From Deferribacterales bacterium UBA4806 (GTDB lineage: Bacteria; Chrysiogenota; Deferribacteres; Deferribacterales; UBA228): a stretch of 64,000 nucleotides of DNA. The stretch lies in the NCBI GenBank assembly GCA_002402635.1, contig DHGE01000126.1, forward strand, positions 893 through 64,892, given 5' to 3'. Numbering within the stretch: position 1 is the stretch's first letter; every line of letters starts with the position of its first letter. The notes under the pieces were generated by a model. That model saw only the letters and a list, made by a program, of their open reading frames with translations. It was not told the DNA's origin and did no database searches. This document shows, in pieces, positions 1 through 64,000 of this stretch. Made by a program: the position numbers and the translations under genes.

Positions 1-612
1 TTTTTTACCCTTGGTTTTGCATTTTTGACACTGGTAACCATCTCTATGTAATATATAAGCTTTTAAGTTATAAAATCCTTTTTGATTACCTTCCTGATAT
101 TCTTTACCTTTAACATCAGGATTAGTAATTTTATATATATCAAAATTTCCTGTTTCCACCTTCCATCTTGTTACTGGTAATATACTTTCTACAAACTTTT
201 TCTCCCTTAAATGTGAATCTAATTTAGATTTAATACTTGGGGCTAACCTATCCTCTTTTTTCATAGAAGCCCTATTTTGCCATCTTGGTTTTCTGTATCT
301 AGTTTTCATATACCTTCTATTTCTACGGTACATCTTTCTTTGTTTCATCTTTTTTGATACATCTTGTCTTATTTCAATTTCTGATTGATAAACTACTTTA
401 CCATTTGCTATAGCTGAACATCCTATCTTCTTACTACCTGTATCCATACCCGCAACTACTTCTTGCACATTCTCTTCACAATCCCAAAGTAATTTAATTG
501 TGAAAGGATTTTTCCTGATAACCTTTGCTTTACCATCCCTTAAAAGTTTACGTGCCTTAGCTTCTTTACAAGGCATCAAAGGATTACCATTCTTATTAAT
601 TACATACACCAT
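1..612 (-). CDS. iscB: IscB-type RNA-guided nuclease, N-terminal 204 aa (gene runs off the window start)
   Basis: Own translation from ATG at 612 (minus). MVYVINKNGNPLMPCKEAKARKLLRDGKAKVIRKNPFTIKLLW is the PLMP domain. AGMDTGSKKIG carries the RuvC-I Asp. RRNRRYMKTRYRKPRW is the Arg-rich bridge helix. VETGNFD carries the RuvC-II Glu. HRDGYQCQKC starts the HNH domain. Absent from the ORF track because it is open at the edge. Confidence 0.85.
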   Translation of the reverse strand, partial: MVYVINKNGNPLMPCKEAKARKLLRDGKAKVIRKNPFTIKLLWDCEENVQEVVAGMDTGSKKIGCSAIANGKVVYQSEIEIRQDVSKKMKQRKMYRRNRRYMKTRYRKPRWQNRASMKKEDRLAPSIKSKLDSHLREKKFVESILPVTRWKVETGNFDIYKITNPDVKGKEYQEGNQKGFYNLKAYILHRDGYQCQKCKTKGKK

Positions 613-895
613 GTCTTTAAGACCTCCTGTATGTTGAAGAAATGCGTATCCGAAACATCGGAGTTATTTCGGAATCCGTCCTCCTCTCGAACAGATATGG
701 GAAGGTTTAACGATACAGGCACTATCCCTACCACACAGGATTGTTTAGTTTGTATCCATAGAGGTTGGGACTGAGGCGACATCCCAACGTATCTAATTTC
801 TTCCCTATCGTTTACTAACAACCTTTACCTCCTGTTAGTGTTCTGGTATCCCTGTAGCTGAAAGCTACTGAACTATTGTTCATTGGTGAGATACA
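613..895 (-). ncRNA. candidate omega-RNA (IscB guide-scaffold RNA) directly upstream of iscB
   Basis: Only GC-enriched non-coding stretch in the window, and it ends at the iscB SD/ATG. Hairpins seen: 650-672 (CCGAAA/TTTCGG), 764-788 (GTTGGGA/TCCCAAC), 814-839 (ACTAACA/TGTTAGT), 854-868 (GTAGCT/AGCTAC). The 5' limit is uncertain. Confidence 0.55.
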
Positions 896-900
896 ACAAC

Positions 901-1974
901 TCATTTTTCCACAGAATGTTCTAAACCTTTCAAATAAATAATCGCATCCTCATAATATTCCAAAGCTACCATCCTATGTGAGTCAGGGTAGAGTATAACA
1001 GTTGGTATTATATTATTAGCGTGGTCATAACCAAGTGATTCACCAAATTCATCGAACAATTTGAATGTACCGCAACTAAGAGCTAGTCTCTTTTTCCCGT
1101 GTCTCCAGAATGTTTCAAGCCCACCTTCGTGTAAATGCTCCATTGTTATGATATCTAAATCCCCAATGCTAGCTAAATCATATTTTCTTTTATGGGCGTG
1201 GTGTCTATTCAAAACACTATTGTATTTAAGTTTGTGGTTGATACTAATCCTATATTCTTCATTTCCTACAGTAACAAAAACATACGTTCCGTTACTCCCT
1301 GTATAAATGAATTTATTTTTGTCAACAAAAATATCTTGAGCTGATATAAGAGCCATCTTTTTAGTAAACTCTTCGTGATTACCTAATCCCACATATAAAA
1401 AACTATCTTGATACTCTTCCAATATATATTTGAATAACATCCACTGTTTGTACACTGCTATGTCAGTTTTGTCTGTCTGTGAAATTAATTTTTGTATAAT
1501 AAAATTATCTATAGTATCACCACCTAAAGCAATATACATATTCTCTTCGTTATGTATAGCGTCCAAAGTTTTTTTCAAGCGAGCTACGTCACAAAAGGGA
1601 TTTCCTAAATGAACATCGCTAATAAATGATATAGCGATAGGTTTATCAGTATTTATGTTTATTTTACTAATTTTCTGAAAAATATTATCGTGCTTCCTAA
1701 ACACATTAAATTTTTCATCCTGTATTTTACACAATTCTTGCAGATACTGCTCAGGGTCAAAACCGTTTTCAAATTTTTCTCTGCTATTTTGTTCAAAAAT
1801 TACCTTTGATTTTTTTATATTCCCTCTGAAAAAATGTCTAATACTCTCTGAGCTTCTATTGTATCCTTTACACTTCATCAAATCGGATAATTGGTTATTT
1901 GTATAATCTGGGTGCTCTTCCCTGAGCTTTTTTATAAATTCTACTTCCTCATCACTCCAAAGGTTTCCTGCCAT
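901..1974 (-). CDS. calcineurin-like metallophosphoesterase with N-terminal Myb/SANT-like segment
   Basis: Motifs SFISDVHLG, GGDTIDNF and GLGNHEEF, plus later His residues. N-terminus reads WSDEEVEFIKKLREE. Confidence 0.7.
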   Translation of the reverse strand: MAGNLWSDEEVEFIKKLREEHPDYTNNQLSDLMKCKGYNRSSESIRHFFRGNIKKSKVIFEQNSREKFENGFDPEQYLQELCKIQDEKFNVFRKHDNIFQKISKININTDKPIAISFISDVHLGNPFCDVARLKKTLDAIHNEENMYIALGGDTIDNFIIQKLISQTDKTDIAVYKQWMLFKYILEEYQDSFLYVGLGNHEEFTKKMALISAQDIFVDKNKFIYTGSNGTYVFVTVGNEEYRISINHKLKYNSVLNRHHAHKRKYDLASIGDLDIITMEHLHEGGLETFWRHGKKRLALSCGTFKLFDEFGESLGYDHANNIIPTVILYPDSHRMVALEYYEDAIIYLKGLEHSVEK

Positions 1975-1985
1975 AATATCTCCTT

Positions 1986-2798
1986 TTATTTTAATTGATT
2001 TAAAGTTTGTTGTGATAACTTTTCTGCTTTTTTTCTTGCAAATGTTTTCTTTACTGCTTCACTTATTTTTTTCTTTATTTCATCAGAACGATTCTTCCCA
2101 TATAAAGGATGTTTTTCACCTTTGTGTGCATTAGACATTTTTTTCTTTGTCTCATTAGAAAGCTGTTTTCCTTTATGTGTCTCAGATAGTTTTTTCCTTG
2201 TCTCATCAGAAATTTGCTTCCCTTTTTGTGCCCCAGATATTTTTTTCTTTGTCTCATCAGAAAGATGCTTCCCATAATTAGAATGTTTTTCACCTTTATG
2301 TGCCTCAGATAGTTTTTTTCTGTGTTCATCAGAAAGATGCTTCCCATATAAAGGATTTTTTTCACCTTTGTGTGAATTAGATAATTTTTTTCTATGCTCA
2401 TCAGAAAGATGCTTCCCATATAAAGGATTTTTTTCACCTTTTCGTGACTCCGATAATTTTCTATTATGTTCAGCAGATAATTTTACTCCTAAATTATTCC
2501 CAGCTGTGGGACAAAGGTTATACAAATTTTCAAATCCATAAGTATCAATAGCCCTCTGCTCAAAGAACAACAAATTTTTACCATCACAGTATAAAATAGG
2601 TTTAAATACAAAATTTTCTTCACCATATTTATTCCAAGCTCTTTGAAGATGTCTATTAATGTGTGTATTTTTTATTAAACTATTTTTATGTATATATAAT
2701 CTCTTCTTTAAATTTACAGCACTCCCCACGTATTTTTTTCCATCTATTTTATTCTCTATTATGTAAATACCTGTGTTATACTTTAACTCTTTTTCCAT
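1986..2798 (-). CDS. GIY-YIG homing endonuclease with NUMOD3 repeat array
   Basis: GIYIIENKIDGKKYVGSA (GIY-YIG), then about 7 repeats of GEKNPLYGKHLSDEHRKKLS. Confidence 0.85.
   Translation of the reverse strand: MEKELKYNTGIYIIENKIDGKKYVGSAVNLKKRLYIHKNSLIKNTHINRHLQRAWNKYGEENFVFKPILYCDGKNLLFFEQRAIDTYGFENLYNLCPTAGNNLGVKLSAEHNRKLSESRKGEKNPLYGKHLSDEHRKKLSNSHKGEKNPLYGKHLSDEHRKKLSEAHKGEKHSNYGKHLSDETKKKISGAQKGKQISDETRKKLSETHKGKQLSNETKKKMSNAHKGEKHPLYGKNRSDEIKKKISEAVKKTFARKKAEKLSQQTLNQLK
2090..2460 (-). repeat. tandem roughly 54-60 bp coding repeats (NUMOD3 units)
   Basis: Near-identical DNA units, e.g. ttcatcagaaagatgcttcccatataaaggattttttt. They also create the spurious ORF 2075..2437. Confidence 0.8.
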
Positions 2799-2800
2799 TG

Positions 2801-3223
2801 TTATTTACCATTTTTTAATTGTTCTAGAGCCATTTCCATAGACACGTATGTCCCATCTCTTAGGCAACCCCATCTTGCTTTAGTTCCACGACAATCTATG
2901 TGAAAACCTTTCCGTGCCCAAAACGGATATATACCCATCCCCACGAAATTTTCCAACTGTAAATCTTTAAGATAATATTCCATCATCTTTACTTGGGACT
3001 CAAAATCAATTTTTGTGTCAATATGAAAATCTACAGCATCACCCGTATAGTGTTTGCTTTTTGTAGCGTGCCCTGAATTTTCATATCCACAATGGACAAC
3101 AAACGGACTACCCACTAAATCCCTGAGTTTGTCGAGCATCAGTAATAAATATCCGTTCATTTTCTCAGGGTCTCCCCAGTTTTCATCTTCTTTAAAATAC
3201 TGTAATTCGTCCCAAATGCTCAT
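2801..3223 (-). CDS. peptidase M15A-like zinc cell-wall peptidase (candidate endolysin)
   Basis: SGHATKSKHYTGDAVDFHI ... KGFHIDCR gives an H-x6-D ... H zinc triad pattern. Confidence 0.65.
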   Translation of the reverse strand: MSIWDELQYFKEDENWGDPEKMNGYLLLMLDKLRDLVGSPFVVHCGYENSGHATKSKHYTGDAVDFHIDTKIDFESQVKMMEYYLKDLQLENFVGMGIYPFWARKGFHIDCRGTKARWGCLRDGTYVSMEMALEQLKNGK

Positions 3224-3534
3224 TATTTATCACCCTCCTTTTTATAAAAAAATAACGTGTTATCAACGAGATATAGATTATTAGTATTGAAGAATGAATC
3301 TGCAACATTTTTATACTCTGTTAAAAAGTTTATCAATAACTCTATAGTTTTCTTTTCATTACAGCTAAACAATACCACGTTAGGGTATTCTTTTTTTGCC
3401 TCTTTGAAAGGTAGCCCCAAAAAAATTAAAAATGAAAACTTTAACAGTTCTATATAAGATAATTTATCCAAAAACTCCCTTTCATTCTTATCATTTGCCA
3501 AAGCCCTTAACTGAGAAATGTTTTTTAAGTTCAT
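3223..3534 (-). CDS. hypothetical protein
   Basis: Tiles with neighbouring genes (ATGA-type overlap). No recognisable motif. Confidence 0.5.
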   Translation of the reverse strand: MNLKNISQLRALANDKNEREFLDKLSYIELLKFSFLIFLGLPFKEAKKEYPNVVLFSCNEKKTIELLINFLTEYKNVADSFFNTNNLYLVDNTLFFYKKEGDK

Positions 3535-3543
3535 CTTAACCTC

Positions 3544-4038
3544 TTATTTAACCCTTTTTTCCTTGTTTTGTTTTTTCATATAATACTTGTGTATTTTATC
3601 CAAAAGATATTGTTTAGCAAATTCTTTCTCATTTTCATCCATCCGGTTAACAATATCATTTTTCTTATTCCCTTTTGTCCTTTCAATCTCCTCTTTTAAT
3701 GCTTCTTTTGTATTAACCGCTAACTGTCCTCTCTCAGCTCTACTATAAATCCGGTCAACAATATTAGCCATTTTTACCCCACTATCACTAATTATGCTAT
3801 ATATAAAAGCCAGTTCCTTGGTAGTTAGTGATTCCTCATCATTACTCAATTTCTGCGCTATTGACCCCAATAACCTTCCACTTAAATTAAATATTCCTTC
3901 CAGCTGTATAGAGATACAAGCACCGTATTTGAATAAAAAATCCTCTATTGTATTAATATTTTGTAGCATCTGTTCAGGTTTACTAATTTCTATTGCTTTC
4001 TCTTCACTACTTACATATGGTTCCAAAGATTTCTCCAT
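3544..4038 (-). CDS. hypothetical protein
   Basis: Long ORF in the gene tiling. No motif recognised. Confidence 0.5.
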   Translation of the reverse strand: MEKSLEPYVSSEEKAIEISKPEQMLQNINTIEDFLFKYGACISIQLEGIFNLSGRLLGSIAQKLSNDEESLTTKELAFIYSIISDSGVKMANIVDRIYSRAERGQLAVNTKEALKEEIERTKGNKKNDIVNRMDENEKEFAKQYLLDKIHKYYMKKQNKEKRVK

Positions 4039-4201
4039 TACATTCCTCCAAAAATTTAAACAAATTTATTTGCTCCTTTATATCCAATTCTTTTACATTT
4101 AATTTTTCTATAAGAATATTCAAAAACTGAACGTATATATTTATTATGATTAGTATTGTTTCCATCTTCACTTTCAACATATATATTATAATAACTCTTT
4201 T

Positions 4202-4858
4202 TTAAATCAAATGTTTCCATCTCTTCTTTTCTTTCTCAAAATTTTTTATATATAAAGTAATCGGTGGTATTGTATCATCTACCACCCCCCTTTTATTTAC
4301 CATTACTATCACTACATTATCCGGGATTAACTTAAATCTCTCTTCCAACATTAATCCATATATTGTAGTCTGTAAAAAATACGAATCAATCCACTCCTCA
4401 GGTTTGGGGTAGGTACTTGTTTTAAAATCAATTATGGACAAATCTCCTTCCCAATCAGCTATCAAATCAGCAGTTCCCGCTAGCCTTAATTTATCTGAAT
4501 ACAAAACAAATTCTACTCCCTTTATATTATTAACTGTTTTTAATAACAAATGTTGAAGATACTTTTCAAATAAAGTTTTTATTATATAATTTTTATTTAT
4601 TATAACCTTATTACCTAACAAAAAATCCTCGCAACATTTATGAAGTAAAGTACCAGACTCCAATGCCTCTTTTGCTATCATATCCGCTTCTCTATCCCCA
4701 ATAGATTTCCGCCACTCCTTAAACTTTTCCTGTACTTTAAGCTTTCTATTTACAAAATTAGTTACACTTCGATAAGGTTTATTATTGATAATATAATATC
4801 TTTTACCACCAATATCTTTTTTTTCAAAATCTATTTTTTTTAATAAATTATAATTCAT
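4202..4858 (-). CDS. PD-(D/E)XK (RecB/Cas4-like) exonuclease
   Basis: GTLLHKCCEDF, GTADLIADW...LSIIDFKTS (D...D-x-K) and QTTIYGLM (QxxxY). Confidence 0.65.
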   Translation of the reverse strand: MNYNLLKKIDFEKKDIGGKRYYIINNKPYRSVTNFVNRKLKVQEKFKEWRKSIGDREADMIAKEALESGTLLHKCCEDFLLGNKVIINKNYIIKTLFEKYLQHLLLKTVNNIKGVEFVLYSDKLRLAGTADLIADWEGDLSIIDFKTSTYPKPEEWIDSYFLQTTIYGLMLEERFKLIPDNVVIVMVNKRGVVDDTIPPITLYIKNFEKEKKRWKHLI

Positions 4859-5322
4859 AGCAAAAAATCCCCTAATATGTCAATAGTTTTACCAAATGTA
4901 ATATCATCTTCAATCAATATGTCGCTGAAATGTCTTAAAAAAGGGTGTTTCCTTAACTCCTCACTACTAAATTTATTGACAACTGTAAATATATATTTAT
5001 TATGCTGGTGAGCAAACATAATCTCCATAGATGACCCAATGAAAGGGTAGGAGTATTTGTCCAAAAGGTCTTCATTAAAATAAGCAAAAAGAATATCACT
5101 ATTATAAATCAATTTTAAATCCATATTAACAATACTAGAACTAAAACTACCTCCATTATCCTTTACACAAGTTAACACATTATAATCCACGGGATACACA
5201 AATTCTATCATTCCGTCCAATATGCTATTATTAATAGCACTTACAAATTTACTTCTGTAATCTCTATCCTTGTCTTTCTCTTTGTGAAAAATCCTTCCAG
5301 CTAAATATAATTTCTTTTTCAT
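4855..5322 (-). CDS. nucleoside 2-deoxyribosyltransferase/Rcl-like protein
   Basis: KKLYLAGRIF at the N-terminus. DILFAYFNE...IGSSMEIMFAHQHNKYIF resembles the NDT fold with a catalytic-type Glu. Confidence 0.4.
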   Translation of the reverse strand: MKKKLYLAGRIFHKEKDKDRDYRSKFVSAINNSILDGMIEFVYPVDYNVLTCVKDNGGSFSSSIVNMDLKLIYNSDILFAYFNEDLLDKYSYPFIGSSMEIMFAHQHNKYIFTVVNKFSSEELRKHPFLRHFSDILIEDDITFGKTIDILGDFLL

Positions 5323-5334
5323 ATTAAACCTCCT

Positions 5335-5703
5335 TTAAACATAAAAACAATTTATCTCACACATAAAATTATTATTTACCACTTTTTCAACATAATACGA
5401 AAAACTTATATTACACACCTTCTGATACTTTTTCCCTCTTATTTCGAAAACCTTTTCTATAACATATTCCCCATCTACCTTATGTGCTACTGTATCTATA
5501 ATTTCCATTAACTTTCTTAAATCACATACAAACCTTACCTTCAAGAATACCTCATTTTCAACTACTAAATTTATTTTATTCTGCTTCAGCTCACAAAAAA
5601 CTCTTGGTTCGAAATCAGGAGCTATCTCTGTTATAATATTTACAACTTCCTCAGTATCAGCAGGCACATCAACTATTAATAAATCTAAACTATCACAACT
5701 CAT
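5335..5703 (-). CDS. hypothetical protein
   Basis: ORF in the tiling, 4-nt overlap with the upstream gene. Confidence 0.5.
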   Translation of the reverse strand: MSCDSLDLLIVDVPADTEEVVNIITEIAPDFEPRVFCELKQNKINLVVENEVFLKVRFVCDLRKLMEIIDTVAHKVDGEYVIEKVFEIRGKKYQKVCNISFSYYVEKVVNNNFMCEINCFYV

Positions 5704-5993
5704 TGTTCCCTCTTATTACCATAATTTTCATTATCATTTATCACCACCTCGTTATTTATTTTCAAATAATCAAACAAATTATCAGCCAATACATTTTCAT
5801 CTTTCATCAAAAAACAAATCTCAGGGCTTACCTTTTCTAATATTACATTTTCTCCTTTCAATACACACCCTTGCTCTAAACTATAAATCATTTCTAAAAA
5901 ACAACTCACCACTCTTCTGGTTTTGGGATTACTTTCTACTCCTATTGAACTCAAAAAATCATTTACTGTAATTATTTTTTTATTAATTCCCAA
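5700..5993 (-). CDS. hypothetical protein
   Basis: ORF in the tiling. Confidence 0.5.
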   Translation of the reverse strand: MGINKKIITVNDFLSSIGVESNPKTRRVVSCFLEMIYSLEQGCVLKGENVILEKVSPEICFLMKDENVLADNLFDYLKINNEVVINDNENYGNKREQ

Positions 5994-6002
5994 TATCCCC
6001 TC

Positions 6003-6596
6003 CTATTTCAACGATATTAAATTATTGGCAGTCCGTTCAAAAATCTTACTATGAGTGGTTAGAATTATTTGTATTCCTAACTCTTTTGCTATATCCTGTA
6101 AAAACTGAGCCATTTTTTCCTGTAAATCCACAGATAAAAACTTAAATGGTTCATCAAATATAAAAACACTTCTCTGCTTTCTGTTCAAAATAAACAAAGA
6201 CAATCTTAAAGCAAAGCTAACTACATCAGCAACTCCACCCCCCGAACTATCCAAAACATCTACCAGCATATCTCCTTTTTTAATATAAAAATAAATATTG
6301 TTCTTGCCTCTCTTATTATCCATTTCCATTATAAATTCATAATCATTTCCAAATACTACCTGTAATGCCTTTGTAACAATATCCGTTATCTTATATCTTA
6401 TTATTTCCTGTGTTTTATTAGCCACTGTTTTAATTATGGTATCTACTTCATTTAATATCTCTAAATTACTTTTTAAAACAGATAAAGAAGCAATATTGTC
6501 TTTTATCTGCTTTTTAATCAAATCTCTTTCTCCAGTTTTCTTATCTAAAACTTGCTTTAATTTATTAATTTCCATTGCCAATCGTATTAGTTTCAT
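6003..6596 (-). CDS. Rad50/SbcC-type ATPase, C-terminal half only (signature, Walker B, H-loop)
   Basis: LDSSGGGVADVVSFALRLSL (ABC signature), SVFIFDEPF (Walker B), ILTTHS (H-loop). No Walker A. Confidence 0.7.
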   Translation of the reverse strand: MKLIRLAMEINKLKQVLDKKTGERDLIKKQIKDNIASLSVLKSNLEILNEVDTIIKTVANKTQEIIRYKITDIVTKALQVVFGNDYEFIMEMDNKRGKNNIYFYIKKGDMLVDVLDSSGGGVADVVSFALRLSLFILNRKQRSVFIFDEPFKFLSVDLQEKMAQFLQDIAKELGIQIILTTHSKIFERTANNLISLK

Positions 6597-6825
6597 TAAT
6601 TATTTTTTTAGCTTCTAACATAAGTTCTTCAAGCTTTTTCTCAATTTCCTGTTTTCTATCGGTAACCTTTTTTATTACCTCGTTAATGGGTTGCTTTGTT
6701 AAATCAATGTTTAATTCTGCTAACTCCTTTTTTAACTGCTCTAGCTCCCATTGTAACTTTTTTAATTGCTCCTTCTTTTCCTTAATTTTTTCTTTTGCTT
6801 GAGATAACTTTTCTACATTGTTCAT
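6565..6825 (-). CDS. coiled-coil protein (possible Rad50 coil segment)
   Basis: The 86 aa are almost entirely heptad-like K/E/L sequence. Overlaps the next ORF by 32 nt in another frame. Confidence 0.4.
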   Translation of the reverse strand: MNNVEKLSQAKEKIKEKKEQLKKLQWELEQLKKELAELNIDLTKQPINEVIKKVTDRKQEIEKKLEELMLEAKKIINETNTIGNGN

Positions 6826-6867
6826 CTAACACCTCTTAATATTTTTTATTTATAACAAGAATAATAA

Positions 6868-7740
6868 TTATTCTTGTAAAATACTCATTACTTTTTCTTT
6901 TACTTCAGTCTTTACCTTGTTTTCATTTAACCAGATTTCAATATTTTTCCTAAAATTTATTGTCCAGTCACCCCCCTTTAATGTTTTTAAAAAATCCTCT
7001 GTATTAATCTTCTTATTTAATACATCTATATGCTCAGTACTAATACAATCCTTTTGTATTGGTATTTCTATTTCCTTTACTTTTCTATTGTTCGTATTAT
7101 AAACAAATATTTTTGGAGTATGTTCTATCTGGTCAACATTAAGCCTCAATAAAGAGCCTCCGTTTATTACATATCTCCCCTCTTTCTCCATTTTAATATA
7201 TTCGTGATTATCCCCCGTAAATACCAAATCATACCCATATCTAAACAATTTATTACCTACCAATCCCATATCATTTTTCCAAGCTGGTACTTCATTTGGT
7301 CTAATAATAAACCTATGCCATAAAGCTATCTTAACTTTATCTGTCTTTTCCGGAGATGTTATATCCTGTCCAAAATGAAAAGGATACAATATAAAATCGT
7401 CTGTCTCCAAAGGTTCATTCAAAATCCTAATTACCTCAGCTTTATGCAAAATACTTAAGGCAGATTTATCCAATTCATTTAAGTTATGAGAGGGCATATC
7501 GTGATTTCCTACAATACAATACATATAAGGTAGGTTATCTATTAGCCAATTTAAAAAACTAATTGATACTTTATAAGTGTCCAGTAAATCCCCGGCCTGA
7601 AATATATATTTTACCTTATATTCTTCACTAACTTTCTTGATAAAATTAATCTTATCTAACTGTGTAATAATAAAATCATCAATTCTACAAATAGGTTTTG
7701 TCTCCCTGAAATGACAATCCGCTATAAAAAGTAAATTCAT
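6868..7740 (-). CDS. sbcD: Mre11/SbcD-type nuclease
   Basis: LLFIADCHF, QAGDLLD, VGNHDMP, ALWHRF and TGDNHEY phosphoesterase motifs. Confidence 0.8.
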   Translation of the reverse strand: MNLLFIADCHFRETKPICRIDDFIITQLDKINFIKKVSEEYKVKYIFQAGDLLDTYKVSISFLNWLIDNLPYMYCIVGNHDMPSHNLNELDKSALSILHKAEVIRILNEPLETDDFILYPFHFGQDITSPEKTDKVKIALWHRFIIRPNEVPAWKNDMGLVGNKLFRYGYDLVFTGDNHEYIKMEKEGRYVINGGSLLRLNVDQIEHTPKIFVYNTNNRKVKEIEIPIQKDCISTEHIDVLNKKINTEDFLKTLKGGDWTINFRKNIEIWLNENKVKTEVKEKVMSILQE

Positions 7741-8504
7741 AACCCTTCACCTTTCATTATTTTAAACACCTCTTCATCAAATTCTTTAGTGTAATTATTA
7801 TATAATATAATATCCGCATAATCTTTCACAATATCTAATTCCGTTTCACTCTTGTGATTTAAAGCCTCCTTATCCATTAATTGTTGTCCTGATTGATTTT
7901 CGCTTTTTATAAACCATAATTGAACCTTTGACTTCTTTCTCATAGGTATCATTCGTTGTATATAGTTCACTTCATTTACAAACCTCACACTATCTATAAC
8001 AATTTTTTTCTCTTTATTTTCTAACAATAACTCTACCCTTTCATTTAATTTATCAATCCAAATATTACTATATATACCCCTTGTCAAATCACCAAACATT
8101 TGTAGTATTTTTCTTGTATGTAAATCTTTTTTACTACTATTTTTCGATGTATAATATCCAATTACTAAATTATATAACTCCTTAATCTTAATTTCATTAT
8201 TGTTTAAATAATTCACTACATCATTTTTTGTAAACATTTTACATAACAACTTTTCCAAACAATCCAAAAAATACATTTTATCATATATTTTTAACAAATC
8301 AAAATTACAATCGCTGTAATCTAAATCATTCTCCTTATATAAAAATCTTATTCCAAAACCTTTCCATACATATTCCTTTAAAGCGTCTGAAAAAGATACA
8401 ATTTTAAAACCATAATTATTTGCTAACAAATTACACGTATAAGTTTTTCCTACTCCTTGCTTACCTGAAACTCCTATTATAAATGGTATTTTTAAACTAT
8501 TCAT
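7737..8504 (-). CDS. P-loop kinase, deoxynucleoside-monophosphate-kinase-like
   Basis: IIGVSGKQGVGKTYTCNLLANNYGFKIVSFSDALKEYV resembles the T4 gp1-type N-terminus. Confidence 0.45.
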   Translation of the reverse strand: MNSLKIPFIIGVSGKQGVGKTYTCNLLANNYGFKIVSFSDALKEYVWKGFGIRFLYKENDLDYSDCNFDLLKIYDKMYFLDCLEKLLCKMFTKNDVVNYLNNNEIKIKELYNLVIGYYTSKNSSKKDLHTRKILQMFGDLTRGIYSNIWIDKLNERVELLLENKEKKIVIDSVRFVNEVNYIQRMIPMRKKSKVQLWFIKSENQSGQQLMDKEALNHKSETELDIVKDYADIILYNNYTKEFDEEVFKIMKGEGL

Positions 8505-9429
8505 TTATACAACCCTCCTTATTTAAGGTATTTCCACACAAAGGGCAAACCCCGCCAAATTCCTTTATTAAATCATTAAAAGTTTTATCTAAATCCTTCA
8601 ATTGTACTCTAAAATTTTCTATTTTACCTAATTTATTCTGGTATAAACTTAACTTTTCCGATATAATATCCATTTGTTTTAATTGGTCTTGTAATTCTTT
8701 ATATTCCTTTTCTATTCCTTCTATTGTATCCAATACATTATCAATATGTTTATATTTAGCTATCTTTTCATTTAACTTTTCATATCTATCTAACAACTGT
8801 AAAACATTATCACATACCTCTTTTTCCTTTTCTAACCCTTTATATTCCTTTTCCAAATCCTCATATAATTTATAATACTTTGATAAATCTTGATATTGTT
8901 TATATTTTTCTTTTAATTGCTTTATACTGCTTTCTGTATTCTTTATATTGTTAGTAGTACTTCTAATCTCCTTTCCAACTTTATCCAAACAATTATTTAT
9001 ATCCTCCAAATCAACTAAACTATTTATATAATCATTAATCTGACTTGGTGTTAAACTAACTAAAAATGGACTATCAAATTGAAATTGAAAATTTATCTCT
9101 TTTAAATTTAATAATTTATTAATTGTATCAGGTATATCATTGCCAAAGGCTCTAAAATATTCCTCACCCAACTTGTAAAAATTATCCTTCTTATCTTTAT
9201 AACGCTCCAAAACAATATCATCTATATTTAACCTTACATTTACAAAATCGGTACCAAACTTTTTAAACTCAATTCCCAAAGGTCTATTAAACGTAACCCA
9301 TCTTAACGCTCTTATAATAGCAGACTTTCCCACATCACTTTGTCCTACTATAACATTCAATCCCTCAGTAAAATCTATCTTCAAATTACTGTGCTTTTGA
9401 AAGTTTTGTAAGGTTAAACTCTTTATCAC
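8497..9429 (-). CDS. Rad50/SbcC-type ATPase, N-terminal half only (Walker A, coiled coil, zinc hook)
   Basis: MIKSLTLQNFQKH...VIVGQSDVGKSAIIRAL (Walker A), a long coiled coil, and C-terminal CPLCGN (CxxC hook). No signature or Walker B. Confidence 0.7.
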   Translation of the reverse strand: MIKSLTLQNFQKHSNLKIDFTEGLNVIVGQSDVGKSAIIRALRWVTFNRPLGIEFKKFGTDFVNVRLNIDDIVLERYKDKKDNFYKLGEEYFRAFGNDIPDTINKLLNLKEINFQFQFDSPFLVSLTPSQINDYINSLVDLEDINNCLDKVGKEIRSTTNNIKNTESSIKQLKEKYKQYQDLSKYYKLYEDLEKEYKGLEKEKEVCDNVLQLLDRYEKLNEKIAKYKHIDNVLDTIEGIEKEYKELQDQLKQMDIISEKLSLYQNKLGKIENFRVQLKDLDKTFNDLIKEFGGVCPLCGNTLNKEGCINE

Positions 9430-9983
9430 ATTACATCTCCTGCTACAATATTTAACAATTCTTCCAATTTAAAACAATAGTAATCTTTACCCTCCAAACT
9501 AAAATGTAAGAAATTGCCTTGTATAGATAATCTTTCCCAAGTTATATTATTTACTATAACCACAATAGGTTTTCTATCCTGTTTCCAAATTAATAAAAAC
9601 TCTTTTTTACCACTATTTTTCATTTCAATTTCTAGTTTTCTAACCCAATTATGCAGAATATCATCGTCCTTCCAAATAATGCTCAATAACTTTACATCAT
9701 TATAACCTCGTTTTAATTCTATTATATACCTATCTAACAGAATTTTACCTTGTTCGTCTCGATAACTAATATCTCCTACTGCATTCTCAGTCATTTTATT
9801 ATTTAACATTCTTTGTGTAAATCTTGCTCCACTACTATCACTACGCCAGAATATATCATCCCTTTCCCCACCACTTACCCACAAGGATAATTTTTTACTA
9901 ATAAATCTTTCAAAATCATTGCCTTTATTTTTACCCATACCTTTTCTTGTTAAAATCATATTACGCCTCAAGTTTAAATTCAA
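9426..9983 (-). CDS. Hjc-like PD-(D/E)XK nuclease (candidate Holliday junction resolvase)
   Basis: KGNDFERFISKKL, WRSDSSGAR and VGDIS...YIIELKRGY match the G-x-x-FER / SG / D / E-x-K pattern. Confidence 0.45.
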   Translation of the reverse strand: MNLNLRRNMILTRKGMGKNKGNDFERFISKKLSLWVSGGERDDIFWRSDSSGARFTQRMLNNKMTENAVGDISYRDEQGKILLDRYIIELKRGYNDVKLLSIIWKDDDILHNWVRKLEIEMKNSGKKEFLLIWKQDRKPIVVIVNNITWERLSIQGNFLHFSLEGKDYYCFKLEELLNIVAGDVM

Positions 9984-10614
9984 TTCCTGCTGTTTTCCAA
10001 AAATCTCTCAACCATAAATCTATCGTAGTTATAAGTGGGGCTTTGTCAATATTAAATATACAAAAAACACCTTTGATATTGAAACTCCACTGTAGTATCT
10101 TATAATAAGTATTCTCAATCACCATCTGCTTGCTAACATCTGCAAAATCCCACATTACCATATACCTAAATTTTCCAAAAGTGTTAGGTTCTATACTTAA
10201 TAGAGCATCTACATCAATTTGAAAGCTATTAAATAATGACCTATCACTTAATAACATTATCTCCTTATTTTCGAAATCCAACATATTGTTTGTTAAATAA
10301 GCAAAGTTAACCCTATACATACCTCTACAATATTGTAATATATCCACACTTATGCCGTGCTCTTCTTTTTTAAAAGCAACACCGGAACCTCGTCTAGCAA
10401 TACTTTCTTCATCCAGTCTTAAATTCTCCCTATTAAAAATTATTACAGGCAAATCAGGTTTATTTATTTTTTCTCTCTCTCTAATACTTCTTAAATGTCT
10501 AATTGTAGTTTCATAATCAAGGTCTTCATTATAAATTATCCCATCAACTTGTAATCTATCCTTAACTCTATCTGTTAAACTTTTTAAACTAAAACTAACA
10601 TTCGATATTAACAT
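9961..10614 (-). CDS. hypothetical protein
   Basis: ORF in the tiling. Confidence 0.5.
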   Translation of the reverse strand: MLISNVSFSLKSLTDRVKDRLQVDGIIYNEDLDYETTIRHLRSIREREKINKPDLPVIIFNRENLRLDEESIARRGSGVAFKKEEHGISVDILQYCRGMYRVNFAYLTNNMLDFENKEIMLLSDRSLFNSFQIDVDALLSIEPNTFGKFRYMVMWDFADVSKQMVIENTYYKILQWSFNIKGVFCIFNIDKAPLITTIDLWLRDFWKTAGIEFKLEA

Positions 10615-10618
10615 TATT

Positions 10619-11026
10619 TTATCCTTTATTTATGTTTTTCCATACAGTATTTACTACATAATTCGCATCAAAATCCTCTTCAATCTTAGAGCTAATAAAT
10701 TCCCTAACTTCCTTCAAATATTGCTTAACCCCTTCCTCGCCGTATTTTTCTTTTATGCTTTCTGCCTCTTTTTGAATCAAAGATATACTATACGTAAGAA
10801 TATCCTCATTTTTCATAACATCCCCCAAATATTTTGACAAAGCTTCTACTATCAAATTCGGAATATTTGTATTTTTTCTTACTGCTTCAAAAAACATAAA
10901 CTTATACAAAATTTTTGGACAATGAAAACACATATACTTTACGTCATCCTTCATAGTACTAAGTTTTTCATCAGTATGTTTTAGTGAAAAATCCTTTTTT
11001 AATCGCTTAGGTATCCCTCTTCTCAT
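10619..11026 (-). CDS. hypothetical protein (possible RHH-like DNA binder)
   Basis: NIPNLIVEALSKYLG resembles a ribbon-helix-helix helix. Weak evidence. Confidence 0.4.
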   Translation of the reverse strand: MRRGIPKRLKKDFSLKHTDEKLSTMKDDVKYMCFHCPKILYKFMFFEAVRKNTNIPNLIVEALSKYLGDVMKNEDILTYSISLIQKEAESIKEKYGEEGVKQYLKEVREFISSKIEEDFDANYVVNTVWKNINKG

Positions 11027-11035
11027 AATGCTACC

Positions 11036-11893
11036 TCACTTTATTAAATTTTTATCCTGATACAGTTTTTCTGCTTTCTTTCTTTCCCAAGTTTTCTTTA
11101 CTGCTTCCGTTCTCTTTTTTATATGCTCTTCAGTTTGTTTTTTACCCTTTATCCAAGTGAGTTTACCTTTCTTTGCTTCTGATTTTTTTCGTCTTGTTTC
11201 TTCACTATCTTTTTTACCTTGTAATGATTTAGATATTTTTTTCTTTTCCTCTTCTGTACGAGGTATTCCTTTATTCCAAGGAGATATACCATACATAGGG
11301 TTCTTTTCACCAATTTTTGATACTGATTTTTTTAATCTTATCTCTTCGTTATCTTTTCTACCTTTCATTGCTTCCAACTTTTTTCGTCTTGTTTCTTCAC
11401 TATCTTTTTTACCTTTATTACCTTCTCTTATTTTTTGTATTGTTTCTTCAGAAGGATGCTTCCCATATAAAGGATGGTTTTTACCACTAAGACTTTCTGA
11501 TACTTTTCTTCTATGTTCTTCAGTACGTATTTTTCCTTTATTACTTGCTCCTATTTTTTTCTTACGTTCTTCTGAACATTTTACTCCTAATATATTTCCT
11601 GCTGTAGGTGATATATTATATAAATTTTTTATCCCATAAGTATTTATAGCTCTTTGCTCATAAAATAACAAATTTTCTTTGTCACAATATAATAAAGGCT
11701 TAAATTCAAAATTTTCTTCCCCATATTTATTCCAAACATTTTGTAAATAAATACAATGGTGTTTATTTTTCATTAAATCTCTTTTATGATTCTTAAATCT
11801 ACCCTTCAAATTTATAGCACTTCCTACATATAATTTCCCATTAACTTTATTTTCTATTATATAAATCCCTGTATTAAACTTAGATTTTTTCAT
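11036..11893 (-). CDS. GIY-YIG homing endonuclease with NUMOD3 repeats (paralog of 1986..2798)
   Basis: GIYIIENKVNGKLYVGSA. The N-terminal roughly 110 aa align colinearly with 1986..2798. Repeats of the type GKNHPLYGKHPSEETIQKI. Confidence 0.85.
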   Translation of the reverse strand: MKKSKFNTGIYIIENKVNGKLYVGSAINLKGRFKNHKRDLMKNKHHCIYLQNVWNKYGEENFEFKPLLYCDKENLLFYEQRAINTYGIKNLYNISPTAGNILGVKCSEERKKKIGASNKGKIRTEEHRRKVSESLSGKNHPLYGKHPSEETIQKIREGNKGKKDSEETRRKKLEAMKGRKDNEEIRLKKSVSKIGEKNPMYGISPWNKGIPRTEEEKKKISKSLQGKKDSEETRRKKSEAKKGKLTWIKGKKQTEEHIKKRTEAVKKTWERKKAEKLYQDKNLIK

Positions 11894-12912
11894 CTCTTTT
11901 TACTCCTACCAGATTTAAAATTATCCTCTATAGACCTCCATAAATTAATAACTTCCTGTTTCAACTTATCCTCTAATCCATTCTCTTCTACAATCTGAAT
12001 AGCTTTCTCCATACTTCTATCCAATACTTGTCCTTCTAATGTATATACCGTAGTGTTAGTATGGTCTTTTATAAATTGTAAATTATCCCTTATTGTATCA
12101 ATTCCATAATCAAAAATTATAGTTAAAGGGGCTGTCCTAAACGGGGTATCTACACTTGACTTAAAAACTTCAATTTCTGTCTGTACACCAACAACTCTCG
12201 ATATTTCTTTTCCTTCCACCTTTTTCTTTACTTTTATTTTACTGGGATTAATACAACGTAATCTTAAACTACTATAAAATCCTATAGCCTCTCCGCCTGG
12301 GGTTTTATACTTTTGTCCAAACATCCCAGCATCCGCATTTTGTCTTAGCTGATTAGAGCACACCATTAGAAATCCTTTTTGAGCCAAATATCTACAAGTT
12401 AACCTACATTGTTCAGAAAACTCCTTAGCTCTACGCATTCCATATTGGTCTTTTCCATCCTCTTCCCATTGAGTACTAAGAGCCGCAAGACTATCAGCAA
12501 ATATTCCGTGAATAACATCAGAAGGTTCTGGGTTCCATTTTCTAATAGGCTCAAAAACTTCAGTAACGGTAGATGGTATATCATAATCCATTCCTTCTAT
12601 ATCCAATCCGAACATTTTAGCATATTGTTTATTCAATCTAGCCTCTGGGTCTCTAAACATTATCTTACCGCCTTGTCTCTGTACATTTCCTGCTATTTCA
12701 CACAACAAGGTAGTTTTTCCAGAAGCTGGTAGCCCACTAATCTCTACCATAATTCCACCTGGTATTCCTCCTTCAGAAAAACGACCCCCACTGATAGCGA
12801 GGTCAAGTAAAGTACTACCAGTGGAGATTACTTTATCATTTCCCATAAATTCTGATTTTTCCTCTATGTCTTTCATAACATACTCCTCAACCTGTTTCGT
12901 TAATTTACTCAT
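11890..12912 (-). CDS. RecA-family recombinase (UvsX/RecA-like)
   Basis: STGSTLLDLAISGG...GGIMVEISGLPASGKTTLLCEIAG (RecA core with Walker A). Confidence 0.8.
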   Translation of the reverse strand: MSKLTKQVEEYVMKDIEEKSEFMGNDKVISTGSTLLDLAISGGRFSEGGIPGGIMVEISGLPASGKTTLLCEIAGNVQRQGGKIMFRDPEARLNKQYAKMFGLDIEGMDYDIPSTVTEVFEPIRKWNPEPSDVIHGIFADSLAALSTQWEEDGKDQYGMRRAKEFSEQCRLTCRYLAQKGFLMVCSNQLRQNADAGMFGQKYKTPGGEAIGFYSSLRLRCINPSKIKVKKKVEGKEISRVVGVQTEIEVFKSSVDTPFRTAPLTIIFDYGIDTIRDNLQFIKDHTNTTVYTLEGQVLDRSMEKAIQIVEENGLEDKLKQEVINLWRSIEDNFKSGRSKKR

Positions 12913-14020
12913 TTAATTCCTTCCCATCCAAACACTCACCCCAGACATCACAATCCTCACATTCATCAAACTCATCGGTATCCTTTCCGAAAACGTGACC
13001 ATAAGGACATTTATTATCCTTTTTATTTCTCCCAGATACTTCTTTTTTGGGTTTTTCCTTTACAACTTCTACTTTTTCATTCTCTTCATTCTCTTCATCT
13101 GTATCCTCTTCTATCTCTTCATCTTCATCAAAATCATTATCTACATTATCCCAATCTTCATCTTCATCTTCTATTTCTTTTTCCTCTTTTACTTCTTTCC
13201 TATTTAAAATTCTTACCTTCTCTTGTTTTTGAGTAGTTTCATTAATCTCTTCCAATTCATCTTCATCATTATCTTCTACATCCTCTGGGACTCCATAAAA
13301 CAATTCTTTGATTTCGTTATAAGATTTTACAATTAAAAGCTCATCTAATTTCGGAACTTGACTTAATATTTTCTCATCATATTTCTTAGTTCTTTCTTCA
13401 AAATCAATTCTTGAAATCCCGGCAAACTTATTTTTCCCGATAGCCTCCTCACTAAACCTGATACGAAGTGTATATCCATCTTCCGGGTCAAAGAAGGCAG
13501 CATACTCTTCATTCTCAAGTATTTCGTCCGCAAGTTTATTTTGAAACAAAAATTGGCTAATATCCCAAATATGAGGTTTTTCCTCATACTCGGAATTATC
13601 AATGGGGACTACTACATACAGATTTCGAATTGAAAAATTAAGAGCTTTTACATCCTCATCATTGTATCTTTTTCCTTCCTTGATTAGGTTCGCCTTGTAC
13701 TCACAGATAGGACAAGGCTTCTTAAACGTAGTAGGACAAATTACCACATTATTATTTTCACCTACGTTTCTGTGAATTCTAAATGGACGCTTATACCAAT
13801 AAGTTCCTGCTACAGCTCTCCCCAACTCTTCATCTTTATCCATATGAAACTTGTCTGTAACCAAATAAGGTAGAAAATCAAGTTTAACTTTACCACCCGG
13901 CTCTTCTTTAAAAATGTTAATGTCCTTAATCAATCGCAAATACCCATAACTGGTCTCTCCTGACTTTTTCTGCCTAATTTCTGAAACTACTAAATCTTTA
14001 AAGCTTGTTCTTTTTTTCAT
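12905..14020 (-). CDS. gp32-like ssDNA-binding protein with acidic tail and an extra C-terminal Cys cluster
   Basis: H...C-x7-C-x2-C (IHRNVGENNNVVICPTTFKKPCPICEY) has spacing like the T4 gp32 zinc site. A long D/E tract follows. Then CPYGH...CEDCDVWGEC. Confidence 0.55.
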   Translation of the reverse strand: MKKRTSFKDLVVSEIRQKKSGETSYGYLRLIKDINIFKEEPGGKVKLDFLPYLVTDKFHMDKDEELGRAVAGTYWYKRPFRIHRNVGENNNVVICPTTFKKPCPICEYKANLIKEGKRYNDEDVKALNFSIRNLYVVVPIDNSEYEEKPHIWDISQFLFQNKLADEILENEEYAAFFDPEDGYTLRIRFSEEAIGKNKFAGISRIDFEERTKKYDEKILSQVPKLDELLIVKSYNEIKELFYGVPEDVEDNDEDELEEINETTQKQEKVRILNRKEVKEEKEIEDEDEDWDNVDNDFDEDEEIEEDTDEENEENEKVEVVKEKPKKEVSGRNKKDNKCPYGHVFGKDTDEFDECEDCDVWGECLDGKELNE

Positions 14021-14499
14021 TTATTGCCTCCTTTTGCCCTTTGGGCAATTATTTTATCAACTTTATCTATCTTATTATTCAATTCTTGTGTTAGATTTCT
14101 AGGTTCTTTCGGCCCAGCAAAATATTGAAGACCAAAAAGTTTTACCAAATTTTCTAAAGCGTCCCTTCTTTGTTCCATTGCCTTAACTACTGCCTGTGCG
14201 ATATCATAATTATATTTTGCTTCTAAATACTCGTCAGAAGCCTCTTTGTACTCATCTTGTAACAATATGGTATTTTGAATTGCTGATTCTGTTAATTTAT
14301 CAATATTATAATATTCAGGTCTTTTTCTAATACTACTATCAAGTTGGGCTTTTATAACATCCAACTTCTCCTTCTTTAAATCTAATTCTTTTCTACAATC
14401 CGCTAAATACTTACAATATCTTATCATCTTGAGAGGTTGCTGAAGCCACTCTATATCCAAGCAACTCTCATCTATTTTTACATCACTTTCGAAATTCAT
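14017..14499 (-). CDS. hypothetical protein, possible UvsY-like recombination mediator
   Basis: Position directly upstream of the gp32-like and RecA-like genes. Helical, about 160 aa, loosely colinear with the remembered T4 UvsY pattern. Confidence 0.3.
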   Translation of the reverse strand: MNFESDVKIDESCLDIEWLQQPLKMIRYCKYLADCRKELDLKKEKLDVIKAQLDSSIRKRPEYYNIDKLTESAIQNTILLQDEYKEASDEYLEAKYNYDIAQAVVKAMEQRRDALENLVKLFGLQYFAGPKEPRNLTQELNNKIDKVDKIIAQRAKGGNK

Positions 14500-14702
14500 T
14501 TTAAACCTCCTTCCTCATTTTTATTTTCGCTATCTTTTTCTTTTTTATGTAAACATAAAGAATAAAATTGACAGATAGCTTTCAAACGCCCCAGTGTTAT
14601 TGCTTTACTTAAAGCATAAGCAAAAATAGTTAATACCAAAAAAGCTAATATAATGATTACAAAGTACATTATAAAAGCAATAACCGTTATAGATGATTCC
14701 AT
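14496..14702 (-). CDS. small membrane protein
   Basis: One hydrophobic helix (VIAFIMYFVIIILAFLVLTIFAYAL). Confidence 0.4.
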   Translation of the reverse strand: MESSITVIAFIMYFVIIILAFLVLTIFAYALSKAITLGRLKAICQFYSLCLHKKEKDSENKNEEGGLK

Positions 14703-14717
14703 ATTATCTCTCCTTTT

Positions 14718-15635
14718 TTATTCTACAAAAACAATTCTGTAACATCTTAATACCAACCCCGGAAAACCAGAAGCATATAAATCATTTTCCATCTCTTCCA
14801 TTATTCTTGCTACTGTATGATTTTGTGAAGATTTTAATAAGGTAGTCTGACAATACCCTAATATTGCTCTACGAATATTTTCAGGCTCTTCATCCATCAA
14901 CCCAGAAAGAATATTAGCTACTTTTTTCCACCCCGTATTATTCAACAAAGCCCTACACAATTCAATTACCTGAGATTGTTTTTCTGCTGTTTGTTTTGCT
15001 ACTGCTAACCTTTGCTCAGGTTCTACCACTAAAACCTGTTCCAAAATCTGAAGGGCATTTCTGGGGTGCCCTAAGCTATCTTGAACTATTTGTTCTAGTA
15101 CCTCTTTTTCCAATTTCTGATTTTCTTTTCTATACACTCTATGAAGAAGTTTAGTCATCTGAGTTTCATTTAATAACTGTACCTGAAATTGAGAACAACG
15201 CCCCCTAATGGTAGGTAGAAGTTTTTGAGGTTCCGTGGTACATAAAATAAAATACACGTGAGGTGGAGTATCTTCCAATATCTTCAACATAGCATTCTGG
15301 GCATCCCCTGTCATTTTATGAACTTCGTCTATTACCCATACTTTACAATCCCCTTCCAAAGGTTTAAACTGGGATTGTCTTCTAATCTCCCTAACAGTAT
15401 CAATCCCTCTAAAATCTGCTGAATCAATCTCCCTGTAATCACTGCCCTTACACCCCAATTCTTTCGACATAATTCTAGCAAGGGTAGTTTTTCCACAACC
15501 AGTAGGGCCGTGTAAAAGATAGGAATGAGGACGATTATTCTTATCTGCTATTAAATTTTTAATAGCTTCTATTACATTTTCATTTCCTATTATTTCTTCA
15601 AATGTACTCGGTCTATACTTTAAATATAAGCTCAT
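14718..15635 (-). CDS. AAA+ clamp loader (DnaX gamma/tau- or RFC-like)
   Basis: YRPSTFEEIIGNE, LLHGPTGCGKTTLARI, VWVIDEVHKM, RGRCSQFQ (SRC-like). Confidence 0.8.
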   Translation of the reverse strand: MSLYLKYRPSTFEEIIGNENVIEAIKNLIADKNNRPHSYLLHGPTGCGKTTLARIMSKELGCKGSDYREIDSADFRGIDTVREIRRQSQFKPLEGDCKVWVIDEVHKMTGDAQNAMLKILEDTPPHVYFILCTTEPQKLLPTIRGRCSQFQVQLLNETQMTKLLHRVYRKENQKLEKEVLEQIVQDSLGHPRNALQILEQVLVVEPEQRLAVAKQTAEKQSQVIELCRALLNNTGWKKVANILSGLMDEEPENIRRAILGYCQTTLLKSSQNHTVARIMEEMENDLYASGFPGLVLRCYRIVFVE

Positions 15636-15648
15636 ATATTATCTCCCT

Positions 15649-15687
15649 CTATATATATTATAAGTAAAATTGCCATTTCATTTAGGG
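15649..15687 (-). promoter_or_regulatory. phage-specific promoter-like motif (upstream of the clamp loader)
   Basis: Minus strand: CCCTAAATGAAAT-N11-TTATAATATATATAG. Confidence 0.45.
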
Positions 15688-17073
15688 TAAATTTAAAAAT
15701 TTTCTTTCTCCCCAAGATTTATCCACCTCTGCTTTCTCTACTTCCACTGTTAAAGGTATGTTTATCCATTTCCAATTTTCCCTAATATCCTCTGTAGCTA
15801 TTCTAACCATTAACTTTATAGCATTATCACACTCTTCAGGTAAAATATCAGCCGTTATTTCATCGTGAATTTGGGATACTAATCTACTATCCATTTTATG
15901 CTCCCTAAATACTCTATCAATTTCTACAAATGCCCAAAGTAAACAATGAAAAGCAGTCCCCTGAAAGGGATAATTAGTTATATCTTTTTTACTCATCAAT
16001 CCATAACAGCGAAAACCTGTTTTCATCTCAATATATCCTTTTTTCTGATACTCATACCATACCTTATCTTTCCATCTACTATATTGTTTATATCTCACAT
16101 TCCAAAACTGGTCTTCTACTTTTCTAACGTGCTCCAAAAACTTATCAAATTTTTTAACATTACCTGATTTATCAAGCGTAATTAGTTCCTTATCCTTCAA
16201 ATGAACCAAAGCTGGAGTATCATCTTTGAGATAAGCCTGTCTTGCCCATTTAAGAAGATTTAATACACAATTTCCATAGTAATCTCCATAAAATTGTGGG
16301 AATACAAAACCATTTTTTGCTCCCTGTCTTAATACAGCTTCTCCAGAATGTCTTTTATCCAAATCATCCAACATATATAACTCTATAGCCATATCTTTGT
16401 GCATATCTCCGTGTAGAACATCATAACATAATTTTTCATCTTCTACATAACAAACTGCCATTTTTACTTCAATAGCCGAGTAATCCATAGAAACAAATTG
16501 GTGTCCTGGTCTCGGAAACAAAGCCTCTCTACATATTTTTGTAGCTTCCTTATCTCTCTTGGGTATATTTTGAAAATTTGGACTATCGCTAGAAGAGCGA
16601 AAAGTCTTAGTTAAATGTAAATTAAAAAATGGGTGAATATAGCCATTTACCTGCTCTCTCATAAACGCATCCAAATAAGTATCTCTAATCTTACGAAACT
16701 TTCTCATCTCCAATAACATATCCAATTCTGGTATATCTAACTCTGATAAAGCTTCTTCATCTGTAGCCGGTTGCCCTGATTCTGTAAATCTTACAGGTTT
16801 TAATTTTAGTATTGAATATAAAAATCTGCTCAACTGAGGATTTGAATTAAGGTTAGGTCTTTTCCCACCAATTGACCTGCTCCATTTTTTCCCAAAATTA
16901 CTTTCATAAATTTTCTGTTCTAATTCTGCTATTCTAATTGTCAACTCTTCTTTTTTTCTCTTACAATATTCCATATCCACTCTCATTCCTGTATATTCTG
17001 CTCTTTGTAAGGCTAAAGCTCCTTTATGAAAAAGTTCATAGGCTTCCTTTGTACTAGGTACACTTTTAACCAT
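15682..17073 (-). CDS. polA: family A DNA polymerase, polymerase (palm/fingers/thumb) subunit only
   Basis: SSSDSPNFQNIPKR, RQGAKNGFVFPQFYG (motif B) and QIHDEI (motif C). ATG at 17073 has GAGG 8 nt upstream; the track start at 17079 is TTG. Confidence 0.85.
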   Translation of the reverse strand: MVKSVPSTKEAYELFHKGALALQRAEYTGMRVDMEYCKRKKEELTIRIAELEQKIYESNFGKKWSRSIGGKRPNLNSNPQLSRFLYSILKLKPVRFTESGQPATDEEALSELDIPELDMLLEMRKFRKIRDTYLDAFMREQVNGYIHPFFNLHLTKTFRSSSDSPNFQNIPKRDKEATKICREALFPRPGHQFVSMDYSAIEVKMAVCYVEDEKLCYDVLHGDMHKDMAIELYMLDDLDKRHSGEAVLRQGAKNGFVFPQFYGDYYGNCVLNLLKWARQAYLKDDTPALVHLKDKELITLDKSGNVKKFDKFLEHVRKVEDQFWNVRYKQYSRWKDKVWYEYQKKGYIEMKTGFRCYGLMSKKDITNYPFQGTAFHCLLWAFVEIDRVFREHKMDSRLVSQIHDEITADILPEECDNAIKLMVRIATEDIRENWKWINIPLTVEVEKAEVDKSWGERKFLNLP

Positions 17074-17088
17074 TAGCAAAACCTCATT

Positions 17089-18330
17089 TTAATTTTCTTC
17101 ATCATATTCTATCTCCTTCATTTGTTTAATAGCCAGCCTATACGTAAATATTGTATCTAATCCATTATAAAGCAATAATTGTCTTTTACCTTCGCTACTT
17201 TCTAACAACCTATCAATCCTATTAAGTGAATTTCCATTTTTACTATCCACTGGTTGAAGATAAGAAGATATTTCACTATCATAATCCACTATCCCAAAGG
17301 TCACATACGTTAAAAATTTTAATCCAGTTATACCTTGTCTATTGTCTAAAATATGGGAGGCTAGCATAGTATCCCATTTCCAATTTCTTACTTCATAGCC
17401 TAACTTGTTTTGTATCCAAGTATGTTCAAATTTCATATTATGTGCTATTTTAGGTATATTGGGATTTCTTAAAACTCTTTTAATCTCATACAATACCTTC
17501 TCATCCTCTGGTAATAAAAATGAAAAGGCAGATTTTTCCGAATTACAAAAAGCAAATGAAATTATTTTACTCTCCTTACTATACCCTTTTAAACTATTTG
17601 TCTCTATATCTACCGCTATCAATCCTTTTATCTCTCTCAACAATTCAATTAATCTATCAGATGAACTCACTATTTCCACCTGAGATTTTTCATCTTCATA
17701 TTTCGGAAAAGGTTTATTATGCGTTGATAAGGCTCTTTCTAAATCCTGTTTCCAAATGATTTGAACTTCTCTTTCATCTCTCTCAACTACAAAGGAAGGA
17801 TGCCAAACAGGACACAGCCACGCATTAAAATCTCTATCAGGTATTACCCAACCTCTCCATTTTGTAATACCTCCCAAATCTTTTTTCCATCTATGTCCTA
17901 AAAGACAATTTATAGCAGTATTACCAAAAGCCATAATCACTTTGGGTTTTCTTTCCATTATAACTTTTATGATACTTGCTCTACAACTATTTATTTCCTC
18001 TGAGGTAGGTTCCCTATCATTTCCTTCTTTATCTACTACTCTACAACGTACTGCATTAACATTCAAACAATCCTCGAAAAGGTCAATTCCTAACCTTTCA
18101 TATTCTCTTTCTAATCTTCGTCCAACAACACCTTGCCAAGGTTTCCCCTTTCTATCCTCTTCTTGCGTGGGACTCATACCTATATTTAAAATCCCCTTTT
18201 TAAAATTACCAAAAGGCGGCATTTTAGGATTAATTGAATAACGATACAATCCACAAGAAACACAAGAATAAAATTTCCCATCAGGCCGAGAAACACTTTG
18301 TGTTTCTTTTAAATCAAAAAATCCTCTCAT
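17089..18330 (-). CDS. family-4 UDG-like domain fused to a 3'-5' exonuclease domain (N-terminal polymerase subunit)
   Basis: CVSCGLY, GMSPTQEEDRKGKPWQGVVGRRL, NAVRCR and WHPSFV (UDG4 pattern). Then IAVDIETNSL and later exonuclease motifs. Confidence 0.8.
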   Translation of the reverse strand: MRGFFDLKETQSVSRPDGKFYSCVSCGLYRYSINPKMPPFGNFKKGILNIGMSPTQEEDRKGKPWQGVVGRRLEREYERLGIDLFEDCLNVNAVRCRVVDKEGNDREPTSEEINSCRASIIKVIMERKPKVIMAFGNTAINCLLGHRWKKDLGGITKWRGWVIPDRDFNAWLCPVWHPSFVVERDEREVQIIWKQDLERALSTHNKPFPKYEDEKSQVEIVSSSDRLIELLREIKGLIAVDIETNSLKGYSKESKIISFAFCNSEKSAFSFLLPEDEKVLYEIKRVLRNPNIPKIAHNMKFEHTWIQNKLGYEVRNWKWDTMLASHILDNRQGITGLKFLTYVTFGIVDYDSEISSYLQPVDSKNGNSLNRIDRLLESSEGKRQLLLYNGLDTIFTYRLAIKQMKEIEYDEEN

Positions 18331-18355
18331 TATATTCTAATCCCTTTTCCACTCA

Positions 18356-19372
18356 TTATACATTTTCCTTTACAAATAAAGATATCACGTGTTTCCAATT
18401 TTCTCCTTCAAATAATATCTTATTTTCACCAATAACACAAGATAATTCTTTTTCACACATTTCTTTCAAGAAATCAGGATTAACAGCAAAAGAAAATTCC
18501 TCACCTTCATAACGGACATTAGCTTGTGCTTTAAACCAACTATTATTACTTTTAGCATATATTACCATAGTATTATTACTTACCGTAATATCCACTTGAG
18601 CTTCCAAAGAAAGCTCTCCTTTAACAAAAATTCCAGCTCTATCTAATATCTCCCCTAAATTTTTCGGTAATTTAAGGGTTTTTCCTGAAACCTCAAAAAG
18701 ATGTTCTGTATCCGGATATTTGTCTGTAAAAATTCTGCTTGAAAATATTGTTCCTTCCGCAGTATGAAAATGTATCCAGCCCTCTCCTCCTGCTATTTCT
18801 ATTATGTTTAAAGTAATTAAATTTTTAGCTGAAGATACTGGTAAAAGAAAAGTATTAACGGGTAGCTTTTCTATTTGATATCTTGCAAGTCTATAACCAT
18901 CAGAAGCTTCAATTAATCCATCATTTCTAACATTTACACAAGTTAATATCGGACGACTCATATCTGTAGAACAAGAAGGAATACAAAACTTAATAGCTTC
19001 TATTAATTTTTCAGGAGTTTTTTTCCAACTATCAGATATTTTCAAAGAGTCCAACGGAAGGTATATCTCTTGAGTCAAAGCAAATCCTGCTTTTTCTTTA
19101 CCAGAACTAATACAAACTTCCGACTTATCTACCATTATCTCAATTTCATCTTTTTTACTTTTCTTTAAAAACTGATACAATTCTTGAGCTGGGATAGTTC
19201 CTGTAATTTCTAATCCATTTACAGGGTGCGAAATACTAATCTCATCATTATATGTAACTACCTTACCATCAATAAAAGCAAATGAAGTTGATTGCTCAAT
19301 CATTTCCTTATTAGCCAATCCCGGCTTTACAATTTCTAAAACATTAAGTAATTCTTGTCTATTAATTTTCAC
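18356..19372 (-). CDS. beta sliding clamp (DnaN-like)
   Basis: MKINRQELLNVLEIVKPGL..., about 340 aa with a three-domain repeat feel, located between the polymerase and the clamp loader. GTG start. Confidence 0.55.
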   Translation of the reverse strand: MKINRQELLNVLEIVKPGLANKEMIEQSTSFAFIDGKVVTYNDEISISHPVNGLEITGTIPAQELYQFLKKSKKDEIEIMVDKSEVCISSGKEKAGFALTQEIYLPLDSLKISDSWKKTPEKLIEAIKFCIPSCSTDMSRPILTCVNVRNDGLIEASDGYRLARYQIEKLPVNTFLLPVSSAKNLITLNIIEIAGGEGWIHFHTAEGTIFSSRIFTDKYPDTEHLFEVSGKTLKLPKNLGEILDRAGIFVKGELSLEAQVDITVSNNTMVIYAKSNNSWFKAQANVRYEGEEFSFAVNPDFLKEMCEKELSCVIGENKILFEGENWKHVISLFVKENV

Positions 19373-19387
19373 TTATTACCTCCTTTA

Positions 19388-20380
19388 TTATAATCCTAAA
19401 TTATTTCTTATTTTAAAAACTATATTACTTTTTTTAACATTTAACCATTTTTCTAATTCCAAAAAATATCTTACATTTATAAGAGCCCTCATTTGAAATT
19501 GCTGTAAATCATCATAAGAATATCCATCTTGCTCTAAAAGTTTTAAAAAATTAGAAGTTAAATAACCAGTACCTTTTTTAATTTTCCTATCCGAAACAGT
19601 ACATACAAGAGCAGATTTTGAAAAATTAGAATTTTTAAAACCTCCTTGAGGATAATATATAGCACCCATACCTGCAGAAATCTTCCAACTTGCAGAATCA
19701 CAACTTGTCCAAGGTAAATTTAGAAGTATTTTCTTATTTGTAACTGCAAATCCATGTGTATCAACATTAACATTATTACGATATAAATATTCAAAAACTG
19801 ATAACATCCACTGATTTCTTTCATTTGTCGAAACATCATTTGCAGGTGAAATCCCAATATAATCGATATACTCAAGCATTTTATCTAACCACTTCCAACT
19901 TTCTCCTTGGTGAAATACATGTATTGGTTTTATACCTTGTTTTATCATTTCTTTCATATTTTGAAATCCAGCATTCGCCGCGCGTTCAATTAATTCAATA
20001 TTTTCAAATTTCCTATTCCTAGTTAAAGATTGTGTTTGTCCCACAATCCCGGGAATTACATCAAGATTTACAATATAAACCTTTTGATTAGAAAATTTTG
20101 AAACTTCATTAATTATTTGATGTGCATATTTAATATAATTATCCAAATTAATTAACTTTCCTTTATTCCATGCAGTAAAAGCCCCTGAATCAACTATAAT
20201 ATTCCCTTCCATATCTAATGGAATATTATTTATCCACCCTTTAAATTGGTCTGGGTAAATATAGGAAACAAGCACATTTTTAACCCCCGCATTTATAAGA
20301 TTAAACATCCTCTCATTACTACAACCCCCCCAAACAGCCGCAAAATAAAGTTTAATTGGCTTCATACTCAACCTCAACAT
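19388..20380 (-). CDS. dpdA: DpdA-type DNA 7-deazaguanine transglycosylase (TGT superfamily)
   Basis: IVDSGAFTAWNKG motif, TIM-barrel-like length, adjacent to the que genes. AGGAGG lies 11 nt before the Met at 20380. The longest ORF extends to 20404. Confidence 0.8.
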   Translation of the reverse strand: MLRLSMKPIKLYFAAVWGGCSNERMFNLINAGVKNVLVSYIYPDQFKGWINNIPLDMEGNIIVDSGAFTAWNKGKLINLDNYIKYAHQIINEVSKFSNQKVYIVNLDVIPGIVGQTQSLTRNRKFENIELIERAANAGFQNMKEMIKQGIKPIHVFHQGESWKWLDKMLEYIDYIGISPANDVSTNERNQWMLSVFEYLYRNNVNVDTHGFAVTNKKILLNLPWTSCDSASWKISAGMGAIYYPQGGFKNSNFSKSALVCTVSDRKIKKGTGYLTSNFLKLLEQDGYSYDDLQQFQMRALINVRYFLELEKWLNVKKSNIVFKIRNNLGL

Positions 20381-20810
20381 TAATAAAAGTTCCTCCTCGC
20401 GCATTAAAATTACTAATCACTTTCATCCAACGAGGTGAACAAACAGAAACAAGGTCCTCTAAAATCCTATTTGTAAGTGTTTCCATAAAACAACCATATT
20501 GACGATATGATAAAAGATAAAGTTTTAAACTTTTAGTTTCAATACATTTCTCATTTGGTATATATCTAATAGTAATAGTTGCAAAATCTGGCTGACTAGT
20601 CTTGGGACATAACGAAGTAAACTCACCAAACTTAAATTCAGTAATATAATTTCGATTGGGATATTGATTCGGAAAAACCTCAAGTAAATCTGGACAAGGT
20701 GAATCATATACATACTTTGTATTATGTGCGCCAAGTTGTATAAGCCCTTCAACTTCATCTTGTTTTGTATCAACTTTTGTACTTATTTCCTTTTGTTTAA
20801 AATCTTCCAT
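20352..20810 (-). CDS. queF: NADPH-dependent 7-cyano-7-deazaguanine (preQ0) reductase, unimodular type
   Basis: EFTSLCPKTSQPDFATITIRYIP and ETKSLKLYLLSYR (QueF motif). Confidence 0.9.
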   Translation of the reverse strand: MEDFKQKEISTKVDTKQDEVEGLIQLGAHNTKYVYDSPCPDLLEVFPNQYPNRNYITEFKFGEFTSLCPKTSQPDFATITIRYIPNEKCIETKSLKLYLLSYRQYGCFMETLTNRILEDLVSVCSPRWMKVISNFNARGGTFINVEVEYEAN

Positions 20811-20891
20811 ATATTGCCTCCTTATAATTCTTAGTAACTACTATAAAATAATAAGATACAATTTTATCCAAACTATTCATCTGTACTATAA

Positions 20892-21455
20892 TCAAATTCT
20901 ATTCCTAAGTCGTGCCATAAATTCATCCTTACAACCATCTTTATTTTCAAGAAAAATTCCACGTGCTTCAATCACTTCAAAAGGGCAATCCCATTTTTTA
21001 AGACCTCGCATTTCCTTACAAAGATGTCTTCCTGTCATTAAAAGGATACACCCAAGAGGATGGACAGCTTCCTCAATATAATCTAAAATATTTTTAACTA
21101 ATCTTTCTTGTATTTGAAGGCGCGCGGAAAAATAATCAATCGTTCTACCTATTTTACTTGCTCCCAAATATCCATATTTTGAATCAGGAATATAACCAAA
21201 ATAATAATGCCCAAAAAATGGAACCATATGATGCTCACATATACTAAAAAAATATCCTTTATCCGTAATTAACCCTTGAGGAGTTTCATCATTAAAAATA
21301 GTAATCACAGGAGGATTATCATGGTACCCACGAAATAACTCACAATACATTTTAGCAATTCTCAACGGTGTATCTTTTAACCCTTGACGTTCTGGGTCTT
21401 CACCTATCTCTAAAAGAATTTGTTTAAAAAGATTTGAAATTTTATTCATATTCAT
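20892..21455 (-). CDS. folE: GTP cyclohydrolase I
   Basis: DTPLRIAKMY and SICEHHMVPFFG. Confidence 0.9.
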   Translation of the reverse strand: MNMNKISNLFKQILLEIGEDPERQGLKDTPLRIAKMYCELFRGYHDNPPVITIFNDETPQGLITDKGYFFSICEHHMVPFFGHYYFGYIPDSKYGYLGASKIGRTIDYFSARLQIQERLVKNILDYIEEAVHPLGCILLMTGRHLCKEMRGLKKWDCPFEVIEARGIFLENKDGCKDEFMARLRNRI

Positions 21456-21458
21456 CTT

Positions 21459-22142
21459 CTATTGTCCTCCTTCATATTCAATAGGGTCTTTAATACCTAA
21501 TTCACAAAACGCTTCCAATCTTTCTTGACAACTTCCACATTTCCCACAACTAACAGGTTGACTCTTATAACATGTTCTTGTAAGATAATATGGAACCTGA
21601 GGATTACATTCCAATCCTTTTTTAAGAATAGTAATTTTATTATCATTAATTAATGGTGCCAGAACTTCTACTTTACAATTAGAAGATAAAAAAATAGCAG
21701 TATCCAATGCCTTTATAAATTCTTTTCGACAATCCGGGTAAATATAATGGTCTCCTTGATGGACACCAAGTGCAATAGCATTTGCATCAATTGATTCAGC
21801 CAATCCTGCCATAATGCCCGCAAAGATAAAATTACGTTCGGGAACAACCGTTACAGACATCGATTTATCATTATAATAACCCTCAGGAATATCACCACAA
21901 TGAAGAAGTAAATTAGATTTAAACACTTTCATAATATTGGAAATATCCATCATGTACTTTGTAATAGAAAATCCTTGTTTAAAATAAAATTCAAATACAG
22001 ATTGAGCTGCAATATTTTCCCATTTATTATGTTTAGAACCATAATAAAATATACAACAATGTACATCATAACCTTGCTCAAGTAAAATTCCAAGTAAAGT
22101 TGCTGAGTCCATCCCACCTGACAATCCCATAACTACTTTCAT
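21459..22142 (-). CDS. queC: 7-cyano-7-deazaguanine synthase
   Basis: VVMGLSGGMDSATLL (PP-loop) and C-terminal Cys cluster CYKSQPVSCGKCGSC. Confidence 0.9.
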   Translation of the reverse strand: MKVVMGLSGGMDSATLLGILLEQGYDVHCCIFYYGSKHNKWENIAAQSVFEFYFKQGFSITKYMMDISNIMKVFKSNLLLHCGDIPEGYYNDKSMSVTVVPERNFIFAGIMAGLAESIDANAIALGVHQGDHYIYPDCRKEFIKALDTAIFLSSNCKVEVLAPLINDNKITILKKGLECNPQVPYYLTRTCYKSQPVSCGKCGSCQERLEAFCELGIKDPIEYEGGQ

Positions 22143-22163
22143 AAAATCCTCCTATACGTTCTA

Positions 22164-22204
22164 CTTATATTTATATTATAAGTAAATATACAATTTCATT
22201 TAGG
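22164..22204 (-). promoter_or_regulatory. phage-specific promoter-like motif (upstream of queC)
   Basis: Minus strand: GCCTAAATGAAAT-N11-TTATAATATAAATATAAG. Overlaps the queE stop codon. Confidence 0.4.
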
Positions 22205-22880
22205 CTAATCCTAAAATTTTATGTAACTGTAATGAAATAATTACTCTATCTCTAAATTTATCAGGGAAAAAGAAAAGAACCCCTTTATTTTTTGTATCTG
22301 CATTCATAGGACTGATGATAAACATTCCCTTATACCCCATACTATCTAATTCTATCATATCCGTAACCACAAAATCTCTATCTTTATGATAATAAGGAGA
22401 AACAGTAGAAGCAACTACATATTTAAAAATAACTGGAGTTTTATTCCAATTATAAAAATCTATTCCTAACTCTCCAATAGGACGTGATTGATTTTCAGAG
22501 GAAGGTCCTTTTCTATCTATAACCCAACCTCCACGACCTTGTATCTCTGATATAACAGGAATTGGTAAAGAACCATTAGTTTCTATTTGGACATAATGTC
22601 CTGCCAATAATAAAATTCTAATAAAATCAATACAATTCTCTGCCAAGAGAGGTTCTCCACCTGTAATCAATACTTGTTTGGTTTTAATCTTATTAAATAC
22701 ATCATCCGCAGAATATTCTATTCCGCCTTTAGAGGATTGCGCTTTAACAGTGTCGCAGTAGATACAACGTAAATTACATTTTTGAAATCGAAGGAATATA
22801 CAAATACTTCCCTGAGGAAAGAAACCGGATTCTCCACTAATAGAAACAAAAGGTTCTTCATGTAGATATAATTTCTTCAT
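22200..22880 (-). CDS. queE: 7-carboxy-7-deazaguanine synthase (radical SAM)
   Basis: FQKCNLRCIYCDT (CxxxCxxC), ITGGEPL. Confidence 0.85.
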   Translation of the reverse strand: MKKLYLHEEPFVSISGESGFFPQGSICIFLRFQKCNLRCIYCDTVKAQSSKGGIEYSADDVFNKIKTKQVLITGGEPLLAENCIDFIRILLLAGHYVQIETNGSLPIPVISEIQGRGGWVIDRKGPSSENQSRPIGELGIDFYNWNKTPVIFKYVVASTVSPYYHKDRDFVVTDMIELDSMGYKGMFIISPMNADTKNKGVLFFFPDKFRDRVIISLQLHKILGLA

Positions 22881-23305
22881 ACCTTTTCTCCTTTATTACT
22901 TTCTTGCCTCAAAAAAAATTCTACATCTTTTCTTTCTAATATAGCTACACTATCGGGCGATTCCCAAATACTAATACTTTCTACGCCTTCAAGTTTTGCT
23001 TTGAATACCAACTGCTTCCATATCCAAAGTAACAGATTCTCCGCTGTCGGATTTTCTACATAATTATTAAGAACATTATGGTCTAATAATTCTATTATGT
23101 GTTTCGACATTACTTTCTTCAATTCTGAAAAATCAAAAACCATTCCACTTTCTAAATCAATGCGTTTTTTGATTGATACCTTTACTTTCCATTCGTGTCC
23201 ATGCCAATTATAACATTTACCATTATAAAAAGGTAATCGATGAGCAGAAGCAAAAGACATCGTCTTCGAAACTGTAACAAATGGTAATTCTTTTTTTTCT
23301 TCCAT
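22877..23305 (-). CDS. queD: 6-carboxy-5,6,7,8-tetrahydropterin synthase
   Basis: FASAHRLP...C...HGHEWKV (PTPS-family His/Cys pattern). Confidence 0.85.
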   Translation of the reverse strand: MEEKKELPFVTVSKTMSFASAHRLPFYNGKCYNWHGHEWKVKVSIKKRIDLESGMVFDFSELKKVMSKHIIELLDHNVLNNYVENPTAENLLLWIWKQLVFKAKLEGVESISIWESPDSVAILERKDVEFFLRQESNKGEKV

Positions 23306-23321
23306 ATAAGAATTCCTCCTT

Positions 23322-23360
23322 CTATATATATTATAAGCAAAAACATTATTTCATTTAGGG
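23322..23360 (-). promoter_or_regulatory. phage-specific promoter-like motif (upstream of queD)
   Basis: Minus strand: CCCTAAATGAAAT-N11-TTATAATATATATAG. Confidence 0.45.
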
Positions 23361-23377
23361 TAAATTTAAAAAAAATT

Positions 23378-24913
23378 TCACCAATAACTCCCTAATATAG
23401 CTCTACCCATCTGTAACCGTTGAAGAACTGTAACAGGACGAGATATATCAAAATCAGAATCACGGATTACAATAGGGTTAATTCTCATAAGCCCTATTCT
23501 TTTTTCCTCCGGTGTTTGATTTAATCCAAAAATTGCTGTAGCGTGAGCCATTTTTCTTTTATCCTCACTAAAATCCTCCATAGTTAACAATTCTTTTTCA
23601 TACCCAGCCGCTTTTATCTGTGTTACAGTGATAACTAAACAATTATATTCCTGGGATAAATTTCTTAACCTCTGCCAAATTCTATTTTGCTGGTGTCTAA
23701 AATCTAATCGAATAATATCCGAATCAGGAGCCAATATATCCACATAATCTATAATAATAACATCAGGTTCAAACCCATCTTCTTTTTTCCAAGCAGACAA
23801 ATAAGATTTAATATCCCTAACTGACAATGTTTCATTAGCGTGAGTACTCATACGGAAGGAAGCATTATACTTTTTCCCAAATTCCCTTAAATATCTATAT
23901 GCCTCTTCCCAAATTAATGGAGATACTTCTTTCTTGTAAACCAACCAAGGACTTCCTTTCAATTCTCTACAGTTATGACAAGGTTGATACTCCGGATAAT
24001 CCCTAGCTAACTTAACTAAATTATCGTATGTAATTTCCCTTTTATTTTTAAGGATTGCTCCATGTTCACACTCTCTTTCTTTTTTATTACATTTATCCAT
24101 TTGATTATTTAAACAATCCACGGTAGGCACCCACATAGGTTGGCAATACCTTTCCTGGTCTGACCTACCTGCTAAATAAATTGCAAAACGTCTTAATTGT
24201 TGAAGTTCCGTCATATCCCCAGCTTGAAAAAAGGCTACCCTATTCCCGCATCTAACTGCTCTAAAAGCAATATCAATTAAGGTGAAAGTTTTTCCAATTT
24301 TTTCTCTACCCATCATTGCTACAAACCCACCTCTAATCATTTCTGAATTCCAAAACTGCCCTATCGCTTTCGGAAAAAGGATTAAAGGTTGTTCTCTTTC
24401 TGTAAATGCTTTCTTAATTTTTTCCTTAACCTGTCTAGAAAATGGGTCTATAGTGGTAGCATCTTCTTTTATCAATGGAGCATATTTTGTAAGTATCTCA
24501 GCAGTAGTCTCCAAATTTCCTTTTCTTAATTCAAATTCCGCATCTTCCAATATGAGTTTAGTATGCCTTTCCTCAAAATACTTTTTAGCTAAATCCACCT
24601 TATATTTATCCGGTTCTGTTTTAGCATATTCCTCAGATAAGCTACCTAAAATCTCTTCAATCCATTCACCCTTTTCCTTAGACAATCCTGCCTTTAGTTT
24701 TTCAATATAAATATTCTCAATATCCTTCCCCGGAGCTTTATTGTATTCATCGAAATATTCTACACACCAGCTAGTTAACATCTTTGCAGTATCTGATTCC
24801 ATCCACTTGGGACTCCATAACTTACGTATTTGGTGAAGATATTCGGTAGAAGTTATCATCCCAATAACTATCTGTCTTTCAATAAATTCGCTGGTATTTT
24901 CTATCTCACTCAT
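23378..24913 (-). CDS. dnaB: DnaB-family replicative helicase with a Cys-rich insertion
   Basis: GGFVAMMGREKIGKTFTLIDIA (Walker A), VIIIDYVDIL (Walker B), ITVTQ. The insertion reads C..C...C.H....C.NC. Confidence 0.8.
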   Translation of the reverse strand: MSEIENTSEFIERQIVIGMITSTEYLHQIRKLWSPKWMESDTAKMLTSWCVEYFDEYNKAPGKDIENIYIEKLKAGLSKEKGEWIEEILGSLSEEYAKTEPDKYKVDLAKKYFEERHTKLILEDAEFELRKGNLETTAEILTKYAPLIKEDATTIDPFSRQVKEKIKKAFTEREQPLILFPKAIGQFWNSEMIRGGFVAMMGREKIGKTFTLIDIAFRAVRCGNRVAFFQAGDMTELQQLRRFAIYLAGRSDQERYCQPMWVPTVDCLNNQMDKCNKKERECEHGAILKNKREITYDNLVKLARDYPEYQPCHNCRELKGSPWLVYKKEVSPLIWEEAYRYLREFGKKYNASFRMSTHANETLSVRDIKSYLSAWKKEDGFEPDVIIIDYVDILAPDSDIIRLDFRHQQNRIWQRLRNLSQEYNCLVITVTQIKAAGYEKELLTMEDFSEDKRKMAHATAIFGLNQTPEEKRIGLMRINPIVIRDSDFDISRPVTVLQRLQMGRAILGSYW

Positions 24914-24924
24914 TTTTTATCTCC

Positions 24925-24964
24925 CTATAATATATTATAACCAAAATCTCATTTTCATTTAAGA
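24925..24964 (-). promoter_or_regulatory. phage-specific promoter-like motif (upstream of dnaB)
   Basis: Minus strand: TCTTAAATGAAAA-N11-TTATAATATATTATAG. Confidence 0.4.
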
Positions 24965-24971
24965 TAAATTT

Positions 24972-25622
24972 TCATTTTTCTCCTTTGTATATTTCTAAAC
25001 GATAATTAACCTTATCTTTCCCTCCTATCCTTCTAACTCCTTTTTTTGTACACATTTCCATAATCCGAGATACTAACCTTTCATCTACAAATTTACCTAC
25101 TAATTGTTCCAAACTAAAATTTGAAGTAAAAATAGTAGGCAACATATTATTATATCTATTATCCACTATTAAATACAAAGTAAAATAAGCCCAATCGGTA
25201 GTTAATTCTGTACCAAGGTCATCCAAAACCAATAAAGAAGCATTACTATATAAATCAATTATATCTTTTTCTATTTCCTTCTGATACTGATTAGGTATTT
25301 TATTATAAGTGCTCTTTATCTTCAATAATAAATCTGGTACTCTTGTAAATATGTATTGCTTAGCAAACCAGGGAGTTCGGTCTCCAATATACTCATAAGA
25401 ATTGGGACGTAACATTTCTCTAACGTGTGATATATCAAGCACCTTAAATAAAGATTGTGCTAAGGTAGTCGCAGCACGTATAGTTTTACCACTTCCTGAA
25501 GGGCCGTAGAAAAATAAACTCCTGTTCAAATCTGTCTCTGGGATATCAATTTCAATACCTTTTAATACAGAAATTACTCTTTCCGGCATTCCTGTGAATT
25601 CTAATAAATCTACATTTTCCAT
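24972..25622 (-). CDS. DnaC/IstB-like AAA+ helicase loader
   Basis: FFYGPSGSGKTIRAA, LLVLDDLG, FTSN. Confidence 0.65.
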   Translation of the reverse strand: MENVDLLEFTGMPERVISVLKGIEIDIPETDLNRSLFFYGPSGSGKTIRAATTLAQSLFKVLDISHVREMLRPNSYEYIGDRTPWFAKQYIFTRVPDLLLKIKSTYNKIPNQYQKEIEKDIIDLYSNASLLVLDDLGTELTTDWAYFTLYLIVDNRYNNMLPTIFTSNFSLEQLVGKFVDERLVSRIMEMCTKKGVRRIGGKDKVNYRLEIYKGEK

Positions 25623-25624
25623 AA

Positions 25625-26950
25625 CTAATCCTCCTTTTCTTTTTCTTTATTTTTATATTTTCGTTCTTGTTCCTCTTGATATTGTAAAGCTATTTCATCT
25701 GCTCCTTCACAAATACCAAATATTCCTGTTCGATTAGAACCTCTAACTTGAATATTTATTTGCTCCTTTTGTATTTGCATAGACTTCCTAATCCTCATAT
25801 AATATTCCCGGAACTCTTTTGCGTCCATTACTGATTTTACTTTTGAATAATCATAATTTTTTACATACCATTCTAAAATCTCATTAATTTCCTGTTCACT
25901 CCTTCCATTTTCTTCACTTAAAATCTGAAATTCCTTTGCCCAATCTAGTCTTTTATTTGGTGGTAAAGTTATCTTTATAGCTTTAGACAAAGTTTCTGCC
26001 ATTTCTAAGTATTTTTTAGGTAGTTGTTTTTTATTAGCCTCAAACAAAAAATAACTAAATCCCCCACCTTTAGCAAAATTGTTCCATAAAGTGCTATCCA
26101 ATGATAATCTTTGATTTTCATTTTTTACAATGGTGTAAAGAACTCTTTTTATTTCTGATATACTCCAAGTTTTAAATAAAAGTTCATCAGGGATATTATA
26201 TTTTTTACAAAAATTCTCTAAACTTTTTGCGGGCATATTATTTTTGTTACAAATGACTGGTCTTCCATTCATCAGGTTTTCTATCATTGTATAAATTCTT
26301 TTGTAAACTTTAGTGGTGGAGTCTTTATGTTTCGTAGTACCAGTGAGATTGTTCCAAAAATTTAAAATTTTTTGTACATCTGAACTGTAACGTTCCGTAG
26401 GAACGTAAGATACTTTAGTATCTATATTTTTTATATCTAATTCTTTATTATCTAATTTATTATTATCTATATTATTTAAGGTTTTGCTTAACCCCCCCTT
26501 TAAGGTTTCGCTTAACCCCTCCTTAAGATTATCCTTAATAGGTATTAAGGTTTCACTTAACCCCCCTTTAGATAAATCTTTAAGGGTAGTTAATGTTTTT
26601 TCTAATACCTTTTGTAATATTTTTTGATATTTTTGAGGATAGGTAGGATTAATATAAATCTTTCTAATCTGTGCTCCGTCATATCTTATCTCATATTCTA
26701 TATATAGATACTCTAATTTATATAATTTATTAATCATACTTGATATTGTTTCAGGTCTAATATTTATTAATTTACTGAGATATTTATTGCTTGCCCAGCA
26801 ATACCCTTGTTCATTACTTGTTAGATTATTTAAAAATCCAAATAATATTTTTTCCGTACTTGATAATTTTTCATTAAATAAAATTTCTGCTGGGATTACA
26901 ATATTAGGTAATCCCAGTGAATTTATTTTTGTATATTCTATATTTTTCAT
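25625..26950 (-). CDS. replication initiator/organiser with N-terminal winged-helix and internal iteron-encoded repeats
   Basis: N-terminal HTH-like CWASNKYLSKLINIRPETISSMINKL. Central GGLSETL x3. Located directly upstream of the loader and helicase. Confidence 0.45.
   Translation of the reverse strand: MKNIEYTKINSLGLPNIVIPAEILFNEKLSSTEKILFGFLNNLTSNEQGYCWASNKYLSKLINIRPETISSMINKLYKLEYLYIEYEIRYDGAQIRKIYINPTYPQKYQKILQKVLEKTLTTLKDLSKGGLSETLIPIKDNLKEGLSETLKGGLSKTLNNIDNNKLDNKELDIKNIDTKVSYVPTERYSSDVQKILNFWNNLTGTTKHKDSTTKVYKRIYTMIENLMNGRPVICNKNNMPAKSLENFCKKYNIPDELLFKTWSISEIKRVLYTIVKNENQRLSLDSTLWNNFAKGGGFSYFLFEANKKQLPKKYLEMAETLSKAIKITLPPNKRLDWAKEFQILSEENGRSEQEINEILEWYVKNYDYSKVKSVMDAKEFREYYMRIRKSMQIQKEQINIQVRGSNRTGIFGICEGADEIALQYQEEQERKYKNKEKEKED
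26478..26569. repeat. three roughly 23-bp direct repeats (candidate origin iterons) inside the initiator gene
   Basis: TAAGGTTTTGCTTAACCCCCCCTT (26478-26500), TAAGGTTTCGCTTAACCCCTCCTT (26501-26524), TAAGGTTTCACTTAACCCCCCTTT (26546-26569). An extreme AT tract at 26400-26477 adjoins them. Confidence 0.5.
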
Positions 26951-26972
26951 CTCATACCTCCTTCGGGATTTA

Positions 26973-27365
26973 TTAATATAAATCTTTTCTAAAATTTTTA
27001 AAATACTTTTTATTCTCTTTTTTCATTATATTCTCTAAACTCGTGAATTTCAATCGAAAAAATCTCCCGGACTCTATTAGTGGTATATTTTCTTTTTCTA
27101 TGTTATTCCAATACCAATCTAATACTGCTTGAACTCGTTCTGTACTTACATTATTATATTCCACTAATTTCTTTATTTCATATGTCCATTGGCAAATCTG
27201 ATAAGGAGTAATTTTTATATTTTTTTTAATTTGTAGGATAGTGGCTAGTTCGTAGGCCAATAAAAAATAATCATCATTGTTAATAATACACTTTTTTTGA
27301 AAAAAATCAACTCCAAAAAATTGATTATTGTAATTTCTAGTATTACTATAATTATTTGTTTGCAT
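26973..27365 (-). CDS. hypothetical protein
   Basis: ORF in the tiling. Confidence 0.5.
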   Translation of the reverse strand: MQTNNYSNTRNYNNQFFGVDFFQKKCIINNDDYFLLAYELATILQIKKNIKITPYQICQWTYEIKKLVEYNNVSTERVQAVLDWYWNNIEKENIPLIESGRFFRLKFTSLENIMKKENKKYFKNFRKDLY

Positions 27366-27366
27366 T

Positions 27367-28650
27367 CTACACCCCTATTATTATTTCTGGATATTCTTTA
27401 CTTCTAACTGTCAGGTTAGGTTTCATGAAAAGTGGAATATTGAATTCATTACATTGTATAATCAGAGATTTAACCCATTTCCATTCTGGTTGACCTTCTG
27501 ACATCCCAGTTGACCTAGACCTTCCTCCTACAATTAGCCACTCGATAGGTGGATTTTTTGGAAGTACTATATGTTCCATTAAAGGTTCACATGAAATAAA
27601 TCTGGTAGGATGATTTATTTGTTCGAAAATTTCTAAGGCAAGATTCATTCTTTTTTGAGTATCTGCCGTAGCCCCTAACCAGCAAGTTTCTGGCCACCTG
27701 AATTCTAAATAACGTTTAGGATTTTTAGTAAGAATAATGCAATTCCATTGAGGAGATTTTTTCATACTTTCTATCACCTGTTCAATCCACTCTTTCTTTA
27801 CCCAATCACCAAGCATATCTCCCATAGACACTGTAAAAACATTGTGAATACCAGATTCATTTTTCCTGTTTTCTGGTATTTTTGTGTTTTCTGGAGCTGA
27901 TAATCTTTTAGGATAGAAATGAGGTTCAAATCCATGAGGATAAAAACGATTAGCTATATCTCGAGCGTAACAGTAGGGGCATCCGTGTTTACATCCTGTA
28001 ATGGGATTCCATGTCCACTTTGCCCAGTCGATATTTTCATTGGTAGTATTAAAAGTAGGTTTTTCAACTTCTTTTCTTTCCTTTTTTTCTTTTCTAAGTT
28101 CTCCTGCCGCTTTATCAATGGAGATTTCTCCTACGATAACTTTGTTTTTTATTTCTTCATTATCTGAATCCAATATTGTTCTGGCATTACTAACGGTGGA
28201 GGAACCTACTCCTAATATTTCAGCAGTTTTTTTATGGGAAGGTTCTTTTTGTTCTTGAATCAAATTTTTGGTACCAAAAATTTGATTTTTAAATTCTTTA
28301 CTTTTACGGTCACCACCTCTTTTCTGTCTTTTATCCAAGGCTTCAATACATCTTAATATTTCTGCCTGGGTGAGATTTCTACGATTTCTTTGATTATGAA
28401 TAGCATACTCTAAGGCATGTCTTTCGGACTTAAATTCGTATTGTACCACCGGTATATCTTTTATCCCTGCTTGTTTTGCCGCTTCAAGTCTGGTATGCCC
28501 ATCAATTACAATGTTTCCCCATAAAACAATTGGTAATGCTTCATCATACCCTTGTTCTTCCATATTTTCTTTTATAGCTTGTAAAATAGCATCATTTATA
28601 TCAAATATGGAATTAAAAGGTTCCTGTGTTTTGATTTCATCAATTTTCAT
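27367..28650 (-). CDS. ParB/Srx-like N-terminal domain + HTH + DUF5131 (phage Gp37/Gp68, three-Cys CxxxCxxC) fusion protein
   Basis: NIVIDGHTRLEAAKQAG (ParB motif), TAEILGVGSSTVSNA (HTH), WTWNPITGCKHGCPYCYA, FTVSMGDM, ILTKNP, ISCEPL, WLIVGG, PLFMK (DUF5131 pattern). Confidence 0.75.
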   Translation of the reverse strand: MKIDEIKTQEPFNSIFDINDAILQAIKENMEEQGYDEALPIVLWGNIVIDGHTRLEAAKQAGIKDIPVVQYEFKSERHALEYAIHNQRNRRNLTQAEILRCIEALDKRQKRGGDRKSKEFKNQIFGTKNLIQEQKEPSHKKTAEILGVGSSTVSNARTILDSDNEEIKNKVIVGEISIDKAAGELRKEKKERKEVEKPTFNTTNENIDWAKWTWNPITGCKHGCPYCYARDIANRFYPHGFEPHFYPKRLSAPENTKIPENRKNESGIHNVFTVSMGDMLGDWVKKEWIEQVIESMKKSPQWNCIILTKNPKRYLEFRWPETCWLGATADTQKRMNLALEIFEQINHPTRFISCEPLMEHIVLPKNPPIEWLIVGGRSRSTGMSEGQPEWKWVKSLIIQCNEFNIPLFMKPNLTVRSKEYPEIIIGV

Positions 28651-29452
28651 TTTTTTCCTCCTTTTCTTTTTCTGTATAATTATATTTATATAATAATTCC
28701 TGTCCTTCCTTTGTATCTATACTGATAAATCTGAATGTTTTTATATCATACTGTTCCGTATTAGTTCCAAAAAGTAATAACCATTGGTATTTTGAATGTA
28801 TTTGTAAAAGTGAGTTATCTCTAATCCATATATATTTTTTATTTAATTGGGATATAATGGAAAAAAGTGTTACTTCCTTATACTTTTTAAAGCATTCTCT
28901 TCCGCCTTTTTCATAAGCAGTGCGATTTCTTTTTATCTGTGTAGCGTTAATGTTTAGAATAATATCCATTCTAGGATTGTTTTGAATAAAAGAAATAAGG
29001 GCCTTGTAGTCTTCTAAAATGAATCCATAAGGGTCGAAATATAATAGCCCGTATCTATATTTTTTACCTCCTAAATCATATAGAACTTCTTGCATATTTC
29101 TTCTACGAAAATTTATCTCTATTTTTGTATTTTTTACCATTGGTAAAAATCTGTGATAATAATTTCTTTTTAATTCTTTCATTTCTTTTTTATCCCTTTC
29201 TATTAGGTATAATTTCATTGGAATTTTTGTGTAAGGTAAAAGACTTTTTAAAAATATTTGAGGAGAGGTAAGATAATCAGGGTTCATATCCTTGGCAGTG
29301 CAATCTATAAAATATAATTCATTTTCAAACCATTTATTATATTTATACTTGTTATAAATAAATATTAATTTTCTGATTTGGGTATTAATTAAATACCGTA
29401 AATCCTTTTGTTTAAAAGGTGTTATTTCTGACATTTTTTCTAATGCACTCAT
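28640..29452 (-). CDS. tcmP: TcmP-like protein (three-Cys-motif partner protein), methyltransferase-fold suspected
   Basis: About 270 aa, immediately downstream of and overlapping the DUF5131 gene. YFIDCTAKD and LLYFDPYGF resemble the remembered TcmP pattern. The call is mainly by context. Confidence 0.45.
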   Translation of the reverse strand: MSALEKMSEITPFKQKDLRYLINTQIRKLIFIYNKYKYNKWFENELYFIDCTAKDMNPDYLTSPQIFLKSLLPYTKIPMKLYLIERDKKEMKELKRNYYHRFLPMVKNTKIEINFRRRNMQEVLYDLGGKKYRYGLLYFDPYGFILEDYKALISFIQNNPRMDIILNINATQIKRNRTAYEKGGRECFKKYKEVTLFSIISQLNKKYIWIRDNSLLQIHSKYQWLLLFGTNTEQYDIKTFRFISIDTKEGQELLYKYNYTEKEKEEKNEN

Positions 29453-29529
29453 TTGTTGCCTCCTTATAATTTAAGGTTTTATTTGTTAATTACCTTATAA
29501 TCTAAGGCAATTTTTTTCTCCTTATAATA

Positions 29530-30465
29530 TTATATTTTACCCATCAATTGCCTTACTATATAATCTGCTTCTTTTTGTGGCAATTCAGCAGGGTCTTCTT
29601 TCATATTTATATTCACTCTCCAAGCTTTTATACCTCTCATTTTTAATTCCGCGGATAATTTATCAGCCTGTTGATTAGCCTGGGGTTCTCCATCGAATAG
29701 TATTGCTACCTTTTTAAAATGGTGTGCTATTTGTTTTACTTGAGCTTGTGTATAACTTATTCCAAATATAGCAAATGAATAAATCCCTAATCTCCATACA
29801 TCTGTTATCCCTTCTACACATATACCTATTTCTCTCCATTTTTCCTGCTTTCCGTAAAGAATAGTTTGGTGTTCTATCAGCTCCCTTTCTTTTGGGCAGG
29901 CTTTGTATCTTAATCTTGACGATTTTAATATAGAACGTCCTTGAAAAGATACTATATTTCCATTCCAATAAATGGGAGCTATAATTCTATTTTTATAATC
30001 GGAATTATCTAATTTAGATACCGGCCCAGTCCCTAATAAATTCCATTCTTGTTCTAATTTATCTGGGTCGAAATTTCTAGAGATAAGATATTGTTTATGT
30101 GATTCTAAAAGTTTTCTACAATTCGAAGGAAATTCAAATGGTTTGGTTTTGACTATTTCTTTTTTAACTTTTTCTATGTTACTTTTTTTATTATATTCCT
30201 GTATTAGTTCCTTTATTTGTGTAAAGGATAATCCTGACAATTTAACTAGTGTTTCTACAATGGGGTGACTTCCGCACCTCCAACAATTGCTAGAGGTTAA
30301 TTCTTCGGGAATACCTAAATGATATCCTTCCTCACCAGATTCACAAAAGGGACAATTTACATTACACCAACCTTTTGTAGCGTGATGATGTTCACCTTTT
30401 CTTACATAAGGAATATTAAGGTCGGATAACAATTTAGAGGCACTCATTATTCGCTCCAGAAACAA
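29530..30465 (-). CDS. DNA primase (zinc ribbon + TOPRIM)
   Basis: CPFCESGEEGYHLGI...CWRCG (Zn ribbon), VEGITDVW and LFDGEPQA (TOPRIM acidic motifs). Confidence 0.65.
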   Translation of the reverse strand: MFLERIMSASKLLSDLNIPYVRKGEHHHATKGWCNVNCPFCESGEEGYHLGIPEELTSSNCWRCGSHPIVETLVKLSGLSFTQIKELIQEYNKKSNIEKVKKEIVKTKPFEFPSNCRKLLESHKQYLISRNFDPDKLEQEWNLLGTGPVSKLDNSDYKNRIIAPIYWNGNIVSFQGRSILKSSRLRYKACPKERELIEHQTILYGKQEKWREIGICVEGITDVWRLGIYSFAIFGISYTQAQVKQIAHHFKKVAILFDGEPQANQQADKLSAELKMRGIKAWRVNINMKEDPAELPQKEADYIVRQLMGKI

Positions 30466-30502
30466 TAAATAATTTGAAAAGAAGGTTCATTTTTTATAAC
30501 CT

Positions 30503-30541
30503 CTATATATATTATAGTTAAAAATCACATTTCATTTAGGG
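30503..30541 (-). promoter_or_regulatory. phage-specific promoter-like motif (upstream of the primase)
   Basis: Minus strand: CCCTAAATGAAAT-N11-CTATAATATATATAG. Overlaps the sigma-like gene stop codon. Confidence 0.45.
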
Positions 30542-31004
30542 CATTTTTTATATTGGTGAAAGCTTTCCATATTCTACTCCAAGACCAACCTTGTTTTCTT
30601 AATTTTTTATATATTTCACCTTTACAAACTTTGGGCAAAAATCCTACATATTCCAGAGGTGATTCCAAAATTATTTTACAAACCTCTCTTGCTTCAATTC
30701 CCATATCGTTAAGAAGTTCTGAAATTGGGGGACACCAGGGTACAGGAATTTCCATTGTTTCTCCAGTTTCTGTAATAAGAGATAAATGATTTTTTTCCTG
30801 TCTTTCTTTTACAATATAGGTTATCAACGCATTTTTAACATAGGTATAGATTAAGGTAGTTTTCTTATTACCTTTTGTTATGTCAAAATCCCGTAAAGCT
30901 TTGTAATATGCTACCAGAGCCTCTGATAGCATATCCTCATACTCAAGGTCTGGATTTTTATTCCAGAATTTCCACACTAAATTGTTGATTAAATTTGTTT
31001 CCAT
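30525..31004 (-). CDS. small sigma-70-family-like factor
   Basis: YEDMLSEALVAYYKALRDFDITKGNKKTTLIYTYVKNALITYI (region-2-like). C-terminal KKLRKQGWSWSRIWKAF is a region-4-like HTH. Confidence 0.5.
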   Translation of the reverse strand: METNLINNLVWKFWNKNPDLEYEDMLSEALVAYYKALRDFDITKGNKKTTLIYTYVKNALITYIVKERQEKNHLSLITETGETMEIPVPWCPPISELLNDMGIEAREVCKIILESPLEYVGFLPKVCKGEIYKKLRKQGWSWSRIWKAFTNIKNALNEM

Positions 31005-31124
31005 TTTAATACCTCCTTTAAGTTATTATTATTATAATATATCTGATACTTATTGATTTTTTTAAAAAATTTATTATACTAATAAATAATTGTCTGTAAT
31101 TTTTTGAAAAAATTATTATTTTTG

Positions 31125-31165
31125 CCCTAAATAAAAGTGAAATTTTAGTTATAATATATATATAG
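31125..31165 (+). promoter_or_regulatory. phage-specific promoter-like motif, rightward orientation
   Basis: Plus strand: CCCTAAATAAAAG-N11-TTATAATATATATATAG, in the divergent region 31005-31344. Confidence 0.4.
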
Positions 31166-31286
31166 AGAAAGAAAAGTAAATAGGAAGTAAAATGAATTAT
31201 CTTTTTCATACTATTATATATAATATAAGCATTTTAAAAAGTCAAGAGTTTTTTATAAAATATTTATAAAAGTATTAGAAAAAGTA

Positions 31287-31326
31287 TTGACTTTTTACTT
31301 AAAAAAGTATATTAGGTATTTATAAT
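31287..31326 (+). promoter_or_regulatory. sigma-70-like early promoter upstream of the SNF2 gene
   Basis: TTGACT at 31287-31292. A/T-rich -10 candidates: TATATT (31308), TATTAG (31310), TATAAT (31321). Confidence 0.4.
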
Positions 31327-31344
31327 AACTTCAAGGAGGTTAAA

Positions 31345-32955
31345 ATGTTTGTGGATTTATTAAATAATAGTACTTTAAAAATAAAGTTTAATTATGACAG
31401 GGAGTTGGTCGAATGGGTTAAGGATAGTATTCAAGGTAGAAAATACTATCCCGAAAGTAAAGTATGGACTGCTCCTTTAATTAAAAATAATATAGATTTA
31501 TTACAGCAAAGGGGATTTATTTTCAGTGATGGGTTGAAAGAAAAATTAAATAATGAAAAAAAGATAGAATTAAAAGGGGAGATTGAAATACCCTCAATAA
31601 AGGGTTCTTTATATCAATTTCAAAAACAAGCTGTAGAATTTTTGCAACTTAAGAATGGGAGAGCCTTGATTGCAGATGAGGTAGGATTAGGCAAAACGTT
31701 AGAAGCCTTATCTTGGACAGCACTTCACCCAGATAAAAGACCTGTGTTAATTGTATGTCCTGCTACTTTAAAACTAAATTGGAGACACGAGATAGATAAA
31801 TGGATTGGCAAAGTTAGGATAACTATTCTAAGTGGAACCACTCCATATGATATAAGAGATAGTGAGTATATTATCATTAATTATGATATAATTAATGAAT
31901 GGATGGATAAAATATTAGAAAAACAACCACAGATTTTGATACTAGATGAAGCCCATTATATAAAAAATTCGAAAACTATTAGGACTAAGACAATAAAATA
32001 TATTAGTAAATATATCCCTCACGTAATTGCTCTAACAGGAACTCCTATAATTAATCGTCCTATTGAAGCATATAATATAATAAAAATAATAGATAATAAT
32101 GTTATACCAGATTTTAAAACTTATACACAGGTTTTTTGTGATGCTAAATTAAGAAAATTTCGAGGTAGAATGTTTTGGGATTACAGTGGGGCAAGTAATA
32201 CAGAAGAGTTACACAATTTATTAACCAAGACTATAATGATAAGAAGGCTAAAGAAAGATGTGTTGAAAGAATTACCAAAGGTCACTAGAACTTTTGTACC
32301 CATTGAATTAAATAATTATAATGAATATAAACAGGCAGAAAACAATTTTATTGAGTTTATATTGGATAAGGAGGGAGAGGATAAAGCTAAAAAGATAACC
32401 CGCGCAGAAGCATTAGCTAAGGTAGAGATACTTAAACAATTGGCTATAAAAGGCAAACTTGAGTCTTGTCTGGAGTGGATAGAAGACTTAATTGAGAATA
32501 ATGGTAAAGTAATTGTGTTTGCTGTACATAGACAGGTCATAGATAGAATATATAATCATTTTCATAAAATTGCAGTTAAAGTAGATGGTAGTGTTACTGG
32601 TGCTAAAAGAGATGAAGCTGTACAAAAATTTCAAAACGATGATAATGTAAAGTTATTTGTAGGTAATATAAAAGCGGCAGGTACAGGGTTAACTCTTACA
32701 GCTTCCCATAATACTGTATTCTTGGAATTGCCTTGGACGCCTGGAGACGTTATACAGGCCGAAGGGCGCAATGATAGGATTTCTCAGGAATATCCTGTAA
32801 ATGTGTATTATTTATTGGCGGATAATACAATAGAGTGGGATATAGCTGAAATGTTAGATAGAAAAAGACAGGTTTTAGATATGGTATTAAATGGTGAGGA
32901 GACTGAGCAAGAAAGTTTATTGACTGAGATAATTAAAAAGTTTAAGAAAAATTAA
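31345..32955 (+). CDS. SNF2-family helicase/translocase
   Basis: [14 protein letters not shown] (motif I), [11 protein letters not shown] (DEAH), LTGTPI, and the C-terminal helicase lobe ([15 protein letters not shown]). Confidence 0.85.
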
Positions 32956-32970
32956 TGTGGAGGTAATGTT

Positions 32971-34125
32971 ATGAAAATTAATCTTTGCCCATTGTTTGAT
33001 TTAGCTAAGTTGATAAAACCTAAAAAAAGAAAAAATAAAAAAATTGAGATAATACCAGATGTTAGATGTATTACATTTAGAAAGAAAACTAATGACCCAA
33101 CAGATATCACTAATATTAGAAATATAGCCCAAAAAATGGTAAATAAATATAATTTGTATTTAGATGATTTTTCTATCGATGTGGTAGCTTATAATGTATA
33201 TCAGTATATACAAAAAAAGGGGATGCCCAAAGATTTACACGGATATGTAAAACAATGTGTTAGAAATGCCTATTTTGACAATTATAGAAAATATATAAAA
33301 CACGAAATACCATTGGATGAGTTTTTTGATTATTATATGGAAGGAGAAAAAGAAAATGAAAATAATACTTTTAAAAATGAGATATATAATACTGTTATAG
33401 AATTGTTAAGTATATACTACACTAAAGAGGAGATAAACTATTATTTACCATTATGTGTTAAGTTATTGGATAAAAATATACATATTAGCAATAAAAAGAT
33501 TAAGTTATTTCTAACTCGATTAAAAGGGGTTTGTTACAAGATTAGGGATAAATATCAATTGAAAGAAAACTTAGCTAATATGAAAATAAAAACAGCAAAA
33601 CAAATGATTAATGCTTCGCTGACTAGTTCTTTGTTACTTAGTCTTTTTAATACGATTGATGAAGAACACGGTATCTCCACTAATTTATTATTAGCTTTAG
33701 ATTACAAAAGTTTATACCGATTGATGGAATTGGCTGGAGGTACTACCGTAAATATTCCTACCCTTTCTCAATTCAATTCTTTATTAACAAGTGTCCAGAG
33801 ATATGTTAAAAATAAAATATTTACTGAGGAGCATAAAGATAAGGCATTAGATAGCTATTTAGCGAGGTCTGTAAATTATTCACAAGGAATGCTATTGGAT
33901 AAATTATGTAAAATATATAACATTGAAAATGAAAATGAAATAGCTTCTACTTCTGTGGCTAATATATTGGAAAATAATATAAAGGTACTGAATGAAATTT
34001 TTGAGAAAGTAAAGGATAAGGATTTACAAGATGTTACAGTGGTGAAATTAATTAAGGAAGTAAATATGACAATTACTGAATTATGTGGAACTTTGGTACA
34101 AAGTAAAGAAAATGAAAAAAATTAA
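32971..34125 (+). CDS. hypothetical protein (weak sigma region-2-like N-terminus)
   Basis: DVVAYNVYQYIQKKG...GYVKQCVRNAYFDNYRK. Weak resemblance only. Confidence 0.45.
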   Translation: MKINLCPLFDLAKLIKPKKRKNKKIEIIPDVRCITFRKKTNDPTDITNIRNIAQKMVNKYNLYLDDFSIDVVAYNVYQYIQKKGMPKDLHGYVKQCVRNAYFDNYRKYIKHEIPLDEFFDYYMEGEKENENNTFKNEIYNTVIELLSIYYTKEEINYYLPLCVKLLDKNIHISNKKIKLFLTRLKGVCYKIRDKYQLKENLANMKIKTAKQMINASLTSSLLLSLFNTIDEEHGISTNLLLALDYKSLYRLMELAGGTTVNIPTLSQFNSLLTSVQRYVKNKIFTEEHKDKALDSYLARSVNYSQGMLLDKLCKIYNIENENEIASTSVANILENNIKVLNEIFEKVKDKDLQDVTVVKLIKEVNMTITELCGTLVQSKENEKN

Positions 34126-34190
34126 AAAAAGTCTTGACTTTTATTAAAAAGTATATATAATAGAGATATAAAATAAAAGAAGGAGGTTAA
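34121..34190 (+). repeat. 70-bp promoter/RBS cassette, copy 1
   Basis: Identical base for base to 35031-35100. Confidence 0.9.
34134..34161 (+). promoter_or_regulatory. sigma-70-like early promoter
   Basis: TTGACT (34134-34139), 16-nt spacer, TATAAT (34156-34161). AAGGAGG RBS follows. Confidence 0.6.
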
Positions 34191-34191
34191 T

Positions 34192-35025
34192 ATGAAAACC
34201 TATTTTGAAAAGAAAGGAAAGAAAATTGAGGTAGAATTAGATGAGAATACAGGTAAATGTATTCTTACTATCGAAGGTAATTCTATTGAAACCACTCCTT
34301 GTAATGTAAAGAATACCTGGTGTTTTTTCGTAAAAGGTAAAAAGTTTTTAAAGGACATTTTTAATTTTAATGAAGATAGTGTTTATATGAGTGATAAATC
34401 TGCTGAAAAATTCTATGAAATTCAAAAACAAATAATGGAAAATAATAAACTTAAATTTTTTAAAAATAGTTCTGTAGTAATTCCTTTTCATCGTGAAGGT
34501 GAAAATGGGTTTGTTCTTACAGGTTCTTTATATTTTACAAATGATGAAAAATCGGAATATACTGATATAGCTTATTTGGTGGATAATTTGATTAAAAATG
34601 AAGATTTGAAATGGTGTTTAGATAAAAATAGACATAAAGATATAAGTGTAATTAGTAAAAGAGTGGCTACCTATATTTTGAATATAATGGATAAAGAAAA
34701 CTTAGAAGGAGTTAAACCAATACGTTATAAAGATTGCTATGGTGAATATATTTCAAAAATAGTATTTACCAATTTTGAAATATTTGAAAAATATTTATTT
34801 GAAGCTGTTAAAGATGATATTAATAAATTAAAAGAAAATGAAATGAAAAGAAAGGAACACGAGACTTTGTGTTTTAAACAGGCTAAAGAGACAGGAAAAA
34901 ATGTTAAAATTTATAGTTATTCTGTTCCTTGTAATAGTAAAAATGAAGAATGTGATATAGATAATATTATTGTATATGCTACCCCAGAAGGTACAATAAA
35001 AAAAGAAAGAATACATTGTTATTAA
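34192..35025 (+). CDS. hypothetical early protein
   Basis: Preceded by a perfect promoter/RBS cassette. Confidence 0.55.
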   Translation: MKTYFEKKGKKIEVELDENTGKCILTIEGNSIETTPCNVKNTWCFFVKGKKFLKDIFNFNEDSVYMSDKSAEKFYEIQKQIMENNKLKFFKNSSVVIPFHREGENGFVLTGSLYFTNDEKSEYTDIAYLVDNLIKNEDLKWCLDKNRHKDISVISKRVATYILNIMDKENLEGVKPIRYKDCYGEYISKIVFTNFEIFEKYLFEAVKDDINKLKENEMKRKEHETLCFKQAKETGKNVKIYSYSVPCNSKNEECDIDNIIVYATPEGTIKKERIHCY

Positions 35026-35030
35026 AAAAT

Positions 35031-35100
35031 ATTAAAAAAAGTCTTGACTTTTATTAAAAAGTATATATAATAGAGATATAAAATAAAAGAAGGAGGTTAA
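35031..35100 (+). repeat. 70-bp promoter/RBS cassette, copy 2
   Basis: Identical base for base to 34121-34190. Confidence 0.9.
35044..35071 (+). promoter_or_regulatory. sigma-70-like early promoter (identical copy)
   Basis: TTGACT (35044-35049), 16-nt spacer, TATAAT (35066-35071). Confidence 0.6.
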
Positions 35101-35101
35101 G

Positions 35102-35290
35102 ATGGAAAAACCTATAGTCAAGTTAATTGGGCAAGACGGAAATGTATTTAATTTAGCAGGAATAGTAAGTTCTGCTCTAAAAAAAGCAGGACTTAAAGAC
35201 CAGGCTAAAGAGTTTCAAACCAGGTTATTTAACTGTAGGTCGTATGGTGAGGCTTTACAGTTAATGACTGAATATGTAGAAGTTAAATAA
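35102..35290 (+). CDS. hypothetical small early protein
   Basis: Preceded by the second copy of the promoter/RBS cassette. Confidence 0.55.
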   Translation: MEKPIVKLIGQDGNVFNLAGIVSSALKKAGLKDQAKEFQTRLFNCRSYGEALQLMTEYVEVK

Positions 35291-35304
35291 AAAGGAGGCA
35301 TAAG

Positions 35305-35535
35305 ATGAAAACAGAAGTAAAAAATGAAACAAAAGAATTTATACCTTTATTTCAATTTGAAAGAAAAATATCTGCTGGAGTTGATAGAACTGAATTCAGG
35401 AAGTGGATTAGAGCTAATCGAGAAATATTGTTGAAAGATAATACTATAGAAATTCACTGGATAGGCAAAAATCTTAGACTATGGTATATAGATAAGAATT
35501 TTGATTTGTCAAGGTATAAGGAGGTTGTAAAATGA
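35305..35535 (+). CDS. hypothetical small protein
   Basis: AAGGAGG RBS upstream. Confidence 0.5.
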   Translation: MKTEVKNETKEFIPLFQFERKISAGVDRTEFRKWIRANREILLKDNTIEIHWIGKNLRLWYIDKNFDLSRYKEVVK

Positions 35536-35699
35536 AAACTTTGCTTGAAATTTTTAAAGAAAAGGGATTACTTGAAAAAGTAATCCTTGATAATAATGGA
35601 CTTAAAATATATAAAGATGATTCAAATACTGGAAAGATAGTAATTAATAAAAAGGAGGTAAAAAATGAAAAAGATAATAGATTTTATGAGTGGAGATAG
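35532..35699 (+). CDS. hypothetical small protein (55 aa, not in ORF track)
   Basis: ATGA start/stop overlap with the upstream gene. Own translation MKTLLEIFKEKGLLEKV... Confidence 0.3.
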   Translation: MKTLLEIFKEKGLLEKVILDNNGLKIYKDDSNTGKIVINKKEVKNEKDNRFYEWR

Positions 35700-35784
35700 A
35701 TTTTTTGAATGGTTACTAACAGGTATTATTATGTTAATAATTGGACATCTTATGTTATTTTTAGTAAATATATTAAGTAAATAG
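35665..35784 (+). CDS. hypothetical small membrane protein (39 aa, not in ORF track)
   Basis: AAGGAGG 7 nt upstream. MKKIIDFMSGDRFFEWLLTGIIMLIIGHLMLFLVNILSK contains one TM helix. Confidence 0.35.
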   Translation: MKKIIDFMSGDRFFEWLLTGIIMLIIGHLMLFLVNILSK

Positions 35785-35791
35785 GAAGTGG

Positions 35792-36505
35792 ATGATGAAA
35801 AAAGAAATAAATGAAACTTCAATTAGCAGATTATTAGAAAGGAATGAAAAATTTGATTGTTGCTTTATTACAGCTTTCAGACTAACAGATAACTGTGATA
35901 TGGGCAGACCTTATACTAAAAGAGAAAATATGGCAAGAAATTACTCTTTGGAATTAAAATTAGCACGTAGTTGGTATAGTGTTACCAGAGTCATTGGTAC
36001 TTATGAAGATAAAGGAAAAAAACAAAAAGAAATATCCTTTTTTGTAGTAGATGATAGAGTAGATGAAGATGACTCTTTGAAAAAGAGACAAGAATATACA
36101 AAAGAATTTTTAGAGGATATGTTATATTTAGGAGAATTATATGAACAGGATAGCATTTTATTCCTTCCCAAAGGTTCTATTTTAGGCAAAGCTAAACCTA
36201 TATTATATGGAACTAATGATTGTCCAAGAGCTATAGGCAAAGGAAATAAAGAATATTTTAATGGGGGTTCAAGAATTAATAAAACATCTAAACTATATAC
36301 TACTATTGTTAATGGTAAGCCTATGTATTTTGAAATGGGAGTAAATGAAGTTTATGGGGCTCAAACAGGGCTTGGAAATTTGGGGTTAGCTATATTAGCA
36401 AATAAACCTTGGAAAGATTTACTTAAATACATAGATGAAAAATATGAAAGAAATTATTTTAAAGACCCATATATAGAATATTGTAAAAATAGGAGGTTGA
36501 AATGA
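35792..36505 (+). CDS. hypothetical protein
   Basis: ORF in the tiling, AGGAAG RBS. Confidence 0.55.
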   Translation: MMKKEINETSISRLLERNEKFDCCFITAFRLTDNCDMGRPYTKRENMARNYSLELKLARSWYSVTRVIGTYEDKGKKQKEISFFVVDDRVDEDDSLKKRQEYTKEFLEDMLYLGELYEQDSILFLPKGSILGKAKPILYGTNDCPRAIGKGNKEYFNGGSRINKTSKLYTTIVNGKPMYFEMGVNEVYGAQTGLGNLGLAILANKPWKDLLKYIDEKYERNYFKDPYIEYCKNRRLK

Positions 36506-36801
36506 GAAATATTATTAAAGAGAAAATAAGTAAAAAGAAAGGATGGGCAAAAAGAATTAAAGAGGAAACAAGTGTGGGGTATCTTTCGCCTCTTATGTTT
36601 GCCTTATTTTGGGGAATTAATCCGCATAAGTTATATACTTGGATAGAGGATAATAAAAACATCTTGATTGAATTAGGAGTTTATTATAATAATATGAAAG
36701 ATGTTAAAAATGGAGTATTGAATATCGATGCTTTGGAAAAGTATTGTAAATATACTGATAAAATAATTGATGAATTAGTCGATGAACTATCTCAACGATA
36801 G
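36502..36801 (+). CDS. hypothetical protein
   Basis: ATGA overlap with the upstream gene. Confidence 0.5.
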   Translation: MRNIIKEKISKKKGWAKRIKEETSVGYLSPLMFALFWGINPHKLYTWIEDNKNILIELGVYYNNMKDVKNGVLNIDALEKYCKYTDKIIDELVDELSQR

Positions 36802-36814
36802 AAAGGGGTGTAAT

Positions 36815-37102
36815 ATGAAAATAGCTGGATTAGAAGTACCTCAAGTAGAAAACTTAGATATGTTAAATATATATGATAAAATACTTCTAGCTTTGATTGT
36901 AAATAATAATAATAATGGTATTAATGTGGAGAATTTAAGAAAAATACTTAGCAAAAATTCGAGATATAATAGAATACTTGAGAATAATATTTTACAATCT
37001 TGTTTAAATAAGTTAATAGAAATGAATATTATAAAATCAATTTTTAATTTAGATACTAATGAAGAAATTTTTACAATTAATAATATGGTGGAGGTAGGAT
37101 AA
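36815..37102 (+). CDS. hypothetical protein (possible winged-helix)
   Basis: The in-frame ATG at 36815 has an AAAGGGG RBS and removes the overlap produced by the track start at 36782. Confidence 0.45.
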   Translation: MKIAGLEVPQVENLDMLNIYDKILLALIVNNNNNGINVENLRKILSKNSRYNRILENNILQSCLNKLIEMNIIKSIFNLDTNEEIFTINNMVEVG

Positions 37103-37620
37103 TGTCGTTAAGGAAAAGACCTAAAATATTAACAGGAAAGACTATAGAAATGCGTGTAGGGTGCGGTAAATTACACGTTATTGTTAATGTAGATGAAAAT
37201 AACCTACCTTTTGAAGTATTTGCTAGTATTGGTAAAGGAGGGGGTTGTGCGGCAAGTCAGTGTGAAGCTATAGGAAGGTTAATCTCATTGAATTTGAGAA
37301 CTGGAGGGGATGTAAAAAGAATAATAAAACAGTTGAAAGGAATATCCTGTCACAATAAAATGGGGCTTGGGGAAAATCAGCTCTCTAGTTGTGCCGATGC
37401 TATTGGAAAGGCTATTGAGGAAGTATTGGGATTAAAACCTGTGATTAAATTGCCTAAAAAAGAGAAGGTAATTGTACCAGAAGAGGTTAAATCTGAGGCT
37501 GTGGTAGAACCGGAACCTACCAAGGTTCATAATGGAGCCTGCCCTGAATGCGGGGGAACTTTAGTTTATCAAGAAGGTTGTGATGTATGTAATAGTTGCG
37601 GTTATAGTCATTGTTCTTAA
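37102..37620 (+). CDS. standalone TSCPD-domain protein with C-terminal zinc ribbon
   Basis: GCGKLHVIVN...FASIGKGGGCAASQCEAIGRLISL...LSSCADAIGKA (TSCPD-like). C-terminal CPECGG...CDVCNSCG. Confidence 0.6.
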   Translation: MSLRKRPKILTGKTIEMRVGCGKLHVIVNVDENNLPFEVFASIGKGGGCAASQCEAIGRLISLNLRTGGDVKRIIKQLKGISCHNKMGLGENQLSSCADAIGKAIEEVLGLKPVIKLPKKEKVIVPEEVKSEAVVEPEPTKVHNGACPECGGTLVYQEGCDVCNSCGYSHCS

Positions 37621-37635
37621 TAAAGGAGGTAATAT

Positions 37636-37785
37636 ATGTTTAAATTTTTACTTTATTTTATATTAGTACCAATAATATTTTTGCTATATTTTATATTTTT
37701 GTTTATAAATCTTATTAGGGCTTTTATTGTTTCGATAGAAGATGTAGTGTATTTTGTAAGAAGTGGAATAAGGATTTGGAGATAA
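37636..37785 (+). CDS. hypothetical small membrane protein (49 aa, not in ORF track)
   Basis: AAGGAGG RBS. MFKFLLYFILVPIIFLLYFIFLFINLI is hydrophobic. Confidence 0.35.
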   Translation: MFKFLLYFILVPIIFLLYFIFLFINLIRAFIVSIEDVVYFVRSGIRIWR

Positions 37786-37821
37786 TAGAAGGGATTATTA
37801 TGAAAAATAAAAAAAACAAAG

Positions 37822-39825
37822 TTGGAAAACACTATGAAAAATACTTTTGAAAAAATCTTAAAAGAGATTGTTACAAACTCTCATTATACAACCACACCTT
37901 ATGATTTTTCTGTTTTGAATATTGAAATTTTAGAAAGTGCTTATGAAAGATTTTTAAGTAGGACTATAAATCTAATACACTTACATCAAATAAAAATAGA
38001 AGAAAATCCAGAGGGTAGAAAAGCTGGAGGAGTTTATTATACTCCTGAATATATTGTTGATTATATTGTGAAGAACACTGTTGCTAAAAAAATTGAAGGA
38101 CTAACTCCAGAGGAAATAAAGAATATAAAAATACTTGATCCAGCTTGTGGTTCTGGAAGATTTCTAACCAGTGCTTATGATTGCCTTTTAGAATATCACA
38201 AAGGATGGTATTCAAAAAATCAAAAAAATAAGGAATACAAAAAAGATTGGTATTCAACTGAGGATGGTAACCTCAAAATATGCATTGATAAAAGAGGAGA
38301 AATACTTAGGAACAATATTTTTGGTGTAGATATTGACAGGGAAGCAACAGAAGTTGCAATGATGAGCTTATACTTAAAAATGCTTGATGATGGACTTGAT
38401 AAAGGAGGGAGAGATCTTTCCTTTATGAAAGGACAGGTATTACCAGATATGGAAGATAACATAAAGTGTGGAAATAGTTTGGTCGGTCCAGATTATTTTG
38501 ATGGTAATCCTTTAGCTAATGATAAAGATGAACGTAAAACTATTAATCCATTTGAATGGAAAGCTGAATTTAAAGAGATAATGAATAATGGTGGTTTCGA
38601 TATTATTATTGGTAATCCCCCATATGTTGATATTAAAGGATTGGATCCAAAGATAGTAAAATATTATTTTAAAAAATACTCTACTGTTGAAAATAGGATG
38701 AACCTTTATGCTGTGTTTGTTGAAAAATCTTTAATTTTACTAAAATGTGAAGGATACTTTGGTTTCATTATTCCTAATTCTATTTTATACAATAAATCAT
38801 ATTACAAATTAAGATCACTTATTTTAAATAACACAACTATAAATAAAGTAATAAGATTACCTGATAATGTATTCCAAAATGTTAAAGTGGAAACAATTAT
38901 TTTAGTAATTGAAAATAAAAAAGTGGTTACAAATATATCACAGAGCGAAGTTATTATTTATCCAAGAGAGGCAACTATTAATGAAATAAATATAGAAGAC
39001 AAAAGTAAAGTTATAATATTTAATCAAGAAACTTGGAAATCTGAAGACAATATTATTAATATCTCCATTAATGTTTTAACAAAGCAACTGTTAGAAAAAA
39101 TAGAAAAAAAAGCCACACCATTAATAGATATTTGTGATTTTTCTTTAGGTATAACACCTTATGATAAATATAAAGGGCATACAAAATATCAAATAAAAAA
39201 TAAAATATTTCATTCTAAAATGAAAATAGATGAAACTTATAAACCCTTATTATCTGGAGAAAATATAATTAGATATGGTGTTTTTTGGGATGGCAATAAC
39301 TATATCCGTTATGGAAATTGGTTAGGAGCACCCAGAGAACAACGATTCTTTGTAAAATCCAGAATACTAGTTAGACAAATTCTAAGTGGCAAACCACTAA
39401 GAATTTACGCAGGATACTCAGAAGATGAACTTTATAATACACAAATTGCATTTAATCTTTTAATAAAAGATGGCGTTGATATCCAACTTAAATATTTACT
39501 TGCAATATTGAATTCAAAATTAATGAGCTTTTATCATAAAGAGAAATATTTAGATCCATCAAAAACTTTATTTCAAAAGATTTTAATAGTAAATACAAAG
39601 AAATTCCCAATGGTTATCCAAAAAACACAACAACAGCTTATAGCAGAGCTTGTAGAAAATATGATTAATGCTAATAAAGAACTATTAAATTGTAGGTCAG
39701 ACACAGATAAAAATATTATAGAAAGACAAATTAAATATCTTGATAAAAAAATTGATGAACTTGTGTATAGTATTTATGAATTGACAGATGACGAAATTAA
39801 AATAATAGAAGAAAGTTTAGGATAA
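37822..39825 (+). CDS. N6-adenine DNA methyltransferase (Eco57I/TaqI-like gamma class) with target-recognition domain; no nuclease domain
   Basis: YYTPEYIVDYIV, ILDPACGSGRFL (motif I), IIIGNPPYVDIKG (motif IV NPPY). The start is uncertain (TTG 37822, ATG 37834). Confidence 0.85.
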   Translation: MENTMKNTFEKILKEIVTNSHYTTTPYDFSVLNIEILESAYERFLSRTINLIHLHQIKIEENPEGRKAGGVYYTPEYIVDYIVKNTVAKKIEGLTPEEIKNIKILDPACGSGRFLTSAYDCLLEYHKGWYSKNQKNKEYKKDWYSTEDGNLKICIDKRGEILRNNIFGVDIDREATEVAMMSLYLKMLDDGLDKGGRDLSFMKGQVLPDMEDNIKCGNSLVGPDYFDGNPLANDKDERKTINPFEWKAEFKEIMNNGGFDIIIGNPPYVDIKGLDPKIVKYYFKKYSTVENRMNLYAVFVEKSLILLKCEGYFGFIIPNSILYNKSYYKLRSLILNNTTINKVIRLPDNVFQNVKVETIILVIENKKVVTNISQSEVIIYPREATINEINIEDKSKVIIFNQETWKSEDNIINISINVLTKQLLEKIEKKATPLIDICDFSLGITPYDKYKGHTKYQIKNKIFHSKMKIDETYKPLLSGENIIRYGVFWDGNNYIRYGNWLGAPREQRFFVKSRILVRQILSGKPLRIYAGYSEDELYNTQIAFNLLIKDGVDIQLKYLLAILNSKLMSFYHKEKYLDPSKTLFQKILIVNTKKFPMVIQKTQQQLIAELVENMINANKELLNCRSDTDKNIIERQIKYLDKKIDELVYSIYELTDDEIKIIEESLG

Positions 39826-39846
39826 AAAGATAGAAGGAGGATACTT

Positions 39847-40005
39847 ATGAAAAGTAAGAAATCAAAATTAGATAGGGATATTGAAAAGTTTTTCAGGGAT
39901 ATGTTTGAAACCTTGGAAAACAATAAATTAGAGGACATTTTATTTGTGGTAGAAGGTAAGAAAGAGGAAGAGGAAAATAATAAGAAAGGGGATAAAGATG
40001 AGTGA
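39847..40005 (+). CDS. hypothetical small acidic protein (52 aa, not in ORF track)
   Basis: AAGGAGGA RBS. Its stop overlaps the next ATG. Confidence 0.35.
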   Translation: MKSKKSKLDRDIEKFFRDMFETLENNKLEDILFVVEGKKEEEENNKKGDKDE

Positions 40006-40639
40006 GTACAATTTTACAATTAGTTTTGAAATAAAATTCCCTCAGGATTGGATTCAATATCCTATTATGGCTATAGGGCGCAAGATATCACCTGAAAATT
40101 ATGATAAATGTTTTCATCTGGCTATAGAATTTATGAAATTATTTGATTTACGATTGCTTAGATATTTAAAAGTTATTTATTTTCTGGAATATATGCAATT
40201 ATATGGTAAAGAAGGATGGGGTGGTACCCGAACTAAAAATTCAATCTATTGCACTTATAAAGGCTATTATACTGATTATGATGTGTTGCGAATACTTGTT
40301 GAAGAATTTAGTTCAGTATTATGGTTAAATAATCCTTTTACCAAGACAGAAAAAGAACAATGGTATCAATGTTTGCCTATAGATTTTAAATATTATGGTA
40401 CTGGAATAGAAGTATTGGGTGAAAAAGATTTATTGAAAGAAAATGAAAATTTATTTAACAAAGGATTTCTTAATACTTATGCTATGAGTAGCTTGGAAAA
40501 TGATCTTAATCAAATTTTTGTGTATATGTTTTTGAAAAAAGATGAATTAAATAATATAATAGAAAACAATGAATTGATAAAAAGAAAGGTAAAAATTGTA
40601 AAGGAATGGTTAACAAAAATAATTTTAAAACTATTATAA
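39998..40639 (+). CDS. hypothetical protein
   Basis: Last gene of the plus-strand block. Confidence 0.5.
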   Translation: MSEYNFTISFEIKFPQDWIQYPIMAIGRKISPENYDKCFHLAIEFMKLFDLRLLRYLKVIYFLEYMQLYGKEGWGGTRTKNSIYCTYKGYYTDYDVLRILVEEFSSVLWLNNPFTKTEKEQWYQCLPIDFKYYGTGIEVLGEKDLLKENENLFNKGFLNTYAMSSLENDLNQIFVYMFLKKDELNNIIENNELIKRKVKIVKEWLTKIILKLL

Positions 40640-42370
40640 CTTAAACCGATTGATTAATTCCTGTAATTTATTATTTAGATTACTTAGATTTTCCATCTCA
40701 TCTCCTACCGTTTCAATTATAGACCTGGTTTCAGCGAAAGCTGATGAGATTTCCTGAATTGAGGAGCTAGAATTTTCCAGTGCTTCGGATTGTTGGTATA
40801 TAGCAGGTTTTATTTTATTTATAAAATTATTAAAAATTGTTTCCATATTATTCATTATGGTGTTGAAAATATTGGTAGTATTGATTATATTTTCTTGACT
40901 ATCAGAAATAGAATTATCTACAATTTCTATTTGTTCATTAACCTCCTTATTTTGACTTACAATTTCATTTAGTGTGGTTGTTATTTCCTTTATTGAATTC
41001 CTTGTTTTCTCCGATAGTTTTCCTATCTCTCCCGCTATCACTGTAAAACCAGCTCCTTCCTGTCCTATTCTTGCCGCTTCAATACTTGCATTTAAGGCTA
41101 ATAGATGGGTATTTTCTGCTACATCATTTATGAGATTTAATATAGGATTTATTTCCTTTATAATATTACTGTAATTGTGAATACGGAGGGTTAGATTATC
41201 ATAGTTATTCTGTATGGTCTTTATGTTGGTTTGTATTTTATTAAGATTAGCAATTCCTTTATTATTATCTTCTTTAGCCTTCCCAAGTATTTCCACATCT
41301 TGTTCCACTATATCATTTATTTCTTTTCCATTTTGATTTATCTCTTCTACGGAGGAGGCGATATAGGTTAGTTGTTCATTTTGAACTTGTACGGTTTTTG
41401 TAGTTTGCTCCATAGCGGCACTAACTTGTTCACATATTTGATTTACTGTAGTGAAATTATTTTTTATATTATTAATTAAGTTAGCTATGGTATCTACGAA
41501 TTCATTGTAATATTTTACAATAAGATTAAATTCATCTTTTTTATTGAGGGTTAGTTTTTGTGTTAAATCTGCTTCCTTACTGGACATTACTTGTAATGAA
41601 TTGGTTATTTCTGTAAGTGGTTTTACTACCAGATTTCTGAATACAAAGTAATAGGAGGTATTTAATATTAAAAACATAATAAAATAGGCTTGCGTTAATG
41701 ATATTAATAATTTTCTAATTTGATATGTTATAAATTTGTTAGGTATCCCATACATTACATACCAGTCGTTTTCCATATTTTGTAAACTAAATTTATCACT
41801 GACGAAATAGTGTTTTTTAACACCATCGAAGGTACTGATAAAATATTTTTTACCACTTACAGTATTGTTCACTATTTGTTTTACTTCCGGGGCTGTACTA
41901 TTTATTATTTTTTCCCCACCAGGGTGAAATAGTATATTTTTATCACTATCAATAACTGTAACTATATCATTCTTATTTATCATTAATTTTGAGTAATGTG
42001 TTGAAAAGTAATCCAGTTTTAAGGTTACCGCTAGAATTCCTATTAATTCATCATTTTGTTTTATTGGTACTGCTATTGGGATTGTTCTATTTTGGTTTAT
42101 GTAGGATATATGAATTTTCCCGATATAATAGGATAAATTATCCTCTATTATTTTTTGTACCCATTTTTCTTTTAATGTACTTTGTCCTAAAAGTTTTTTA
42201 TCCTCTAACACGCCTAAAACAAAATCACCGTACCCTACTTCATATTCTTTATCATATATATTTAAGTTATCTTTTTTATCCATTAGGTTAATTATTCCTA
42301 TGTCAAAAATTGCTTCATTGTTTTTCATAGCTTCGTTTAAGGTGTATATTGCTTCCTGTCTATATTCCAT
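40634..42370 (-). CDS. methyl-accepting chemotaxis protein (dCache-like sensor, TM, HAMP, MA domain)
   Basis: LLALNASIEAARIGQEGAGFTVIAGEIGKLSEKT (MCP signalling hairpin). A TM plus HAMP precede it. The reading frame stays open upstream to 42652 and encodes the missing first TM helix. Confidence 0.85.
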   Translation of the reverse strand: MEYRQEAIYTLNEAMKNNEAIFDIGIINLMDKKDNLNIYDKEYEVGYGDFVLGVLEDKKLLGQSTLKEKWVQKIIEDNLSYYIGKIHISYINQNRTIPIAVPIKQNDELIGILAVTLKLDYFSTHYSKLMINKNDIVTVIDSDKNILFHPGGEKIINSTAPEVKQIVNNTVSGKKYFISTFDGVKKHYFVSDKFSLQNMENDWYVMYGIPNKFITYQIRKLLISLTQAYFIMFLILNTSYYFVFRNLVVKPLTEITNSLQVMSSKEADLTQKLTLNKKDEFNLIVKYYNEFVDTIANLINNIKNNFTTVNQICEQVSAAMEQTTKTVQVQNEQLTYIASSVEEINQNGKEINDIVEQDVEILGKAKEDNNKGIANLNKIQTNIKTIQNNYDNLTLRIHNYSNIIKEINPILNLINDVAENTHLLALNASIEAARIGQEGAGFTVIAGEIGKLSEKTRNSIKEITTTLNEIVSQNKEVNEQIEIVDNSISDSQENIINTTNIFNTIMNNMETIFNNFINKIKPAIYQQSEALENSSSSIQEISSAFAETRSIIETVGDEMENLSNLNNKLQELINRFKL

Positions 42371-42618
42371 ATTTTCTGGGTGTAATAAAATATTTTTTAC
42401 TGTAGTGGTTTTTGATATTGAGCTTAGATAAGATATATAATTATTAAAAAAATTGTTTAGGTTATCTTGTACATTTCTGTTAATTGAGTTTGTTATAATT
42501 TTATACCTGCTTATGATAATTCTACTGTTTTGAAAATAAGTGATTATACCGTAAAAAACGAAGGTAGATAATGTGATAATATTAATTAAAATTAAAAATT
42601 TATTGATTAATTTCTTTT

Positions 42619-44319
42619 TTATAATATTCTCAATACCTCTTCTACTGTGGTTTTACCTTGCTTTATTTTTTCCATAGCGTGGTCTTTAAGGGTTTTCATC
42701 CCCTGTTCTTTTCTAGCTATCTCTTCCAGTTCCTCAATTATTTTATTTTGTAACAAGGCTTTTTTTAATTCCTTATCAAACCTCACCATTTCGAATATTC
42801 CAGTCCTTCCCTTAAATCCTGTGCCATTACACTTTTCACAGCCTCTCCCCTTCATCGGGATAAATGAATTTAGTTCATCTTTATTAAATCCAAAATTTAT
42901 TAAAAATTCTTCGGTATATTCATTATTCTCAGTTTTACAATTAGGACAGATAGTTCTTATTAAACGCTGGGCTATAGCAAGTTCCATAGTACTGGTTATC
43001 AAAAACCTTTCAATTCCCATATTAAAAAATCTGTCAATAGTTCCTATAGCATTGTTTGTATGTAATGTTGATAAGGTTAAATGTCCAGTTAAGGAGCATT
43101 GCATAGTCCCCAAAGCTGTTTCCCTATCTCTTATCTCTCCTACCATTATAATATCGGGGTCTTGTCTCAAAAAGGTTCTGATAATTCTATTATAAGTCAT
43201 ACCTGTTGCTTCGTTTATCTGACTCTGGTTTATTCCCAGAATATCATATTCAATAGGGTCTTCCACTGTGAGTACGTGTTTATGGTTTTCGTTTAACTTG
43301 TTTAGTATAGCATATAGAGTGGTAGATTTCCCCATACTTGTAGCACCTGTTACCACTATCAATCCTGTACTTTTATTTATACTGGAGTCTATTATTTTCA
43401 AGTGGTCTTCATTCATTCCCAATTTTTCCATATCTAGCAGGTATTTTTCTTTAACTAATAATCTTAAAGCTACCTTTTCTCCATAAAGTGTAGGCAATGT
43501 AGATACTCTAACATCTACCAATTTATTTTTAATAGTTATAAATATTTTTCCATCTTGAGGCATAAGTTTATTAGCTATGTCCATCCTCGCTATTAATTTA
43601 CATCGACTAATAAGAGGACTTTTTATTTTAGCGGGTAGGTTTATTATTTCTTGTAAAATCCCATCAATTCGCATTCTAATTCTACAATGGTCTTTATAAG
43701 GTTCTATATGTATATCTGTAGCATTGTCCCGTATGGCTATGTCTAACAAATTATTTAGTAAATTGATAATTGGGGCTTCATCTTTTGTAACGTTTATGGT
43801 GGTTAAATCTAATACAGGTATCTTTCTTTCTTCGGACTCCTCTTGTATGTCCTTGAAATAATCTTGCCTTAAATATTTCTGTAATTCTTTTTTTCCAATT
43901 CGATTTTGTATTGCTTGGTCTATATATTTTTCAAGTTCGATATAGAATTCAATCTTTTTACCTACTATGAATTCAATTTCGTTTTTTATTGTTAAGTCAG
44001 CTACATTACCGCAGGCAACTTTTATGGTATTTCCTACCATATCGAAGGGGACTATTTTATATTTTTCGCATATCTCATCACTGATTAAGGTATTTATTTC
44101 GGGTTTTATGTTAACTTTGTTTAAGTTCACATAAGGAACACCAGTTTGCTCACTTAAGGCTTTCAATATTTCTTCTTTCGGAACATACCCTAAACTATCC
44201 AAAATTGAACCAACTTTTTTACCACATTTATTCTGTATGTCTAGGATTTCTTTTATCTGGGTGTCAGTTAATAATCCCTTGTTTTTAAGGATTTTTAATA
44301 ATTTGTTATAGTTGGTCAT
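42619..44319 (-). CDS. pilB: PilB/GspE-family secretion/type IV pilus ATPase with N-terminal MshEN/T2SSE_N domain
   Basis: VTGATSMGKSTTLYA (Walker A), IMVGEIRD (Walker B region), LSTLHTN (His box), tetracysteine CPNC...CEKC. Confidence 0.9.
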   Translation of the reverse strand: MTNYNKLLKILKNKGLLTDTQIKEILDIQNKCGKKVGSILDSLGYVPKEEILKALSEQTGVPYVNLNKVNIKPEINTLISDEICEKYKIVPFDMVGNTIKVACGNVADLTIKNEIEFIVGKKIEFYIELEKYIDQAIQNRIGKKELQKYLRQDYFKDIQEESEERKIPVLDLTTINVTKDEAPIINLLNNLLDIAIRDNATDIHIEPYKDHCRIRMRIDGILQEIINLPAKIKSPLISRCKLIARMDIANKLMPQDGKIFITIKNKLVDVRVSTLPTLYGEKVALRLLVKEKYLLDMEKLGMNEDHLKIIDSSINKSTGLIVVTGATSMGKSTTLYAILNKLNENHKHVLTVEDPIEYDILGINQSQINEATGMTYNRIIRTFLRQDPDIIMVGEIRDRETALGTMQCSLTGHLTLSTLHTNNAIGTIDRFFNMGIERFLITSTMELAIAQRLIRTICPNCKTENNEYTEEFLINFGFNKDELNSFIPMKGRGCEKCNGTGFKGRTGIFEMVRFDKELKKALLQNKIIEELEEIARKEQGMKTLKDHAMEKIKQGKTTVEEVLRIL

Positions 44320-44609
44320 TTTCTTGTTTTAGATAAAGTTTAATTACTCTTTCATACTCTTCAAGTTTGTTTAAGTTTATATAAGGAATATTTGTCTGTT
44401 CCTTTAAAGCTTTTAATATCTCTTTTTTCGGGGCATAGTTTTGATTATATAAAATGGAGATAATTTTTTCCCCAGTTTTGTTTTGTATATCTAAAATTTC
44501 CTTTATCTGGACATCGGTCAATAATCCTTTATCCTTAAGGATTTTTAAAATTTTATTGGTTTTCATTCTTATACCTTAGATAAAGCTTGATTATCCTCTC
44601 ATATTCTTC
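44116..44609 (-). repeat. diverged tandem duplication (units 44366-44609 and 44116-44365)
   Basis: Each unit runs from ..EEYER.IKLYL..stop through M..N.LKILK.KGLLTD.QIKEILDIQNK....NLNK. Both junctions keep a 14-nt stop/start overlap. Confidence 0.7.
44306..44566 (-). CDS. stand-alone MshEN/T2SSE_N-like domain protein (chimeric product of a tandem duplication)
   Basis: Residues 1-68 align colinearly with PilB residues 1-68. The last 19 aa (LEEYERVIKLYLKQENDQL) match the C-terminus of the upstream lipoprotein. Confidence 0.6.
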   Translation of the reverse strand: MKTNKILKILKDKGLLTDVQIKEILDIQNKTGEKIISILYNQNYAPKKEILKALKEQTNIPYINLNKLEEYERVIKLYLKQENDQL

Positions 44610-44867
44610 AATAGTGTTTTCATATCCTCTTTTATTATCAATCAGGTTTTGTAAATCCATATTATCCATACACCATTTGGTTTGGTTATCTACTATATAT
44701 TTTCTAACCATAACTTCTTTTAAATCAGGTCTTTCAACCAAGGTTAAATCGGGTAGTTCAGATTTAATATAAATGTATTTATATACTGGTTCCTTTACAG
44801 TTTTGGTACAAGCTAAAATAGTAAATAGTAAACCTATTAAAATTAATTTTTTCACGGTTGTCCCCAC
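44553..44867 (-). CDS. lipoprotein (o-spanin-like or PilP-like)
   Basis: Signal peptide plus lipobox: KKLILIGLLFTILAC. Confidence 0.5.
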   Translation of the reverse strand: MGTTVKKLILIGLLFTILACTKTVKEPVYKYIYIKSELPDLTLVERPDLKEVMVRKYIVDNQTKWCMDNMDLQNLIDNKRGYENTIEEYERIIKLYLRYKNENQ

Positions 44868-45196
44868 TTTCCTAAATCAATTTCATCTTTGTCATTTAGA
44901 TTAATATTAGGTAGTCCTTGTTTTTGTCTTTCCTCTTTTATTTGCCTATTTATTTCCTTTAACAATAAATCATCCTGTAATTTTTTATCTAATATTTCTT
45001 TGTTTTCCTGGTTAACCTCTATTAGGTCATCTACTTTTTTCTCACTTGTTTTTAGGTCTTTATTTAATCCTTCTATTTTTTTGTTTTTGAATTTTAGCAG
45101 GGTATATAATACTCCTATTATAGCAGTCCAAATTAGGTATGTGTTTGTTTTTAAGAATTCCCAGATTTTCTTTATAATTTCTATAAAACTCATCAT
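44852..45196 (-). CDS. bitopic membrane coiled-coil protein (i-spanin-like)
   Basis: N-terminal TM (YLIWTAIIGVLYTLL) followed by a coiled coil. Overlaps the downstream lipoprotein gene by 16 nt. Confidence 0.4.
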   Translation of the reverse strand: MMSFIEIIKKIWEFLKTNTYLIWTAIIGVLYTLLKFKNKKIEGLNKDLKTSEKKVDDLIEVNQENKEILDKKLQDDLLLKEINRQIKEERQKQGLPNINLNDKDEIDLGKWGQP

Positions 45197-45897
45197 AGCC
45201 TCCTTATCTCTACCTTTTTAAAATTATTTGTATTGAATGATTTTAAATCCACATCTACATTGTCCCCTATCAGAAAATGTAATTCAACTTTGTTAGTATT
45301 TACTAAAATTGTATTTATTACGTTTATCTGCTTTTTTATATATTCGGTTATATTTAAAATTTCCGGTAGGATTATTATTGGTACTTTTTCATTAGTGAAG
45401 GTATAAAAATAAGTTTTGTTGCTATAATCTAACCTCTTTATAGTGGAGCAATTTACATTAGTTTCCTTTACCAATAACATTAGATAATATACATCATATA
45501 CCACGGTGTTTAAGGTACAAATATAATTTTTATATAACTCGTCCTTGCTCAGATAAGAGGGCTGACTAAAAAATCCGATTATCTTTTTTGCTATTATATT
45601 GTTCAGGTAGTAATCAAATAGCAACGTTATTAATTTTTGATATCTATAAGGGACATTATTAATGGGTTTTTCTAAGAAGTATATAAAACGGTTTAAAATG
45701 GTGTCTGCTACTTCCTTTTTGTTTATACAGCTATAAAATTCAAAACAGTTGCTTAGAGATAATAGTAAATTAGTATGGGTTATGCTATATGAATTAAATA
45801 ACACTCGTTTAAATTTCGGTTCTTTTCTTAGGTTTATCTGGTAATATTTAATTTCGTTTATTTTGCTTTCTAAAAGCTTGTAATAATTTATTTGCAT
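45193..45897 (-). CDS. hypothetical protein
   Basis: ORF in the tiling. Confidence 0.5.
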   Translation of the reverse strand: MQINYYKLLESKINEIKYYQINLRKEPKFKRVLFNSYSITHTNLLLSLSNCFEFYSCINKKEVADTILNRFIYFLEKPINNVPYRYQKLITLLFDYYLNNIIAKKIIGFFSQPSYLSKDELYKNYICTLNTVVYDVYYLMLLVKETNVNCSTIKRLDYSNKTYFYTFTNEKVPIIILPEILNITEYIKKQINVINTILVNTNKVELHFLIGDNVDVDLKSFNTNNFKKVEIRRL

Positions 45898-46145
45898 TAT
45901 TTTTTATAGACCTCACATCTAATGTTAATCTCTTTTATTTTGTCTTCAATATTTTTTACAGATTTTTCTATTTCATTTAGTTGTTTTTCCACTTTGTTAA
46001 TAGTCTCCATATTTTTATCCACTAGTTTATCGTATTTGCGCATCTTTGGGACTGCTTGAGTGGTTATGAAAAAAGTTAGAAAACAGATAACTATTACATA
46101 TATAATGGTACTTAAATTTCCGTATAATAATAATTGGTCTAACAA
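45897..46145 (-). CDS. small bitopic membrane protein with coiled coil
   Basis: TM helix IIYVIVICFLTFFITT. TTG start with a GGAGGGG RBS. Confidence 0.45.
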   Translation of the reverse strand: MLDQLLLYGNLSTIIYVIVICFLTFFITTQAVPKMRKYDKLVDKNMETINKVEKQLNEIEKSVKNIEDKIKEINIRCEVYKK

Positions 46146-46154
46146 AATCCCCTC

Positions 46155-46469
46155 CTATTGCTCGGTAAACTTAGAACAGCTTTTATTTAGGTTTTGAATC
46201 CATACTTCCATAACTTTACTTTCCTTGTGATAGTCTGGTATTTTTATAATTACTTTGTAATAGGAAGGTTCTGTCTCTTCTACATAGCAAATATTGTCAA
46301 TACAAATCCTTGTAGCACATACTATTTTTTGAAATTCATCTTTATTGTTATTTTTCAGATTATTTGCAGTAAAATTTATTTTAAAAGTGTAACCTATTAA
46401 CAATAAGATAAATACACAAAACACAGCATACATCCAATATTCCTTTAAAATTTTAATAAAAGATGTCAA
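46155..46469 (-). CDS. small bitopic membrane protein
   Basis: TM helix WMYAVFCVFILLLIGYTF. Confidence 0.45.
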   Translation of the reverse strand: MTSFIKILKEYWMYAVFCVFILLLIGYTFKINFTANNLKNNNKDEFQKIVCATRICIDNICYVEETEPSYYKVIIKIPDYHKESKVMEVWIQNLNKSCSKFTEQ

Positions 46470-47448
46470 TTAAGTCCCCTCCTTTGTTATAAATATAGTC
46501 TAGCCTTAAGTCATTTAATCTATTTTGATTTATCCCGAGGTATGAAGGTGGTGTTATTTGAACACCTTTTTCGGGATAATTTAGTATTAAATTTATTGCT
46601 AATATACTTAGTTCACTTCGTCTAGGTGATACTCCGATAGCTCCACCATATTGTATTCCATCCAGATTTAAAAATACTTCTAGGTGTTTTACATTGTATT
46701 GAGTAAAAATATCTACTATTTCCTTTTTTGTAGCGAATCTGTTTTTTTCCGCATTAATTAAATTTACTAGACAGGATATAATTAAGCCTTTATAGTTTTG
46801 GTTCAATTTTGTTAACTCTCTTTTCAGCTCCCTTGAATTGCTAATTTGTATTACCACTGGTTTTTTAAAAGTATAAAGAGCATTTACATAATTGTTTATT
46901 TGTGGCATAATAGTTTTCAAATAAACAATGGACTGGGGACTCGTATCCGTAAAGATGTATAGATTATCTAGGACAAAGTTTGTTTTCTGTATTAAATTGA
47001 ATAGTTTAGTTAGGTTTGGGATATAATATATTATATTATAGTTTTTAAGTTTTTCGTTGAACATCTCTTTATCAACATAACTCAAACCTGTTATGATATA
47101 TTTATCTTTTTCATTTATCATTCCATTTTTATACATTATATTAAAAGCCATATCATCCATTATTATCACATAATTATATTTTATTTTGCCTAGAAAATTT
47201 TGTATATATACGGCTTCGTTTGCGCTAGGAGGGTTTGGTATATAGTATGTAGATATTTTATAATCAAAATTGCTAGTATTCTCAATTCCAGCTAGGGTAA
47301 ATTTTAACGCGCCCATTTTTTTATAAGTGATTACATTACAGATGGGGTAGCTTGCTACTACTGCTATGGTAATGGGTATTTTATGGTTCTGTGTATTAGC
47401 AGATAAGATAAATAAGAATATAAAAATTAATAATAATATTTTTTTCAT
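46453..47448 (-). CDS. secreted protein, possibly periplasmic-binding-protein-like
   Basis: Signal peptide MKKILLLIFIFLFILSA. Alternating beta/alpha character. Weak call. Confidence 0.45.
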   Translation of the reverse strand: MKKILLLIFIFLFILSANTQNHKIPITIAVVASYPICNVITYKKMGALKFTLAGIENTSNFDYKISTYYIPNPPSANEAVYIQNFLGKIKYNYVIIMDDMAFNIMYKNGMINEKDKYIITGLSYVDKEMFNEKLKNYNIIYYIPNLTKLFNLIQKTNFVLDNLYIFTDTSPQSIVYLKTIMPQINNYVNALYTFKKPVVIQISNSRELKRELTKLNQNYKGLIISCLVNLINAEKNRFATKKEIVDIFTQYNVKHLEVFLNLDGIQYGGAIGVSPRRSELSILAINLILNYPEKGVQITPPSYLGINQNRLNDLRLDYIYNKGGDLIDIFY

Positions 47449-47771
47449 TGTATTTTTAATATTTCCCTTATTTTATTAAATATATTTCTTAATCCAATTT
47501 CATACAGCCCCAAACTGGTACAGGCTATCATAATCATATCCTGTAAATTGAACAAGAATTCATCAGCTATTAAATTTAAGGAATAGCATATTAGAAAGCT
47601 ATATACCAAAATTACAGTTCTATAAATTGCGGCTTGTATATTTATGGGCAAATATTGCATTTTCTTTTCTTCAGGTATTAAATCCTTAGCAATCTGAAAA
47701 GTAATGTTTATGAAAAGTGAAATTGCTATTAGGTTTTTATCTAAAAATAATTGTATAAATTTTTCAAACAT
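47445..47771 (-). CDS. small multi-TM membrane protein (holin candidate)
   Basis: Three hydrophobic segments and a charged C-terminus. Confidence 0.35.
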   Translation of the reverse strand: MFEKFIQLFLDKNLIAISLFINITFQIAKDLIPEEKKMQYLPINIQAAIYRTVILVYSFLICYSLNLIADEFLFNLQDMIMIACTSLGLYEIGLRNIFNKIREILKIQ

Positions 47772-47779
47772 ATTTTCTC

Positions 47780-48472
47780 CTATATTAAAATTGAAGTTGT
47801 AGGGATATTAGTACAATATTCAGGAATAAATAGAATAGCACCTGCTCCTATCGTAGTTCCGCTATTATCATCATAGGCTCCGCCGCCAGGGGGTCTTCCA
47901 TTGTTTGAAGTATTTGTATATCCATTATAACTATTTTGTCCACCAATCCCATATAATTGTGAGGCGTAGGTAGAAGTATATAAATTATATAGATAACTAA
48001 TCCCGCCTACATTTCCGCCTTTATTTCCATCACCATTTTGTCCATTTTCATAAGCAAGTACTTTAGCATAATCAGTCTGTACAAAATTAGTAACAACAGT
48101 TCCACCATTGTTTACATTTCCATTACCACCTTGGTTAACTTGATAAGTATTACCTTTAAAAGTTATTCTAAAATACCCAGCAGTGGTGGTATTATTTGTT
48201 CTCATTGTAGCTACACAGGTTTCGTATGGGCGTAGGATTAATTGTAGTAACATAAAACCTCCACCTCCACCTCCTGTATCTTTCCCTAATGCCCCGGCAG
48301 AACTTGACCAAATGTATATATTAACTTTTCTGATATTTTTATAAAAGGTAGGAGGGTATATATATGTTATATCGGAATTTATTGCTGAGGTAGTAATTCT
48401 TATTCCTTCTATTTGTTTATTGGGTTTATTGTTTCCCATAAATAAGGCTATTAAACCATTGTTAAATCCCAT
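47780..48472 (-). CDS. glycine-rich fibre-associated protein
   Basis: GKDTGGGGGGFMLLQL and further G/N-rich tracts. Confidence 0.5.
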   Translation of the reverse strand: MGFNNGLIALFMGNNKPNKQIEGIRITTSAINSDITYIYPPTFYKNIRKVNIYIWSSSAGALGKDTGGGGGGFMLLQLILRPYETCVATMRTNNTTTAGYFRITFKGNTYQVNQGGNGNVNNGGTVVTNFVQTDYAKVLAYENGQNGDGNKGGNVGGISYLYNLYTSTYASQLYGIGGQNSYNGYTNTSNNGRPPGGGAYDDNSGTTIGAGAILFIPEYCTNIPTTSILI

Positions 48473-49148
48473 CTACAAATAACCTCTCATAGTATTCATT
48501 AATTTCATATTTTAAATAACACACATAATCTCTTAATTTAAAAATAAATTTTCCTGTATAAAACCTTTCTATATCTATATCATTTACGCATTTATAAAAC
48601 CTATATTTATTTAGTTCCAATTCAGATAAATGTTTGAATCCACTTATATTTTCATAGGTCTCAGGTAGTCTTATATGAAATAAATTATTACCTGCTTCAT
48701 ACCATTGTGGGATTATAGCAGGTATATTTTTAAGTGCATTGTATAATTTATCATTGTTTTTTAAGGTGTTTATAAATATATCCTGTTCATCTTTATTTAA
48801 GCTATCAAATAAATTTCCTGTAGTTACATTATTATAATCGTATTTTTGTTTTGTTATTAATATAAATATAGCATATAAAGTTTCAGGGTATTCACTTAAT
48901 TTTTGTAGTATTAGTTTATAGGAAGTATCTGGTATTGCATTTTTGAAGGTTGCTGTATAAAATAAATCCTTGTCCGTATAAAGATTTTGTTGCAATTTTT
49001 GATTGAATAAACTTACAAAAGTACCCCAATCCATATCTACATTATTTACAATATCCTGTCCAAGTTGACAATTAATATTTATGGGTACCTTATTTTTGTT
49101 AAAATAATTTAAAGAATCACCTACTGTATTAAATTCCATTATCATCAT
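48462..49148 (-). CDS. hypothetical protein (fibre module)
   Basis: ORF in the tiling. Confidence 0.5.
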   Translation of the reverse strand: MMIMEFNTVGDSLNYFNKNKVPININCQLGQDIVNNVDMDWGTFVSLFNQKLQQNLYTDKDLFYTATFKNAIPDTSYKLILQKLSEYPETLYAIFILITKQKYDYNNVTTGNLFDSLNKDEQDIFINTLKNNDKLYNALKNIPAIIPQWYEAGNNLFHIRLPETYENISGFKHLSELELNKYRFYKCVNDIDIERFYTGKFIFKLRDYVCYLKYEINEYYERLFVDGI

Positions 49149-50080
49149 CCAATATTATAAGCTATTATAAAGCCCACAAAACTTACACCACCATCTCTGG
49201 TCATTATTCCTACTATGTCGGTTCCGTTAGTTGTAAAAATTGGAGCCTGTTTATCCTGCCACTTAAGTCCGTTAAAAATCAAAGAGTAATTCCCGCCATT
49301 AGTCAATTCCACAATAAAGAGAGCTACGTTTCCACTTATGGGAGCATTAGCAATAGTAAAGGTAGTATTAGCTCCTACTGTAACTACAAAATAATTATTA
49401 GCACTTAAATCCAAGGTAACTGCTCCACTTGTTACAGTTCCTAAATCTGTTGCCTGTCCAAATAGATATTTGTCTGGTGTTTTATTTCCTAGCTTATTAG
49501 CGTTTTCCGCTGTTCCTGTTATGTTTATATTCTGGTTGTTTACTGCATTAATAGCCCTAGTATTTGTAAAATAAAGATTACTACCTTCTGTAACATCACT
49601 GGTGCTTATATTTCCTTTTACAGCACTGATTGCCCTTGTATTAGTAAAATAAAGATTACTATCTTCCGTAACATCACTGGTGCTAATATTTCCCTTAACT
49701 GCATTGATAGCTAGAGTATTACTAAAATATTTGTTGGTAGTTCCTTCTATAACTTGGTCTGTATTTATATTATTTTTAACAGCATCTATTGCTCTGGTAT
49801 TTGTAAAATATAAGTTACTACCTTCGTTTATATCGGTGGTTGTTAATGTAACCGCCCCTGTTTTACTATTAACACTTGTAACAGCCCCATTGGGTAATTT
49901 TGTCCAAGTATTATTATGATAAATATATAAATCAATATTATTTATAACAGCAAAATCACCTTGTTTCATACCAGTAATATTTGTTATATCTGTAGCAGTA
50001 AACAAAATTGAAGTATCATCAATTAGTATTTCTTCAGTAAAACCATCTTCATTACTGATTTGTAAAAGTTTATGAGCCAC
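49145..50080 (-). CDS. tail fibre protein with four roughly 25-aa tandem repeats
   Basis: Repeats of EGSNLYFTNTRAI.AVKGNISTSDVT. Confidence 0.6.
   Translation of the reverse strand: MAHKLLQISNEDGFTEEILIDDTSILFTATDITNITGMKQGDFAVINNIDLYIYHNNTWTKLPNGAVTSVNSKTGAVTLTTTDINEGSNLYFTNTRAIDAVKNNINTDQVIEGTTNKYFSNTLAINAVKGNISTSDVTEDSNLYFTNTRAISAVKGNISTSDVTEGSNLYFTNTRAINAVNNQNINITGTAENANKLGNKTPDKYLFGQATDLGTVTSGAVTLDLSANNYFVVTVGANTTFTIANAPISGNVALFIVELTNGGNYSLIFNGLKWQDKQAPIFTTNGTDIVGIMTRDGGVSFVGFIIAYNIG
49538..49837 (-). repeat. in-frame tandem repeats (four units of about 75 bp) in the fibre gene
   Basis: SNLYFTNTRAIDAVK / NKYFSNTLAINAVK / SNLYFTNTRAISAVK / SNLYFTNTRAINAV. Confidence 0.75.
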
Positions 50081-50082
50081 GA

Positions 50083-50556
50083 TTAAACTCTCCTTATACC
50101 ATTACCAATATTTACTAACAATGTATTCTTATCCAAAGCTACACCTAAATATTGTAAATAAGAAATAGCTGAACTATAAAGTGCAGGTCTATGTCCACTT
50201 AAATAATAAGGTTTTCCTATTGTCAATGTTTCAGTTGTGGTATATATCCCATTCAAATATATTGTAGCTGTACCGTTTACTTCTACGTCACTTAATACAA
50301 AACCACTTGCTAATTTTGTTTTATCATTGCTATCCGCCAACCTTGTTTTTAATATATCACCAGTTGCTAAGTAAATATTTACAAAATCACCAGTACTTAA
50401 ACTTTCTTCAGTGGTTAGGTTTAAAACTTGGTTAAATGTTAAGTTATCGAAAAACTGCCTATCTATGTAGCCCTCGTTATTAAGGGCTACAAGATTATTA
50501 GGCAAGTTTGAGTTAACCTCTGTTAATAAACCATTTTGTAAAGTAATGTATTTCAA
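50083..50556 (-). CDS. small fibre/receptor-binding-like protein, paralog family member
   Basis: LSTGDFVNIY...ASGFVLSDV...IYLNGI...GKPYYLS. Confidence 0.5.
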   Translation of the reverse strand: MKYITLQNGLLTEVNSNLPNNLVALNNEGYIDRQFFDNLTFNQVLNLTTEESLSTGDFVNIYLATGDILKTRLADSNDKTKLASGFVLSDVEVNGTATIYLNGIYTTTETLTIGKPYYLSGHRPALYSSAISYLQYLGVALDKNTLLVNIGNGIRRV

Positions 50557-50559
50557 TTA

Positions 50560-51075
50560 TTATCCTTTTATAACAGGTACATCAATTTCTACAGCCATTT
50601 CTGTAGCAGATACTGCTTTCCCAATTCTTTGTACCACGTGTCCTGCTGTGGTAGGTGGTGTTAAGGATATTGCTCCAGGTGTTACATCTGATAAGAAATA
50701 AACACTACCCCCAGTTAATCCACTCAAAGCATTGTTAAATCCTGCCAAGTAAACATTAGCATCTACAGAAGCACCATAGCTTTGTAATACAAAACCATCA
50801 GCTCCTTTACCGATAGAACTAGCATCTGCCTTCCTTACCTTTATTGTTCCCGCATCAGAAAATACATTTACGAAATCCCCTGCGGCTAATGCTTCATAGG
50901 TGGGCAATACTTTTACTTCTTCACCTACACCAGTTGGTAGTAAAGAACTATCAATTTTTCCTTGCGCATCCAATGCTATAATTTTACCAGCACTATCCAC
51001 GCCTGTGCTAATACTTGTTGCTACTACCTCTTCCAAGTATCCATTTTGATTAAGTTTGATATATTTGTCTGCCAT
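50560..51075 (-). CDS. small fibre/receptor-binding-like protein, paralog family member
   Basis: LAAGDFVNVF...ADGFVLQSY...VYLAGF...GSVYFLS. Confidence 0.5.
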   Translation of the reverse strand: MADKYIKLNQNGYLEEVVATSISTGVDSAGKIIALDAQGKIDSSLLPTGVGEEVKVLPTYEALAAGDFVNVFSDAGTIKVRKADASSIGKGADGFVLQSYGASVDANVYLAGFNNALSGLTGGSVYFLSDVTPGAISLTPPTTAGHVVQRIGKAVSATEMAVEIDVPVIKG

Positions 51076-51101
51076 TTTCTAAAACCTCCTTATTATTATT
51101 T

Positions 51102-51530
51102 TTAATTTTTTACAAATGGCTCGCCTAATTTAACATAAAATGTATTTTCAGTAAAAGCTACCCCCATTCTTAATACAAAACCTGTAGTGGGTGGTACTTT
51201 AGTTAGCTCTCCTACTTCATTTACATAATATGTACTTGCTATTTCTAAATTGTAAAAACCCTGTATTATTCCTTGTTTTACTATTGTTATATTTTCATCT
51301 TTTTTAGCCCCAGTGCCTGCTATACCTACTGTTGAAAATATATTATTTATATCCTGATTATTGCTTATATATGCTTTTCCATCAGTACCTATTTTTATTA
51401 CTTTATGACTAATTATATCCTCTCCAGCTGTTAATTGTAATGTATCCGGGATAGGCAGAACAAGAACATCACGTAGGTTAACCTGTATATTTTCGTCTTT
51501 TAAATTAACAAAAATCTTATCAGTTTGCAT
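51102..51530 (-). CDS. small fibre/receptor-binding-like protein, divergent paralog
   Basis: Same length class and C-terminal pattern (ASTYYVNEVGELT). Confidence 0.4.
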   Translation of the reverse strand: MQTDKIFVNLKDENIQVNLRDVLVLPIPDTLQLTAGEDIISHKVIKIGTDGKAYISNNQDINNIFSTVGIAGTGAKKDENITIVKQGIIQGFYNLEIASTYYVNEVGELTKVPPTTGFVLRMGVAFTENTFYVKLGEPFVKN

Positions 51531-51789
51531 TCAATAATTCCTCTGTAGAAATATTCTGATATTCAATTCTTTCCTTTTGTAACAAATCAATAACCTGATT
51601 TTTGTTTAGTTTTCTTGGGAAGTCAGATAAGAAATAGTTTTTATTGACTTCCGAAAACTCCATAAAATAATAGGTTTCGTTATCAATTTTATATATTACC
51701 TTTTTTATTAAATCCCCCTCCCTTTTGTAGTAAAAGATTAAACTCTTGGTGTATGTAAATTCTTCATTATTGTCTAATAACATTTTCAT
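51520..51789 (-). CDS. hypothetical protein
   Basis: ORF in the tiling. Confidence 0.45.
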   Translation of the reverse strand: MKMLLDNNEEFTYTKSLIFYYKREGDLIKKVIYKIDNETYYFMEFSEVNKNYFLSDFPRKLNKNQVIDLLQKERIEYQNISTEELLNAN

Positions 51790-51803
51790 AATAAAACCTC
51801 TGG

Positions 51804-52130
51804 TTAAGGGGTAACATCTTTTACCACCTTAATCCTGTCATTTAAAATAGTTTTAGTAATATTACCTTTTTTAAACTCAATATCATAGTTATATATTGAA
51901 TTTTCTTTTAGTTTATTAGTATCATTGGAAGTTAGCTCTATCATAGTTTTTCCATTAACTGCGTCTATGTGTTCCGTTACTATTTTTTGTAAAATTATAT
52001 TATCTTTCAAGTCCCTCAATGTAAAAGTAACGATAGCATCTGTTAGATTTATGGGTGTAGTATAATTAGTGGTGAATTCTAATAGGATTTGTTTACTATC
52101 CCCTTGTATAATGTCCTGTAATTTTATCAT
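51804..52130 (-). CDS. Ig-like/BppU-N-like small structural protein
   Basis: IQGDSKQILLEFT...INLTDAIVTFTL...YNYDIEF matches a beta-sandwich pattern. Confidence 0.4.
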   Translation of the reverse strand: MIKLQDIIQGDSKQILLEFTTNYTTPINLTDAIVTFTLRDLKDNIILQKIVTEHIDAVNGKTMIELTSNDTNKLKENSIYNYDIEFKKGNITKTILNDRIKVVKDVTP

Positions 52131-52705
52131 TAAGTTAACTCCGTTATATTATATTCTATCTGTAAAAATTCCTCAGTCATTTCTATCTTAATATCCAATG
52201 GGATTATGTTTGCTGGAGGTGTTTGTAAAATAAGTTTTTGAGGATAACTTAAATTTACCAGTAATTTATCCTTGCTTATTGCTACCCCAACTTTTTGTAA
52301 AATTATTTTATTATATCCTACGTTAGCATAGTCCACTTTTCCATTGTAATTTAAGTAATAAGTTTTCCCTACTTGTAGATTTTTCAACCCTGTATTAATA
52401 CCATTCAGATAAACCAATGTTAAATTATCTGATAAGGTATCATTTATAATAAATCCCTTAGCATATCTTCCATTTATACCAGCATCGGCTTTTAGGATTT
52501 CATTGTTTTCATTTATGTAAACAAAATCCCCAGCTTCCATATCTTCAAAAGCTTTACAAATAACAGTTCTGTATTTATAAGTCTCCTTTATAAAATTGTT
52601 AGCAATAATACCATTTTCATTTAATGCTAGGAGACTACCTGATTGATTAGCAATATTCTCTTTTAATAGTCCCGTATTTTCTAATGTAACAAACGATGAA
52701 GGCAC
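52130..52705 (-). CDS. small fibre/receptor-binding-like protein, paralog family member
   Basis: MEAGDFVYIN...AKGFIINDT...VYLNGINTG...GKTYYLN. Confidence 0.5.
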   Translation of the reverse strand: MPSSFVTLENTGLLKENIANQSGSLLALNENGIIANNFIKETYKYRTVICKAFEDMEAGDFVYINENNEILKADAGINGRYAKGFIINDTLSDNLTLVYLNGINTGLKNLQVGKTYYLNYNGKVDYANVGYNKIILQKVGVAISKDKLLVNLSYPQKLILQTPPANIIPLDIKIEMTEEFLQIEYNITELT

Positions 52706-53172
52706 GTAATATCCTCTCTACAATATTTATCTATATACTTTAAATACTCATCCTCTTGCTCAAGGGCATCCTTCTCCCATTCATTTTCACTCCATTCTTG
52801 TTTAGTAATCTGCTCAAATACATATTCCTTGTTTTTATAAATATATAAACATTTTCCATTTTTATTTATTTCTTTTAATTCTTTTTTTATGTACTGTTTA
52901 CAATGTATCAATTCATGTATTAAAACTCTTATAAAAAATTTAGCATCTAAACAAATATCTAATCCAATACTATAACTATTTGGGAAGAAATACAATGTAT
53001 AACCAAAAACATCTTCTTTGTTAAATAAATTTTTTGTAAAAACAAAGTTAAAATTTAATTTTCTATCCAATATATCAGGTATCTCCTTTTTTAAAGCGAA
53101 GATAGTTATATTATCAATAATCTTTTTCAATATTTTATTATTACTCCTAAATCCGCTGTAAAACGTTAACAT
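52681..53172 (-). CDS. HExxH zinc-metallopeptidase-like protein
   Basis: RVLIHELIHCKQY. Confidence 0.4.
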   Translation of the reverse strand: MLTFYSGFRSNNKILKKIIDNITIFALKKEIPDILDRKLNFNFVFTKNLFNKEDVFGYTLYFFPNSYSIGLDICLDAKFFIRVLIHELIHCKQYIKKELKEINKNGKCLYIYKNKEYVFEQITKQEWSENEWEKDALEQEDEYLKYIDKYCREDITCLHRLLH

Positions 53173-53192
53173 TTATATTTTCCATATTCATC

Positions 53193-54839
53193 TTATTTTC
53201 CACTACAAGTCGCCATCATAGACCTTGGGCTCGCAAGGTTTCCCCAAGTTATTCCATTGCTTAAAGTGTTAATATCCACATACTCTATATTACTATAATA
53301 CGTATTACTTCCTTTATCCCCACCTATCATAACAGCCCTTGCCCCATTTGATTCTGTTCCTAAATATTCTGCTTGTCTGCCCATAATACCAAAACTTGCA
53401 GCATTACTTGTTGTATTTATATCAATGTACTCAATACTATTGTAATAATAACCAAACGGCCAACTGTAATAATATCCACCAGTAAATATCCCTCTACTTC
53501 TATTACTGGTAGCTCCTATTCCACTTTTTGCTTGTGTTAAGTTACCAAAGGTTTGTGTATTTGCTGGGGTAGCAAATGTAAAGTATTCAATTTTCTGGAC
53601 ATAATTACTCCCATTATATCCACCAGCTACTACACCTCTGGTAATATTTGTTGTAGAGGCGTGAACATAAAGGTTCTGACTAGCATCTCCAAAATGTTTA
53701 GCATTGTTTACTATGTATAAATTAAAGTAATCTAATGATTTTGTTGCCCCATTATCATTTTGCCCGCCACTAACTACTGCTAATTGCCCATTGCTAGTGG
53801 AGGCTGTATTTCTTTTAGCCTGAGTTAGATTACCGAAATATAAGCTATTATTGGGGTTTGATATAATGATATATTGAATACTATCTAGGGTTAAGTTTTC
53901 CTTTGTTAAACCACCACTGAAAACTCCCCTATTCTTGTCAGAAGTCCCACTCATACGGGATATAGAATTAATCATATCCCCGAAATAGGAGGTCTGACCT
54001 GATACAGGAATATTTAAACTTTGCATATCACTATAAACGAAATTAGCTCTAATACCACCTGCTATAATACCAGTATCTCCGAACACAGGTAAACTAGTTG
54101 TAGTGGTGGTGTAAATTTTACTGATAACAGATTTTGTCTGGTCACTGTTTTTAATGATAATTCTGTAGTCGTAACTTGTTTCTTGTGCTAGATTAGGTAT
54201 TTGAATTGTATAAGTCCCTACTCCTGTAATAGGATTATTAGCAAAGGATATACTTGTCCAGCTTGTATCTGTACTGAGTTTATAATCAACACTTAGATAT
54301 AAACTTGTATTATTATTAAGATTAGTTATATTTATAGTAGTATCTATTGTAGTTGCGGCTGGGGTTACAGATATAGTATAATTAGGTATATACCAGTCTT
54401 CACCATAAAATCTAACGTAAGGTGTCCATAAGGTATAATTTCCTAAGTTATCTTTATATCTTGCCCTTATAAAATAAGTTCTATCAGTATAATTGAAAGG
54501 ATGTGTATAAGTAGTGGTATATTCTACTTCATAGCTATCGAAAACTATATTTTGAAATAGGTCATCTGTAGCTATTTGAACTTGAGTAGTTAAAGGTGTC
54601 CCATAACCATCAAAAGGCGTTATCTGAACTGTTTTTTCATTGATAGACAGAACCTGGTCAGGTTCTATATTGAGAATTTTGGGGGTTGGTGCTAATTTTA
54701 AGGCTTTGATATAATTTTCCAGAGAGGTATATTGTTTTAATAGGTTATTTTGTAATTGTACTAAATCCACAGGTGTAGTGCTATCCTCTAGATTTATTTT
54801 TTCTAATGTATTATCATCTTTGCGTATTATAAACGCCAT
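53193..54839 (-). CDS. structural protein: N-terminal FN3/Ig-like region + C-terminal six-fold repeat (propeller-like)
   Basis: Six units of about 47 aa of the form GG....N.IEY..I.T..N...FG.L...R......S...R. Confidence 0.55.
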   Translation of the reverse strand: MAFIIRKDDNTLEKINLEDSTTPVDLVQLQNNLLKQYTSLENYIKALKLAPTPKILNIEPDQVLSINEKTVQITPFDGYGTPLTTQVQIATDDLFQNIVFDSYEVEYTTTYTHPFNYTDRTYFIRARYKDNLGNYTLWTPYVRFYGEDWYIPNYTISVTPAATTIDTTINITNLNNNTSLYLSVDYKLSTDTSWTSISFANNPITGVGTYTIQIPNLAQETSYDYRIIIKNSDQTKSVISKIYTTTTTSLPVFGDTGIIAGGIRANFVYSDMQSLNIPVSGQTSYFGDMINSISRMSGTSDKNRGVFSGGLTKENLTLDSIQYIIISNPNNSLYFGNLTQAKRNTASTSNGQLAVVSGGQNDNGATKSLDYFNLYIVNNAKHFGDASQNLYVHASTTNITRGVVAGGYNGSNYVQKIEYFTFATPANTQTFGNLTQAKSGIGATSNRSRGIFTGGYYYSWPFGYYYNSIEYIDINTTSNAASFGIMGRQAEYLGTESNGARAVMIGGDKGSNTYYSNIEYVDINTLSNGITWGNLASPRSMMATCSGK

Positions 54840-54842
54840 AAT

Positions 54843-55766
54843 TTACTCCTCTGGTAGGGCATTTCTGTCTAAATAAATATACCAATCTTTTCCTATATCT
54901 TCTAATCCCATTCTTTTAAGTACTAACTTGTATTCATTTTGAAACTCATTTGTTATCTTATCTAAAAACTCCTCAAAATGTTCTATGTTCGGGAACTTAC
55001 CCTGTTGTATTTCCTGTTCTGTGTGCATTACGTAATTTTTAACTAAAAATAAGGCAGTTTGAACATTTATACCAAATTGGGATAGGTATTCAATTATACT
55101 ATCCCTTGGTCTCCCTTGTGTTAATATGTCTCTATACAATAATTCAAATGCCCTTCTAATATGAAATTTTATCTCCTCTTCTTGGGCATCTTTTTCATCC
55201 CAGTTGTCTGGTATGTTATGTGCTTTTTTTATCTCTGTATATGCGGTAACGAAGTTTGCTAAATCCTTTATAGCCCCTTCAATATATGTAAAACTATCAC
55301 TTATCCCAGTAGCCTTTTCTTCAATTTCCAGGGATAGTTTAGCTAGTTCTTTTTTATCATAGTCAGATTTTAGCATTTCTTGGTACTTTTCCTGTAATGT
55401 TTCCAATTCAATTTTAGCTTTTTTTAATCCCAATATATTGTGTAGTAAAGCTCCTCTTCTATCTTCTATTTCAGTTAAGCATTGTCTCAATAGTCTGTAA
55501 GGACAGCTCATACCGTGTAACATAGTTAAGGTCATTAATCTACCTGTAATATTGGTTTTAGAACGTCCCAAAGTTTTTGTAGCTCTATTTATCTCTGGTA
55601 TATGCTCTCCAATCTTTTCTAGTTTTTGTTCATCAAAAACATTAAAAAGTTTAGTGTCGTTCAAACTTCTTGTGGTTAACTTAGTGAAAATATCTTCTTT
55701 GTTTAATAAACTATTAATTTGGTTTTGAACTCTTGCTAAACTATTTTTGTTTTTTTCTTTTTTCAA
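54843..55766 (-). CDS. hypothetical protein
   Basis: ORF in the tiling, TTG start. Confidence 0.5.
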   Translation of the reverse strand: MKKEKNKNSLARVQNQINSLLNKEDIFTKLTTRSLNDTKLFNVFDEQKLEKIGEHIPEINRATKTLGRSKTNITGRLMTLTMLHGMSCPYRLLRQCLTEIEDRRGALLHNILGLKKAKIELETLQEKYQEMLKSDYDKKELAKLSLEIEEKATGISDSFTYIEGAIKDLANFVTAYTEIKKAHNIPDNWDEKDAQEEEIKFHIRRAFELLYRDILTQGRPRDSIIEYLSQFGINVQTALFLVKNYVMHTEQEIQQGKFPNIEHFEEFLDKITNEFQNEYKLVLKRMGLEDIGKDWYIYLDRNALPEE

Positions 55767-55804
55767 AAAGCACCTCTTTATTCTTTATATTATAATAACT
55801 CTTT

Positions 55805-56053
55805 TTATGAAACAATGTTAAAATTAAGTACTTTACCTATATTATTGCCTTGGTTATCTGTTACATTTATTGAAACTGTAAATTTTGTAGTTGTAGTATT
55901 ACCTACATATAAACTATATTCAGTTTCAGTTACCTTATTTAAGGTAATATAATTAACTGTTTCTAGAATATAAGCATAAGAACTTTCCAAGGCAGTCTCC
56001 CCTGTGGTTTTTGTTAGTGTAATTTTGTAAATCTTACCTTTGTTTACGTCCAT
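55805..56053 (-). CDS. small beta-rich structural protein
   Basis: T/N/V-rich, 82 aa, within the fibre module. Confidence 0.45.
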   Translation of the reverse strand: MDVNKGKIYKITLTKTTGETALESSYAYILETVNYITLNKVTETEYSLYVGNTTTTKFTVSINVTDNQGNNIGKVLNFNIVS

Positions 56054-56055
56054 AA

Positions 56056-56616
56056 TTATATACTTAACTCCGTTACAATATAGTCTATCAATAAGGAAGT
56101 CTTTTCAATTACTACTTTTATATCCACTGGTGTTATAGTTCCTATTTCGGTTACAGTTACATTATAGTCCATTGGTTCTAAAGCTTTAATTTCTTTAACA
56201 TATAAATTTTTATTATGTTTTACTTCTACATTATTCTTAACAGCTTTAAAAGTTAGCGGTATTAAATGATTATTAAAATTAGTATTTACTGTTAAGTTAA
56301 AAGTCCCATTTCCATTATCTATAAAAGTAATATTTTCATCTTCAGGAATATCGATACTATAAGTGCCTCCTGCTACATCTGTTAAAGTTATAGTATATGT
56401 TATATTCTTTTCTATTATATTATTGATTACATTATTGTTTGAGTCTTTTATGGAATACATTAGCCAATAGCAAATATCCTGGTCAGTTAAAGTATAAGTA
56501 TAATCGTGCCATTCACCATATCTATCATTATCCTGTAATCTGACAGAAAAGGTGTAATTACTACCTACCTGACTTACATCGTGATTTAATTGCGTAAAGA
56601 ATACTTGATATGCCAA
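56056..56616 (-). CDS. Ig-like structural protein
   Basis: Beta-rich. The C-terminal IDYIVTELSI echoes the C-terminus of 52130..52705 (IEYNITELT). Confidence 0.45.
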   Translation of the reverse strand: MAYQVFFTQLNHDVSQVGSNYTFSVRLQDNDRYGEWHDYTYTLTDQDICYWLMYSIKDSNNNVINNIIEKNITYTITLTDVAGGTYSIDIPEDENITFIDNGNGTFNLTVNTNFNNHLIPLTFKAVKNNVEVKHNKNLYVKEIKALEPMDYNVTVTEIGTITPVDIKVVIEKTSLLIDYIVTELSI

Positions 56617-56619
56617 TTT

Positions 56620-59115
56620 TTACCTCACAAAAATCATTCCATTAGCCCACAAAGCATTAGTAATATTTGGGGCATCATATTGTATCCCTACTCTTATTGC
56701 GTTCATAGGCGTATCTAAATTGTAAGTATTAGTAGGTATTGTATAGGCGTTGTTAGTTAATGTAGTAGCAACACTTCCCATAACTGTAAAATAATCAATA
56801 GCAGGGGGGTTAACAGGTAAACCTAAAGCCAGTGAATTATAGTCCTGCGCATCCCAGTTGCTCATTTTTTTATTTATACTCAATCCGTTACTACCTACTC
56901 TTATTATTTGAAAATCGTTTGGTATAAAAACCTGAGTAAAATAAAATGGGAAGGTAATAGTCCAATATACACTTACATTACTGTTTCCAAATAAAGGGTC
57001 ACTTCCTGTAGATATATAAAAATATATATGTCCAATAATACTAGCAAAACTACCATAATTGTTAGAGTTGTCCCCAATTCCTACAGTCCAGTTTCCACCA
57101 AGGTGATAATCTGTTCTAGTAATACTAACATAAGGAGCTTGTGTCCAAGGATTATCTATATTCCAATAAGTTAAGCCCATCCAACCACCATTACTTACAG
57201 TCATATCGCAATAGATTTTTATAGGATTAGAATATCCGTTAGGTTTAATCCAGTAGTAATCATTTCCTTGATTATCATAATAATAAGCACTGGTTTCGGG
57301 ATAACTTTTGGGGTTCTTGTAGTGCATTGCACTTGGGAAGGCATACCCATCAGCTCCTATCCAGGCACCATCTTGCTTTATATAAGGTATTTGTATTCCA
57401 TCTATGCTTTCATAAGTATTTTTTATAGTCCCATCTGGTAGTCTTATTTGGGCACTTACTTGTTTATTTTGTAAAGTATAATCATTTAACACTAATATTC
57501 TTAACTTATTATTGTATTTTATAGTATTTTCATATATAACTTCTGGAGAGGTAAAATAAATATCATCTGTTCTCAGTTCAGGTAAATTTTGTATTTCTGT
57601 TATTTTATTGTTTATTAAAGTAATATTGTTATCTATCTCTCCAAACATTGTGGTAAATAAATCCTGTGTTTCATATAAGTTATTATTAGTAGCATTATAA
57701 ATATTAGTTATTTCATTCAAAAATTCTTGGTTTTGATTTATCTGGTTTGTTAATTCTGTATTTTTATTTTGTAAATCATTATCTAATATAACAATAGCAT
57801 TTTCCAGTTCGTTTAAATTAGTAGCTATGCTTGTATTTAAACCTGTAACGGTGTTTAATATTATTTGTAAATTATTTACCTGATTTTCTAATCCAATTAT
57901 TTTATTGTTTATAGAGTTGGTTAAAGTTTGTAAAGAAGTTACCTGTGTTTCTACATTGGTTAGGGATAAATTTATATTAGTAATGTCCTCCGACAAATTT
58001 ATTTGAGCATTTGTAAAATCTGTATTAAAGGTATTTATGTTATTACTTAAACTTGTTTTATAATTATTATAAGTATTTCTTGTAGTTATTATATAATTGT
58101 TTAAATCTTCTTGTATATTATATAAATTGGTAATAATACTATCCAATGTAGTATTTATTATATCTATTTGATTTTGTAGGGAAGTATTCATATTGTCTGT
58201 TTCGGTTTGGTATTGATTAGCTTTATCTTGAATTCCATTTATTAAGTTAGTTACTTTTTCCAGATTTTCATTTACATTTATAGCAGTATTTTCCAGATTG
58301 TTAAACAAATCAATTAAGCTGTTATTATACACATCTGTTAGTTTCTGTAAATATTCTATTTTCCCCGTATTATCTAGTTGAATAGGATACTCCATCTTAT
58401 AACAATAAAAACTTAACACAGTATTTACGGGTATTGTATTTATTAACCTTATTGTATTATCACTTACTGCTAAATAATCAATGTCAGGGATAAGTAATTT
58501 ATTATTTTTATAAATTTCCACCTGATTGTTTATATTTGTAATTCCCTGAGGTAGGTTTAGATAACTATTAGCTAGTAAATCTTTTGTAGTGGTTATTTGC
58601 TTAAATACTATATTATTGTTTTCTGTAATTGTGGTAGTCTTTGAGTTATAAAATAAAGCATATCCATATAGGGAGGCATTGGTTAAAGTAAATTTTATAT
58701 AAATAATATTAGTTTTATAATTAATAAACTCGTAATTTTTTGTATTAAAATAAGTAATATTGTCTGGGCTCCACTGTAATTGTATTGTCCCGTTGCCTGT
58801 GTATAATATACTAAAATTATTTAAGAATAAATTATGCCTAAAAATAACAGTACCAGTCCCACTGTAAGATAAGTTTGTATAAGGTATGGTTTTAGCTATA
58901 GCGTTATCAACTTCTATACTATTTATATAACAATTTTCAAATAGGTTATTACTAAACTTATTTATATAAATCCCATCTGCTTTTATTTGGTTTAGTCTAA
59001 ACTCTAACTCTTTACTTAAATTTAATATTTTTTGATAATTATTATTTAATACAATTACGGAGTCTTCTAGGCTATTCTTATTATTTACCAAATCCAGTAA
59101 AAAAATATTATTCAT
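56620..59115 (-). CDS. large Asn-rich coiled-coil tail fibre with fibrinogen-like C-terminal domain
   Basis: Central N-rich heptad region. C-terminal YYWIKPNGYSNPIKIYCDMTVSNGGWMGL. Confidence 0.65.
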   Translation of the reverse strand: MNNIFLLDLVNNKNSLEDSVIVLNNNYQKILNLSKELEFRLNQIKADGIYINKFSNNLFENCYINSIEVDNAIAKTIPYTNLSYSGTGTVIFRHNLFLNNFSILYTGNGTIQLQWSPDNITYFNTKNYEFINYKTNIIYIKFTLTNASLYGYALFYNSKTTTITENNNIVFKQITTTKDLLANSYLNLPQGITNINNQVEIYKNNKLLIPDIDYLAVSDNTIRLINTIPVNTVLSFYCYKMEYPIQLDNTGKIEYLQKLTDVYNNSLIDLFNNLENTAINVNENLEKVTNLINGIQDKANQYQTETDNMNTSLQNQIDIINTTLDSIITNLYNIQEDLNNYIITTRNTYNNYKTSLSNNINTFNTDFTNAQINLSEDITNINLSLTNVETQVTSLQTLTNSINNKIIGLENQVNNLQIILNTVTGLNTSIATNLNELENAIVILDNDLQNKNTELTNQINQNQEFLNEITNIYNATNNNLYETQDLFTTMFGEIDNNITLINNKITEIQNLPELRTDDIYFTSPEVIYENTIKYNNKLRILVLNDYTLQNKQVSAQIRLPDGTIKNTYESIDGIQIPYIKQDGAWIGADGYAFPSAMHYKNPKSYPETSAYYYDNQGNDYYWIKPNGYSNPIKIYCDMTVSNGGWMGLTYWNIDNPWTQAPYVSITRTDYHLGGNWTVGIGDNSNNYGSFASIIGHIYFYISTGSDPLFGNSNVSVYWTITFPFYFTQVFIPNDFQIIRVGSNGLSINKKMSNWDAQDYNSLALGLPVNPPAIDYFTVMGSVATTLTNNAYTIPTNTYNLDTPMNAIRVGIQYDAPNITNALWANGMIFVR

Positions 59116-61164
59116 TTATTCTCCACCAATTAATACAAAGTCCTGTTTTTCAACGAAATAATTCTGTGTATTATATCCTCTAATTATAATTTTATATATT
59201 TTCCCGAAATCGTTTATATCTGTTAAAGTTATTTTATATTGGGTAGAACTTATTTGTTGTTTTATTATATTTGTAGTTCCTATTAAATTTATATTATATC
59301 GTAATTCTGGGTTTGATAAAAATACATCCACGGTAGCACTGTCTATGGAACTGGTTATATTTATTGTATATGTAAATTGAATATTAGGCATAGTCATAGC
59401 TGTTAGCATAAAAAACACAGGAATACTCAGGTTTAAATAATCATCCATCGTTTGACAGGTGCAACTAAAGGATTGTCCAGGTATTGCTTGTAAATCTACA
59501 AAAAACCTTTCACCTACATAACTCTTATCTTCTATTTTCCATAAATAAGTAATCCTATCAGTGAAATAGCTTTTTCCCTTTTTAGCAGTTAAAAGAACTT
59601 TATCCTCTATATTAAAAAAGGTAGGGATTTCAATAGCAGGCTCTGTTACGAATAAGGAGGTTTGTGATAAATTATTATATAGGTTTAAGTTTTGATAAGT
59701 ATTAATTAAATTGTTGTTTATATCGAATAAAACATTTGTATTATTTTGTATGGTATTATTTATATTGCTTATTATATTATTTACTATATCTTGCGTTTCT
59801 AATAAATCAGCACGTAAATTATTAATTATAGTCATAATATTATTATACATAGTATTTATATTATTATTTAAAGTATCCTTTTTACTATAAGCAGGTAATA
59901 AATTGTTGTTTGTGGTAGTATAAGCGTTATTTAAGTTGGTCATATTTGTAGTGGTTATAGTTACACTGGTATTAGTTGAACCTAATACATTGGTATCAAA
60001 ATCATTTAACTGGTTGGTATAAGAGCCTATATTACTGATTAAAGTATTTATATTATTGTTTAAGGTTGATATTTGACTATTTATATTATTTAAAAAATTA
60101 TTTAAATTATTATTTAAAGTGTTTACTCTATTTATAAATTCTGTGTTTTTACTCTCTATCAAATTGGTTGTAGTGGTTTTATAATTATTTATGGTATTTT
60201 GTGTCTGGGGTATATAAGTATCTTCTATATAGGAGGTGTTATTATTTATGGTAGTAATTCTATCCGGGAAGGCAGTGGTTAATTGGTTATAATTATTTTC
60301 CAGAGTTATGTCTATATTGTTTATATTTATTAATAGGTCTTGCGTTTCATTTCTTAATTCGATTATCTGGGTGTTATAGGATTGTAGTTTATTATAAATA
60401 TCTCCTACCGTTCCTTGTATTATATTTTCAATGTATTTTATTATCTGAAAATTACTTTTACTAAAATCTGCTTCCACATAATATTCTTTCAAATATAAGG
60501 AATGGTTTGCTGATAAATCATTATTGGTTATAATTGTATTTTTATCCTTAACTACATAATCATAATCTGGTATCCAGAATTTTCCAGTGTCGTCCCATAT
60601 CTTTATATAAGTAAAATCAAGTGGGAGGGTTATTTCTTGCCCTACTGTTATATCTTCTGTTAAGGTAAATATGGTTTCCTGTTTTACTTTACTTACATTA
60701 AAAGTTGGTTTAAATCCATATAATATACAAAACCCGTAGAACTTGGTGGAGGTATTAAAAGTAAACTTTAAATCGAATTTTGTTATAGTTTTATTTTCTG
60801 TCGTAGTAAATTCTTGATAATTATCCCCATATTTATAATATACGTTTATTTCTTTATCCGCTATGGGTAATATATAAAAATAAGTGGTAGTTAAATTTAC
60901 AGAAGTTCTTAGTTCAGAACTAACATCACACTCAAAATAGGTATCCTTAAACTTTGGTATAATATCTCCATATCTTTCTATATCTTTGTCCTCGAAAAAA
61001 TAATTGATATAGCAATTTTGAAAATCTACATTGTTTAATAAATTAGTAAATTCAGATAAAAATAAATATTTTTTGTAGGTTTTGAATAAAAGAGAGGGTA
61101 GGATATTATTGTAATTATTTAAGTTGTTATTAATTTTAATTAAACTTTCTTTTAATTTTATCAT
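59116..61164 (-). CDS. large Asn-rich coiled-coil tail fibre (paralog)
   Basis: N-terminal region and central coil are colinear with the neighbouring fibres. Confidence 0.6.
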   Translation of the reverse strand: MIKLKESLIKINNNLNNYNNILPSLLFKTYKKYLFLSEFTNLLNNVDFQNCYINYFFEDKDIERYGDIIPKFKDTYFECDVSSELRTSVNLTTTYFYILPIADKEINVYYKYGDNYQEFTTTENKTITKFDLKFTFNTSTKFYGFCILYGFKPTFNVSKVKQETIFTLTEDITVGQEITLPLDFTYIKIWDDTGKFWIPDYDYVVKDKNTIITNNDLSANHSLYLKEYYVEADFSKSNFQIIKYIENIIQGTVGDIYNKLQSYNTQIIELRNETQDLLININNIDITLENNYNQLTTAFPDRITTINNNTSYIEDTYIPQTQNTINNYKTTTTNLIESKNTEFINRVNTLNNNLNNFLNNINSQISTLNNNINTLISNIGSYTNQLNDFDTNVLGSTNTSVTITTTNMTNLNNAYTTTNNNLLPAYSKKDTLNNNINTMYNNIMTIINNLRADLLETQDIVNNIISNINNTIQNNTNVLFDINNNLINTYQNLNLYNNLSQTSLFVTEPAIEIPTFFNIEDKVLLTAKKGKSYFTDRITYLWKIEDKSYVGERFFVDLQAIPGQSFSCTCQTMDDYLNLSIPVFFMLTAMTMPNIQFTYTINITSSIDSATVDVFLSNPELRYNINLIGTTNIIKQQISSTQYKITLTDINDFGKIYKIIIRGYNTQNYFVEKQDFVLIGGE

Positions 61165-63785
61165 TATTGTTCTATCGCCCAGTTATAGTAAAAACTATTA
61201 CTGTGTTTATCTGATATATTAAAATATATTAAAATATATCCTAAAGGTGTATCAGGGTCATCCCAAGTTAATGAATTAATTTTAGCATTAACTGTTAAAC
61301 TATAACCACTTATTGAAAAAGTTACCCCCACATTACCTGAACCCCTACTCCATACAATATTTCTTAGACTTGTTGTTATTCCCTTAACAGTATCATCATC
61401 ATATAAATTTAATGTTATAGAATATGTACTGCCCACAACAGGACCGAATGTGCGTCTTATATTTGCGCTACTATTAACATATTTTAAATCATCACCAGAA
61501 ACGGAACCATCCCAATATATTGCACTAGCTGACACAGGAATATAGTTAGGTCTTATTTGTATATTATTTATTACTGTATTTGAAGAAGAATAATGACTTT
61601 CTGTTGCGGATATTGTTAACCGTATAAAAGGGTCTATAAATCTGTATTTGGTAGTGAAAAGAGTACCTATATCCTGTATATTCCACGAAGCATTATCAAT
61701 TTTTATTTTGTAGGAGGAATTATTGACTTTGGTAATAGTTATTCCTACAGCATTGGGATTTTTAAAACTTGTATTATATGCCCAGGATATTTCCGTAAAT
61801 GTTACATTGCTATCAATTATTGGTGTCCCATCTGGACTAGTTATATTTATTGTATATTCTTTATATTCTTTTAAAACCGGATAGGTACCGTGGTCGGGGT
61901 CTGAATTTAGAACTGCTACTGGTGGTTTATAATTTCTTATTAACACATTATACCCAACCCATTCTGTAGTATGATAACCATTTGAAGCTCGTAGATAAAA
62001 TGTTTTTGTTTGATTTATATTGGTAGTATCGTAACCTGGGGTATATGTAATGGTATCCTGTTTTGGGTAATTATATATTTTATTCTCTGGTGTTTTAAGT
62101 TGGTAAAAAATATCCCCCATAATACTGGTACTATGTTGTGTTATAGTGATATTAAGTGGTAAATCATAAATACAATCAGATGGGAAAGAGGCTGTAAAAT
62201 TAGTTAATTCGTTATTTATATTTATTAAATATGGTTGTGTATTTATTAAGGTAGTATTACTATTGTTAACTGCGTTATTTAGTTGTCCTTCAATACTATT
62301 AAAATAATTGGTTGCCTCGATATTCAAGGTATTAACATTTTCTACCAAGGTATCCTTATCGTTTGTTATAATCTGAATATCTGTATTTAATATTTCCTCT
62401 TTACTTGCTAAATCATTTTCGATATTCTGTAAATTGGTATTTATTATAGTTATTCTATTATTGTAACCAGTTAAGTTTGGTTGTAGGGTACTAATCCCGT
62501 TGTTGAGACTTGTTATCCTACTATTTATAGTGTTATTTCTATTTTCAAAGTCGTTGAATTTATTATATTCTGTTAAATAAATGGAGTTAGCGTCATTATA
62601 TCTGTTGGTAGGTAAAGAATTATTTATAAATTGACTTAATTGTGTTTCTAGATTGGTTAAGATACTATTAAAATAGTTTACAAAATTAATATTAATTTCC
62701 GTAGTAAAATCTGTCAGTTGTTTATTGTTTAAGCTGTTTAAGGTAGTATTTATATTATTTATAGTGGTCTCTATTACATCTAGTTGGTTATCTATATTAA
62801 TAACTATATTTTGCATATTGTTGATTATAGTTATTATTTGTGAATTAACATTATTATAGTTAGTAATGGCATTTTCTAAATTGGTCTGTGTATTATTTAG
62901 ATAACCTTCTAACTCGGTTATTTCATCACTTAATTCGCCAAACTGCTGTTGTAATAAAGTTAGGTTATTTTGTAAATCCTTGTTGAGTTGGTTAAGTATT
63001 TCATTATTCCTACTAACGTTGTTTTGTATATTATATAAATCAGTTACAAATATATAATCGCTTTTCCTAAATGGTTTTAGAAATTTTATTGTATTATAAT
63101 TTATATATTGATAATCTATATTACTTACTAACAAATCTCCCTTATAGTCAAATATCTGCGTAGAGGGATAAATATAAATGGGCAGGGTAAACAGGTCATC
63201 TACATTAATATTGTTTTCAAAATAGATAACAGAATTCAAAAAAGGTTTTACATTGTTTAGGTTATTTACATAATCATAAAACACACCAAAGCCATTTAGG
63301 GATAAATCTTCTATAGCAGATATTTCTATTTCCAAGTAATTCCACAGTGTGTCTGGTTTTATTAGGCTAAGTGCTGGGATTTCTTTAAAATCATCAATAG
63401 CACTTAATCTATATTTTAAAGTGTAATTTCCTACCCCCTCTACATATATATAAAATATATCATATCTTATTTGAGGAATTATCTTATATCTAACGCTAGT
63501 GTTTTTATATACTTTTAGGACATTATTTTGTAGTACAGGTAATGGAGAGCCTACTTTTTGTAAGCTCGATATATTTGTATTCTCGTAAAAGATTAATTTT
63601 TTACAGATATTAAAATTGCTATTTTGTAATATATCCGTTAATAGAGTATCTTCCAGATATTTATTCTTGTAGTAATTTTGCTGGGAAAAGATAAACTGGT
63701 CAGTTACATTAATATTTTTATTAATTATTTCGTAACTATTATGTAACTGGTTGGTTTTATCTAAATTGGTAAAGTTAATGGGCAT
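61164..63785 (-). CDS. large Asn-rich coiled-coil tail fibre (paralog)
   Basis: Same architecture, with a distinct beta-rich C-terminal region. Confidence 0.6.
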   Translation of the reverse strand: MPINFTNLDKTNQLHNSYEIINKNINVTDQFIFSQQNYYKNKYLEDTLLTDILQNSNFNICKKLIFYENTNISSLQKVGSPLPVLQNNVLKVYKNTSVRYKIIPQIRYDIFYIYVEGVGNYTLKYRLSAIDDFKEIPALSLIKPDTLWNYLEIEISAIEDLSLNGFGVFYDYVNNLNNVKPFLNSVIYFENNINVDDLFTLPIYIYPSTQIFDYKGDLLVSNIDYQYINYNTIKFLKPFRKSDYIFVTDLYNIQNNVSRNNEILNQLNKDLQNNLTLLQQQFGELSDEITELEGYLNNTQTNLENAITNYNNVNSQIITIINNMQNIVINIDNQLDVIETTINNINTTLNSLNNKQLTDFTTEININFVNYFNSILTNLETQLSQFINNSLPTNRYNDANSIYLTEYNKFNDFENRNNTINSRITSLNNGISTLQPNLTGYNNRITIINTNLQNIENDLASKEEILNTDIQIITNDKDTLVENVNTLNIEATNYFNSIEGQLNNAVNNSNTTLINTQPYLININNELTNFTASFPSDCIYDLPLNITITQHSTSIMGDIFYQLKTPENKIYNYPKQDTITYTPGYDTTNINQTKTFYLRASNGYHTTEWVGYNVLIRNYKPPVAVLNSDPDHGTYPVLKEYKEYTINITSPDGTPIIDSNVTFTEISWAYNTSFKNPNAVGITITKVNNSSYKIKIDNASWNIQDIGTLFTTKYRFIDPFIRLTISATESHYSSSNTVINNIQIRPNYIPVSASAIYWDGSVSGDDLKYVNSSANIRRTFGPVVGSTYSITLNLYDDDTVKGITTSLRNIVWSRGSGNVGVTFSISGYSLTVNAKINSLTWDDPDTPLGYILIYFNISDKHSNSFYYNWAIEQ

Positions 63786-63796
63786 TTAACATCCAT

Positions 63797-64000
63797 CTAA
63801 ATGACATAAACTCTAAGATTTTGGGCGTAGCACCTATAAAAACTATTAGTGGAGTTTAAGGATACTTTTATACGGGTTTGACTAATATCCTGTATTCCAT
63901 TAACAATGTATTGTCTTTCTACATACCCATCGGACTTTCCTACGTAATAAGTTTCATTTCTTGTCATTTCAGCCCAATTACCATTTGTATCCTGATAGTA
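63797..64000 (-). CDS. C-terminal 67 aa of a structural protein (gene starts beyond the window end)
   Basis: Own translation YYQDTNGNWAEMTRNETYYVGKSDGYVERQYIVNGIQDISQTRIKVSLNSTNSFYRCYAQNLRVYVI, stop at 63797-63799. Confidence 0.5.
   Translation of the reverse strand, partial: YYQDTNGNWAEMTRNETYYVGKSDGYVERQYIVNGIQDISQTRIKVSLNSTNSFYRCYAQNLRVYVI

Follow-up and report, generated by a model that had tools for sequence, protein, structure and literature searches.

An intact iscB gene with a predicted omega RNA and a flank-derived candidate guide in a phage-like genome

The iscB gene and its product

The left edge of the window (the whole stretch of 64,000 nucleotides that was analysed) carries three co-oriented features on the minus strand, namely a phage gene, a GC-enriched segment with a predicted structured RNA, and the first half of an iscB gene (Table 1). 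IscB proteins are small, transposon-borne RNA-guided nucleases, and they are the presumed ancestors of Cas9. The nuclease gene is absent from the list of open reading frames, as the initial annotation had pointed out; this list omits any ORF that continues past the edge of the window. Translation of the minus strand from 612 to the edge yielded NGNPLMP, GMDTGSKKIG, RRNRRYMKTRYRKPRW, VETGNFD and HRDGYQCQKC, and thus all five motifs of the colinear IscB N-terminus that had been proposed. The Pfam family RRXRR (PF14239) matched residues 2-175 over its whole length (profile positions 1-174 of 174, E = 4.9e-62), and the PLMP motif occupies residues 11-14.

Table 1. Features at the left edge of the window, with window coordinates
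Feature	Position	Strand	Remarks
iscB, codons 1-204 of 402	1..612	-	Pfam RRXRR; PLMP domain, RuvC-I, Arg-rich bridge helix, RuvC-II, start of HNH
Predicted omega RNA scaffold	613..894	-	HEARO core 678-894; conserved hairpin 650-672; then iscB leader
Shine-Dalgarno-like AGGAGG	623..628	-	10 nt 5' of the iscB ATG (612-610), read from the sequence
Predicted omega RNA 3' hairpin, past the end of the Rfam model	650..672	-	helix 10; also in the MFE fold
Candidate 16-nt guide, 5'-GGAAAAATGAGTTGTT-3'	895..910	-	flanking phage DNA just beyond the transposon right end
Upstream phage gene, 357 aa, co-oriented, no assigned function	901..1974	-	from the ORF list

The remainder of the gene was read from the source contig L002 (ENA ERZ27315071 k141_1502243, 115,459 bp; L numbers denote contigs and related loci), about 70 kb of which were covered by inspection. 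This contig is identical to window positions 1-2000 and to two 3-kb samples reaching position 11,074. The last 198 iscB codons, the left end of the element and the presumed target-adjacent motif (TAM) lie outside the window at L002:11975-12610. Leftward extension bore out both the identity and the completeness of the gene: the full ORF is unbroken, encodes 402 aa (L002:11363-12571), and contains HNH, RuvC-III and a C-terminal domain. The NCBIfam equivalog HMM guided_IscB (NF040563; cutoff 175 bits) scored 347 bits, aligning residues 2-299 with profile positions 1-313 of 314. All residues of the split RuvC site are present (D57 in RuvC-I, E153 in RuvC-II, H291 and D294 in RuvC-III); they line up with their counterparts in the IscB chains 11hr and 7xht and are invariant in eight relatives. 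The HNH domain is inserted between RuvC-II and RuvC-III and comprises HVHH (206-209) with H208/H209, N223 and H236, together with a Cys4 zinc site (C195/C198/C228/C231). Pfam HNH was matched on the relatives and on the source-contig gene. Four of these residues, D57, E153, C195 and C198, are encoded within the window.

The order of PLMP, RuvC-I, bridge helix, RuvC-II, HNH, RuvC-III and C-terminal domain is that of OgeuIscB (PDB 7UTN/7XHT) and of GstIscB from ISGst5 (Meers et al., bioRxiv 10.1101/2023.03.14.532601), and the inactivating substitutions D58A/H209A/H210A of GstIscB correspond to D57/H208/H209. The protein is shorter than OgeuIscB, 402 versus 496 aa. Searches against PDB IscB chains gave E = 1e-40 with the single protein and 4e-62 with a profile. 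Beyond RuvC-III there are about 100 further aa, which are conserved among the relatives. In single-sequence searches this region matched no solved IscB: against the PDB, the C-terminal 102 aa by themselves returned nothing above noise. Only the profile alignment, which joined positions 2-393 to residues 133-526 of HfmIscB (9k2z_A) in a single stretch, included the C-terminal domain, and we regard the region as a predicted TAM-interacting domain. A single-sequence AlphaFold model of the 402-aa protein had a pLDDT of 35, too low to be usable. The left-edge gene encodes a complete and apparently functional IscB. A purine-rich run resembling a Shine-Dalgarno motif (GGAGG, AAGGAG or GGGAG) occupies the position equivalent to that in Table 1 in L001, L005, L006 and L008.

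The predicted omega RNA

The segment 613-895 had been described as the only GC-enriched stretch of the window and as a candidate omega RNA. Its GC content is 42.8%, compared with 29.4% for the window, and nowhere else in the 64 kb does a stretch of 283 nt reach that value. A scan with the published covariance model, which the initial annotation had proposed, gave a match over the full length of Rfam HEARO (RF02033; model positions 1-211 of 211) at 678-894, with E = 8e-15 in a 2-kb search and 2.6e-13 in the whole window, but its score of 75.1 bits stayed below the Rfam gathering score of 83 bits. The match is co-oriented with iscB, ends 66 nt ahead of the ATG, is present in a single copy, and was the only RNA match at E<=0.01 in the window. 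In each of the ten other related loci scanned, HEARO likewise preceded iscB. Among the close relatives, L007 (114.7 bits) was the sole one above the gathering score, with 67-82 bits for L001, L005, L006 and L008; the more distant L009-L011 reached 107-114 bits and exceeded it as well.

Folding of the relatives revealed strong covariation. In a consensus structure predicted from an alignment of six sequences and evaluated on that same alignment, both partners had changed in 46 of 68 pairs, and 93.6% of the cells were paired. None of 500 shuffles was as good, and in slid controls 36-46% were paired. The four hairpins noted at the outset (650-672, 764-788, 814-839 and 854-868) all occur in the MFE fold, and three of them in the six-relative consensus structure. 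Helix 10 (650-672) has nine pairs, eight of them with compensatory changes, and is 100% paired. The nested helices and their placement relative to the HNH/IscB ORF are those of HEARO, whereas this additional 3' hairpin lies outside the model; downstream elements are missing from the Rfam HEARO model (Meers et al.). A possible pseudoknot would pair GGAGG (832-828) with CCUCU (764-760). Both strands are invariant across the relatives, so covariation is uninformative on this pairing.

The segment had also been called stop-riddled. This holds for two minus-strand frames, with six and seven stops, but the third is open and forms a 73-codon ORF (600-821). We therefore considered whether 613-895 might be protein-coding, or a plain 5' leader, and not an RNA gene at all. 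A frame of 73-77 codons is open in six of eight relatives and was annotated by the gene caller in L001, L015 and L016. However, it is broken in L007, and differences between the relatives are spread nearly evenly over the codon positions (434, 429 and 508), unlike those in iscB. Because of this lack of codon-position bias the ORF was rejected as a real gene, in agreement with the earlier suspicion that it was spurious. Set against the whole-model HEARO match and the compensatory changes, the protein-coding or leader reading is highly improbable. On the evidence of sequence and predicted fold, 613-894 of the minus strand is the omega RNA of this IscB. As in other IscB OMEGA systems, the RNA lies directly upstream of the nuclease gene in the same orientation, with the putative guide outside the element.

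Ends of the element, guide and candidate target

Homology among the relatives starts at 894. With the 16-nt guide length of characterised IscBs, the guide would be the segment adjoining this point (Table 1), and it would include the TGA stop codon (903-901) of the upstream gene. In characterised systems, the guide is located outside the IS boundary, 5' of the scaffold; the omega RNA reaches up to the right end, the TAM adjoins the left end, and the transcript has to start outside the element (Meers et al.). The initial annotation had suggested looking for an IS200/605 right end; in this nomenclature, the omega RNA side is the right end, whereas the left end is found downstream of iscB together with the TAM. 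The deduced boundaries delimit a tnpA-less element of the IS200/IS605 type of about 1,525 bp (L002:11081-12605), which would fit exactly into the junction of two phage genes, after the stop codon of the first and before the ATG of the second. No sigma-70-like site was found on the minus strand between the 357-aa gene and the scaffold. Since the element is not expected to contain a promoter on the guide side, the 5' guide would come from read-through of the 357-aa gene.

In all eight clade members the element stops directly ahead of ATG[G/A]N, which reads N[C/T]CAT on the opposite strand, and in most of them this ATG is the start codon of the next co-oriented gene. From these eight flanks and the likeness to GstIscB, a TAM of ATG[G/A]N on the 3' side of the guide match is predicted; in the present case (TCCAT) it differs by one base from the TTCAT of GstIscB. 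Multi-copy relatives from Parabeggiatoa, Thiomargarita and Chloroflexota were also considered for deriving a TAM and were discarded. They belong to another subgroup (about 45% identity) with different ends and no ATG flank and are thus uninformative for this clade.

Removal of the element in silico would create an empty junction in which GTGGAAAAATGAGTTGTT is directly followed by ATGGATTTTGATTAC. For L001, the reconstructed empty site is a typical overlapping stop/start junction, TTATGA. The uninterrupted junction (GTGGAAAAATGAG N0-14 ATGGATTTTGATTAC) had no matches in viral contigs and metagenome contigs, and the equivalent L006 junction had none in viral contigs. The viral and metagenome collections yielded neither an empty-site allele nor a sibling phage lacking IscB, so that the boundaries and the target are inferred. 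Relatives of the flanking gene were likewise absent from viral and metagenome contigs, and the protein database contained only four matches. One of these, L014 (48% identical), was rejected as an empty site, as the gene downstream of the flanking-gene relative is unrelated.

The ends were also inspected for signs of mobility. Matched subterminal hairpins were undetectable: the first and the last 75 nt had a similarity score of 13, compared with a shuffle 95th percentile of 18, while the corresponding scores were 48 for L033, 42 for L007 and 27 for L006. The search for tnpA by extension of the contig, as had been suggested, found none among the genes called in L002 over 10 kb on the upstream side and about 5 kb on the downstream side. 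Y1_Tnp was absent from the called genes of L002 and L001, and tblastn with an approximate IS608 query and a doubtful second query, a weak test, gave no match for TnpA. The lack of tnpA is shared with about 98.5% of iscB loci (Meers et al.).

These observations bear on the question of whether the element is still mobilised as an insertion sequence by peel-and-paste transposition, with a Y1 transposase acting in trans from the host or an unseen part of the phage, and with IscB serving only to cleave the donor joint. Such a role of IscB is documented for Geobacillus elements (Meers et al.), a Y1_Tnp gene lies 3 kb from a cellular relative (L017), L033, L007 and L006 have kept matched end hairpins, and clade members occupy many differing loci. 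However, the ends of this copy share no hairpin above shuffles, no tnpA is found among the called L002 genes, and a lytic-type phage would presumably seldom offer a single-stranded lagging-strand template in a host expressing TnpA. We regard continued mobilisation by TnpA as rather unlikely for this copy.

Selection, relatives and proposed role

The iscB ORF has a GC content of 29.5% and a GC3 of 18%, which equals the phage composition, while the omega RNA has 43% GC. The ORF has thus drifted to the AT-rich composition of the phage, and the RNA has kept a higher GC content. The dN/dS values of IscB versus its relatives were 0.07-0.10, and the sequence was identical across independent samples (L003). 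Nevertheless, an inactive relic, i.e. a stranded and decaying element that is untranscribed or non-functional, has to be weighed. The unmatched end hairpins and the absence of tnpA nearby would suit it. In addition, two of the closest phage-borne relatives contain nonsense codons (TAA in L001, TAG in L015), which indicates that decay is common, and L012/L013 retain only the first 126 iscB codons. In the present copy, by contrast, the 402-codon ORF is intact with all catalytic residues and zinc ligands, dN/dS is about 0.1, and the identical sequence recurs in independent samples. Furthermore, the RNA has kept a high GC content and its helices within a 29% GC genome, next to an iscB gene with a GC3 of 18%, which would hardly be expected unless selection still acted on the RNA fold. 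A relic is therefore unlikely.

The genome is phage-like, and FolE, QueC and a radical-SAM gene would suit a putative 7-deazaguanine modification of its DNA. It also encodes recA, and two GIY-YIG/NUMOD3 homing-endonuclease genes lie nearby, one of them 1.1 kb from the element. Near iscB no CRISPR array was found; the sole repeats were the NUMOD3 repeats encoded by the adjacent GIY-YIG gene.

The phage carries a complete OMEGA module, and as the whole explanation we consider it likely that this module obtains its guide by read-through and cuts the empty allele in the manner of a homing system. Read-through from the 357-aa gene would generate an RNA whose 5' 16 nt (GGAAAAATGAGTTGTT) serve as the guide, and the next approximately 280 nt would form the IscB-binding scaffold. 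The ribonucleoprotein would recognise the uninterrupted junction, in which 5'-GGAAAAATGAGTTGTT is directly followed by ATGGA-3', i.e. the guide match and then the 3' TAM. The occupied locus would be immune, since the guide match is followed by GTATC in that case. An empty allele, either the donor joint left by excision or the genome of an element-free, co-infecting sibling phage, would be cut, and recombination with a copy that carries the element would then repair it; the phage encodes a RecA of its own. Repair would reinstall or spread the element in the fashion of a homing endonuclease.

The initial annotation had asked whether the nuclease is a selfish passenger or is used against unmodified competitor or host DNA. 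Because the guide is the element's own flank, its natural target would be the empty allele of sibling phages and not host DNA, and the analysis favours the selfish passenger. An uninterrupted allele as target points to retention of the element or to homing between co-infecting phages. A domesticated weapon, with IscB and omega RNA directed against the host or unrelated competitors, e.g. with unmodified DNA, and not at self-propagation, would be compatible with an ORF that is fully adapted to the phage in composition and under purifying selection, with the loss of TnpA-type matched end hairpins, and with putative DNA-modification genes that could shield the phage's own DNA. However, the guide position is ordinary phage flank including the neighbour's stop codon, so that the sole predictable target is the phage's own empty allele. 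Elsewhere in the window, nothing matches the guide better than expected by chance; a second guide, an array or a retargeting mechanism was not found; and the relatives occupy different loci with different flanks, as expected for a mobile element. The weapon reading is accordingly quite improbable.

Within the preferred homing-type explanation, the undetectable end hairpins suggest that TnpA-mediated excision may have ceased, in which case the donor-joint half of the mechanism falls and homing alone remains. We tentatively raise the possibility that an IscB-omega RNA lineage has turned into a TnpA-independent, RNA-guided homing endonuclease of phages, which lost the transposase-recognition hairpins but retained nuclease and RNA, was directed to start codons in densely packed phage genomes by its CAT/ATG-type TAM, and cuts element-free siblings during co-infection, maybe even when their DNA contains 7-deazaguanine. 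If so, the element would spread and exclude element-free siblings by cutting an intact gene junction. Free-standing homing endonucleases of phages (T4 Seg/Mob, GIY-YIG, HNH) likewise occupy intergenic junctions between conserved phage genes, and the predicted cutting of the element-free allele with copying-in by recombination at co-infection resembles theirs; they differ in recognising their sites by protein, whereas a 16-nt RNA guide and a TAM are predicted here. A 2026 review describes 'transposon non-restorative homing', in which self and non-self are told apart by the presence or absence of the element (PMC13565253). The locus could serve as a test case for such homing between co-infecting phages, which is so far theoretical only (PMC13565253).

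IscB with its omega RNA is a well-known kind of selfish element, and a phage is its less usual home. Compared with other IscB OMEGA systems, this one resides in a phage, lacks detectable matched end hairpins, and is fitted in composition to a 29% GC genome. To our knowledge, chromosomal Geobacillus elements are the only ones for which experiments have shown a natural role of IscB. The locus offers an intact, phage-borne IscB-omega RNA pair that is clearly under selection and whose 16-nt guide and target can be predicted, and it would allow the action of the nuclease on modified phage DNA to be examined. Together with the RNA structure and the predicted TAM, this compact 402-aa IscB could be added to the pool for editor discovery; what is known of the family is unchanged by these findings.

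No near-identical DNA was found in deposited phages, and IscB homologues were present in 30 of 50,697 deposited phage records. IscB-like ORFs also occur in GenBank phage genomes such as Clostridium phage c-st, Staphylococcus vB_SauM_VL10, Ralstonia Heva/Claudette and a Nodularia phage, but all have less than 43% identity to the present IscB, and a coverage of at least 80% was reached in two records only. Most of these homologues are annotated as 'HNH endonuclease' or as hypothetical proteins.

The iscB gene and its protein

The window edge cuts through a minus-strand reading frame, and translation of positions 1-612 yielded 204 stop-free residues that contained all of the IscB motifs quoted in the initial annotation. 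Pfam RRXRR, the family for the N-terminal half of IscB, matched residues 2-175 over its full length (E=4.9e-62). The gene was followed beyond the edge in its source contig, L002 (ENA ERZ27315071 k141_1502243, 115,459 bp), which was reached through the neighbouring 357-aa protein encoded at window 901-1974. Window 1-2000 and two 3-kb samples, reaching as far as 11,074, are reproduced there without a mismatch; subtracting a window coordinate from 11975 gives the L002 coordinate. Over 3.6 kb, a JGI contig of independent origin, L003, was identical. This leftward extension revealed an intact ORF of 402 uninterrupted codons with the expected HNH and RuvC-III residues. The protein scored 347 bits on the NCBIfam equivalog guided_IscB (cutoff 175) and matched solved IscB chains at E=1e-40. 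The RuvC residues were in place (D57 in RuvC-I, E153 in RuvC-II, H291/D294 in RuvC-III), the HNH residues H208/H209, N223 and H236 and four zinc cysteines were retained, and none of the catalytic and zinc residues varied among eight relatives. D58/H209/H210, the mutation of which inactivates the Geobacillus protein GstIscB (Meers et al., bioRxiv 10.1101/2023.03.14.532601), have their counterparts among these catalytic residues. Together, these matches show the protein, as judged from its sequence, to be IscB.

For the TAM-interacting domain, the outcome was mixed. The last ~100 residues, searched alone against solved structures, had no match. However, they were conserved in relatives, and a profile of eight relatives aligned unbroken (positions 2-393) with residues 133-526 of the solved HfmIscB; for these reasons, they are taken to be this domain. 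The nuclease was indeed missing from the ORF list, because ORFs running past the window edge were not listed, and a 73-codon ORF at 600-821 was.

The omega RNA and its apparent maintenance

HEARO RNA was later shown to be the omega RNA of IscB (PMC13565253; Meers et al., bioRxiv 10.1101/2023.03.14.532601). The Rfam HEARO model (RF02033) matched window 678-894 (-) at all 211 model positions (75.1 bits, E=8e-15), slightly below the curated threshold of 83 bits, and a default Rfam scan therefore misses it. It was the sole RNA match in the whole window at E<=0.01. HEARO was also found directly upstream of iscB in 10 of 10 other loci scanned (L001, L005-L013; 67-115 bits), and the corresponding sequences of L015, L017 and L033 could be aligned by eye. 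Folded as a consensus, the six closest sequences gave 68 pairs with 93.6% of cells paired, and 46 of the 68 were maintained through changes on both sides. These values were matched by 0 of 500 shuffles, and sliding the partners by 1-3 columns left 36-46% paired. All four hairpins named initially lay within the minimum-free-energy fold; the one at 650-672 (-), which lies past the part covered by the Rfam model, had 8 compensatory pairs out of 9. A loop GGAGG (828-832, -) may pair with an invariant downstream CCUCU (760-764, -) in a possible pseudoknot, for which covariation is uninformative because both are almost invariant in relatives.

Region 613-895 had been described as GC-enriched and stop-riddled. 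Its GC content was 42.8% versus 29.4% for the window, the single maximum among all 283-nt windows in 64 kb. The second description fits only in part, as two frames carried 6-7 stops and the third was open. Six of eight relatives retain an open frame of 73-77 codons overlapping the omega RNA (window 600-821, -), which is also annotated by gene callers in several contigs. Its codon-position differences (434, 429, 508) showed no bias, in agreement with the initial view that the 73-aa ORF is probably spurious.

The iscB ORF (29.5% GC, GC3 18%) equals the phage flanks (29%), while the omega RNA is held at 43% despite the AT-rich genome. Because of this composition and a dN/dS of 0.07-0.10 versus relatives, selection seems to have maintained the protein as well as the RNA fold over a long residence in AT-rich genomes. 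Decay of the element is a real alternative, as nonsense codons occur in L001 and L015 and iscB is truncated in L012 and L013, but the window copy is intact and selected. In L001 (10973-10975, TAA, GDY*QT) and L015 (~8592-8594, TAG, C*HC), a single in-frame stop replaces a conserved glutamine in an otherwise intact ORF, which could reflect recent nonsense mutations or, in these phages, a recoded stop codon. The viral contigs L012 (116 kb; 4775-5375) and L013 (70 kb; 3330-3930) retain only HEARO and the first ~126 iscB codons, next to a tRNA cluster; by sequence, this looks like a decayed copy.

Element ends, inferred guide and proposed mode of spread

In IscB transposons, the omega RNA abuts the right end, the guide sits just outside this end, and omega-RNA transcription must begin outside the element, which biases elements towards the orientation of the gene upstream; the left end lies downstream of iscB and is bordered directly by the TAM, which is TTCAT in GstIscB (Meers et al., bioRxiv 10.1101/2023.03.14.532601). 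Homology among relatives began at window 894. The inferred 16-nt guide (910-895, GGAAAAATGAGTTGTT) is ordinary flank, and the TGA within it belongs to the upstream gene at 901-1974, which has the same orientation. No minus-strand promoter-like site was found between this gene and the RNA scaffold. At the other end, 34 nt with an AT-only hairpin lie between the iscB stop and the next gene, which begins with an ATG at L002:12606. In 8 of 8 clade members, ATG[G/A]N immediately followed the element: ATGGA in L002 and L015, ATGAC in L001, ATGGC in L005 and L006, ATGAA in L007 and L033, and ATGAT in L017. Its reverse complement N[C/T]CAT, the candidate TAM here, is one base apart from that of GstIscB. 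In most members, the following co-oriented gene starts at this ATG, and joining the L001 flanks restores a typical TTATGA stop/start overlap. From the homology start, the common ATG flank and this junction, we infer an element of about 1,525 bp (L002:11081-12605).

Because the clade elements end right before an ATG that is usually a start codon, insertion cuts the next gene off from the ribosome-binding site that it used before. The iscB stop precedes that ATG by 5-6 nt in L005, L006 and L001, an arrangement that suggests translational coupling of iscB and the next gene.

Matched subterminal hairpins at both ends are a hallmark of IS200/IS605 elements. L033 (a Thiomargarita chromosome), L007 and L006 carried nearly identical hairpins, with scores of 48, 42 and 27 versus at most 24 for shuffles. 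No matched pair was detected in the window element or in the phage-borne L001, L005 and L015 (13-14, under the shuffle 95th percentile). An IS200/605 end and tnpA had been proposed as features to look for; no tnpA was among the genes called in L002, nor was a CRISPR array found near iscB. Its absence is usual, as tnpA accompanies only about 1.5% of iscB loci (Meers et al., bioRxiv 10.1101/2023.03.14.532601). Either the window copy is no longer handled by TnpA, or the recognition rules of this subgroup are not understood. The unmatched ends, together with the selection and composition evidence, favour persistence by nuclease-driven copying over transposition, albeit in a small sample. In L017 (11873-12568), a cellular relative with iscB in two ORFs, a Y1_Tnp gene lies ~3 kb downstream.

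By analogy with GstIscB, nuclease-driven copying would start with a read-through transcript, which would form an RNP with IscB. The RNP would cleave the uninterrupted junction of GGAAAAATGAGTTGTT and ATGGA, and recombination would then copy the element into the cleaved allele. Homing into co-infecting phages is treated as a theoretical possibility in a 2026 review (PMC13565253). A weapon retargeted to other DNA is argued against by the guide, which had no other match in the window beyond chance: the best (5694-5709 (-), GGAACAATGAGTTGTG) contains 2 mismatches, is followed by ATAGT instead of ATG[G/A]N, and is probably fortuitous.

Distribution and phage context

The closest IscB relatives (66-82% identity) reside mostly on phage-like contigs (L001, L005-L008, L015/L016). 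Since the genomes of Methanosarcina, Methanohalobium, Photobacterium and Thiomargarita encode proteins at 63-68% identity, the clade is not confined to phages. Of 50,697 deposited phage records, 30 contained IscB homologues (E<=1e-10), all below 43% identity and mostly annotated as 'HNH endonuclease' or hypothetical; no paper dedicated to phage-borne IscB turned up in full-text searches. The IscB/omega RNA finding is correct and well characterised. The system is of a known kind, its host is somewhat unusual, and it gives experiments on RNA-guided homing in phages a clear point of entry.

No deposited phage matched the window closely at the DNA level, its DNA polymerase was at most 29% identical to that of any deposited phage, and no tRNA genes were found in the window.

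Element ends compared and genes encoded by the phage
Feature	Position (strand)	Remark
Ends of window element	869-882 (-) vs L002:12575-12595	no common subterminal hairpin
GIY-YIG/NUMOD3 homing endonuclease 1, free-standing	1986-2798 (-)	1.1 kb from IscB element; 72- and 51-nt tandem coding NUMOD3 repeats
GIY-YIG/NUMOD3 homing endonuclease 2, free-standing	11036-11893 (-)	
GTP cyclohydrolase I, QueC, radical-SAM gene	20892-22880 (-)	in a row
DUF5131/radical-SAM protein	27367-28650 (-)	
Sigma-70 region-2 protein (sigma factor)	30525-31004 (-)	
SAM-lyase-like protein	35792-36505 (+)	
Eco57I/MmeI-type N6 DNA methyltransferase	37822-39825 (+)	TaqI-like specificity domain
PolA		with UDG-exonuclease partner
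DnaB-like helicase		
Primase		
Clamp-loader-like ATPase		
RecA		
Tape-measure-like protein		

The GTP cyclohydrolase I/QueC/radical-SAM row and the DUF5131/radical-SAM protein presumably fit 7-deazaguanine (preQ0-type) modification of phage DNA, and this gene set makes the hypermodification proposed in the initial annotation plausible.

Follow-up and report, generated by a model that had tools for sequence, protein, structure and literature searches.

Within the 64,000-nucleotide stretch of DNA analyzed here (the window), the minus strand between positions 19388 and 23305 carries six contiguous and intact genes that encode QueD, QueE, QueC, FolE, QueF and a DpdA-type DNA transglycosylase. As the original prediction had stated, this cassette is wedged between two replication genes, both recognized by PHROG matches and both also on the minus strand. 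Upstream of queD is a gene for a DnaB-like replicative helicase (23378 to 24913; phrog_19, 9.2e-30; PF03796, 6.7e-7), and 15 nt downstream of dpdA is a gene for a DnaN-like sliding clamp (18356 to 19372; phrog_947, 2.9e-34; TIGR00663, 1.5e-12). The six genes originally named are all open reading frames at these coordinates, every motif quoted for them is present in the translations, and family searches agree with the identities that had been proposed.

The minus-strand cassette begins with queD (22877 to 23305), which has an AGGAGG ribosome-binding site in front of its ATG and encodes a 6-carboxytetrahydropterin synthase of 142 residues (PF01242, 1.5e-30) that scores above the cutoff of the NCBIfam equivalog TIGR03367 (94.3 versus 89.25 bits) and contains the C-x3-HGH signature as CYNWHGH. 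The queD stop codon overlaps the start of queE (22200 to 22880) in the sequence ATGA. QueE is a putative radical-SAM 7-carboxy-7-deazaguanine synthase of 226 residues with the motif CNLRCIYCDT, in which CNLRCIYC represents CX3CX2C. Its best NCBIfam matches are four QueE models (TIGR03963, 103 bits versus 260), it matches the QueE-like phrog_2076 (6e-26), and its best PDB match is E. coli QueE (6NHL, 1e-4); its likely identity is thus taken from best matches and context, with every curated QueE cutoff missed. Downstream is queC (21459 to 22142), coding for a 227-residue 7-cyano-7-deazaguanine (preQ0) synthase (PF06508, 1.6e-50; TIGR00364, 165 bits versus a cutoff of 150) that has an SGGMDS PP-loop (SGGMDSATLL) and a C-terminal Cys cluster and is without a Gat domain. 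The following gene, folE (20892 to 21455), encodes a GTP cyclohydrolase I of 187 residues (PF01227, 5.3e-45, 153 bits) in which the CEHH zinc motif occurs within SICEHHMVPF, and which scores 160 bits against NF006826 of NCBIfam, slightly under the cutoff of 162.

The 152-residue product of queF (20352 to 20810) scores far above the cutoff for the preQ1 synthase model TIGR03139 (162 versus 87 bits), matches B. subtilis QueF (4F8B, E 1.7e-39, about 50% identity) and is 50.7% identical to QueF of phage Dp-1. Its translation contains EFTSLCPKTSQPDF and ETKSLKLYL; Cys68, Asp75, the E91-x-K-S-L-K-L-Y motif and Glu110 are conserved, and the nucleophilic Cys together with the NADPH motif distinguish this protein from the archaeosine-forming QueF-L. 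The position of B. subtilis His96 is occupied by Met, which is probably tolerated since the active QueF of phage phiSM has Gln there. These sequence features mark QueF as a genuine unimodular nitrile reductase, that is, an NADPH-dependent preQ0 reductase.

The 5' end of dpdA (19388 to 20365) shares 14 nt with the 3' end of queF. A mechanically defined reading frame extends to 20404, and the ATG at 20365, which is preceded by GAGG and is also the start chosen by the ENA gene caller, gives a DpdA1-type DNA guanine/7-deazaguanine transglycosylase of 325 residues. This protein matches phrog_887 (5.7e-50), has tblastn matches to the Dp-1/MS1 and 9g-like DpdAs (E 1e-20 to 1e-25) and aligns with the DpdA of JenP1 by hhalign with a probability of 99.9% (E 3e-31). 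Its AF2 model (pLDDT 92.6) has a TIM-barrel-like fold for which the top Foldseek matches in the PDB are tRNA-guanine transglycosylases (TGT; E 2.5e-6). The translation includes the VDSGAFTAW motif; D59, D102, H152, H204 and D223 are invariant, and residues equivalent to Asp95, Asp130, His181 and Asp256 of bDpdA, which have been shown or proposed to be catalytic (PMC10164549), are retained. Family and predicted fold place the protein among phage DpdAs of the 9g/Dp-1 type (DpdA1), which supports, as a prediction, the original proposal that a TGT-superfamily DpdA inserts the modified base into DNA.

A feature that appears to track QueF, and that adds to the published picture, is the loop between beta6 and alpha6 of DpdA, which would read the 7-substituent of the base and has S-P-A-N-D at residues 173 to 177. 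DpdAs from phages that lack QueF keep G-G-[LM]-V-G at the site where QueF-associated DpdAs have S-P-x-N-D. As raw counts with phylogeny not factored in, and with retrieval patterns that favored SPAND sequences, S-P-x-N-D is present in 6 of 7 cultured phages that encode QueF and in 0 of 8 that do not, while among metagenomic clusters this loop is found in 56 with and 12 without QueF and the GG type in 0 with and 7 without.

A phage-specific promoter motif, consisting of the exact 12-mer CCTAAATGAAAT, 12 nt, TATAAT and then ATATATAG, occurs twice in association with the cassette on the minus strand. Both copies had been described as lying inside the cluster; they do exist upstream of queD (23322 to 23359) and queC (22167 to 22204) with the same 12-nt spacing, but the queD copy is located just outside 19388 to 23305. 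The upstream element of the queC copy contains the queE stop codon. Other copies occur at about 15686 and 30540, with a variant at 24961, and all are intergenic and on the minus strand. Allowing at most one mismatch there are 7 matches versus 1.6 expected, a number reached in 0 of 100 shuffles. A generic sigma-70 scan misses the queD copy because it has no canonical -35 element.

Taken together, we estimate a probability of roughly 0.75 that the cassette is a self-contained pathway of the Dp-1/phiSM type that makes a 7-deazaguanine and inserts it into DNA. The two promoters would drive a queD-queE unit and a queC-folE-queF-dpdA unit that runs into dnaN, so that replication genes would be co-transcribed with the cassette. 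Judging from family membership, FolE would convert GTP to dihydroneopterin triphosphate, QueD would form 6-carboxytetrahydropterin, the radical-SAM enzyme QueE would yield 7-carboxy-7-deazaguanine, QueC would produce preQ0, and QueF would use NADPH to reduce the free preQ0 base to preQ1. Once the phage DNA is replicated, DpdA would then put preQ1 in the place of guanine in the double strand through a TGT-type double displacement, with Asp223 as the possible nucleophile and Asp59 as the possible general acid/base; Asp102 and His152 would read the edge of the base, and the S-P-A-N-D loop would read the aminomethyl group. The predicted product is 2'-deoxy-preQ1, introduced post-replication at a fraction of G positions, which would blunt host restriction. 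This base is expected because a true QueF is present and because searches of the window and its flanks, which covered record positions 1 to 79,508 of the source contig (79.5 of 115 kb), detected no DpdM, DpdN, ArcS or Gat-QueC. The original expectation of 2'-deoxy-preQ1, and not dPreQ0 or archaeosine, is therefore upheld as a prediction; its description of the DNA as hypermodified is likewise a prediction, and the extent is probably partial. In phages with the same gene set dPreQ1 is present in the DNA, and the modified share of G is about 1.7% in Dp-1 and about 1.1% in phiSM (PMC6884629, PMC10516641). A point against the proposed insertion step is that the phiSM enzyme, the sole QueF-associated DpdA1 tested heterologously, was inactive in E. 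coli. If the prediction is true, then this uncultured phage swaps preQ1 for guanine in its own DNA and evades host restriction enzymes.

It is possible, though unlikely, that the final base is not plain dPreQ1 but a derivative (mdPreQ1, fdPreQ1 or one not yet described) made by an enzyme encoded outside the cassette, or a mixture with substantial dPreQ0. For example, phiSM has both dPreQ1 and mdPreQ1, the latter via DpdM, and Flavobacterium phage immuto 2-6A, with the same five biosynthetic genes, carries fdPreQ1 via DpdN. A relative with a 59%-identical DpdA has a DpdM homolog (E 6e-35 against phiSM DpdM) encoded between folE and queF, and about 36 kb of the contig lies beyond the region searched. 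However, DpdM of relatives is located inside the cassette, the folE-queF gap here is only 81 bp, neither tblastn nor an HMM built from 14 DpdM sequences gave a match in record positions 1 to 79,508, and Pfam scans revealed no PF00551 formyltransferase or CxxCxxCC match. A decidedly improbable variant reverses the order of the last two steps, with DpdA inserting preQ0 and QueF reducing DNA-bound dPreQ0 to dPreQ1, much as archaeal QueF-L acts on tRNA-bound preQ0. This possibility was raised by the 2019 paper, and the DpdA1 enzymes characterized biochemically so far all insert preQ0. Against this order, the cassette encodes a standard unimodular QueF that has the NADPH motif and shares 50% identity with its B. 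subtilis counterpart. An E. coli queF deletion can be complemented by phage QueFs of both types, so that their substrate is the free base, and no alignment with QueF-L is seen for any of them (PMC10516641). The loop of QueF-associated DpdAs also differs from that of preQ0-inserting DpdAs, as expected if DpdA sees preQ1, and the QueF-associated DpdA2 of VH7D prefers preQ1 (PMC10516641).

Complete replacement of guanine, as occurs in DpdA3 phages, seems highly improbable even though a full pathway is encoded behind two strong-looking phage promoters and HVTV-1 reaches 30% dPreQ1. In hhalign, no similarity between the family profile and phiST DpdA3 could be detected (probability 0.1%), and the profile matches DpdA1, for which measured phages have 0.1 to 30% of G modified. 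GATC is also nearly missing (6 sites, with 135 expected) and CATG is scarce (16 sites, with 100 expected), so the genome would still rely on site avoidance, and modification would thus not be, or until recently not have been, a complete shield; Dp-1 shows likewise extreme avoidance (0 GATC in the 9 kb examined) with only 1.7% modified. We would be most surprised if the cassette instead served auxiliary metabolism by raising queuosine levels in the tRNA of host or phage, with the TGT-like protein acting on tRNA. That reading draws on historical annotation, as the PHROG and GenBank name is "queuine tRNA-ribosyltransferase," and on preQ1 being the natural substrate of bacterial TGT. Yet DpdA has no match to the Pfam TGT family (PF01702) or NCBIfam tgt at E<=0.01, contains no more than three Cys, lacks a CxCxxC...H zinc site, and at 325 residues is missing the TGT C-terminal region. 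Furthermore, the window has zero tRNA genes, QueA, QueG and QueH were not found, and dpdA is part of a replication module and is followed directly by clamp and polymerase genes, an arrangement shared with phages whose DNA modification is proven. In CAjan, deletion of dpdA abolishes DNA modification (PMC6884629).

The DNA-modifying pathway that we favor has already been published (2019, 2023) and is known in cultured phages such as Streptococcus phage Dp-1, which makes the window phage a well-supported but ordinary new example. Its gene order is common among uncultured, metagenomic phages: among 56 related IMG/VR loci, 43 have queF directly before dpdA and 36 have the clamp gene after dpdA, the latter order also occurring in Dp-1, Flasso, JenP1, PaMx25 and pVco-14. 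The best cultured matches are to Dp-1/MS1, which have the same six enzymes (QueF 50.7%, DpdA 31-34%); Dp-1 also shares the SPAND loop, and its dPreQ1 was shown experimentally (PMC6884629). In contrast, the Dp-1 order is queF-queC-queD-queE-folE-queT-dpdA, with a QueT transporter gene that is missing here, and the cluster is at the genome end and not between helicase and clamp. The two phages are otherwise unrelated, with no nucleotide match, and PolA of the window phage has at most 28% identity to that of any cultured phage. Cellulophaga phage phiSM likewise has a DpdA1 with a SPAND loop, QueF, the full FolE/QueDEC preQ0 pathway, a nearby clamp gene and measured dPreQ1, but it differs in having DpdM and a ParB-like gene adjoining dpdA; several metagenomic relatives of the window phage have DpdM too. 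The Queuovirinae (9g, JenP1, CAjan, PaMx25/iggy) share the DpdA subfamily, the 9g-type His196 (His204 here) and the dpdA, clamp, polymerase synteny, yet they are without QueF, have the GG-type loop and insert preQ0, which in 9g is then amidated to dG+. In Salmonella Montevideo, the bacterial Dpd restriction-modification system (bDpdA/DpdB/DpdC) likewise relies on a DNA transglycosylase with a TGT-like TIM barrel, whose catalytic Asp, Asp, His and Asp have counterparts here. However, bDpdA is specific for preQ0, needs the ParB-like ATPase DpdB, keeps the structural zinc site together with a large insertion (Ins8), and has its product converted to dADG by DpdC, and none of these traits holds for the window phage. 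The DpdA3 systems of Cellulophaga phiST, Campylobacter CP220 and Flavobacterium immuto 2-6A, the last of which also has FolE through QueF, are likewise phage-encoded and modify DNA with 7-deazaguanines, but DpdA3 replaces G completely, and the family profile of the window DpdA shows no similarity to the phiST enzyme.

The rest of the window strongly avoids CATG and TGCA while the cassette escapes this avoidance, which suggests that the cassette was recently acquired.

Positions 19388-23305 hold six contiguous minus-strand open reading frames, as the original prediction had claimed, and every peptide motif that it had named is found in their translations. In order of transcription these genes are queD (22877-23305), queE (22200-22880), queC (21459-22142, encoding 227 aa), folE (20892-21455), queF (20352-20810) and dpdA (19388-20365), and the flanking genes are likewise those described, a DnaN-like clamp at 18356-19372 and a DnaB-like helicase at 23378-24913. 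The set for preQ0 biosynthesis (FolE, QueD, QueE and QueC) is thus encoded together with dpdA. All six genes are undisrupted and each is preceded by a Shine-Dalgarno sequence; the queE ATG overlaps the queD stop codon, and the start of dpdA overlaps the end of queF by 14 nt. The mechanical dpdA reading frame begins at 20404, and the ATG at 20365, which has a GAGG ribosome-binding site, is also the start used by the source-contig gene call, giving a protein of 325 aa. QueD, QueC and QueF pass NCBIfam equivalog cutoffs (for QueF, TIGR03139 at 162 bits with a cutoff of 87), FolE passes its Pfam cutoff and lies 2 bits under an NCBIfam subfamily cutoff, and DpdA matches phrog_887 (5.7e-50). QueE is divergent, with QueE models providing all of its best matches, below their cutoffs, and its predicted assignment draws on these matches and on gene context.

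DpdA is the signature protein of phage 7-deazaguanine DNA modification systems (Hutinet 2019; Cui 2023). Searching phage records by tblastn with the window DpdA matched 184 records, annotated as DpdA or TGT-like, with Streptococcus phages MS1 and Dp-1 at the top (31-34% identity). The matches include the DpdAs of 9g-like Nonagvirus and CAjan-like Seuratvirus, with Nonagvirus phages JenP1 and SE1 at E 5e-20. A profile built from 49 family members matches the 9g-like JenP1 DpdA over the full length of both (hhalign probability 99.9%, E 3e-31). Membership of DpdA3, the subfamily of complete replacement, is judged by homology to phiST CGPG_00065 and CP220 DpdA3, and the same profile compared with the phiST protein gave no similarity (hhalign probability 0.1%, E 0.42). 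A histidine at position 196 (9g numbering) is conserved in the 9g type and missing from DpdA2 (PMC6884629). In JenP1 this residue aligns with His204 of the window protein, which by the published His196 criterion is set apart from DpdA2 and is best filed as a predicted DpdA1.

The AlphaFold2 model of DpdA (pLDDT 92.6) is an eight-stranded alpha/beta barrel whose best Foldseek matches in the PDB are tRNA-guanine transglycosylases (E 2.5e-6, probability 1.00, TM about 0.5), a likeness that is confined to the barrel. Four residues, D59, D102, H152 and D223, are invariant in alignments of 53 and of 15 sequences that include the Dp-1 and 9g-like DpdAs, and they sit at the C-terminal ends of model strands 3, 4, 5 and 8. 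Judged by motif and strand position, without superposition, they would correspond to Asp95, Asp130, His181 and Asp256 of bDpdA, the Salmonella Montevideo enzyme. In bDpdA, Asp95 is the general acid/base, Asp130 and His181 recognize the base and Asp256 is the nucleophile; an Asp95Ala substitution and substitution of the nucleophilic Asp each abolished guanine exchange (PMC10164549). A bacterial tRNA-guanine transglycosylase (Tgt) is recognized by a PF01702 or TIGR00430 match together with a structural zinc site. The window DpdA has no Pfam or NCBIfam match at E<=0.01, these two models included, and the zinc site CxCxxC...H is missing from its sequence, its only cysteines being Cys15, Cys222 and Cys255.

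The window QueF matches its B. subtilis counterpart (4F8B) with E 1.7e-39 and shares 50.7% identity with the QueF of Dp-1. A QueF, as distinct from QueF-L, is recognized by a thioimide-forming Cys, an Asp and the NADPH motif E(S/L)K(S/A)hK(L/Y)(Y/F/W), and the window protein conserves Cys68, Asp75, the NADPH motif E91-T-K-S-L-K-L-Y and Glu110, with Thr at the second motif position where the consensus has Ser or Leu. The position of B. subtilis His96 is occupied by Met and, in the phiSM QueF, by Gln. Because the phiSM enzyme complements an E. coli queF deletion, we do not count this Met against QueF function.

What base this gene set would place in DNA can be approached from phages whose DNA has been analyzed (PMC6884629, PMC10516641). 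In Streptococcus phage Dp-1, whose six enzymes are the same, dPreQ1 accounts for about 1.7% of G, phiSM DNA has about 1.1% dPreQ1 plus mdPreQ1 made by DpdM, and Flavobacterium phage immuto 2-6A, with a DpdA3, has fdPreQ1 made by DpdN. The same studies report that phage QueFs work on the free base and that preQ1 is the preferred substrate of VH7D DpdA2. The window lies inside a 115,459-bp metagenomic contig (ENA ERZ27315071 k141_1502243), its position 1 being record position 5724. Systems for mdPreQ1 and fdPreQ1 are marked by DpdM, a YkgJ/CxxCxxCC-type methyltransferase, and DpdN, a PF00551 formyltransferase, respectively. Pfam, tblastn and a 14-sequence DpdM HMM found no DpdM, DpdN, ArcS or Gat-QueC in record positions 1-79,508 of 115,459. 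Nor do the genes point to dG+ (archaeosine), as QueC is without a Gat domain, there is no ArcS-like match in the window and QueF has its NADPH motif. The folE-queF gap is 81 bp in the window phage, and in a relative with a 59%-identical DpdA a DpdM homologue (E 6e-35 to phiSM DpdM) lies between these two genes; the absence of DpdM from the window phage is therefore a real difference between relatives. Given the record positions 1-79,508 that were read, plain dPreQ1 is the best prediction for the product. The interpretation of this DNA as 7-deazaguanine-modified, with dPreQ1 as the base, is thus supported as a prediction by a complete gene set, a DpdA1, a true QueF and the lack of any diverting enzyme in those positions. 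The predicted system, from a phage represented by a metagenomic contig, would work like the dPreQ1 systems that pair a DpdA1 with QueF, of which Dp-1 and phiSM are the type examples, and belongs among them.

A candidate determinant of base choice can be located within DpdA itself. TGTs and bDpdA read the 7-substituent through a Gly-rich loop that follows strand 6, which in bDpdA is G206-G207-M208-V209-P210-L211 (PMC10164549). The window DpdA has G-I-S-P-A-N-D at this loop (residues 171-177). Among cultured phages that encode QueF, Dp-1, phiSM and Flasso have SPAND while Dinoroseobacter phage R5C, Pseudanabaena phage Pan1 and Arthrobacter phage Mufasa8 have SPRND, and the sole exception is Mycobacterium phage Funsized with GGMVG. 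Cultured phages without QueF (JenP1, KS_A3, PaMx25, pVco-14, ART, HD01, ZHS and Rosebush) all have G-G-[LM]-V-[GP]. Staphylococcus phage 'SA 1306 Kay' (an UNVERIFIED_ORG record), which has a QueF and no DpdA within 12 kb, was left out of this comparison. Measured bases fit the loop type, with dPreQ1 in Dp-1 and phiSM and dPreQ0 or dG+ in Rosebush and in CAjan-type and 9g-type phages. Metagenomic loci, counted once per 70%-identity cluster and flanked on each side by 2.5 kb or more of context, divide similarly: S-P-x-N-D occurs in 56 loci with QueF and 12 without, and the GG type in 0 and 7 (Fisher p = 2.5e-5, a value that ignores phylogeny and comes from a set drawn with two retrieval patterns, one of which contained SPAND). 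The window DpdA is about as similar overall to the one loop group as to the other (26-32% vs 25-28% identity), and therefore the loop tracks QueF better than does overall relatedness. In Funsized (L138:1296-2565) a QueF-like gene with the Cys and NADPH motifs lies beside the gene for this GG-type DpdA; Rosebush, a relative, lacks QueF and has dPreQ0 as its measured base.

We take the loop type as support for preQ1 as the base that the window DpdA would handle. We tentatively propose, with a probability of about 0.4, that this DpdA is a member of a preQ1-dedicated DpdA1 branch in which an ancestral G-G-[LM]-V-G beta6-alpha6 loop has been replaced by S-P-x-N-D, a corollary being the recent import of the cassette as a mobile module. 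Under this proposal, it is the Asn and Asp of the S-P-x-N-D loop that would hold preQ1 by its protonated aminomethyl group. If true, then the loop would be a sequence marker that tells dPreQ1 from dPreQ0 straight from a genome, as well as a handle for re-engineering DpdA specificity. We did not find the S-P-x-N-D marker described in PMC6884629, PMC10516641 or PMC10164549, and it may be reported elsewhere.

The corollary derives from the distribution of short palindromes. Among all 256 tetramers, GATC, CATG and TGCA are the most depleted in the 64-kb window, with 6 GATC seen vs 135 expected, 16 CATG vs 100 and 61 TGCA vs 132. Within the cassette GATC is absent, and CATG (8 seen vs 8.2 expected) and TGCA (11 vs 13.1) are not depleted; outside of it both are, at 8 vs 92 for CATG and 50 vs 120 for TGCA. 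Half of the CATG sites (8/16) thus fall in 6.1% of the window (binomial p = 1.6e-6, calculated post hoc). These eight sites span 19753-23200, and five more lie at 27424-28416 within a gene that encodes a DUF5131 domain. The six GATC sites (38137, 38413, 38644, 38813, 39553 and 40502) are all in or beside a gene for an Eco57I/PglX-like adenine methyltransferase. Most simply read, a genome under long selection against CATG and TGCA sites took in the cassette recently, and the exemption of the cassette from this purging is the basis for proposing a recently imported mobile module. The cassette and the regions of the DUF5131 and methyltransferase genes look like recently acquired islands, and host restriction may have been what prompted acquisition of the cassette. 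The avoidance argues that the modification is not, or until recently was not, complete as a shield, in keeping with partial replacement of the kind found in Dp-1, a phage that has no GATC in the 9 kb examined. No cassette-vs-flank contrast of this kind was seen in the relatives.

The phage itself stands apart from cultured phages. It has no nucleotide relative among 50,697 phage records (megablast returned nothing and blastn just 100-130 nt of queF), and its polymerase is at most 28% identical to that of any cultured phage. The same cassette is present in a second sample. No host could be named, as the closest matches in genome collections are short contigs in CPR and Izemoplasma MAG bins and one Gracilimonas scaffold, none of them close enough to assign one. 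In IMG/VR a single-protein scan was empty and relatives were obtained with an alignment-based scan, which provided 56 loci that have a relative of the window DpdA and at least 6 kb of upstream context. QueF is present in 47 of these 56 loci, queF lies directly upstream of dpdA in 43, all five biosynthetic genes are found in 27 (tblastn E<=1e-5), DpdM in 7, and a clamp gene lies just downstream of dpdA in 36. The order dpdA then clamp is also seen in Dp-1, Flasso, JenP1, PaMx25 and pVco-14. The cassette is thus one instance of a widespread, published kind of module. In one sub-lineage of the relatives QueF and DpdA are all that remains of the set, and preQ0 has to come from the host.

A DpdM homologue between folE and queF was observed in several of the compared stretches (L009:6557-7204, on the same contig as L066, and L059, L068, L113 and L119). 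DpdA in these relatives is 49-59% identical to that of the window and their DpdM is 35% identical to phiSM DpdM; they are therefore predicted makers of mdPreQ1, and the window phage is not. A conserved open reading frame termed 'X314/X310' adjoins queC or queF in 19 of the 56 related loci and has a short conserved C-terminal KNPKY motif. We rejected it as a new pathway enzyme, as it is low-complexity, acidic and lysine-rich, has no Pfam, NCBIfam or PHROG match and is absent from the window.

With this phage, the lineages with predicted dPreQ1 DNA gain one more that is uncultured, large (over 115 kb) and low in GC. The analysis also shows that metagenomic phages widely share, as a module, a tightly coupled QueF-DpdA pair beside the genes for clamp and polymerase. 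Such modification can make DNA resistant to restriction enzymes, to Cas9 and to some chemistries for library preparation and sequencing. Flagging the predicted modification helps the cloning, sequencing or engineering of such phages. From a genome, the 7-deazaguanine that a phage makes would be predicted more sharply with the loop marker and with a cassette that escapes site avoidance. The system is already published and common in metagenomic phages, and the additions here are the loop marker and the avoidance island; the basic picture was established in 2019-2023 (Hutinet 2019; Cui 2023) and is unchanged by either observation.

The copies of a phage-specific promoter motif that had been claimed upstream of queD and queC are present at 23359-23322 and 22204-22167. 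The window contains four exact copies of the 12-mer CCTAAATGAAAT and a fifth, variant one that has the core TAAATGAAA in common, and after a 12-nt spacer each copy continues with (C/T)TATAATATATATAG. All five are on the minus strand, intergenic and upstream of replication-module genes, the others preceding the clamp-loader gene (about 15649-15686), the helicase gene (the variant, about 24923-24963) and the primase gene (about 30503-30540). A canonical -35 is absent at these copies and a generic sigma-70 scan does not detect them; that scan, run with terminators, was uninformative, with 38 sites vs 39 expected. No Rfam family, preQ1 riboswitch included, was found in the cassette or the window. 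Beside one motif copy, at 30525-31004 on the minus strand, lies a gene for a small sigma-70 region-2 protein (PF04542 9e-7; TIGR02937 1e-6, below cutoff). This protein could be the phage's own sigma factor for the promoter class that drives the que genes, which is only a guess.

Several other genes were noted. The methyltransferase at 37822-39825 (plus strand) is an orphan-looking Eco57I/PglX-like N6-adenine DNA methyltransferase with a TaqI-like specificity domain (PF07669 3e-42; BREX PglX-like 7.6e-40), which would be a predicted second, independent DNA modification; its neighbor on the N-terminal side, at 37102-37620, has a TSCPD domain. In the replication module, a minus-strand gene at 27367-28650 that is rich in CATG sites fuses a ParB-like N-terminal domain to DUF5131 (PF07505 2.7e-38, phrog_2045 3.9e-49), the latter resembling a radical-SAM 'mobile pair protein A', and the gene after it, at 28640-29452 (minus strand), weakly matches the three-Cys-motif partner protein TcmP (TIGR04474 6.8e-8, below cutoff). 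The family A DNA polymerase is divided between two minus-strand genes (15682-17079 and 17089-18330), one with a uracil-DNA-glycosylase-like domain fused to the 3'-5' exonuclease and the other with the polymerase domain, and the same split is seen in relatives. Two GIY-YIG/NUMOD3 homing-endonuclease genes in the window (1986-2798 and 11036-11893, both minus strand) and two HNH/RRXRR endonuclease genes in the contig flanks (L127:5195-6409 and L128:11363-12571) indicate a genome rich in selfish elements. There are no tRNA genes in the window. A nucleoside 2-deoxyribosyltransferase-like protein at 4855-5322 (minus strand; PF05014 2e-6, just under cutoff) could conceivably have a putative role in deazaguanine nucleoside or nucleotide handling, and Edwardsiella phage vB_EpM_ZHS has an annotated nucleoside 2-deoxyribosyltransferase four genes from dpdA. 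The product of 35792-36505 (plus strand) weakly resembles the S-adenosylmethionine lyase family (PF23780 2.5e-5, below cutoff) and may be an anti-restriction SAMase. Additionally, minus-strand genes for a methyl-accepting chemotaxis protein at 40634-42370 (MCPsignal 5e-29; dCache and HAMP domains) and a PilB/GspE-type secretion ATPase at 42619-44319 (T2SSE 7e-124) are unusual phage cargo.

Follow-up and report, generated by a model that had tools for sequence, protein, structure and literature searches.

A pair of overlapping genes in the 64,000-nucleotide stretch of Deferribacterales bacterium UBA4806 DNA analysed here (contig DHGE01000126.1; hereafter the window) encodes a ParB-DUF5131 fusion protein and a TcmP-like partner, which we propose, in a reading whose chances we judge to be about even, to form one translationally coupled enzymatic module acting on DNA by DNA-tethered, SAM-dependent modification. 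Many unrelated phages and prophages carry the two genes as a conserved unit within their early or replication regions. In the literature searched, we found no functional study of DUF5131, TcmP, PF07505, TIGR04474, Gp37Gp68 or a combination of ParB with radical SAM, in agreement with the preliminary description of this DNA, according to which neither family is known to have an assigned biochemical function. The features on which the argument draws are the following:

28640..29452, minus strand: TcmP-like gene, the 5' (upstream) member of the pair, 270 aa, containing FID and FDPYGF.
27367..28650, minus strand: fusion of ParB N-domain, ParB HTH and DUF5131, the 3' member, 427 aa.
28640..28663, minus strand: gene junction, comprising the 11-nt overlap (28640..28650) and the fusion's Shine-Dalgarno sequence.
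28657..28663, minus strand: strong Shine-Dalgarno sequence AAGGAGG of the fusion gene, 6 nt before its ATG and within the partner ORF.
29459..29465, minus strand: Shine-Dalgarno sequence AAGGAGG of the partner, 6 nt 5' of its ATG.
28321..28650, minus strand: ParB/Srx-type N-terminal domain of the fusion (aa 1-110), with a DGHTR box (aa 50-54) and an HNQRNRRNLT box.
28066..28248, minus strand: HTH region of the fusion (aa 135-195), counterpart of the ParB central DNA-binding domain.
27421..28038, minus strand: DUF5131 domain (PF07505; aa 205-410), a partial TIM-barrel radical SAM core.
27970..27993, minus strand: CxxxCxxC motif CKHGCPYC, with Cys220, Cys224 and Cys227 as predicted [4Fe-4S] ligands.
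29285..29311, minus strand: partner motif I, FIDCTAKDM (aa 48-56), counterpart of the DxxAGxG SAM loop of RlmJ and TcmP.
29021..29050, minus strand: partner motif IV, GLLYFDPYGF (aa 135-144), counterpart of RlmJ GLILIDPPYE by hhalign.

Both ORFs are present on the minus strand, at 27367..28650 and 28640..29452, and the fusion ORF contains IDGHTRLEAAKQAG and WTWNPITGCKHGCPYCYA. The 11-nt overlap noticed earlier is confirmed; the minus-strand orientation makes the TcmP-like gene, which had been taken to follow the fusion, the upstream one. The overlap and the placement of the fusion's Shine-Dalgarno sequence within the partner ORF point to translational coupling of the pair, and an overlapping or abutting gene order recurs in related loci (L001-L007, L011, L178 and L179). 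Start codons line up with the N-termini of homologues. A chance pattern or mis-called ORFs could be ruled out, as homologues align over 99% of the fusion with 40-82% identity, and so could a fusion arising from a frameshift or assembly artefact, given the identical architecture in hundreds of independent contigs and genomes. No minus-strand terminator was found from 31.0 kb to 22.8 kb of the window, which is compatible with one long transcript. The promoter and terminator scan was uninformative in this 29% GC DNA.

The three-part build of the fusion that had been recognized at the outset (a ParB/sulfiredoxin-type domain, an HTH and DUF5131) is borne out by profile, PHROG and fold evidence, with its ParB half revealed by family profile, PHROGs and fold and not by Pfam on the window sequence. 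Pfam ParB_N (PF02195) gave no match to the window fusion at E<=0.1 or E<=0.05, and TIGR00180 scored 22.7 bits against a cut-off of 58.45; several homologues carry precomputed PF02195 matches, and PHROG ParB-like families match the fusion at up to E 1e-17. A 40-sequence family profile compared with solved structures found 5k5a (E 3.9e-8) and Spo0J (1vz0); boxes II and III align, and the Spo0J HTH appears as a weak second aligned stretch. Likewise, a Foldseek search with the AF2 model of the fusion (pLDDT 88.3) led to ParB, Spo0J, KorB and Noc over the N-domain and HTH (E 3e-7), with alignments to ParB, KorB and Noc of ~200 residues and modelled helices in the HTH region at residues 138-146, 150-161, 165-172 and 178-194. 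In the DGHTR box of the fusion family, G51 and R54 are invariant and D50, H52 and T53 are conserved at >=90%. The ParB N-domain and HTH constitute the putative DNA-binding part of the module.

The idea of a DNA-clamping, CTPase-type ParB domain finds no support here: the GERRxRA box reads DGHTR (DGHTRLEA in the fusion), and the C-terminal dimerisation domain of clamp-forming ParB proteins is replaced by the radical SAM domain. The fusion has its N-domain and HTH fold in common with the ParB, Spo0J, KorB and Noc clamps but departs from them in this box and in lacking the dimerisation domain, ParA and parS-like repeats; within 26900..31400 neither parS-like nor other meaningful repeats were found, the matches there being AT-rich chance ones. 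ParB-methylase fusions are known (PMC5512222), and residues 19-86 of the fusion match phrog_498 (E 7e-8) as well as PADLOC MTase_II (E 3e-5). Phage ParB-methyltransferase fusions (phrog_498, B. cereus Bce_0392) join a ParB/Srx N-domain of the same DGHxR-like type to a SAM-using nucleic-acid enzyme, whereas here the catalytic domain is a radical SAM core rather than a Rossmann methyltransferase and the methyltransferase-like protein is a separate subunit.

The C-terminal 220 residues of the fusion resemble DUF5131/Gp37-Gp68 in their WxWNPxxGC...CxxC hallmark and partial TIM-barrel. The profile-HMM check proposed earlier makes membership in PF07505 firm (E 1.4e-38; score 133.3 bits, gathering score 28.9; alignment to positions 2-213 of the 243 in the model), and the radical-SAM-type CxxxCxxC motif likewise survives scrutiny, as every one of the 40 aligned fusion homologues retains C220, C224 and C227, and W214, N215 and P216 are also invariant. 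This half is the most conserved part of the fusion, rich in invariant residues of the kind expected in an active site. The general Radical_SAM profile (PF04055) reaches 26.8 bits (E 6.8e-6), marginally under its gathering threshold of 29.5, and TIGR04471 (Radical SAM mobile pair protein A) 82.2 bits against a cut-off of 355, marking a related family of which the fusion is not a member; the NCBIfam radical SAM families PA0069 and Rv2578c match weakly at the cluster motif. Foldseek matches of this half include RlmN, the radical SAM methyltransferase 6fz6 and spore photoproduct lyase (4fhc, E 8e-4), the last with a TM-score of about 0.34 and over the shared radical SAM core only. DUF5131 has been catalogued as radical SAM Megacluster-5-2 (PMC9477430), and RadicalSAM.org places it beside the spore photoproduct lyase cluster; fold and listing together support its place in the radical SAM superfamily.

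Two radical SAM enzymes that work directly on DNA are spore photoproduct lyase and gp53 of phage M6, the latter a photoproduct-lyase-like isomerase in thymidine hypermodification (PMC8989533) and a precedent for a phage using such an enzyme to make a hypermodified DNA base. Both are larger and carry no ParB fusion, and the window pair has no 5-hmdU pathway next to it. Membership of the fusion in the M6 gp53 family was ruled out (hhalign probability 15%).

The partner protein reaches 32.8 bits against TIGR04474 (E 6.8e-8, with alignment confined to residues 60-178), short of the curated cut-off of 53. With the window partner as sole query, phmmer nonetheless reached three relatives (L122, L012 and L096, at E 6e-9 to 1e-8) whose own TIGR04474 scores all lie above that cut-off (79.1, 60.9 and 56.0 bits, respectively), and 115/130 representatives of the partner's family match TIGR04474 at E<=1e-3. 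Transitive homology places the window partner in the TcmP superfamily as a divergent member, so that its earlier assignment to TcmP stands at the level of the superfamily but not on its own TIGR04474 score. As in TcmP, the gene neighbours a three-Cys-motif (DUF5131) gene in the same orientation; it differs in that only its central 120 residues align and in reading AKDM and DPYGF at the two motifs. The partner sequence gave no match to PDB chains or to GenBank phages. Its AF2 model (pLDDT 86.6), however, finds RlmJ and DUF519 as best Foldseek matches (E 4e-7), and an hhalign comparison of the partner family profile with E. coli RlmJ yields a probability of 90% (E 1.5e-6), with DxxAGxG, GSP, an acidic residue and DPPY in register. 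Among solved structures, none matches the partner better than RlmJ, the E. coli 23S rRNA m6A2030 methyltransferase (DUF519), with a TM-score of 0.43-0.47 and 13-15% identity, although the partner lacks RlmJ's helical insert; two partner homologues additionally match RsmD weakly. The model thus predicts a class I methyltransferase fold nearest to the rRNA m6A methyltransferase RlmJ, in line with the methyltransferase-like partner suspected at first sight, and TcmP is a homologue of this adenine-N6 methyltransferase, a new result of the present analysis.

The two motifs of the window copy are unusual within this family. Among 77 TcmP-like proteins, SAM-loop residue D50 is present in 74/77 and G54 in 73/77, and the window partner alone has a Lys at position 54; the partner's whole subfamily lacks the second SAM-loop glycine (AGDM versus AGxG). 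The family consensus retains the DxxAGxG of RlmJ, and the window copy has DCTAKDM. In motif IV, where D140, P141 and N142 are found in 75/77, 69/77 and 60/77, respectively, the window copy has Tyr142, and the catalytic DPPY of RlmJ corresponds to DPN[G/A] in the TcmP family and DPYGF in the window. With Lys54 and Tyr142 at conserved positions, an active methyltransferase cannot be assumed for the window copy, and because its SAM loop is degenerate the TcmP subunit of the window phage may be non-catalytic.

Homologues of the fusion number >1100 at the level of protein clusters, many of them full-length at 40-82% identity, and 757 TcmP-like cluster representatives were found. Among non-redundant genes, a TcmP-like gene is present in the locus of 43/55 ParB-fused DUF5131 genes versus 7/42 stand-alone ones, nearly always directly upstream of the fused gene, and 41/55 of the ParB-fusion loci show the window type of TcmP/DUF5131 adjacency. 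TcmP accordingly accompanies the fused form of DUF5131 and not the stand-alone phage form, which in cultured phages (mycobacteriophages, Gordonia phages) measures about 230-300 aa, without the ParB N-domain and HTH seen here, and in viral contigs has no TcmP-like neighbour. In one locus (L111), TcmP and DUF5131 are joined in a single ORF. TcmP is not obligatory, because roughly one in five ParB-DUF5131 genes lacks a TcmP-like neighbour and because in five loci a different protein, ParB-like and with a DGQNR box, lies beside the fusion, immediately upstream in four of these loci and downstream in the fifth. N-terminal modules that the family profile does not identify as ParB are once more ParB_N, DUF3102 or HTH.

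All-against-all ORF clustering of 171 loci, noisy because of stop-to-stop ORFs in high-GC loci, gave no conserved neighbours beyond DUF5131 and TcmP and no gene consistently linked to the pair that would name a substrate or product. Carriers of the pair are phages, prophages and islands (an integrase adjoins it in L010 and L178), many of them from anoxic, dark habitats (Syntrophales, methanogens); the pair also occurs in culturable hosts, among them Streptomyces ramulosus JCM 4193, S. kronopolitis CGMCC 4.7323 and Streptacidiphilus carbonis NBRC 100919. Of 50,697 GenBank phage records none matched >=80% of the fusion, the matches being half-length only.

In the window, the pair lies between a primase gene and genes for a replication initiator, a DnaC-like and a DnaB-like protein, as it does in L179, which upholds the location in the replication module originally noted. 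The fusion gene is directly upstream of initiator-like genes (HTH_36, Phg_2220_C) in the window and in L001-L005, and in L178 the pair is the first gene pair after a CI/Cro-like switch. In the window, L004, L179 and others, the pair is found inside the phage's own replication module, and the phages concerned are large and encode a polymerase, a primase and a helicase themselves. Modification genes nearby comprise QueC, FolE, a QueE-like gene and an Eco57I-type methylase, and in related loci Dam-like or C5 methylases occur near the pair. A tie to the window's 7-deazaguanine cluster was ruled out, as the other loci examined all lack Que genes close to the pair.

The unfused pair has a counterpart in PADLOC. 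Models PDC-M30B and PDC-M41B match the DUF5131 half of the fusion (E 1e-36 to 1e-38) and, at about 241 positions, are without the ParB fusion; PDC-M30A and PDC-M41A match weakly the canonical TcmP-like partners of related DUF5131 genes, while the window partner matches no PADLOC model. The B match to DUF5131 and the weak A match to canonical partners indicate the same gene pair in unfused form, defined there in host genomes whereas the window copy lies in a phage replication module. A literature search found no experimental test of PDC-M30 or PDC-M41. What is known already is the unfused pair as a candidate defence system in PADLOC, and the ParB-fused form is a new variant.

The ParB fusion is the strongest available clue to DNA as the substrate, and the nearest folds of the radical SAM half are all nucleic-acid enzymes (RlmN, spore photoproduct lyase). 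In the mechanism that we envisage, the ParB/HTH half would anchor the module on phage DNA at an early stage of infection, its ParB/Srx domain perhaps contributing DNA nicking or NTP use, by precedent of other ParB/Srx domains. The radical SAM half would bind a [4Fe-4S] cluster and cleave SAM to a 5'-deoxyadenosyl radical, which would abstract hydrogen from a DNA base or sugar, and the TcmP subunit would bind or flip the target nucleotide, possibly adenine, with canonical family members expected to bind SAM as well. The outcome would be a covalent DNA modification marking or protecting phage DNA, in addition to the 7-deazaguanine and N6-adenine methylation functions encoded in the window. More specifically, and as a tentative suggestion that we hold to be considerably less probable than the general one, the pair may represent a new class of DNA writer that places a hitherto undescribed, radical-derived modification directly on canonical phage DNA bases after replication with the help of an RlmJ-like base-flipping subunit; C-methylation or other C-H functionalisation of adenine would be an example of such chemistry.

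The PADLOC listing of the unfused pair as a host defence candidate raises an alternative that we regard as rather unlikely, namely that the module attacks or marks foreign DNA, be it that of the host, a superinfecting phage or a rival element. In a version to which we give similarly little credence, the ParB/Srx domain would nick or degrade DNA under NTP control and the radical SAM half would damage or alter target DNA, in superinfection exclusion, defence or host takeover. ParB/Srx domains of conflict systems have indeed been reported as nickases or NTPases (PMC5512222), TcmP is listed as prophage cargo (PMC12429752), the S. meliloti TcmP gene SMa2243 appears beside the Hna defence gene SMa2245 in a list of genes up-regulated in the nolR+ strain (PMC12445080), and many copies of the pair reside in prophages or islands, as beside the integrases mentioned above. 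The PDC systems are, however, candidates only, neighbour clustering linked no toxin/antitoxin-like or sensor component to the pair, and its position inside the replication module of large phages (the window, L004, L179) fits action on the phage's own DNA. The kinship with spore photoproduct lyase, both in fold and in the RadicalSAM.org map, together with the weak PA0069 and Rv2578c matches at the cluster motif, could instead suggest DNA repair, with DUF5131 reversing a lesion by radical chemistry, ParB/HTH scanning and the partner recognising the lesion. We consider this quite improbable: the fold likeness is confined to the common core, it is not apparent what a methyltransferase-like partner would do in lesion reversal, a neighbourhood of early or replication genes and DNA-modification genes would be more usual for a modifying than for a repair function, and UV photoproducts are unlikely for carriers of anoxic, dark habitats.

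That the nearest folds of both proteins are RNA enzymes makes an RNA target possible, such that the pair would modify an adenine of host rRNA or tRNA and reprogram translation, with ParB/HTH serving regulation or localisation only. RlmJ as best structural match of the partner, the likeness of the radical SAM half to RlmN (23S rRNA and tRNA m2A) and the RsmD matches of two partner homologues all speak for this reading, which we nevertheless deem very improbable, as these matches, at 10-15% identity, are to generic fold classes, RlmJ's catalytic DPPY is not kept, and the radical SAM half is covalently joined to a ParB N-domain and HTH, or to other DNA-binding modules such as ParB_N or DUF3102. 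Finally, the ParB N-domain and HTH architecture and the position directly upstream of initiator-like genes would suit a ParB-like accessory factor for origin organisation or segregation, with the radical SAM half sensing redox state or SAM. This we hold to be the most far-fetched of the readings: neither a ParA partner nor a ParB C-terminal dimerisation domain is present, parS-like repeats were not found nearby, the radical SAM half is the most conserved and carries active-site-like invariant residues, and the linkage to TcmP would be left unexplained.

Overall, DUF5131 is a sizeable radical SAM subgroup spread across phages, prophages, bacteria and archaea, to which the present work adds the ParB fusion, the TcmP linkage of the fused form, the RlmJ homology and the earliest or replication gene setting. 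Should the proposed DNA modification prove wrong, a well-delimited, conserved two-gene module remains. According to a 2021 paper, the radical SAM enzymes then known to work on DNA numbered only two, spore photoproduct lyase and gp53 of phage M6. If the pair is indeed a DNA writer, it would be only the second case in which radical SAM chemistry leads to a DNA modification, and the first that needs no pre-installed 5-hmdU handle; the proposed modification, if it proves right, would bring a new DNA modification chemistry together with a new anti-restriction or defence principle.

Both open reading frames (ORFs) of the proposed overlapping two-gene module, as well as the 11-nt overlap between them, are present in the window; strand and order, however, had been misassigned, as the pair lies on the minus strand and the TcmP-like gene is the upstream one.

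28640..29452, minus strand: partner gene, ORF of 270 aa, upstream in the pair
28657..28663, minus strand: AAGGAGG of the fusion gene, inside the partner ORF
27367..28650, minus strand: fusion gene, ORF of 427 aa, downstream in the pair

An AAGGAGG motif stands 6 nt ahead of each ATG, and the overlap of the genes, together with placement of the fusion's AAGGAGG within the upstream ORF, is a textbook layout for translational coupling. The pair belongs to a long minus-strand gene run, with no terminators predicted from about 31.0 to 22.8 kb, that encodes in order a sigma-70 region 2 protein, a Toprim/DnaG-like primase, the pair itself, a 130-aa ORF, an HTH_36/DnaD-like initiator, an IstB/DnaC-like ATPase and a DnaB-like helicase. 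This gene order bears out the suggested location inside a replication module. The window is a portion of a 115-kb metagenomic contig.

The claim of a full DUF5131 domain in the fusion is supported by profile search, in which PF07505 (phage Gp37-Gp68) is matched over residues 205-410 with an E value of 1.4e-38 and 133 bits against a threshold of 28.9; the general Radical_SAM model falls slightly short (26.8 against a threshold of 29.5). Aligning 40 full-length homologues (41-82% identity) shows the cysteine triad of CKHGCPYC, described earlier as the CxxxCxxC hallmark, to be invariant, along with the neighboring W-x-W-N-P and many more residues of the C-terminal half. ParB_N was not detected by Pfam in the fusion sequence. 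PHROG ParB-like families match it, with E values of up to 1e-17, and the 40-sequence profile matches solved ParB-family proteins, including the pNOB8-type ParB 5k5a (E 3.9e-8) and Spo0J, in an alignment that places the DGHTR box opposite GERR and HNQRxRRNLT opposite ENLQRxDLS. When the AlphaFold model of the fusion (pLDDT 88.3) was compared with solved structures using Foldseek, the roughly 200 N-terminal residues, spanning the N-domain and central HTH, superposed on ParB, Spo0J, KorB and Noc (E 3e-7), and the C-terminal half on RlmN, spore photoproduct lyase and another radical SAM methyltransferase (E 5e-4 to 2e-3). The ParB, HTH and DUF5131 parts of the proposed three-part fusion are all present, but the HTH is no separate module and corresponds to ParB's own DNA-binding domain. 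Relative to ParB, the C-terminal dimerization domain is missing and a radical-SAM-type core stands in its place, covalently attached to the DNA-binding ParB unit. Assignment to a DNA-clamping/CTPase type is not supported, since the GERRxRA box of CTP-binding ParB proteins is not conserved in the fusion.

The sole family match of the partner is TIGR04474, at residues 60-178, with an E value of 6.8e-8 and 32.8 bits, which is below the curated cut-off of 53; searches against Pfam, PHROGs and PADLOC returned no match. TcmP membership is hence not carried by the partner's own score but by its homologs: with the partner alone as query, phmmer finds DUF5131-adjacent ORFs that do pass TIGR04474 (79, 61 and 56 bits in the homologous loci L122, L012 and L096, respectively), and a profile of its close relatives, run on 1.84 billion proteins, retrieves 757 cluster representatives, TIGR04474 being matched at E<=1e-3 by 115 of the 130 scanned. 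Judged by these sequence comparisons, homology to bona fide TcmP is solid. The NCBIfam IscB model is matched as well by six of the same 130 representatives (best E 7e-8), presumably via a fused domain, and in one protein of 1376 aa, P0177, the TcmP profile aligns to 10 separate stretches.

The AlphaFold model of the partner (pLDDT 86.6) adopts a class I methyltransferase fold, with E. coli RlmJ and a DUF519 protein as top solved matches (E 4e-7, TM 0.43-0.47). A 77-sequence TcmP-like profile aligns with RlmJ at 90% probability (E 1.5e-6), keeping in register the SAM loop DxxAGxG, the GSP motif, the acidic residue that follows strand 2, and motif IV, which reads DPPY in RlmJ versus DPN[G/A] in TcmP. 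The window's partner has Lys54 where 73 of the 77 relatives have glycine and Tyr142 where 60 have asparagine, and AGDM replaces AGxG throughout its subfamily. The label of methyltransferase-like partner therefore holds for the fold, but these substitutions render SAM binding or catalysis by this particular copy doubtful.

Among eight independent full-length fusion homologs, each with at least 3 kb of flanking sequence, a TcmP-like gene (257-287 aa) lies directly upstream of the fusion gene, overlapping or abutting it, in five, and in one (L008) the TcmP domain forms the start of a longer upstream protein; the overlapping arrangement is likewise seen on the window's own contig. For a systematic count, 171 loci (80 from viral contigs, 80 from genomes, and the context look-ups) were collapsed at 90% DUF5131-domain identity into 135 clusters and counted only if at least 900 nt of upstream sequence was available.

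TcmP-like genes at DUF5131 loci, by architecture
ParB-fused DUF5131: TcmP-like gene in 43 of 55 loci, adjacent in 41
DUF5131 with other N-terminal extension: in 14 of 26 loci, adjacent in 14
Short stand-alone DUF5131: in 7 of 42 loci, adjacent in 6

Comparison of the ParB-fused with the stand-alone class yields a Fisher p of ~1e-9, uncorrected for phylogeny. Where identifiable, the other extensions are again ParB_N, DUF3102 or HTH modules. At L111 (4230..5864 of that locus), a single 545-aa ORF combines a TcmP-like domain (aa 26-247) with DUF5131 (aa 313-535), separated only by the tail of the ParB HTH region, and stems from a Rosetta-stone fusion or, alternatively, from an in-frame deletion within the MAG contig. 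TcmP is not obligatory, being absent from about one-fifth of ParB-DUF5131 fusions. At five loci without a TcmP-like neighbor, the fusion has next to it another protein, which is ParB-like, 280 aa long and bears a DGQNR box; its gene immediately precedes the fusion in four loci and immediately follows it in L166:

L092-L094, about 3966..4988: DGQNR-box ParB-like protein
L180, 6149..6991: DGQNR-box ParB-like protein
L166, 2086..3075: DGQNR-box ParB-like protein

L180 is otherwise syntenic with the TcmP-carrying L006 and L007, and the DGQNR-box protein looks like an alternative partner of the fusion. No consistently linked third gene was found across the loci. Upstream of a partner-less fusion, L009 carries an ORF fragment (5665..5997) with a second CxxxCxxC (GCLHRCNYCY) followed by an HNH-like CHSCHCKLH, possibly the remains of another, disrupted radical SAM gene together with a homing endonuclease. 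One viral-contig group (L052-L091, for example L088 2733..4508) features short stand-alone DUF5131 without TcmP, in 21 loci with an ORF nearby that bears a cytosine-C5 methyltransferase-like FxGxG, a motif-based assignment.

Carriers of the fusion are viral contigs, genomes from Syntrophales, Desulfovibrionaceae and numerous further bacterial lineages, with many Streptomyces and other actinomycetes among them, and several methanogen and Methanoperedens MAGs; the cyanobacterial loci from the same genome scan carry a short unfused DUF5131 with a TcmP-like neighbor. None of 50,697 GenBank phage records covers at least 80% of the fusion or matches the partner. The context of the fusion is always phage early/replication, with ERF recombinase, SSB, PolA, Prim-Pol, DnaB, NinG or DnaD-like genes, and the pair is conserved there as a unit. 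L179 mirrors the window in its order of primase, pair, X and DnaB, and at L178 the pair leads the genes that follow a CI/Cro-like switch. DNA methyltransferases often adjoin the pair in related loci.

Elsewhere in the window, a 7-deazaguanine (preQ0) pathway cluster (20352..22880, minus strand) is accompanied by other candidate restriction-evasion genes:

22200..22880, minus strand: QueE-like radical SAM gene
21459..22142, minus strand: QueC (172 bits)
20892..21455, minus strand: GTP cyclohydrolase I, FolE (153 bits)
20352..20810, minus strand: ORF of 152 aa, after GTP cyclohydrolase I
19388..20404: ORF of 338 aa, no Pfam match
35792..36505, plus strand: S-adenosylmethionine lyase-like ORF (weak, 24.7 bits, below the cut-off of 28)
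37822..39825, plus strand: Eco57I/N6_Mtase/TaqI_C-type adenine methyltransferase (667 aa)

The 152-aa and 338-aa ORFs could be QueD and a DpdA-like transglycosylase, and given the QueE-like, QueC and GTP cyclohydrolase I genes the phage probably already has a deazaguanine DNA modification; the lyase-like ORF and the methyltransferase are candidates for further restriction-evasion genes. Family A DNA polymerase is encoded in two separate minus-strand ORFs (15682..18330), one UDG-like with a 3'-5' exonuclease (17089..18330) and one with the polymerase domain (15682..17079), whereas in the related phages L004 and L005 all three form one 766-800-aa protein. Bacterial-type genes at 40634..44319 (minus strand) encode a PilB/T2SSE-type ATPase (414 bits) and a methyl-accepting chemotaxis protein (dCache, HAMP, MCPsignal); they may be host-like genes borne by the phage, or may indicate that prophage meets host DNA near 40 kb. 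GC content is the same on both sides of that position.

The searchable literature assigns a function to neither family, in agreement with the preliminary description: DUF5131 appears solely in a radical SAM subgroup listing, as Megacluster-5-2 beside the spore photoproduct lyase cluster 5-3 (PMC9477430), and TcmP as an annotation label only, in two S. meliloti papers, one placing it beside the Hna defense gene and the other among prophage cargo. The sequence and context findings are compatible with a model where the ParB unit would tether the module to DNA, the Fe-S domain would generate a 5'-deoxyadenosyl radical abstracting hydrogen from a DNA nucleotide, and the RlmJ-homologous partner, translationally coupled to the fusion, would flip or present the target nucleotide, possibly adenine; canonical TcmP members may use SAM too. 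We give even chances to such a DNA-tethered radical SAM module serving self-protection through covalent DNA modification, a reading that fits a phage also encoding FolE, QueC, a QueE-like gene and an Eco57I-type adenine methylase. There is precedent in phage M6 gp53, a photoproduct-lyase-like enzyme that isomerizes a glycinyl-thymidine in DNA; PMC8989533 presents it as the first radical SAM enzyme that installs a modification in DNA. Its sequence relationship to the fusion is not detectable. For ParB/Srx domains fused to DNA methylases, DNA nicking or NTP use has been reported (PMC5512222).

A conflict or defense effector targeting foreign DNA appears unlikely. The unfused pair is already flagged in PADLOC as a putative defense candidate: the DUF5131 half of the fusion is strongly matched by PDC-M30B and PDC-M41B, and canonical TcmP-like partners are weakly matched by PDC-M30A and PDC-M41A. 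Lesion repair of a photoproduct-lyase-like kind we regard as quite improbable, and an RNA-directed role like that of RlmJ and RlmN as a slim prospect; a role as replication or partition accessory is very improbable indeed. The preliminary description is confirmed in its observation and largely right in its interpretation, with strand and order, ParB type, TcmP score, SAM loop and the PADLOC precedent amended.

Overall, the ParB-fused version with a divergent partner is new, while the underlying gene pair is known but biochemically uncharacterized. The system probably acts by DNA-directed radical chemistry, and the pair is widespread and now open to experiment.
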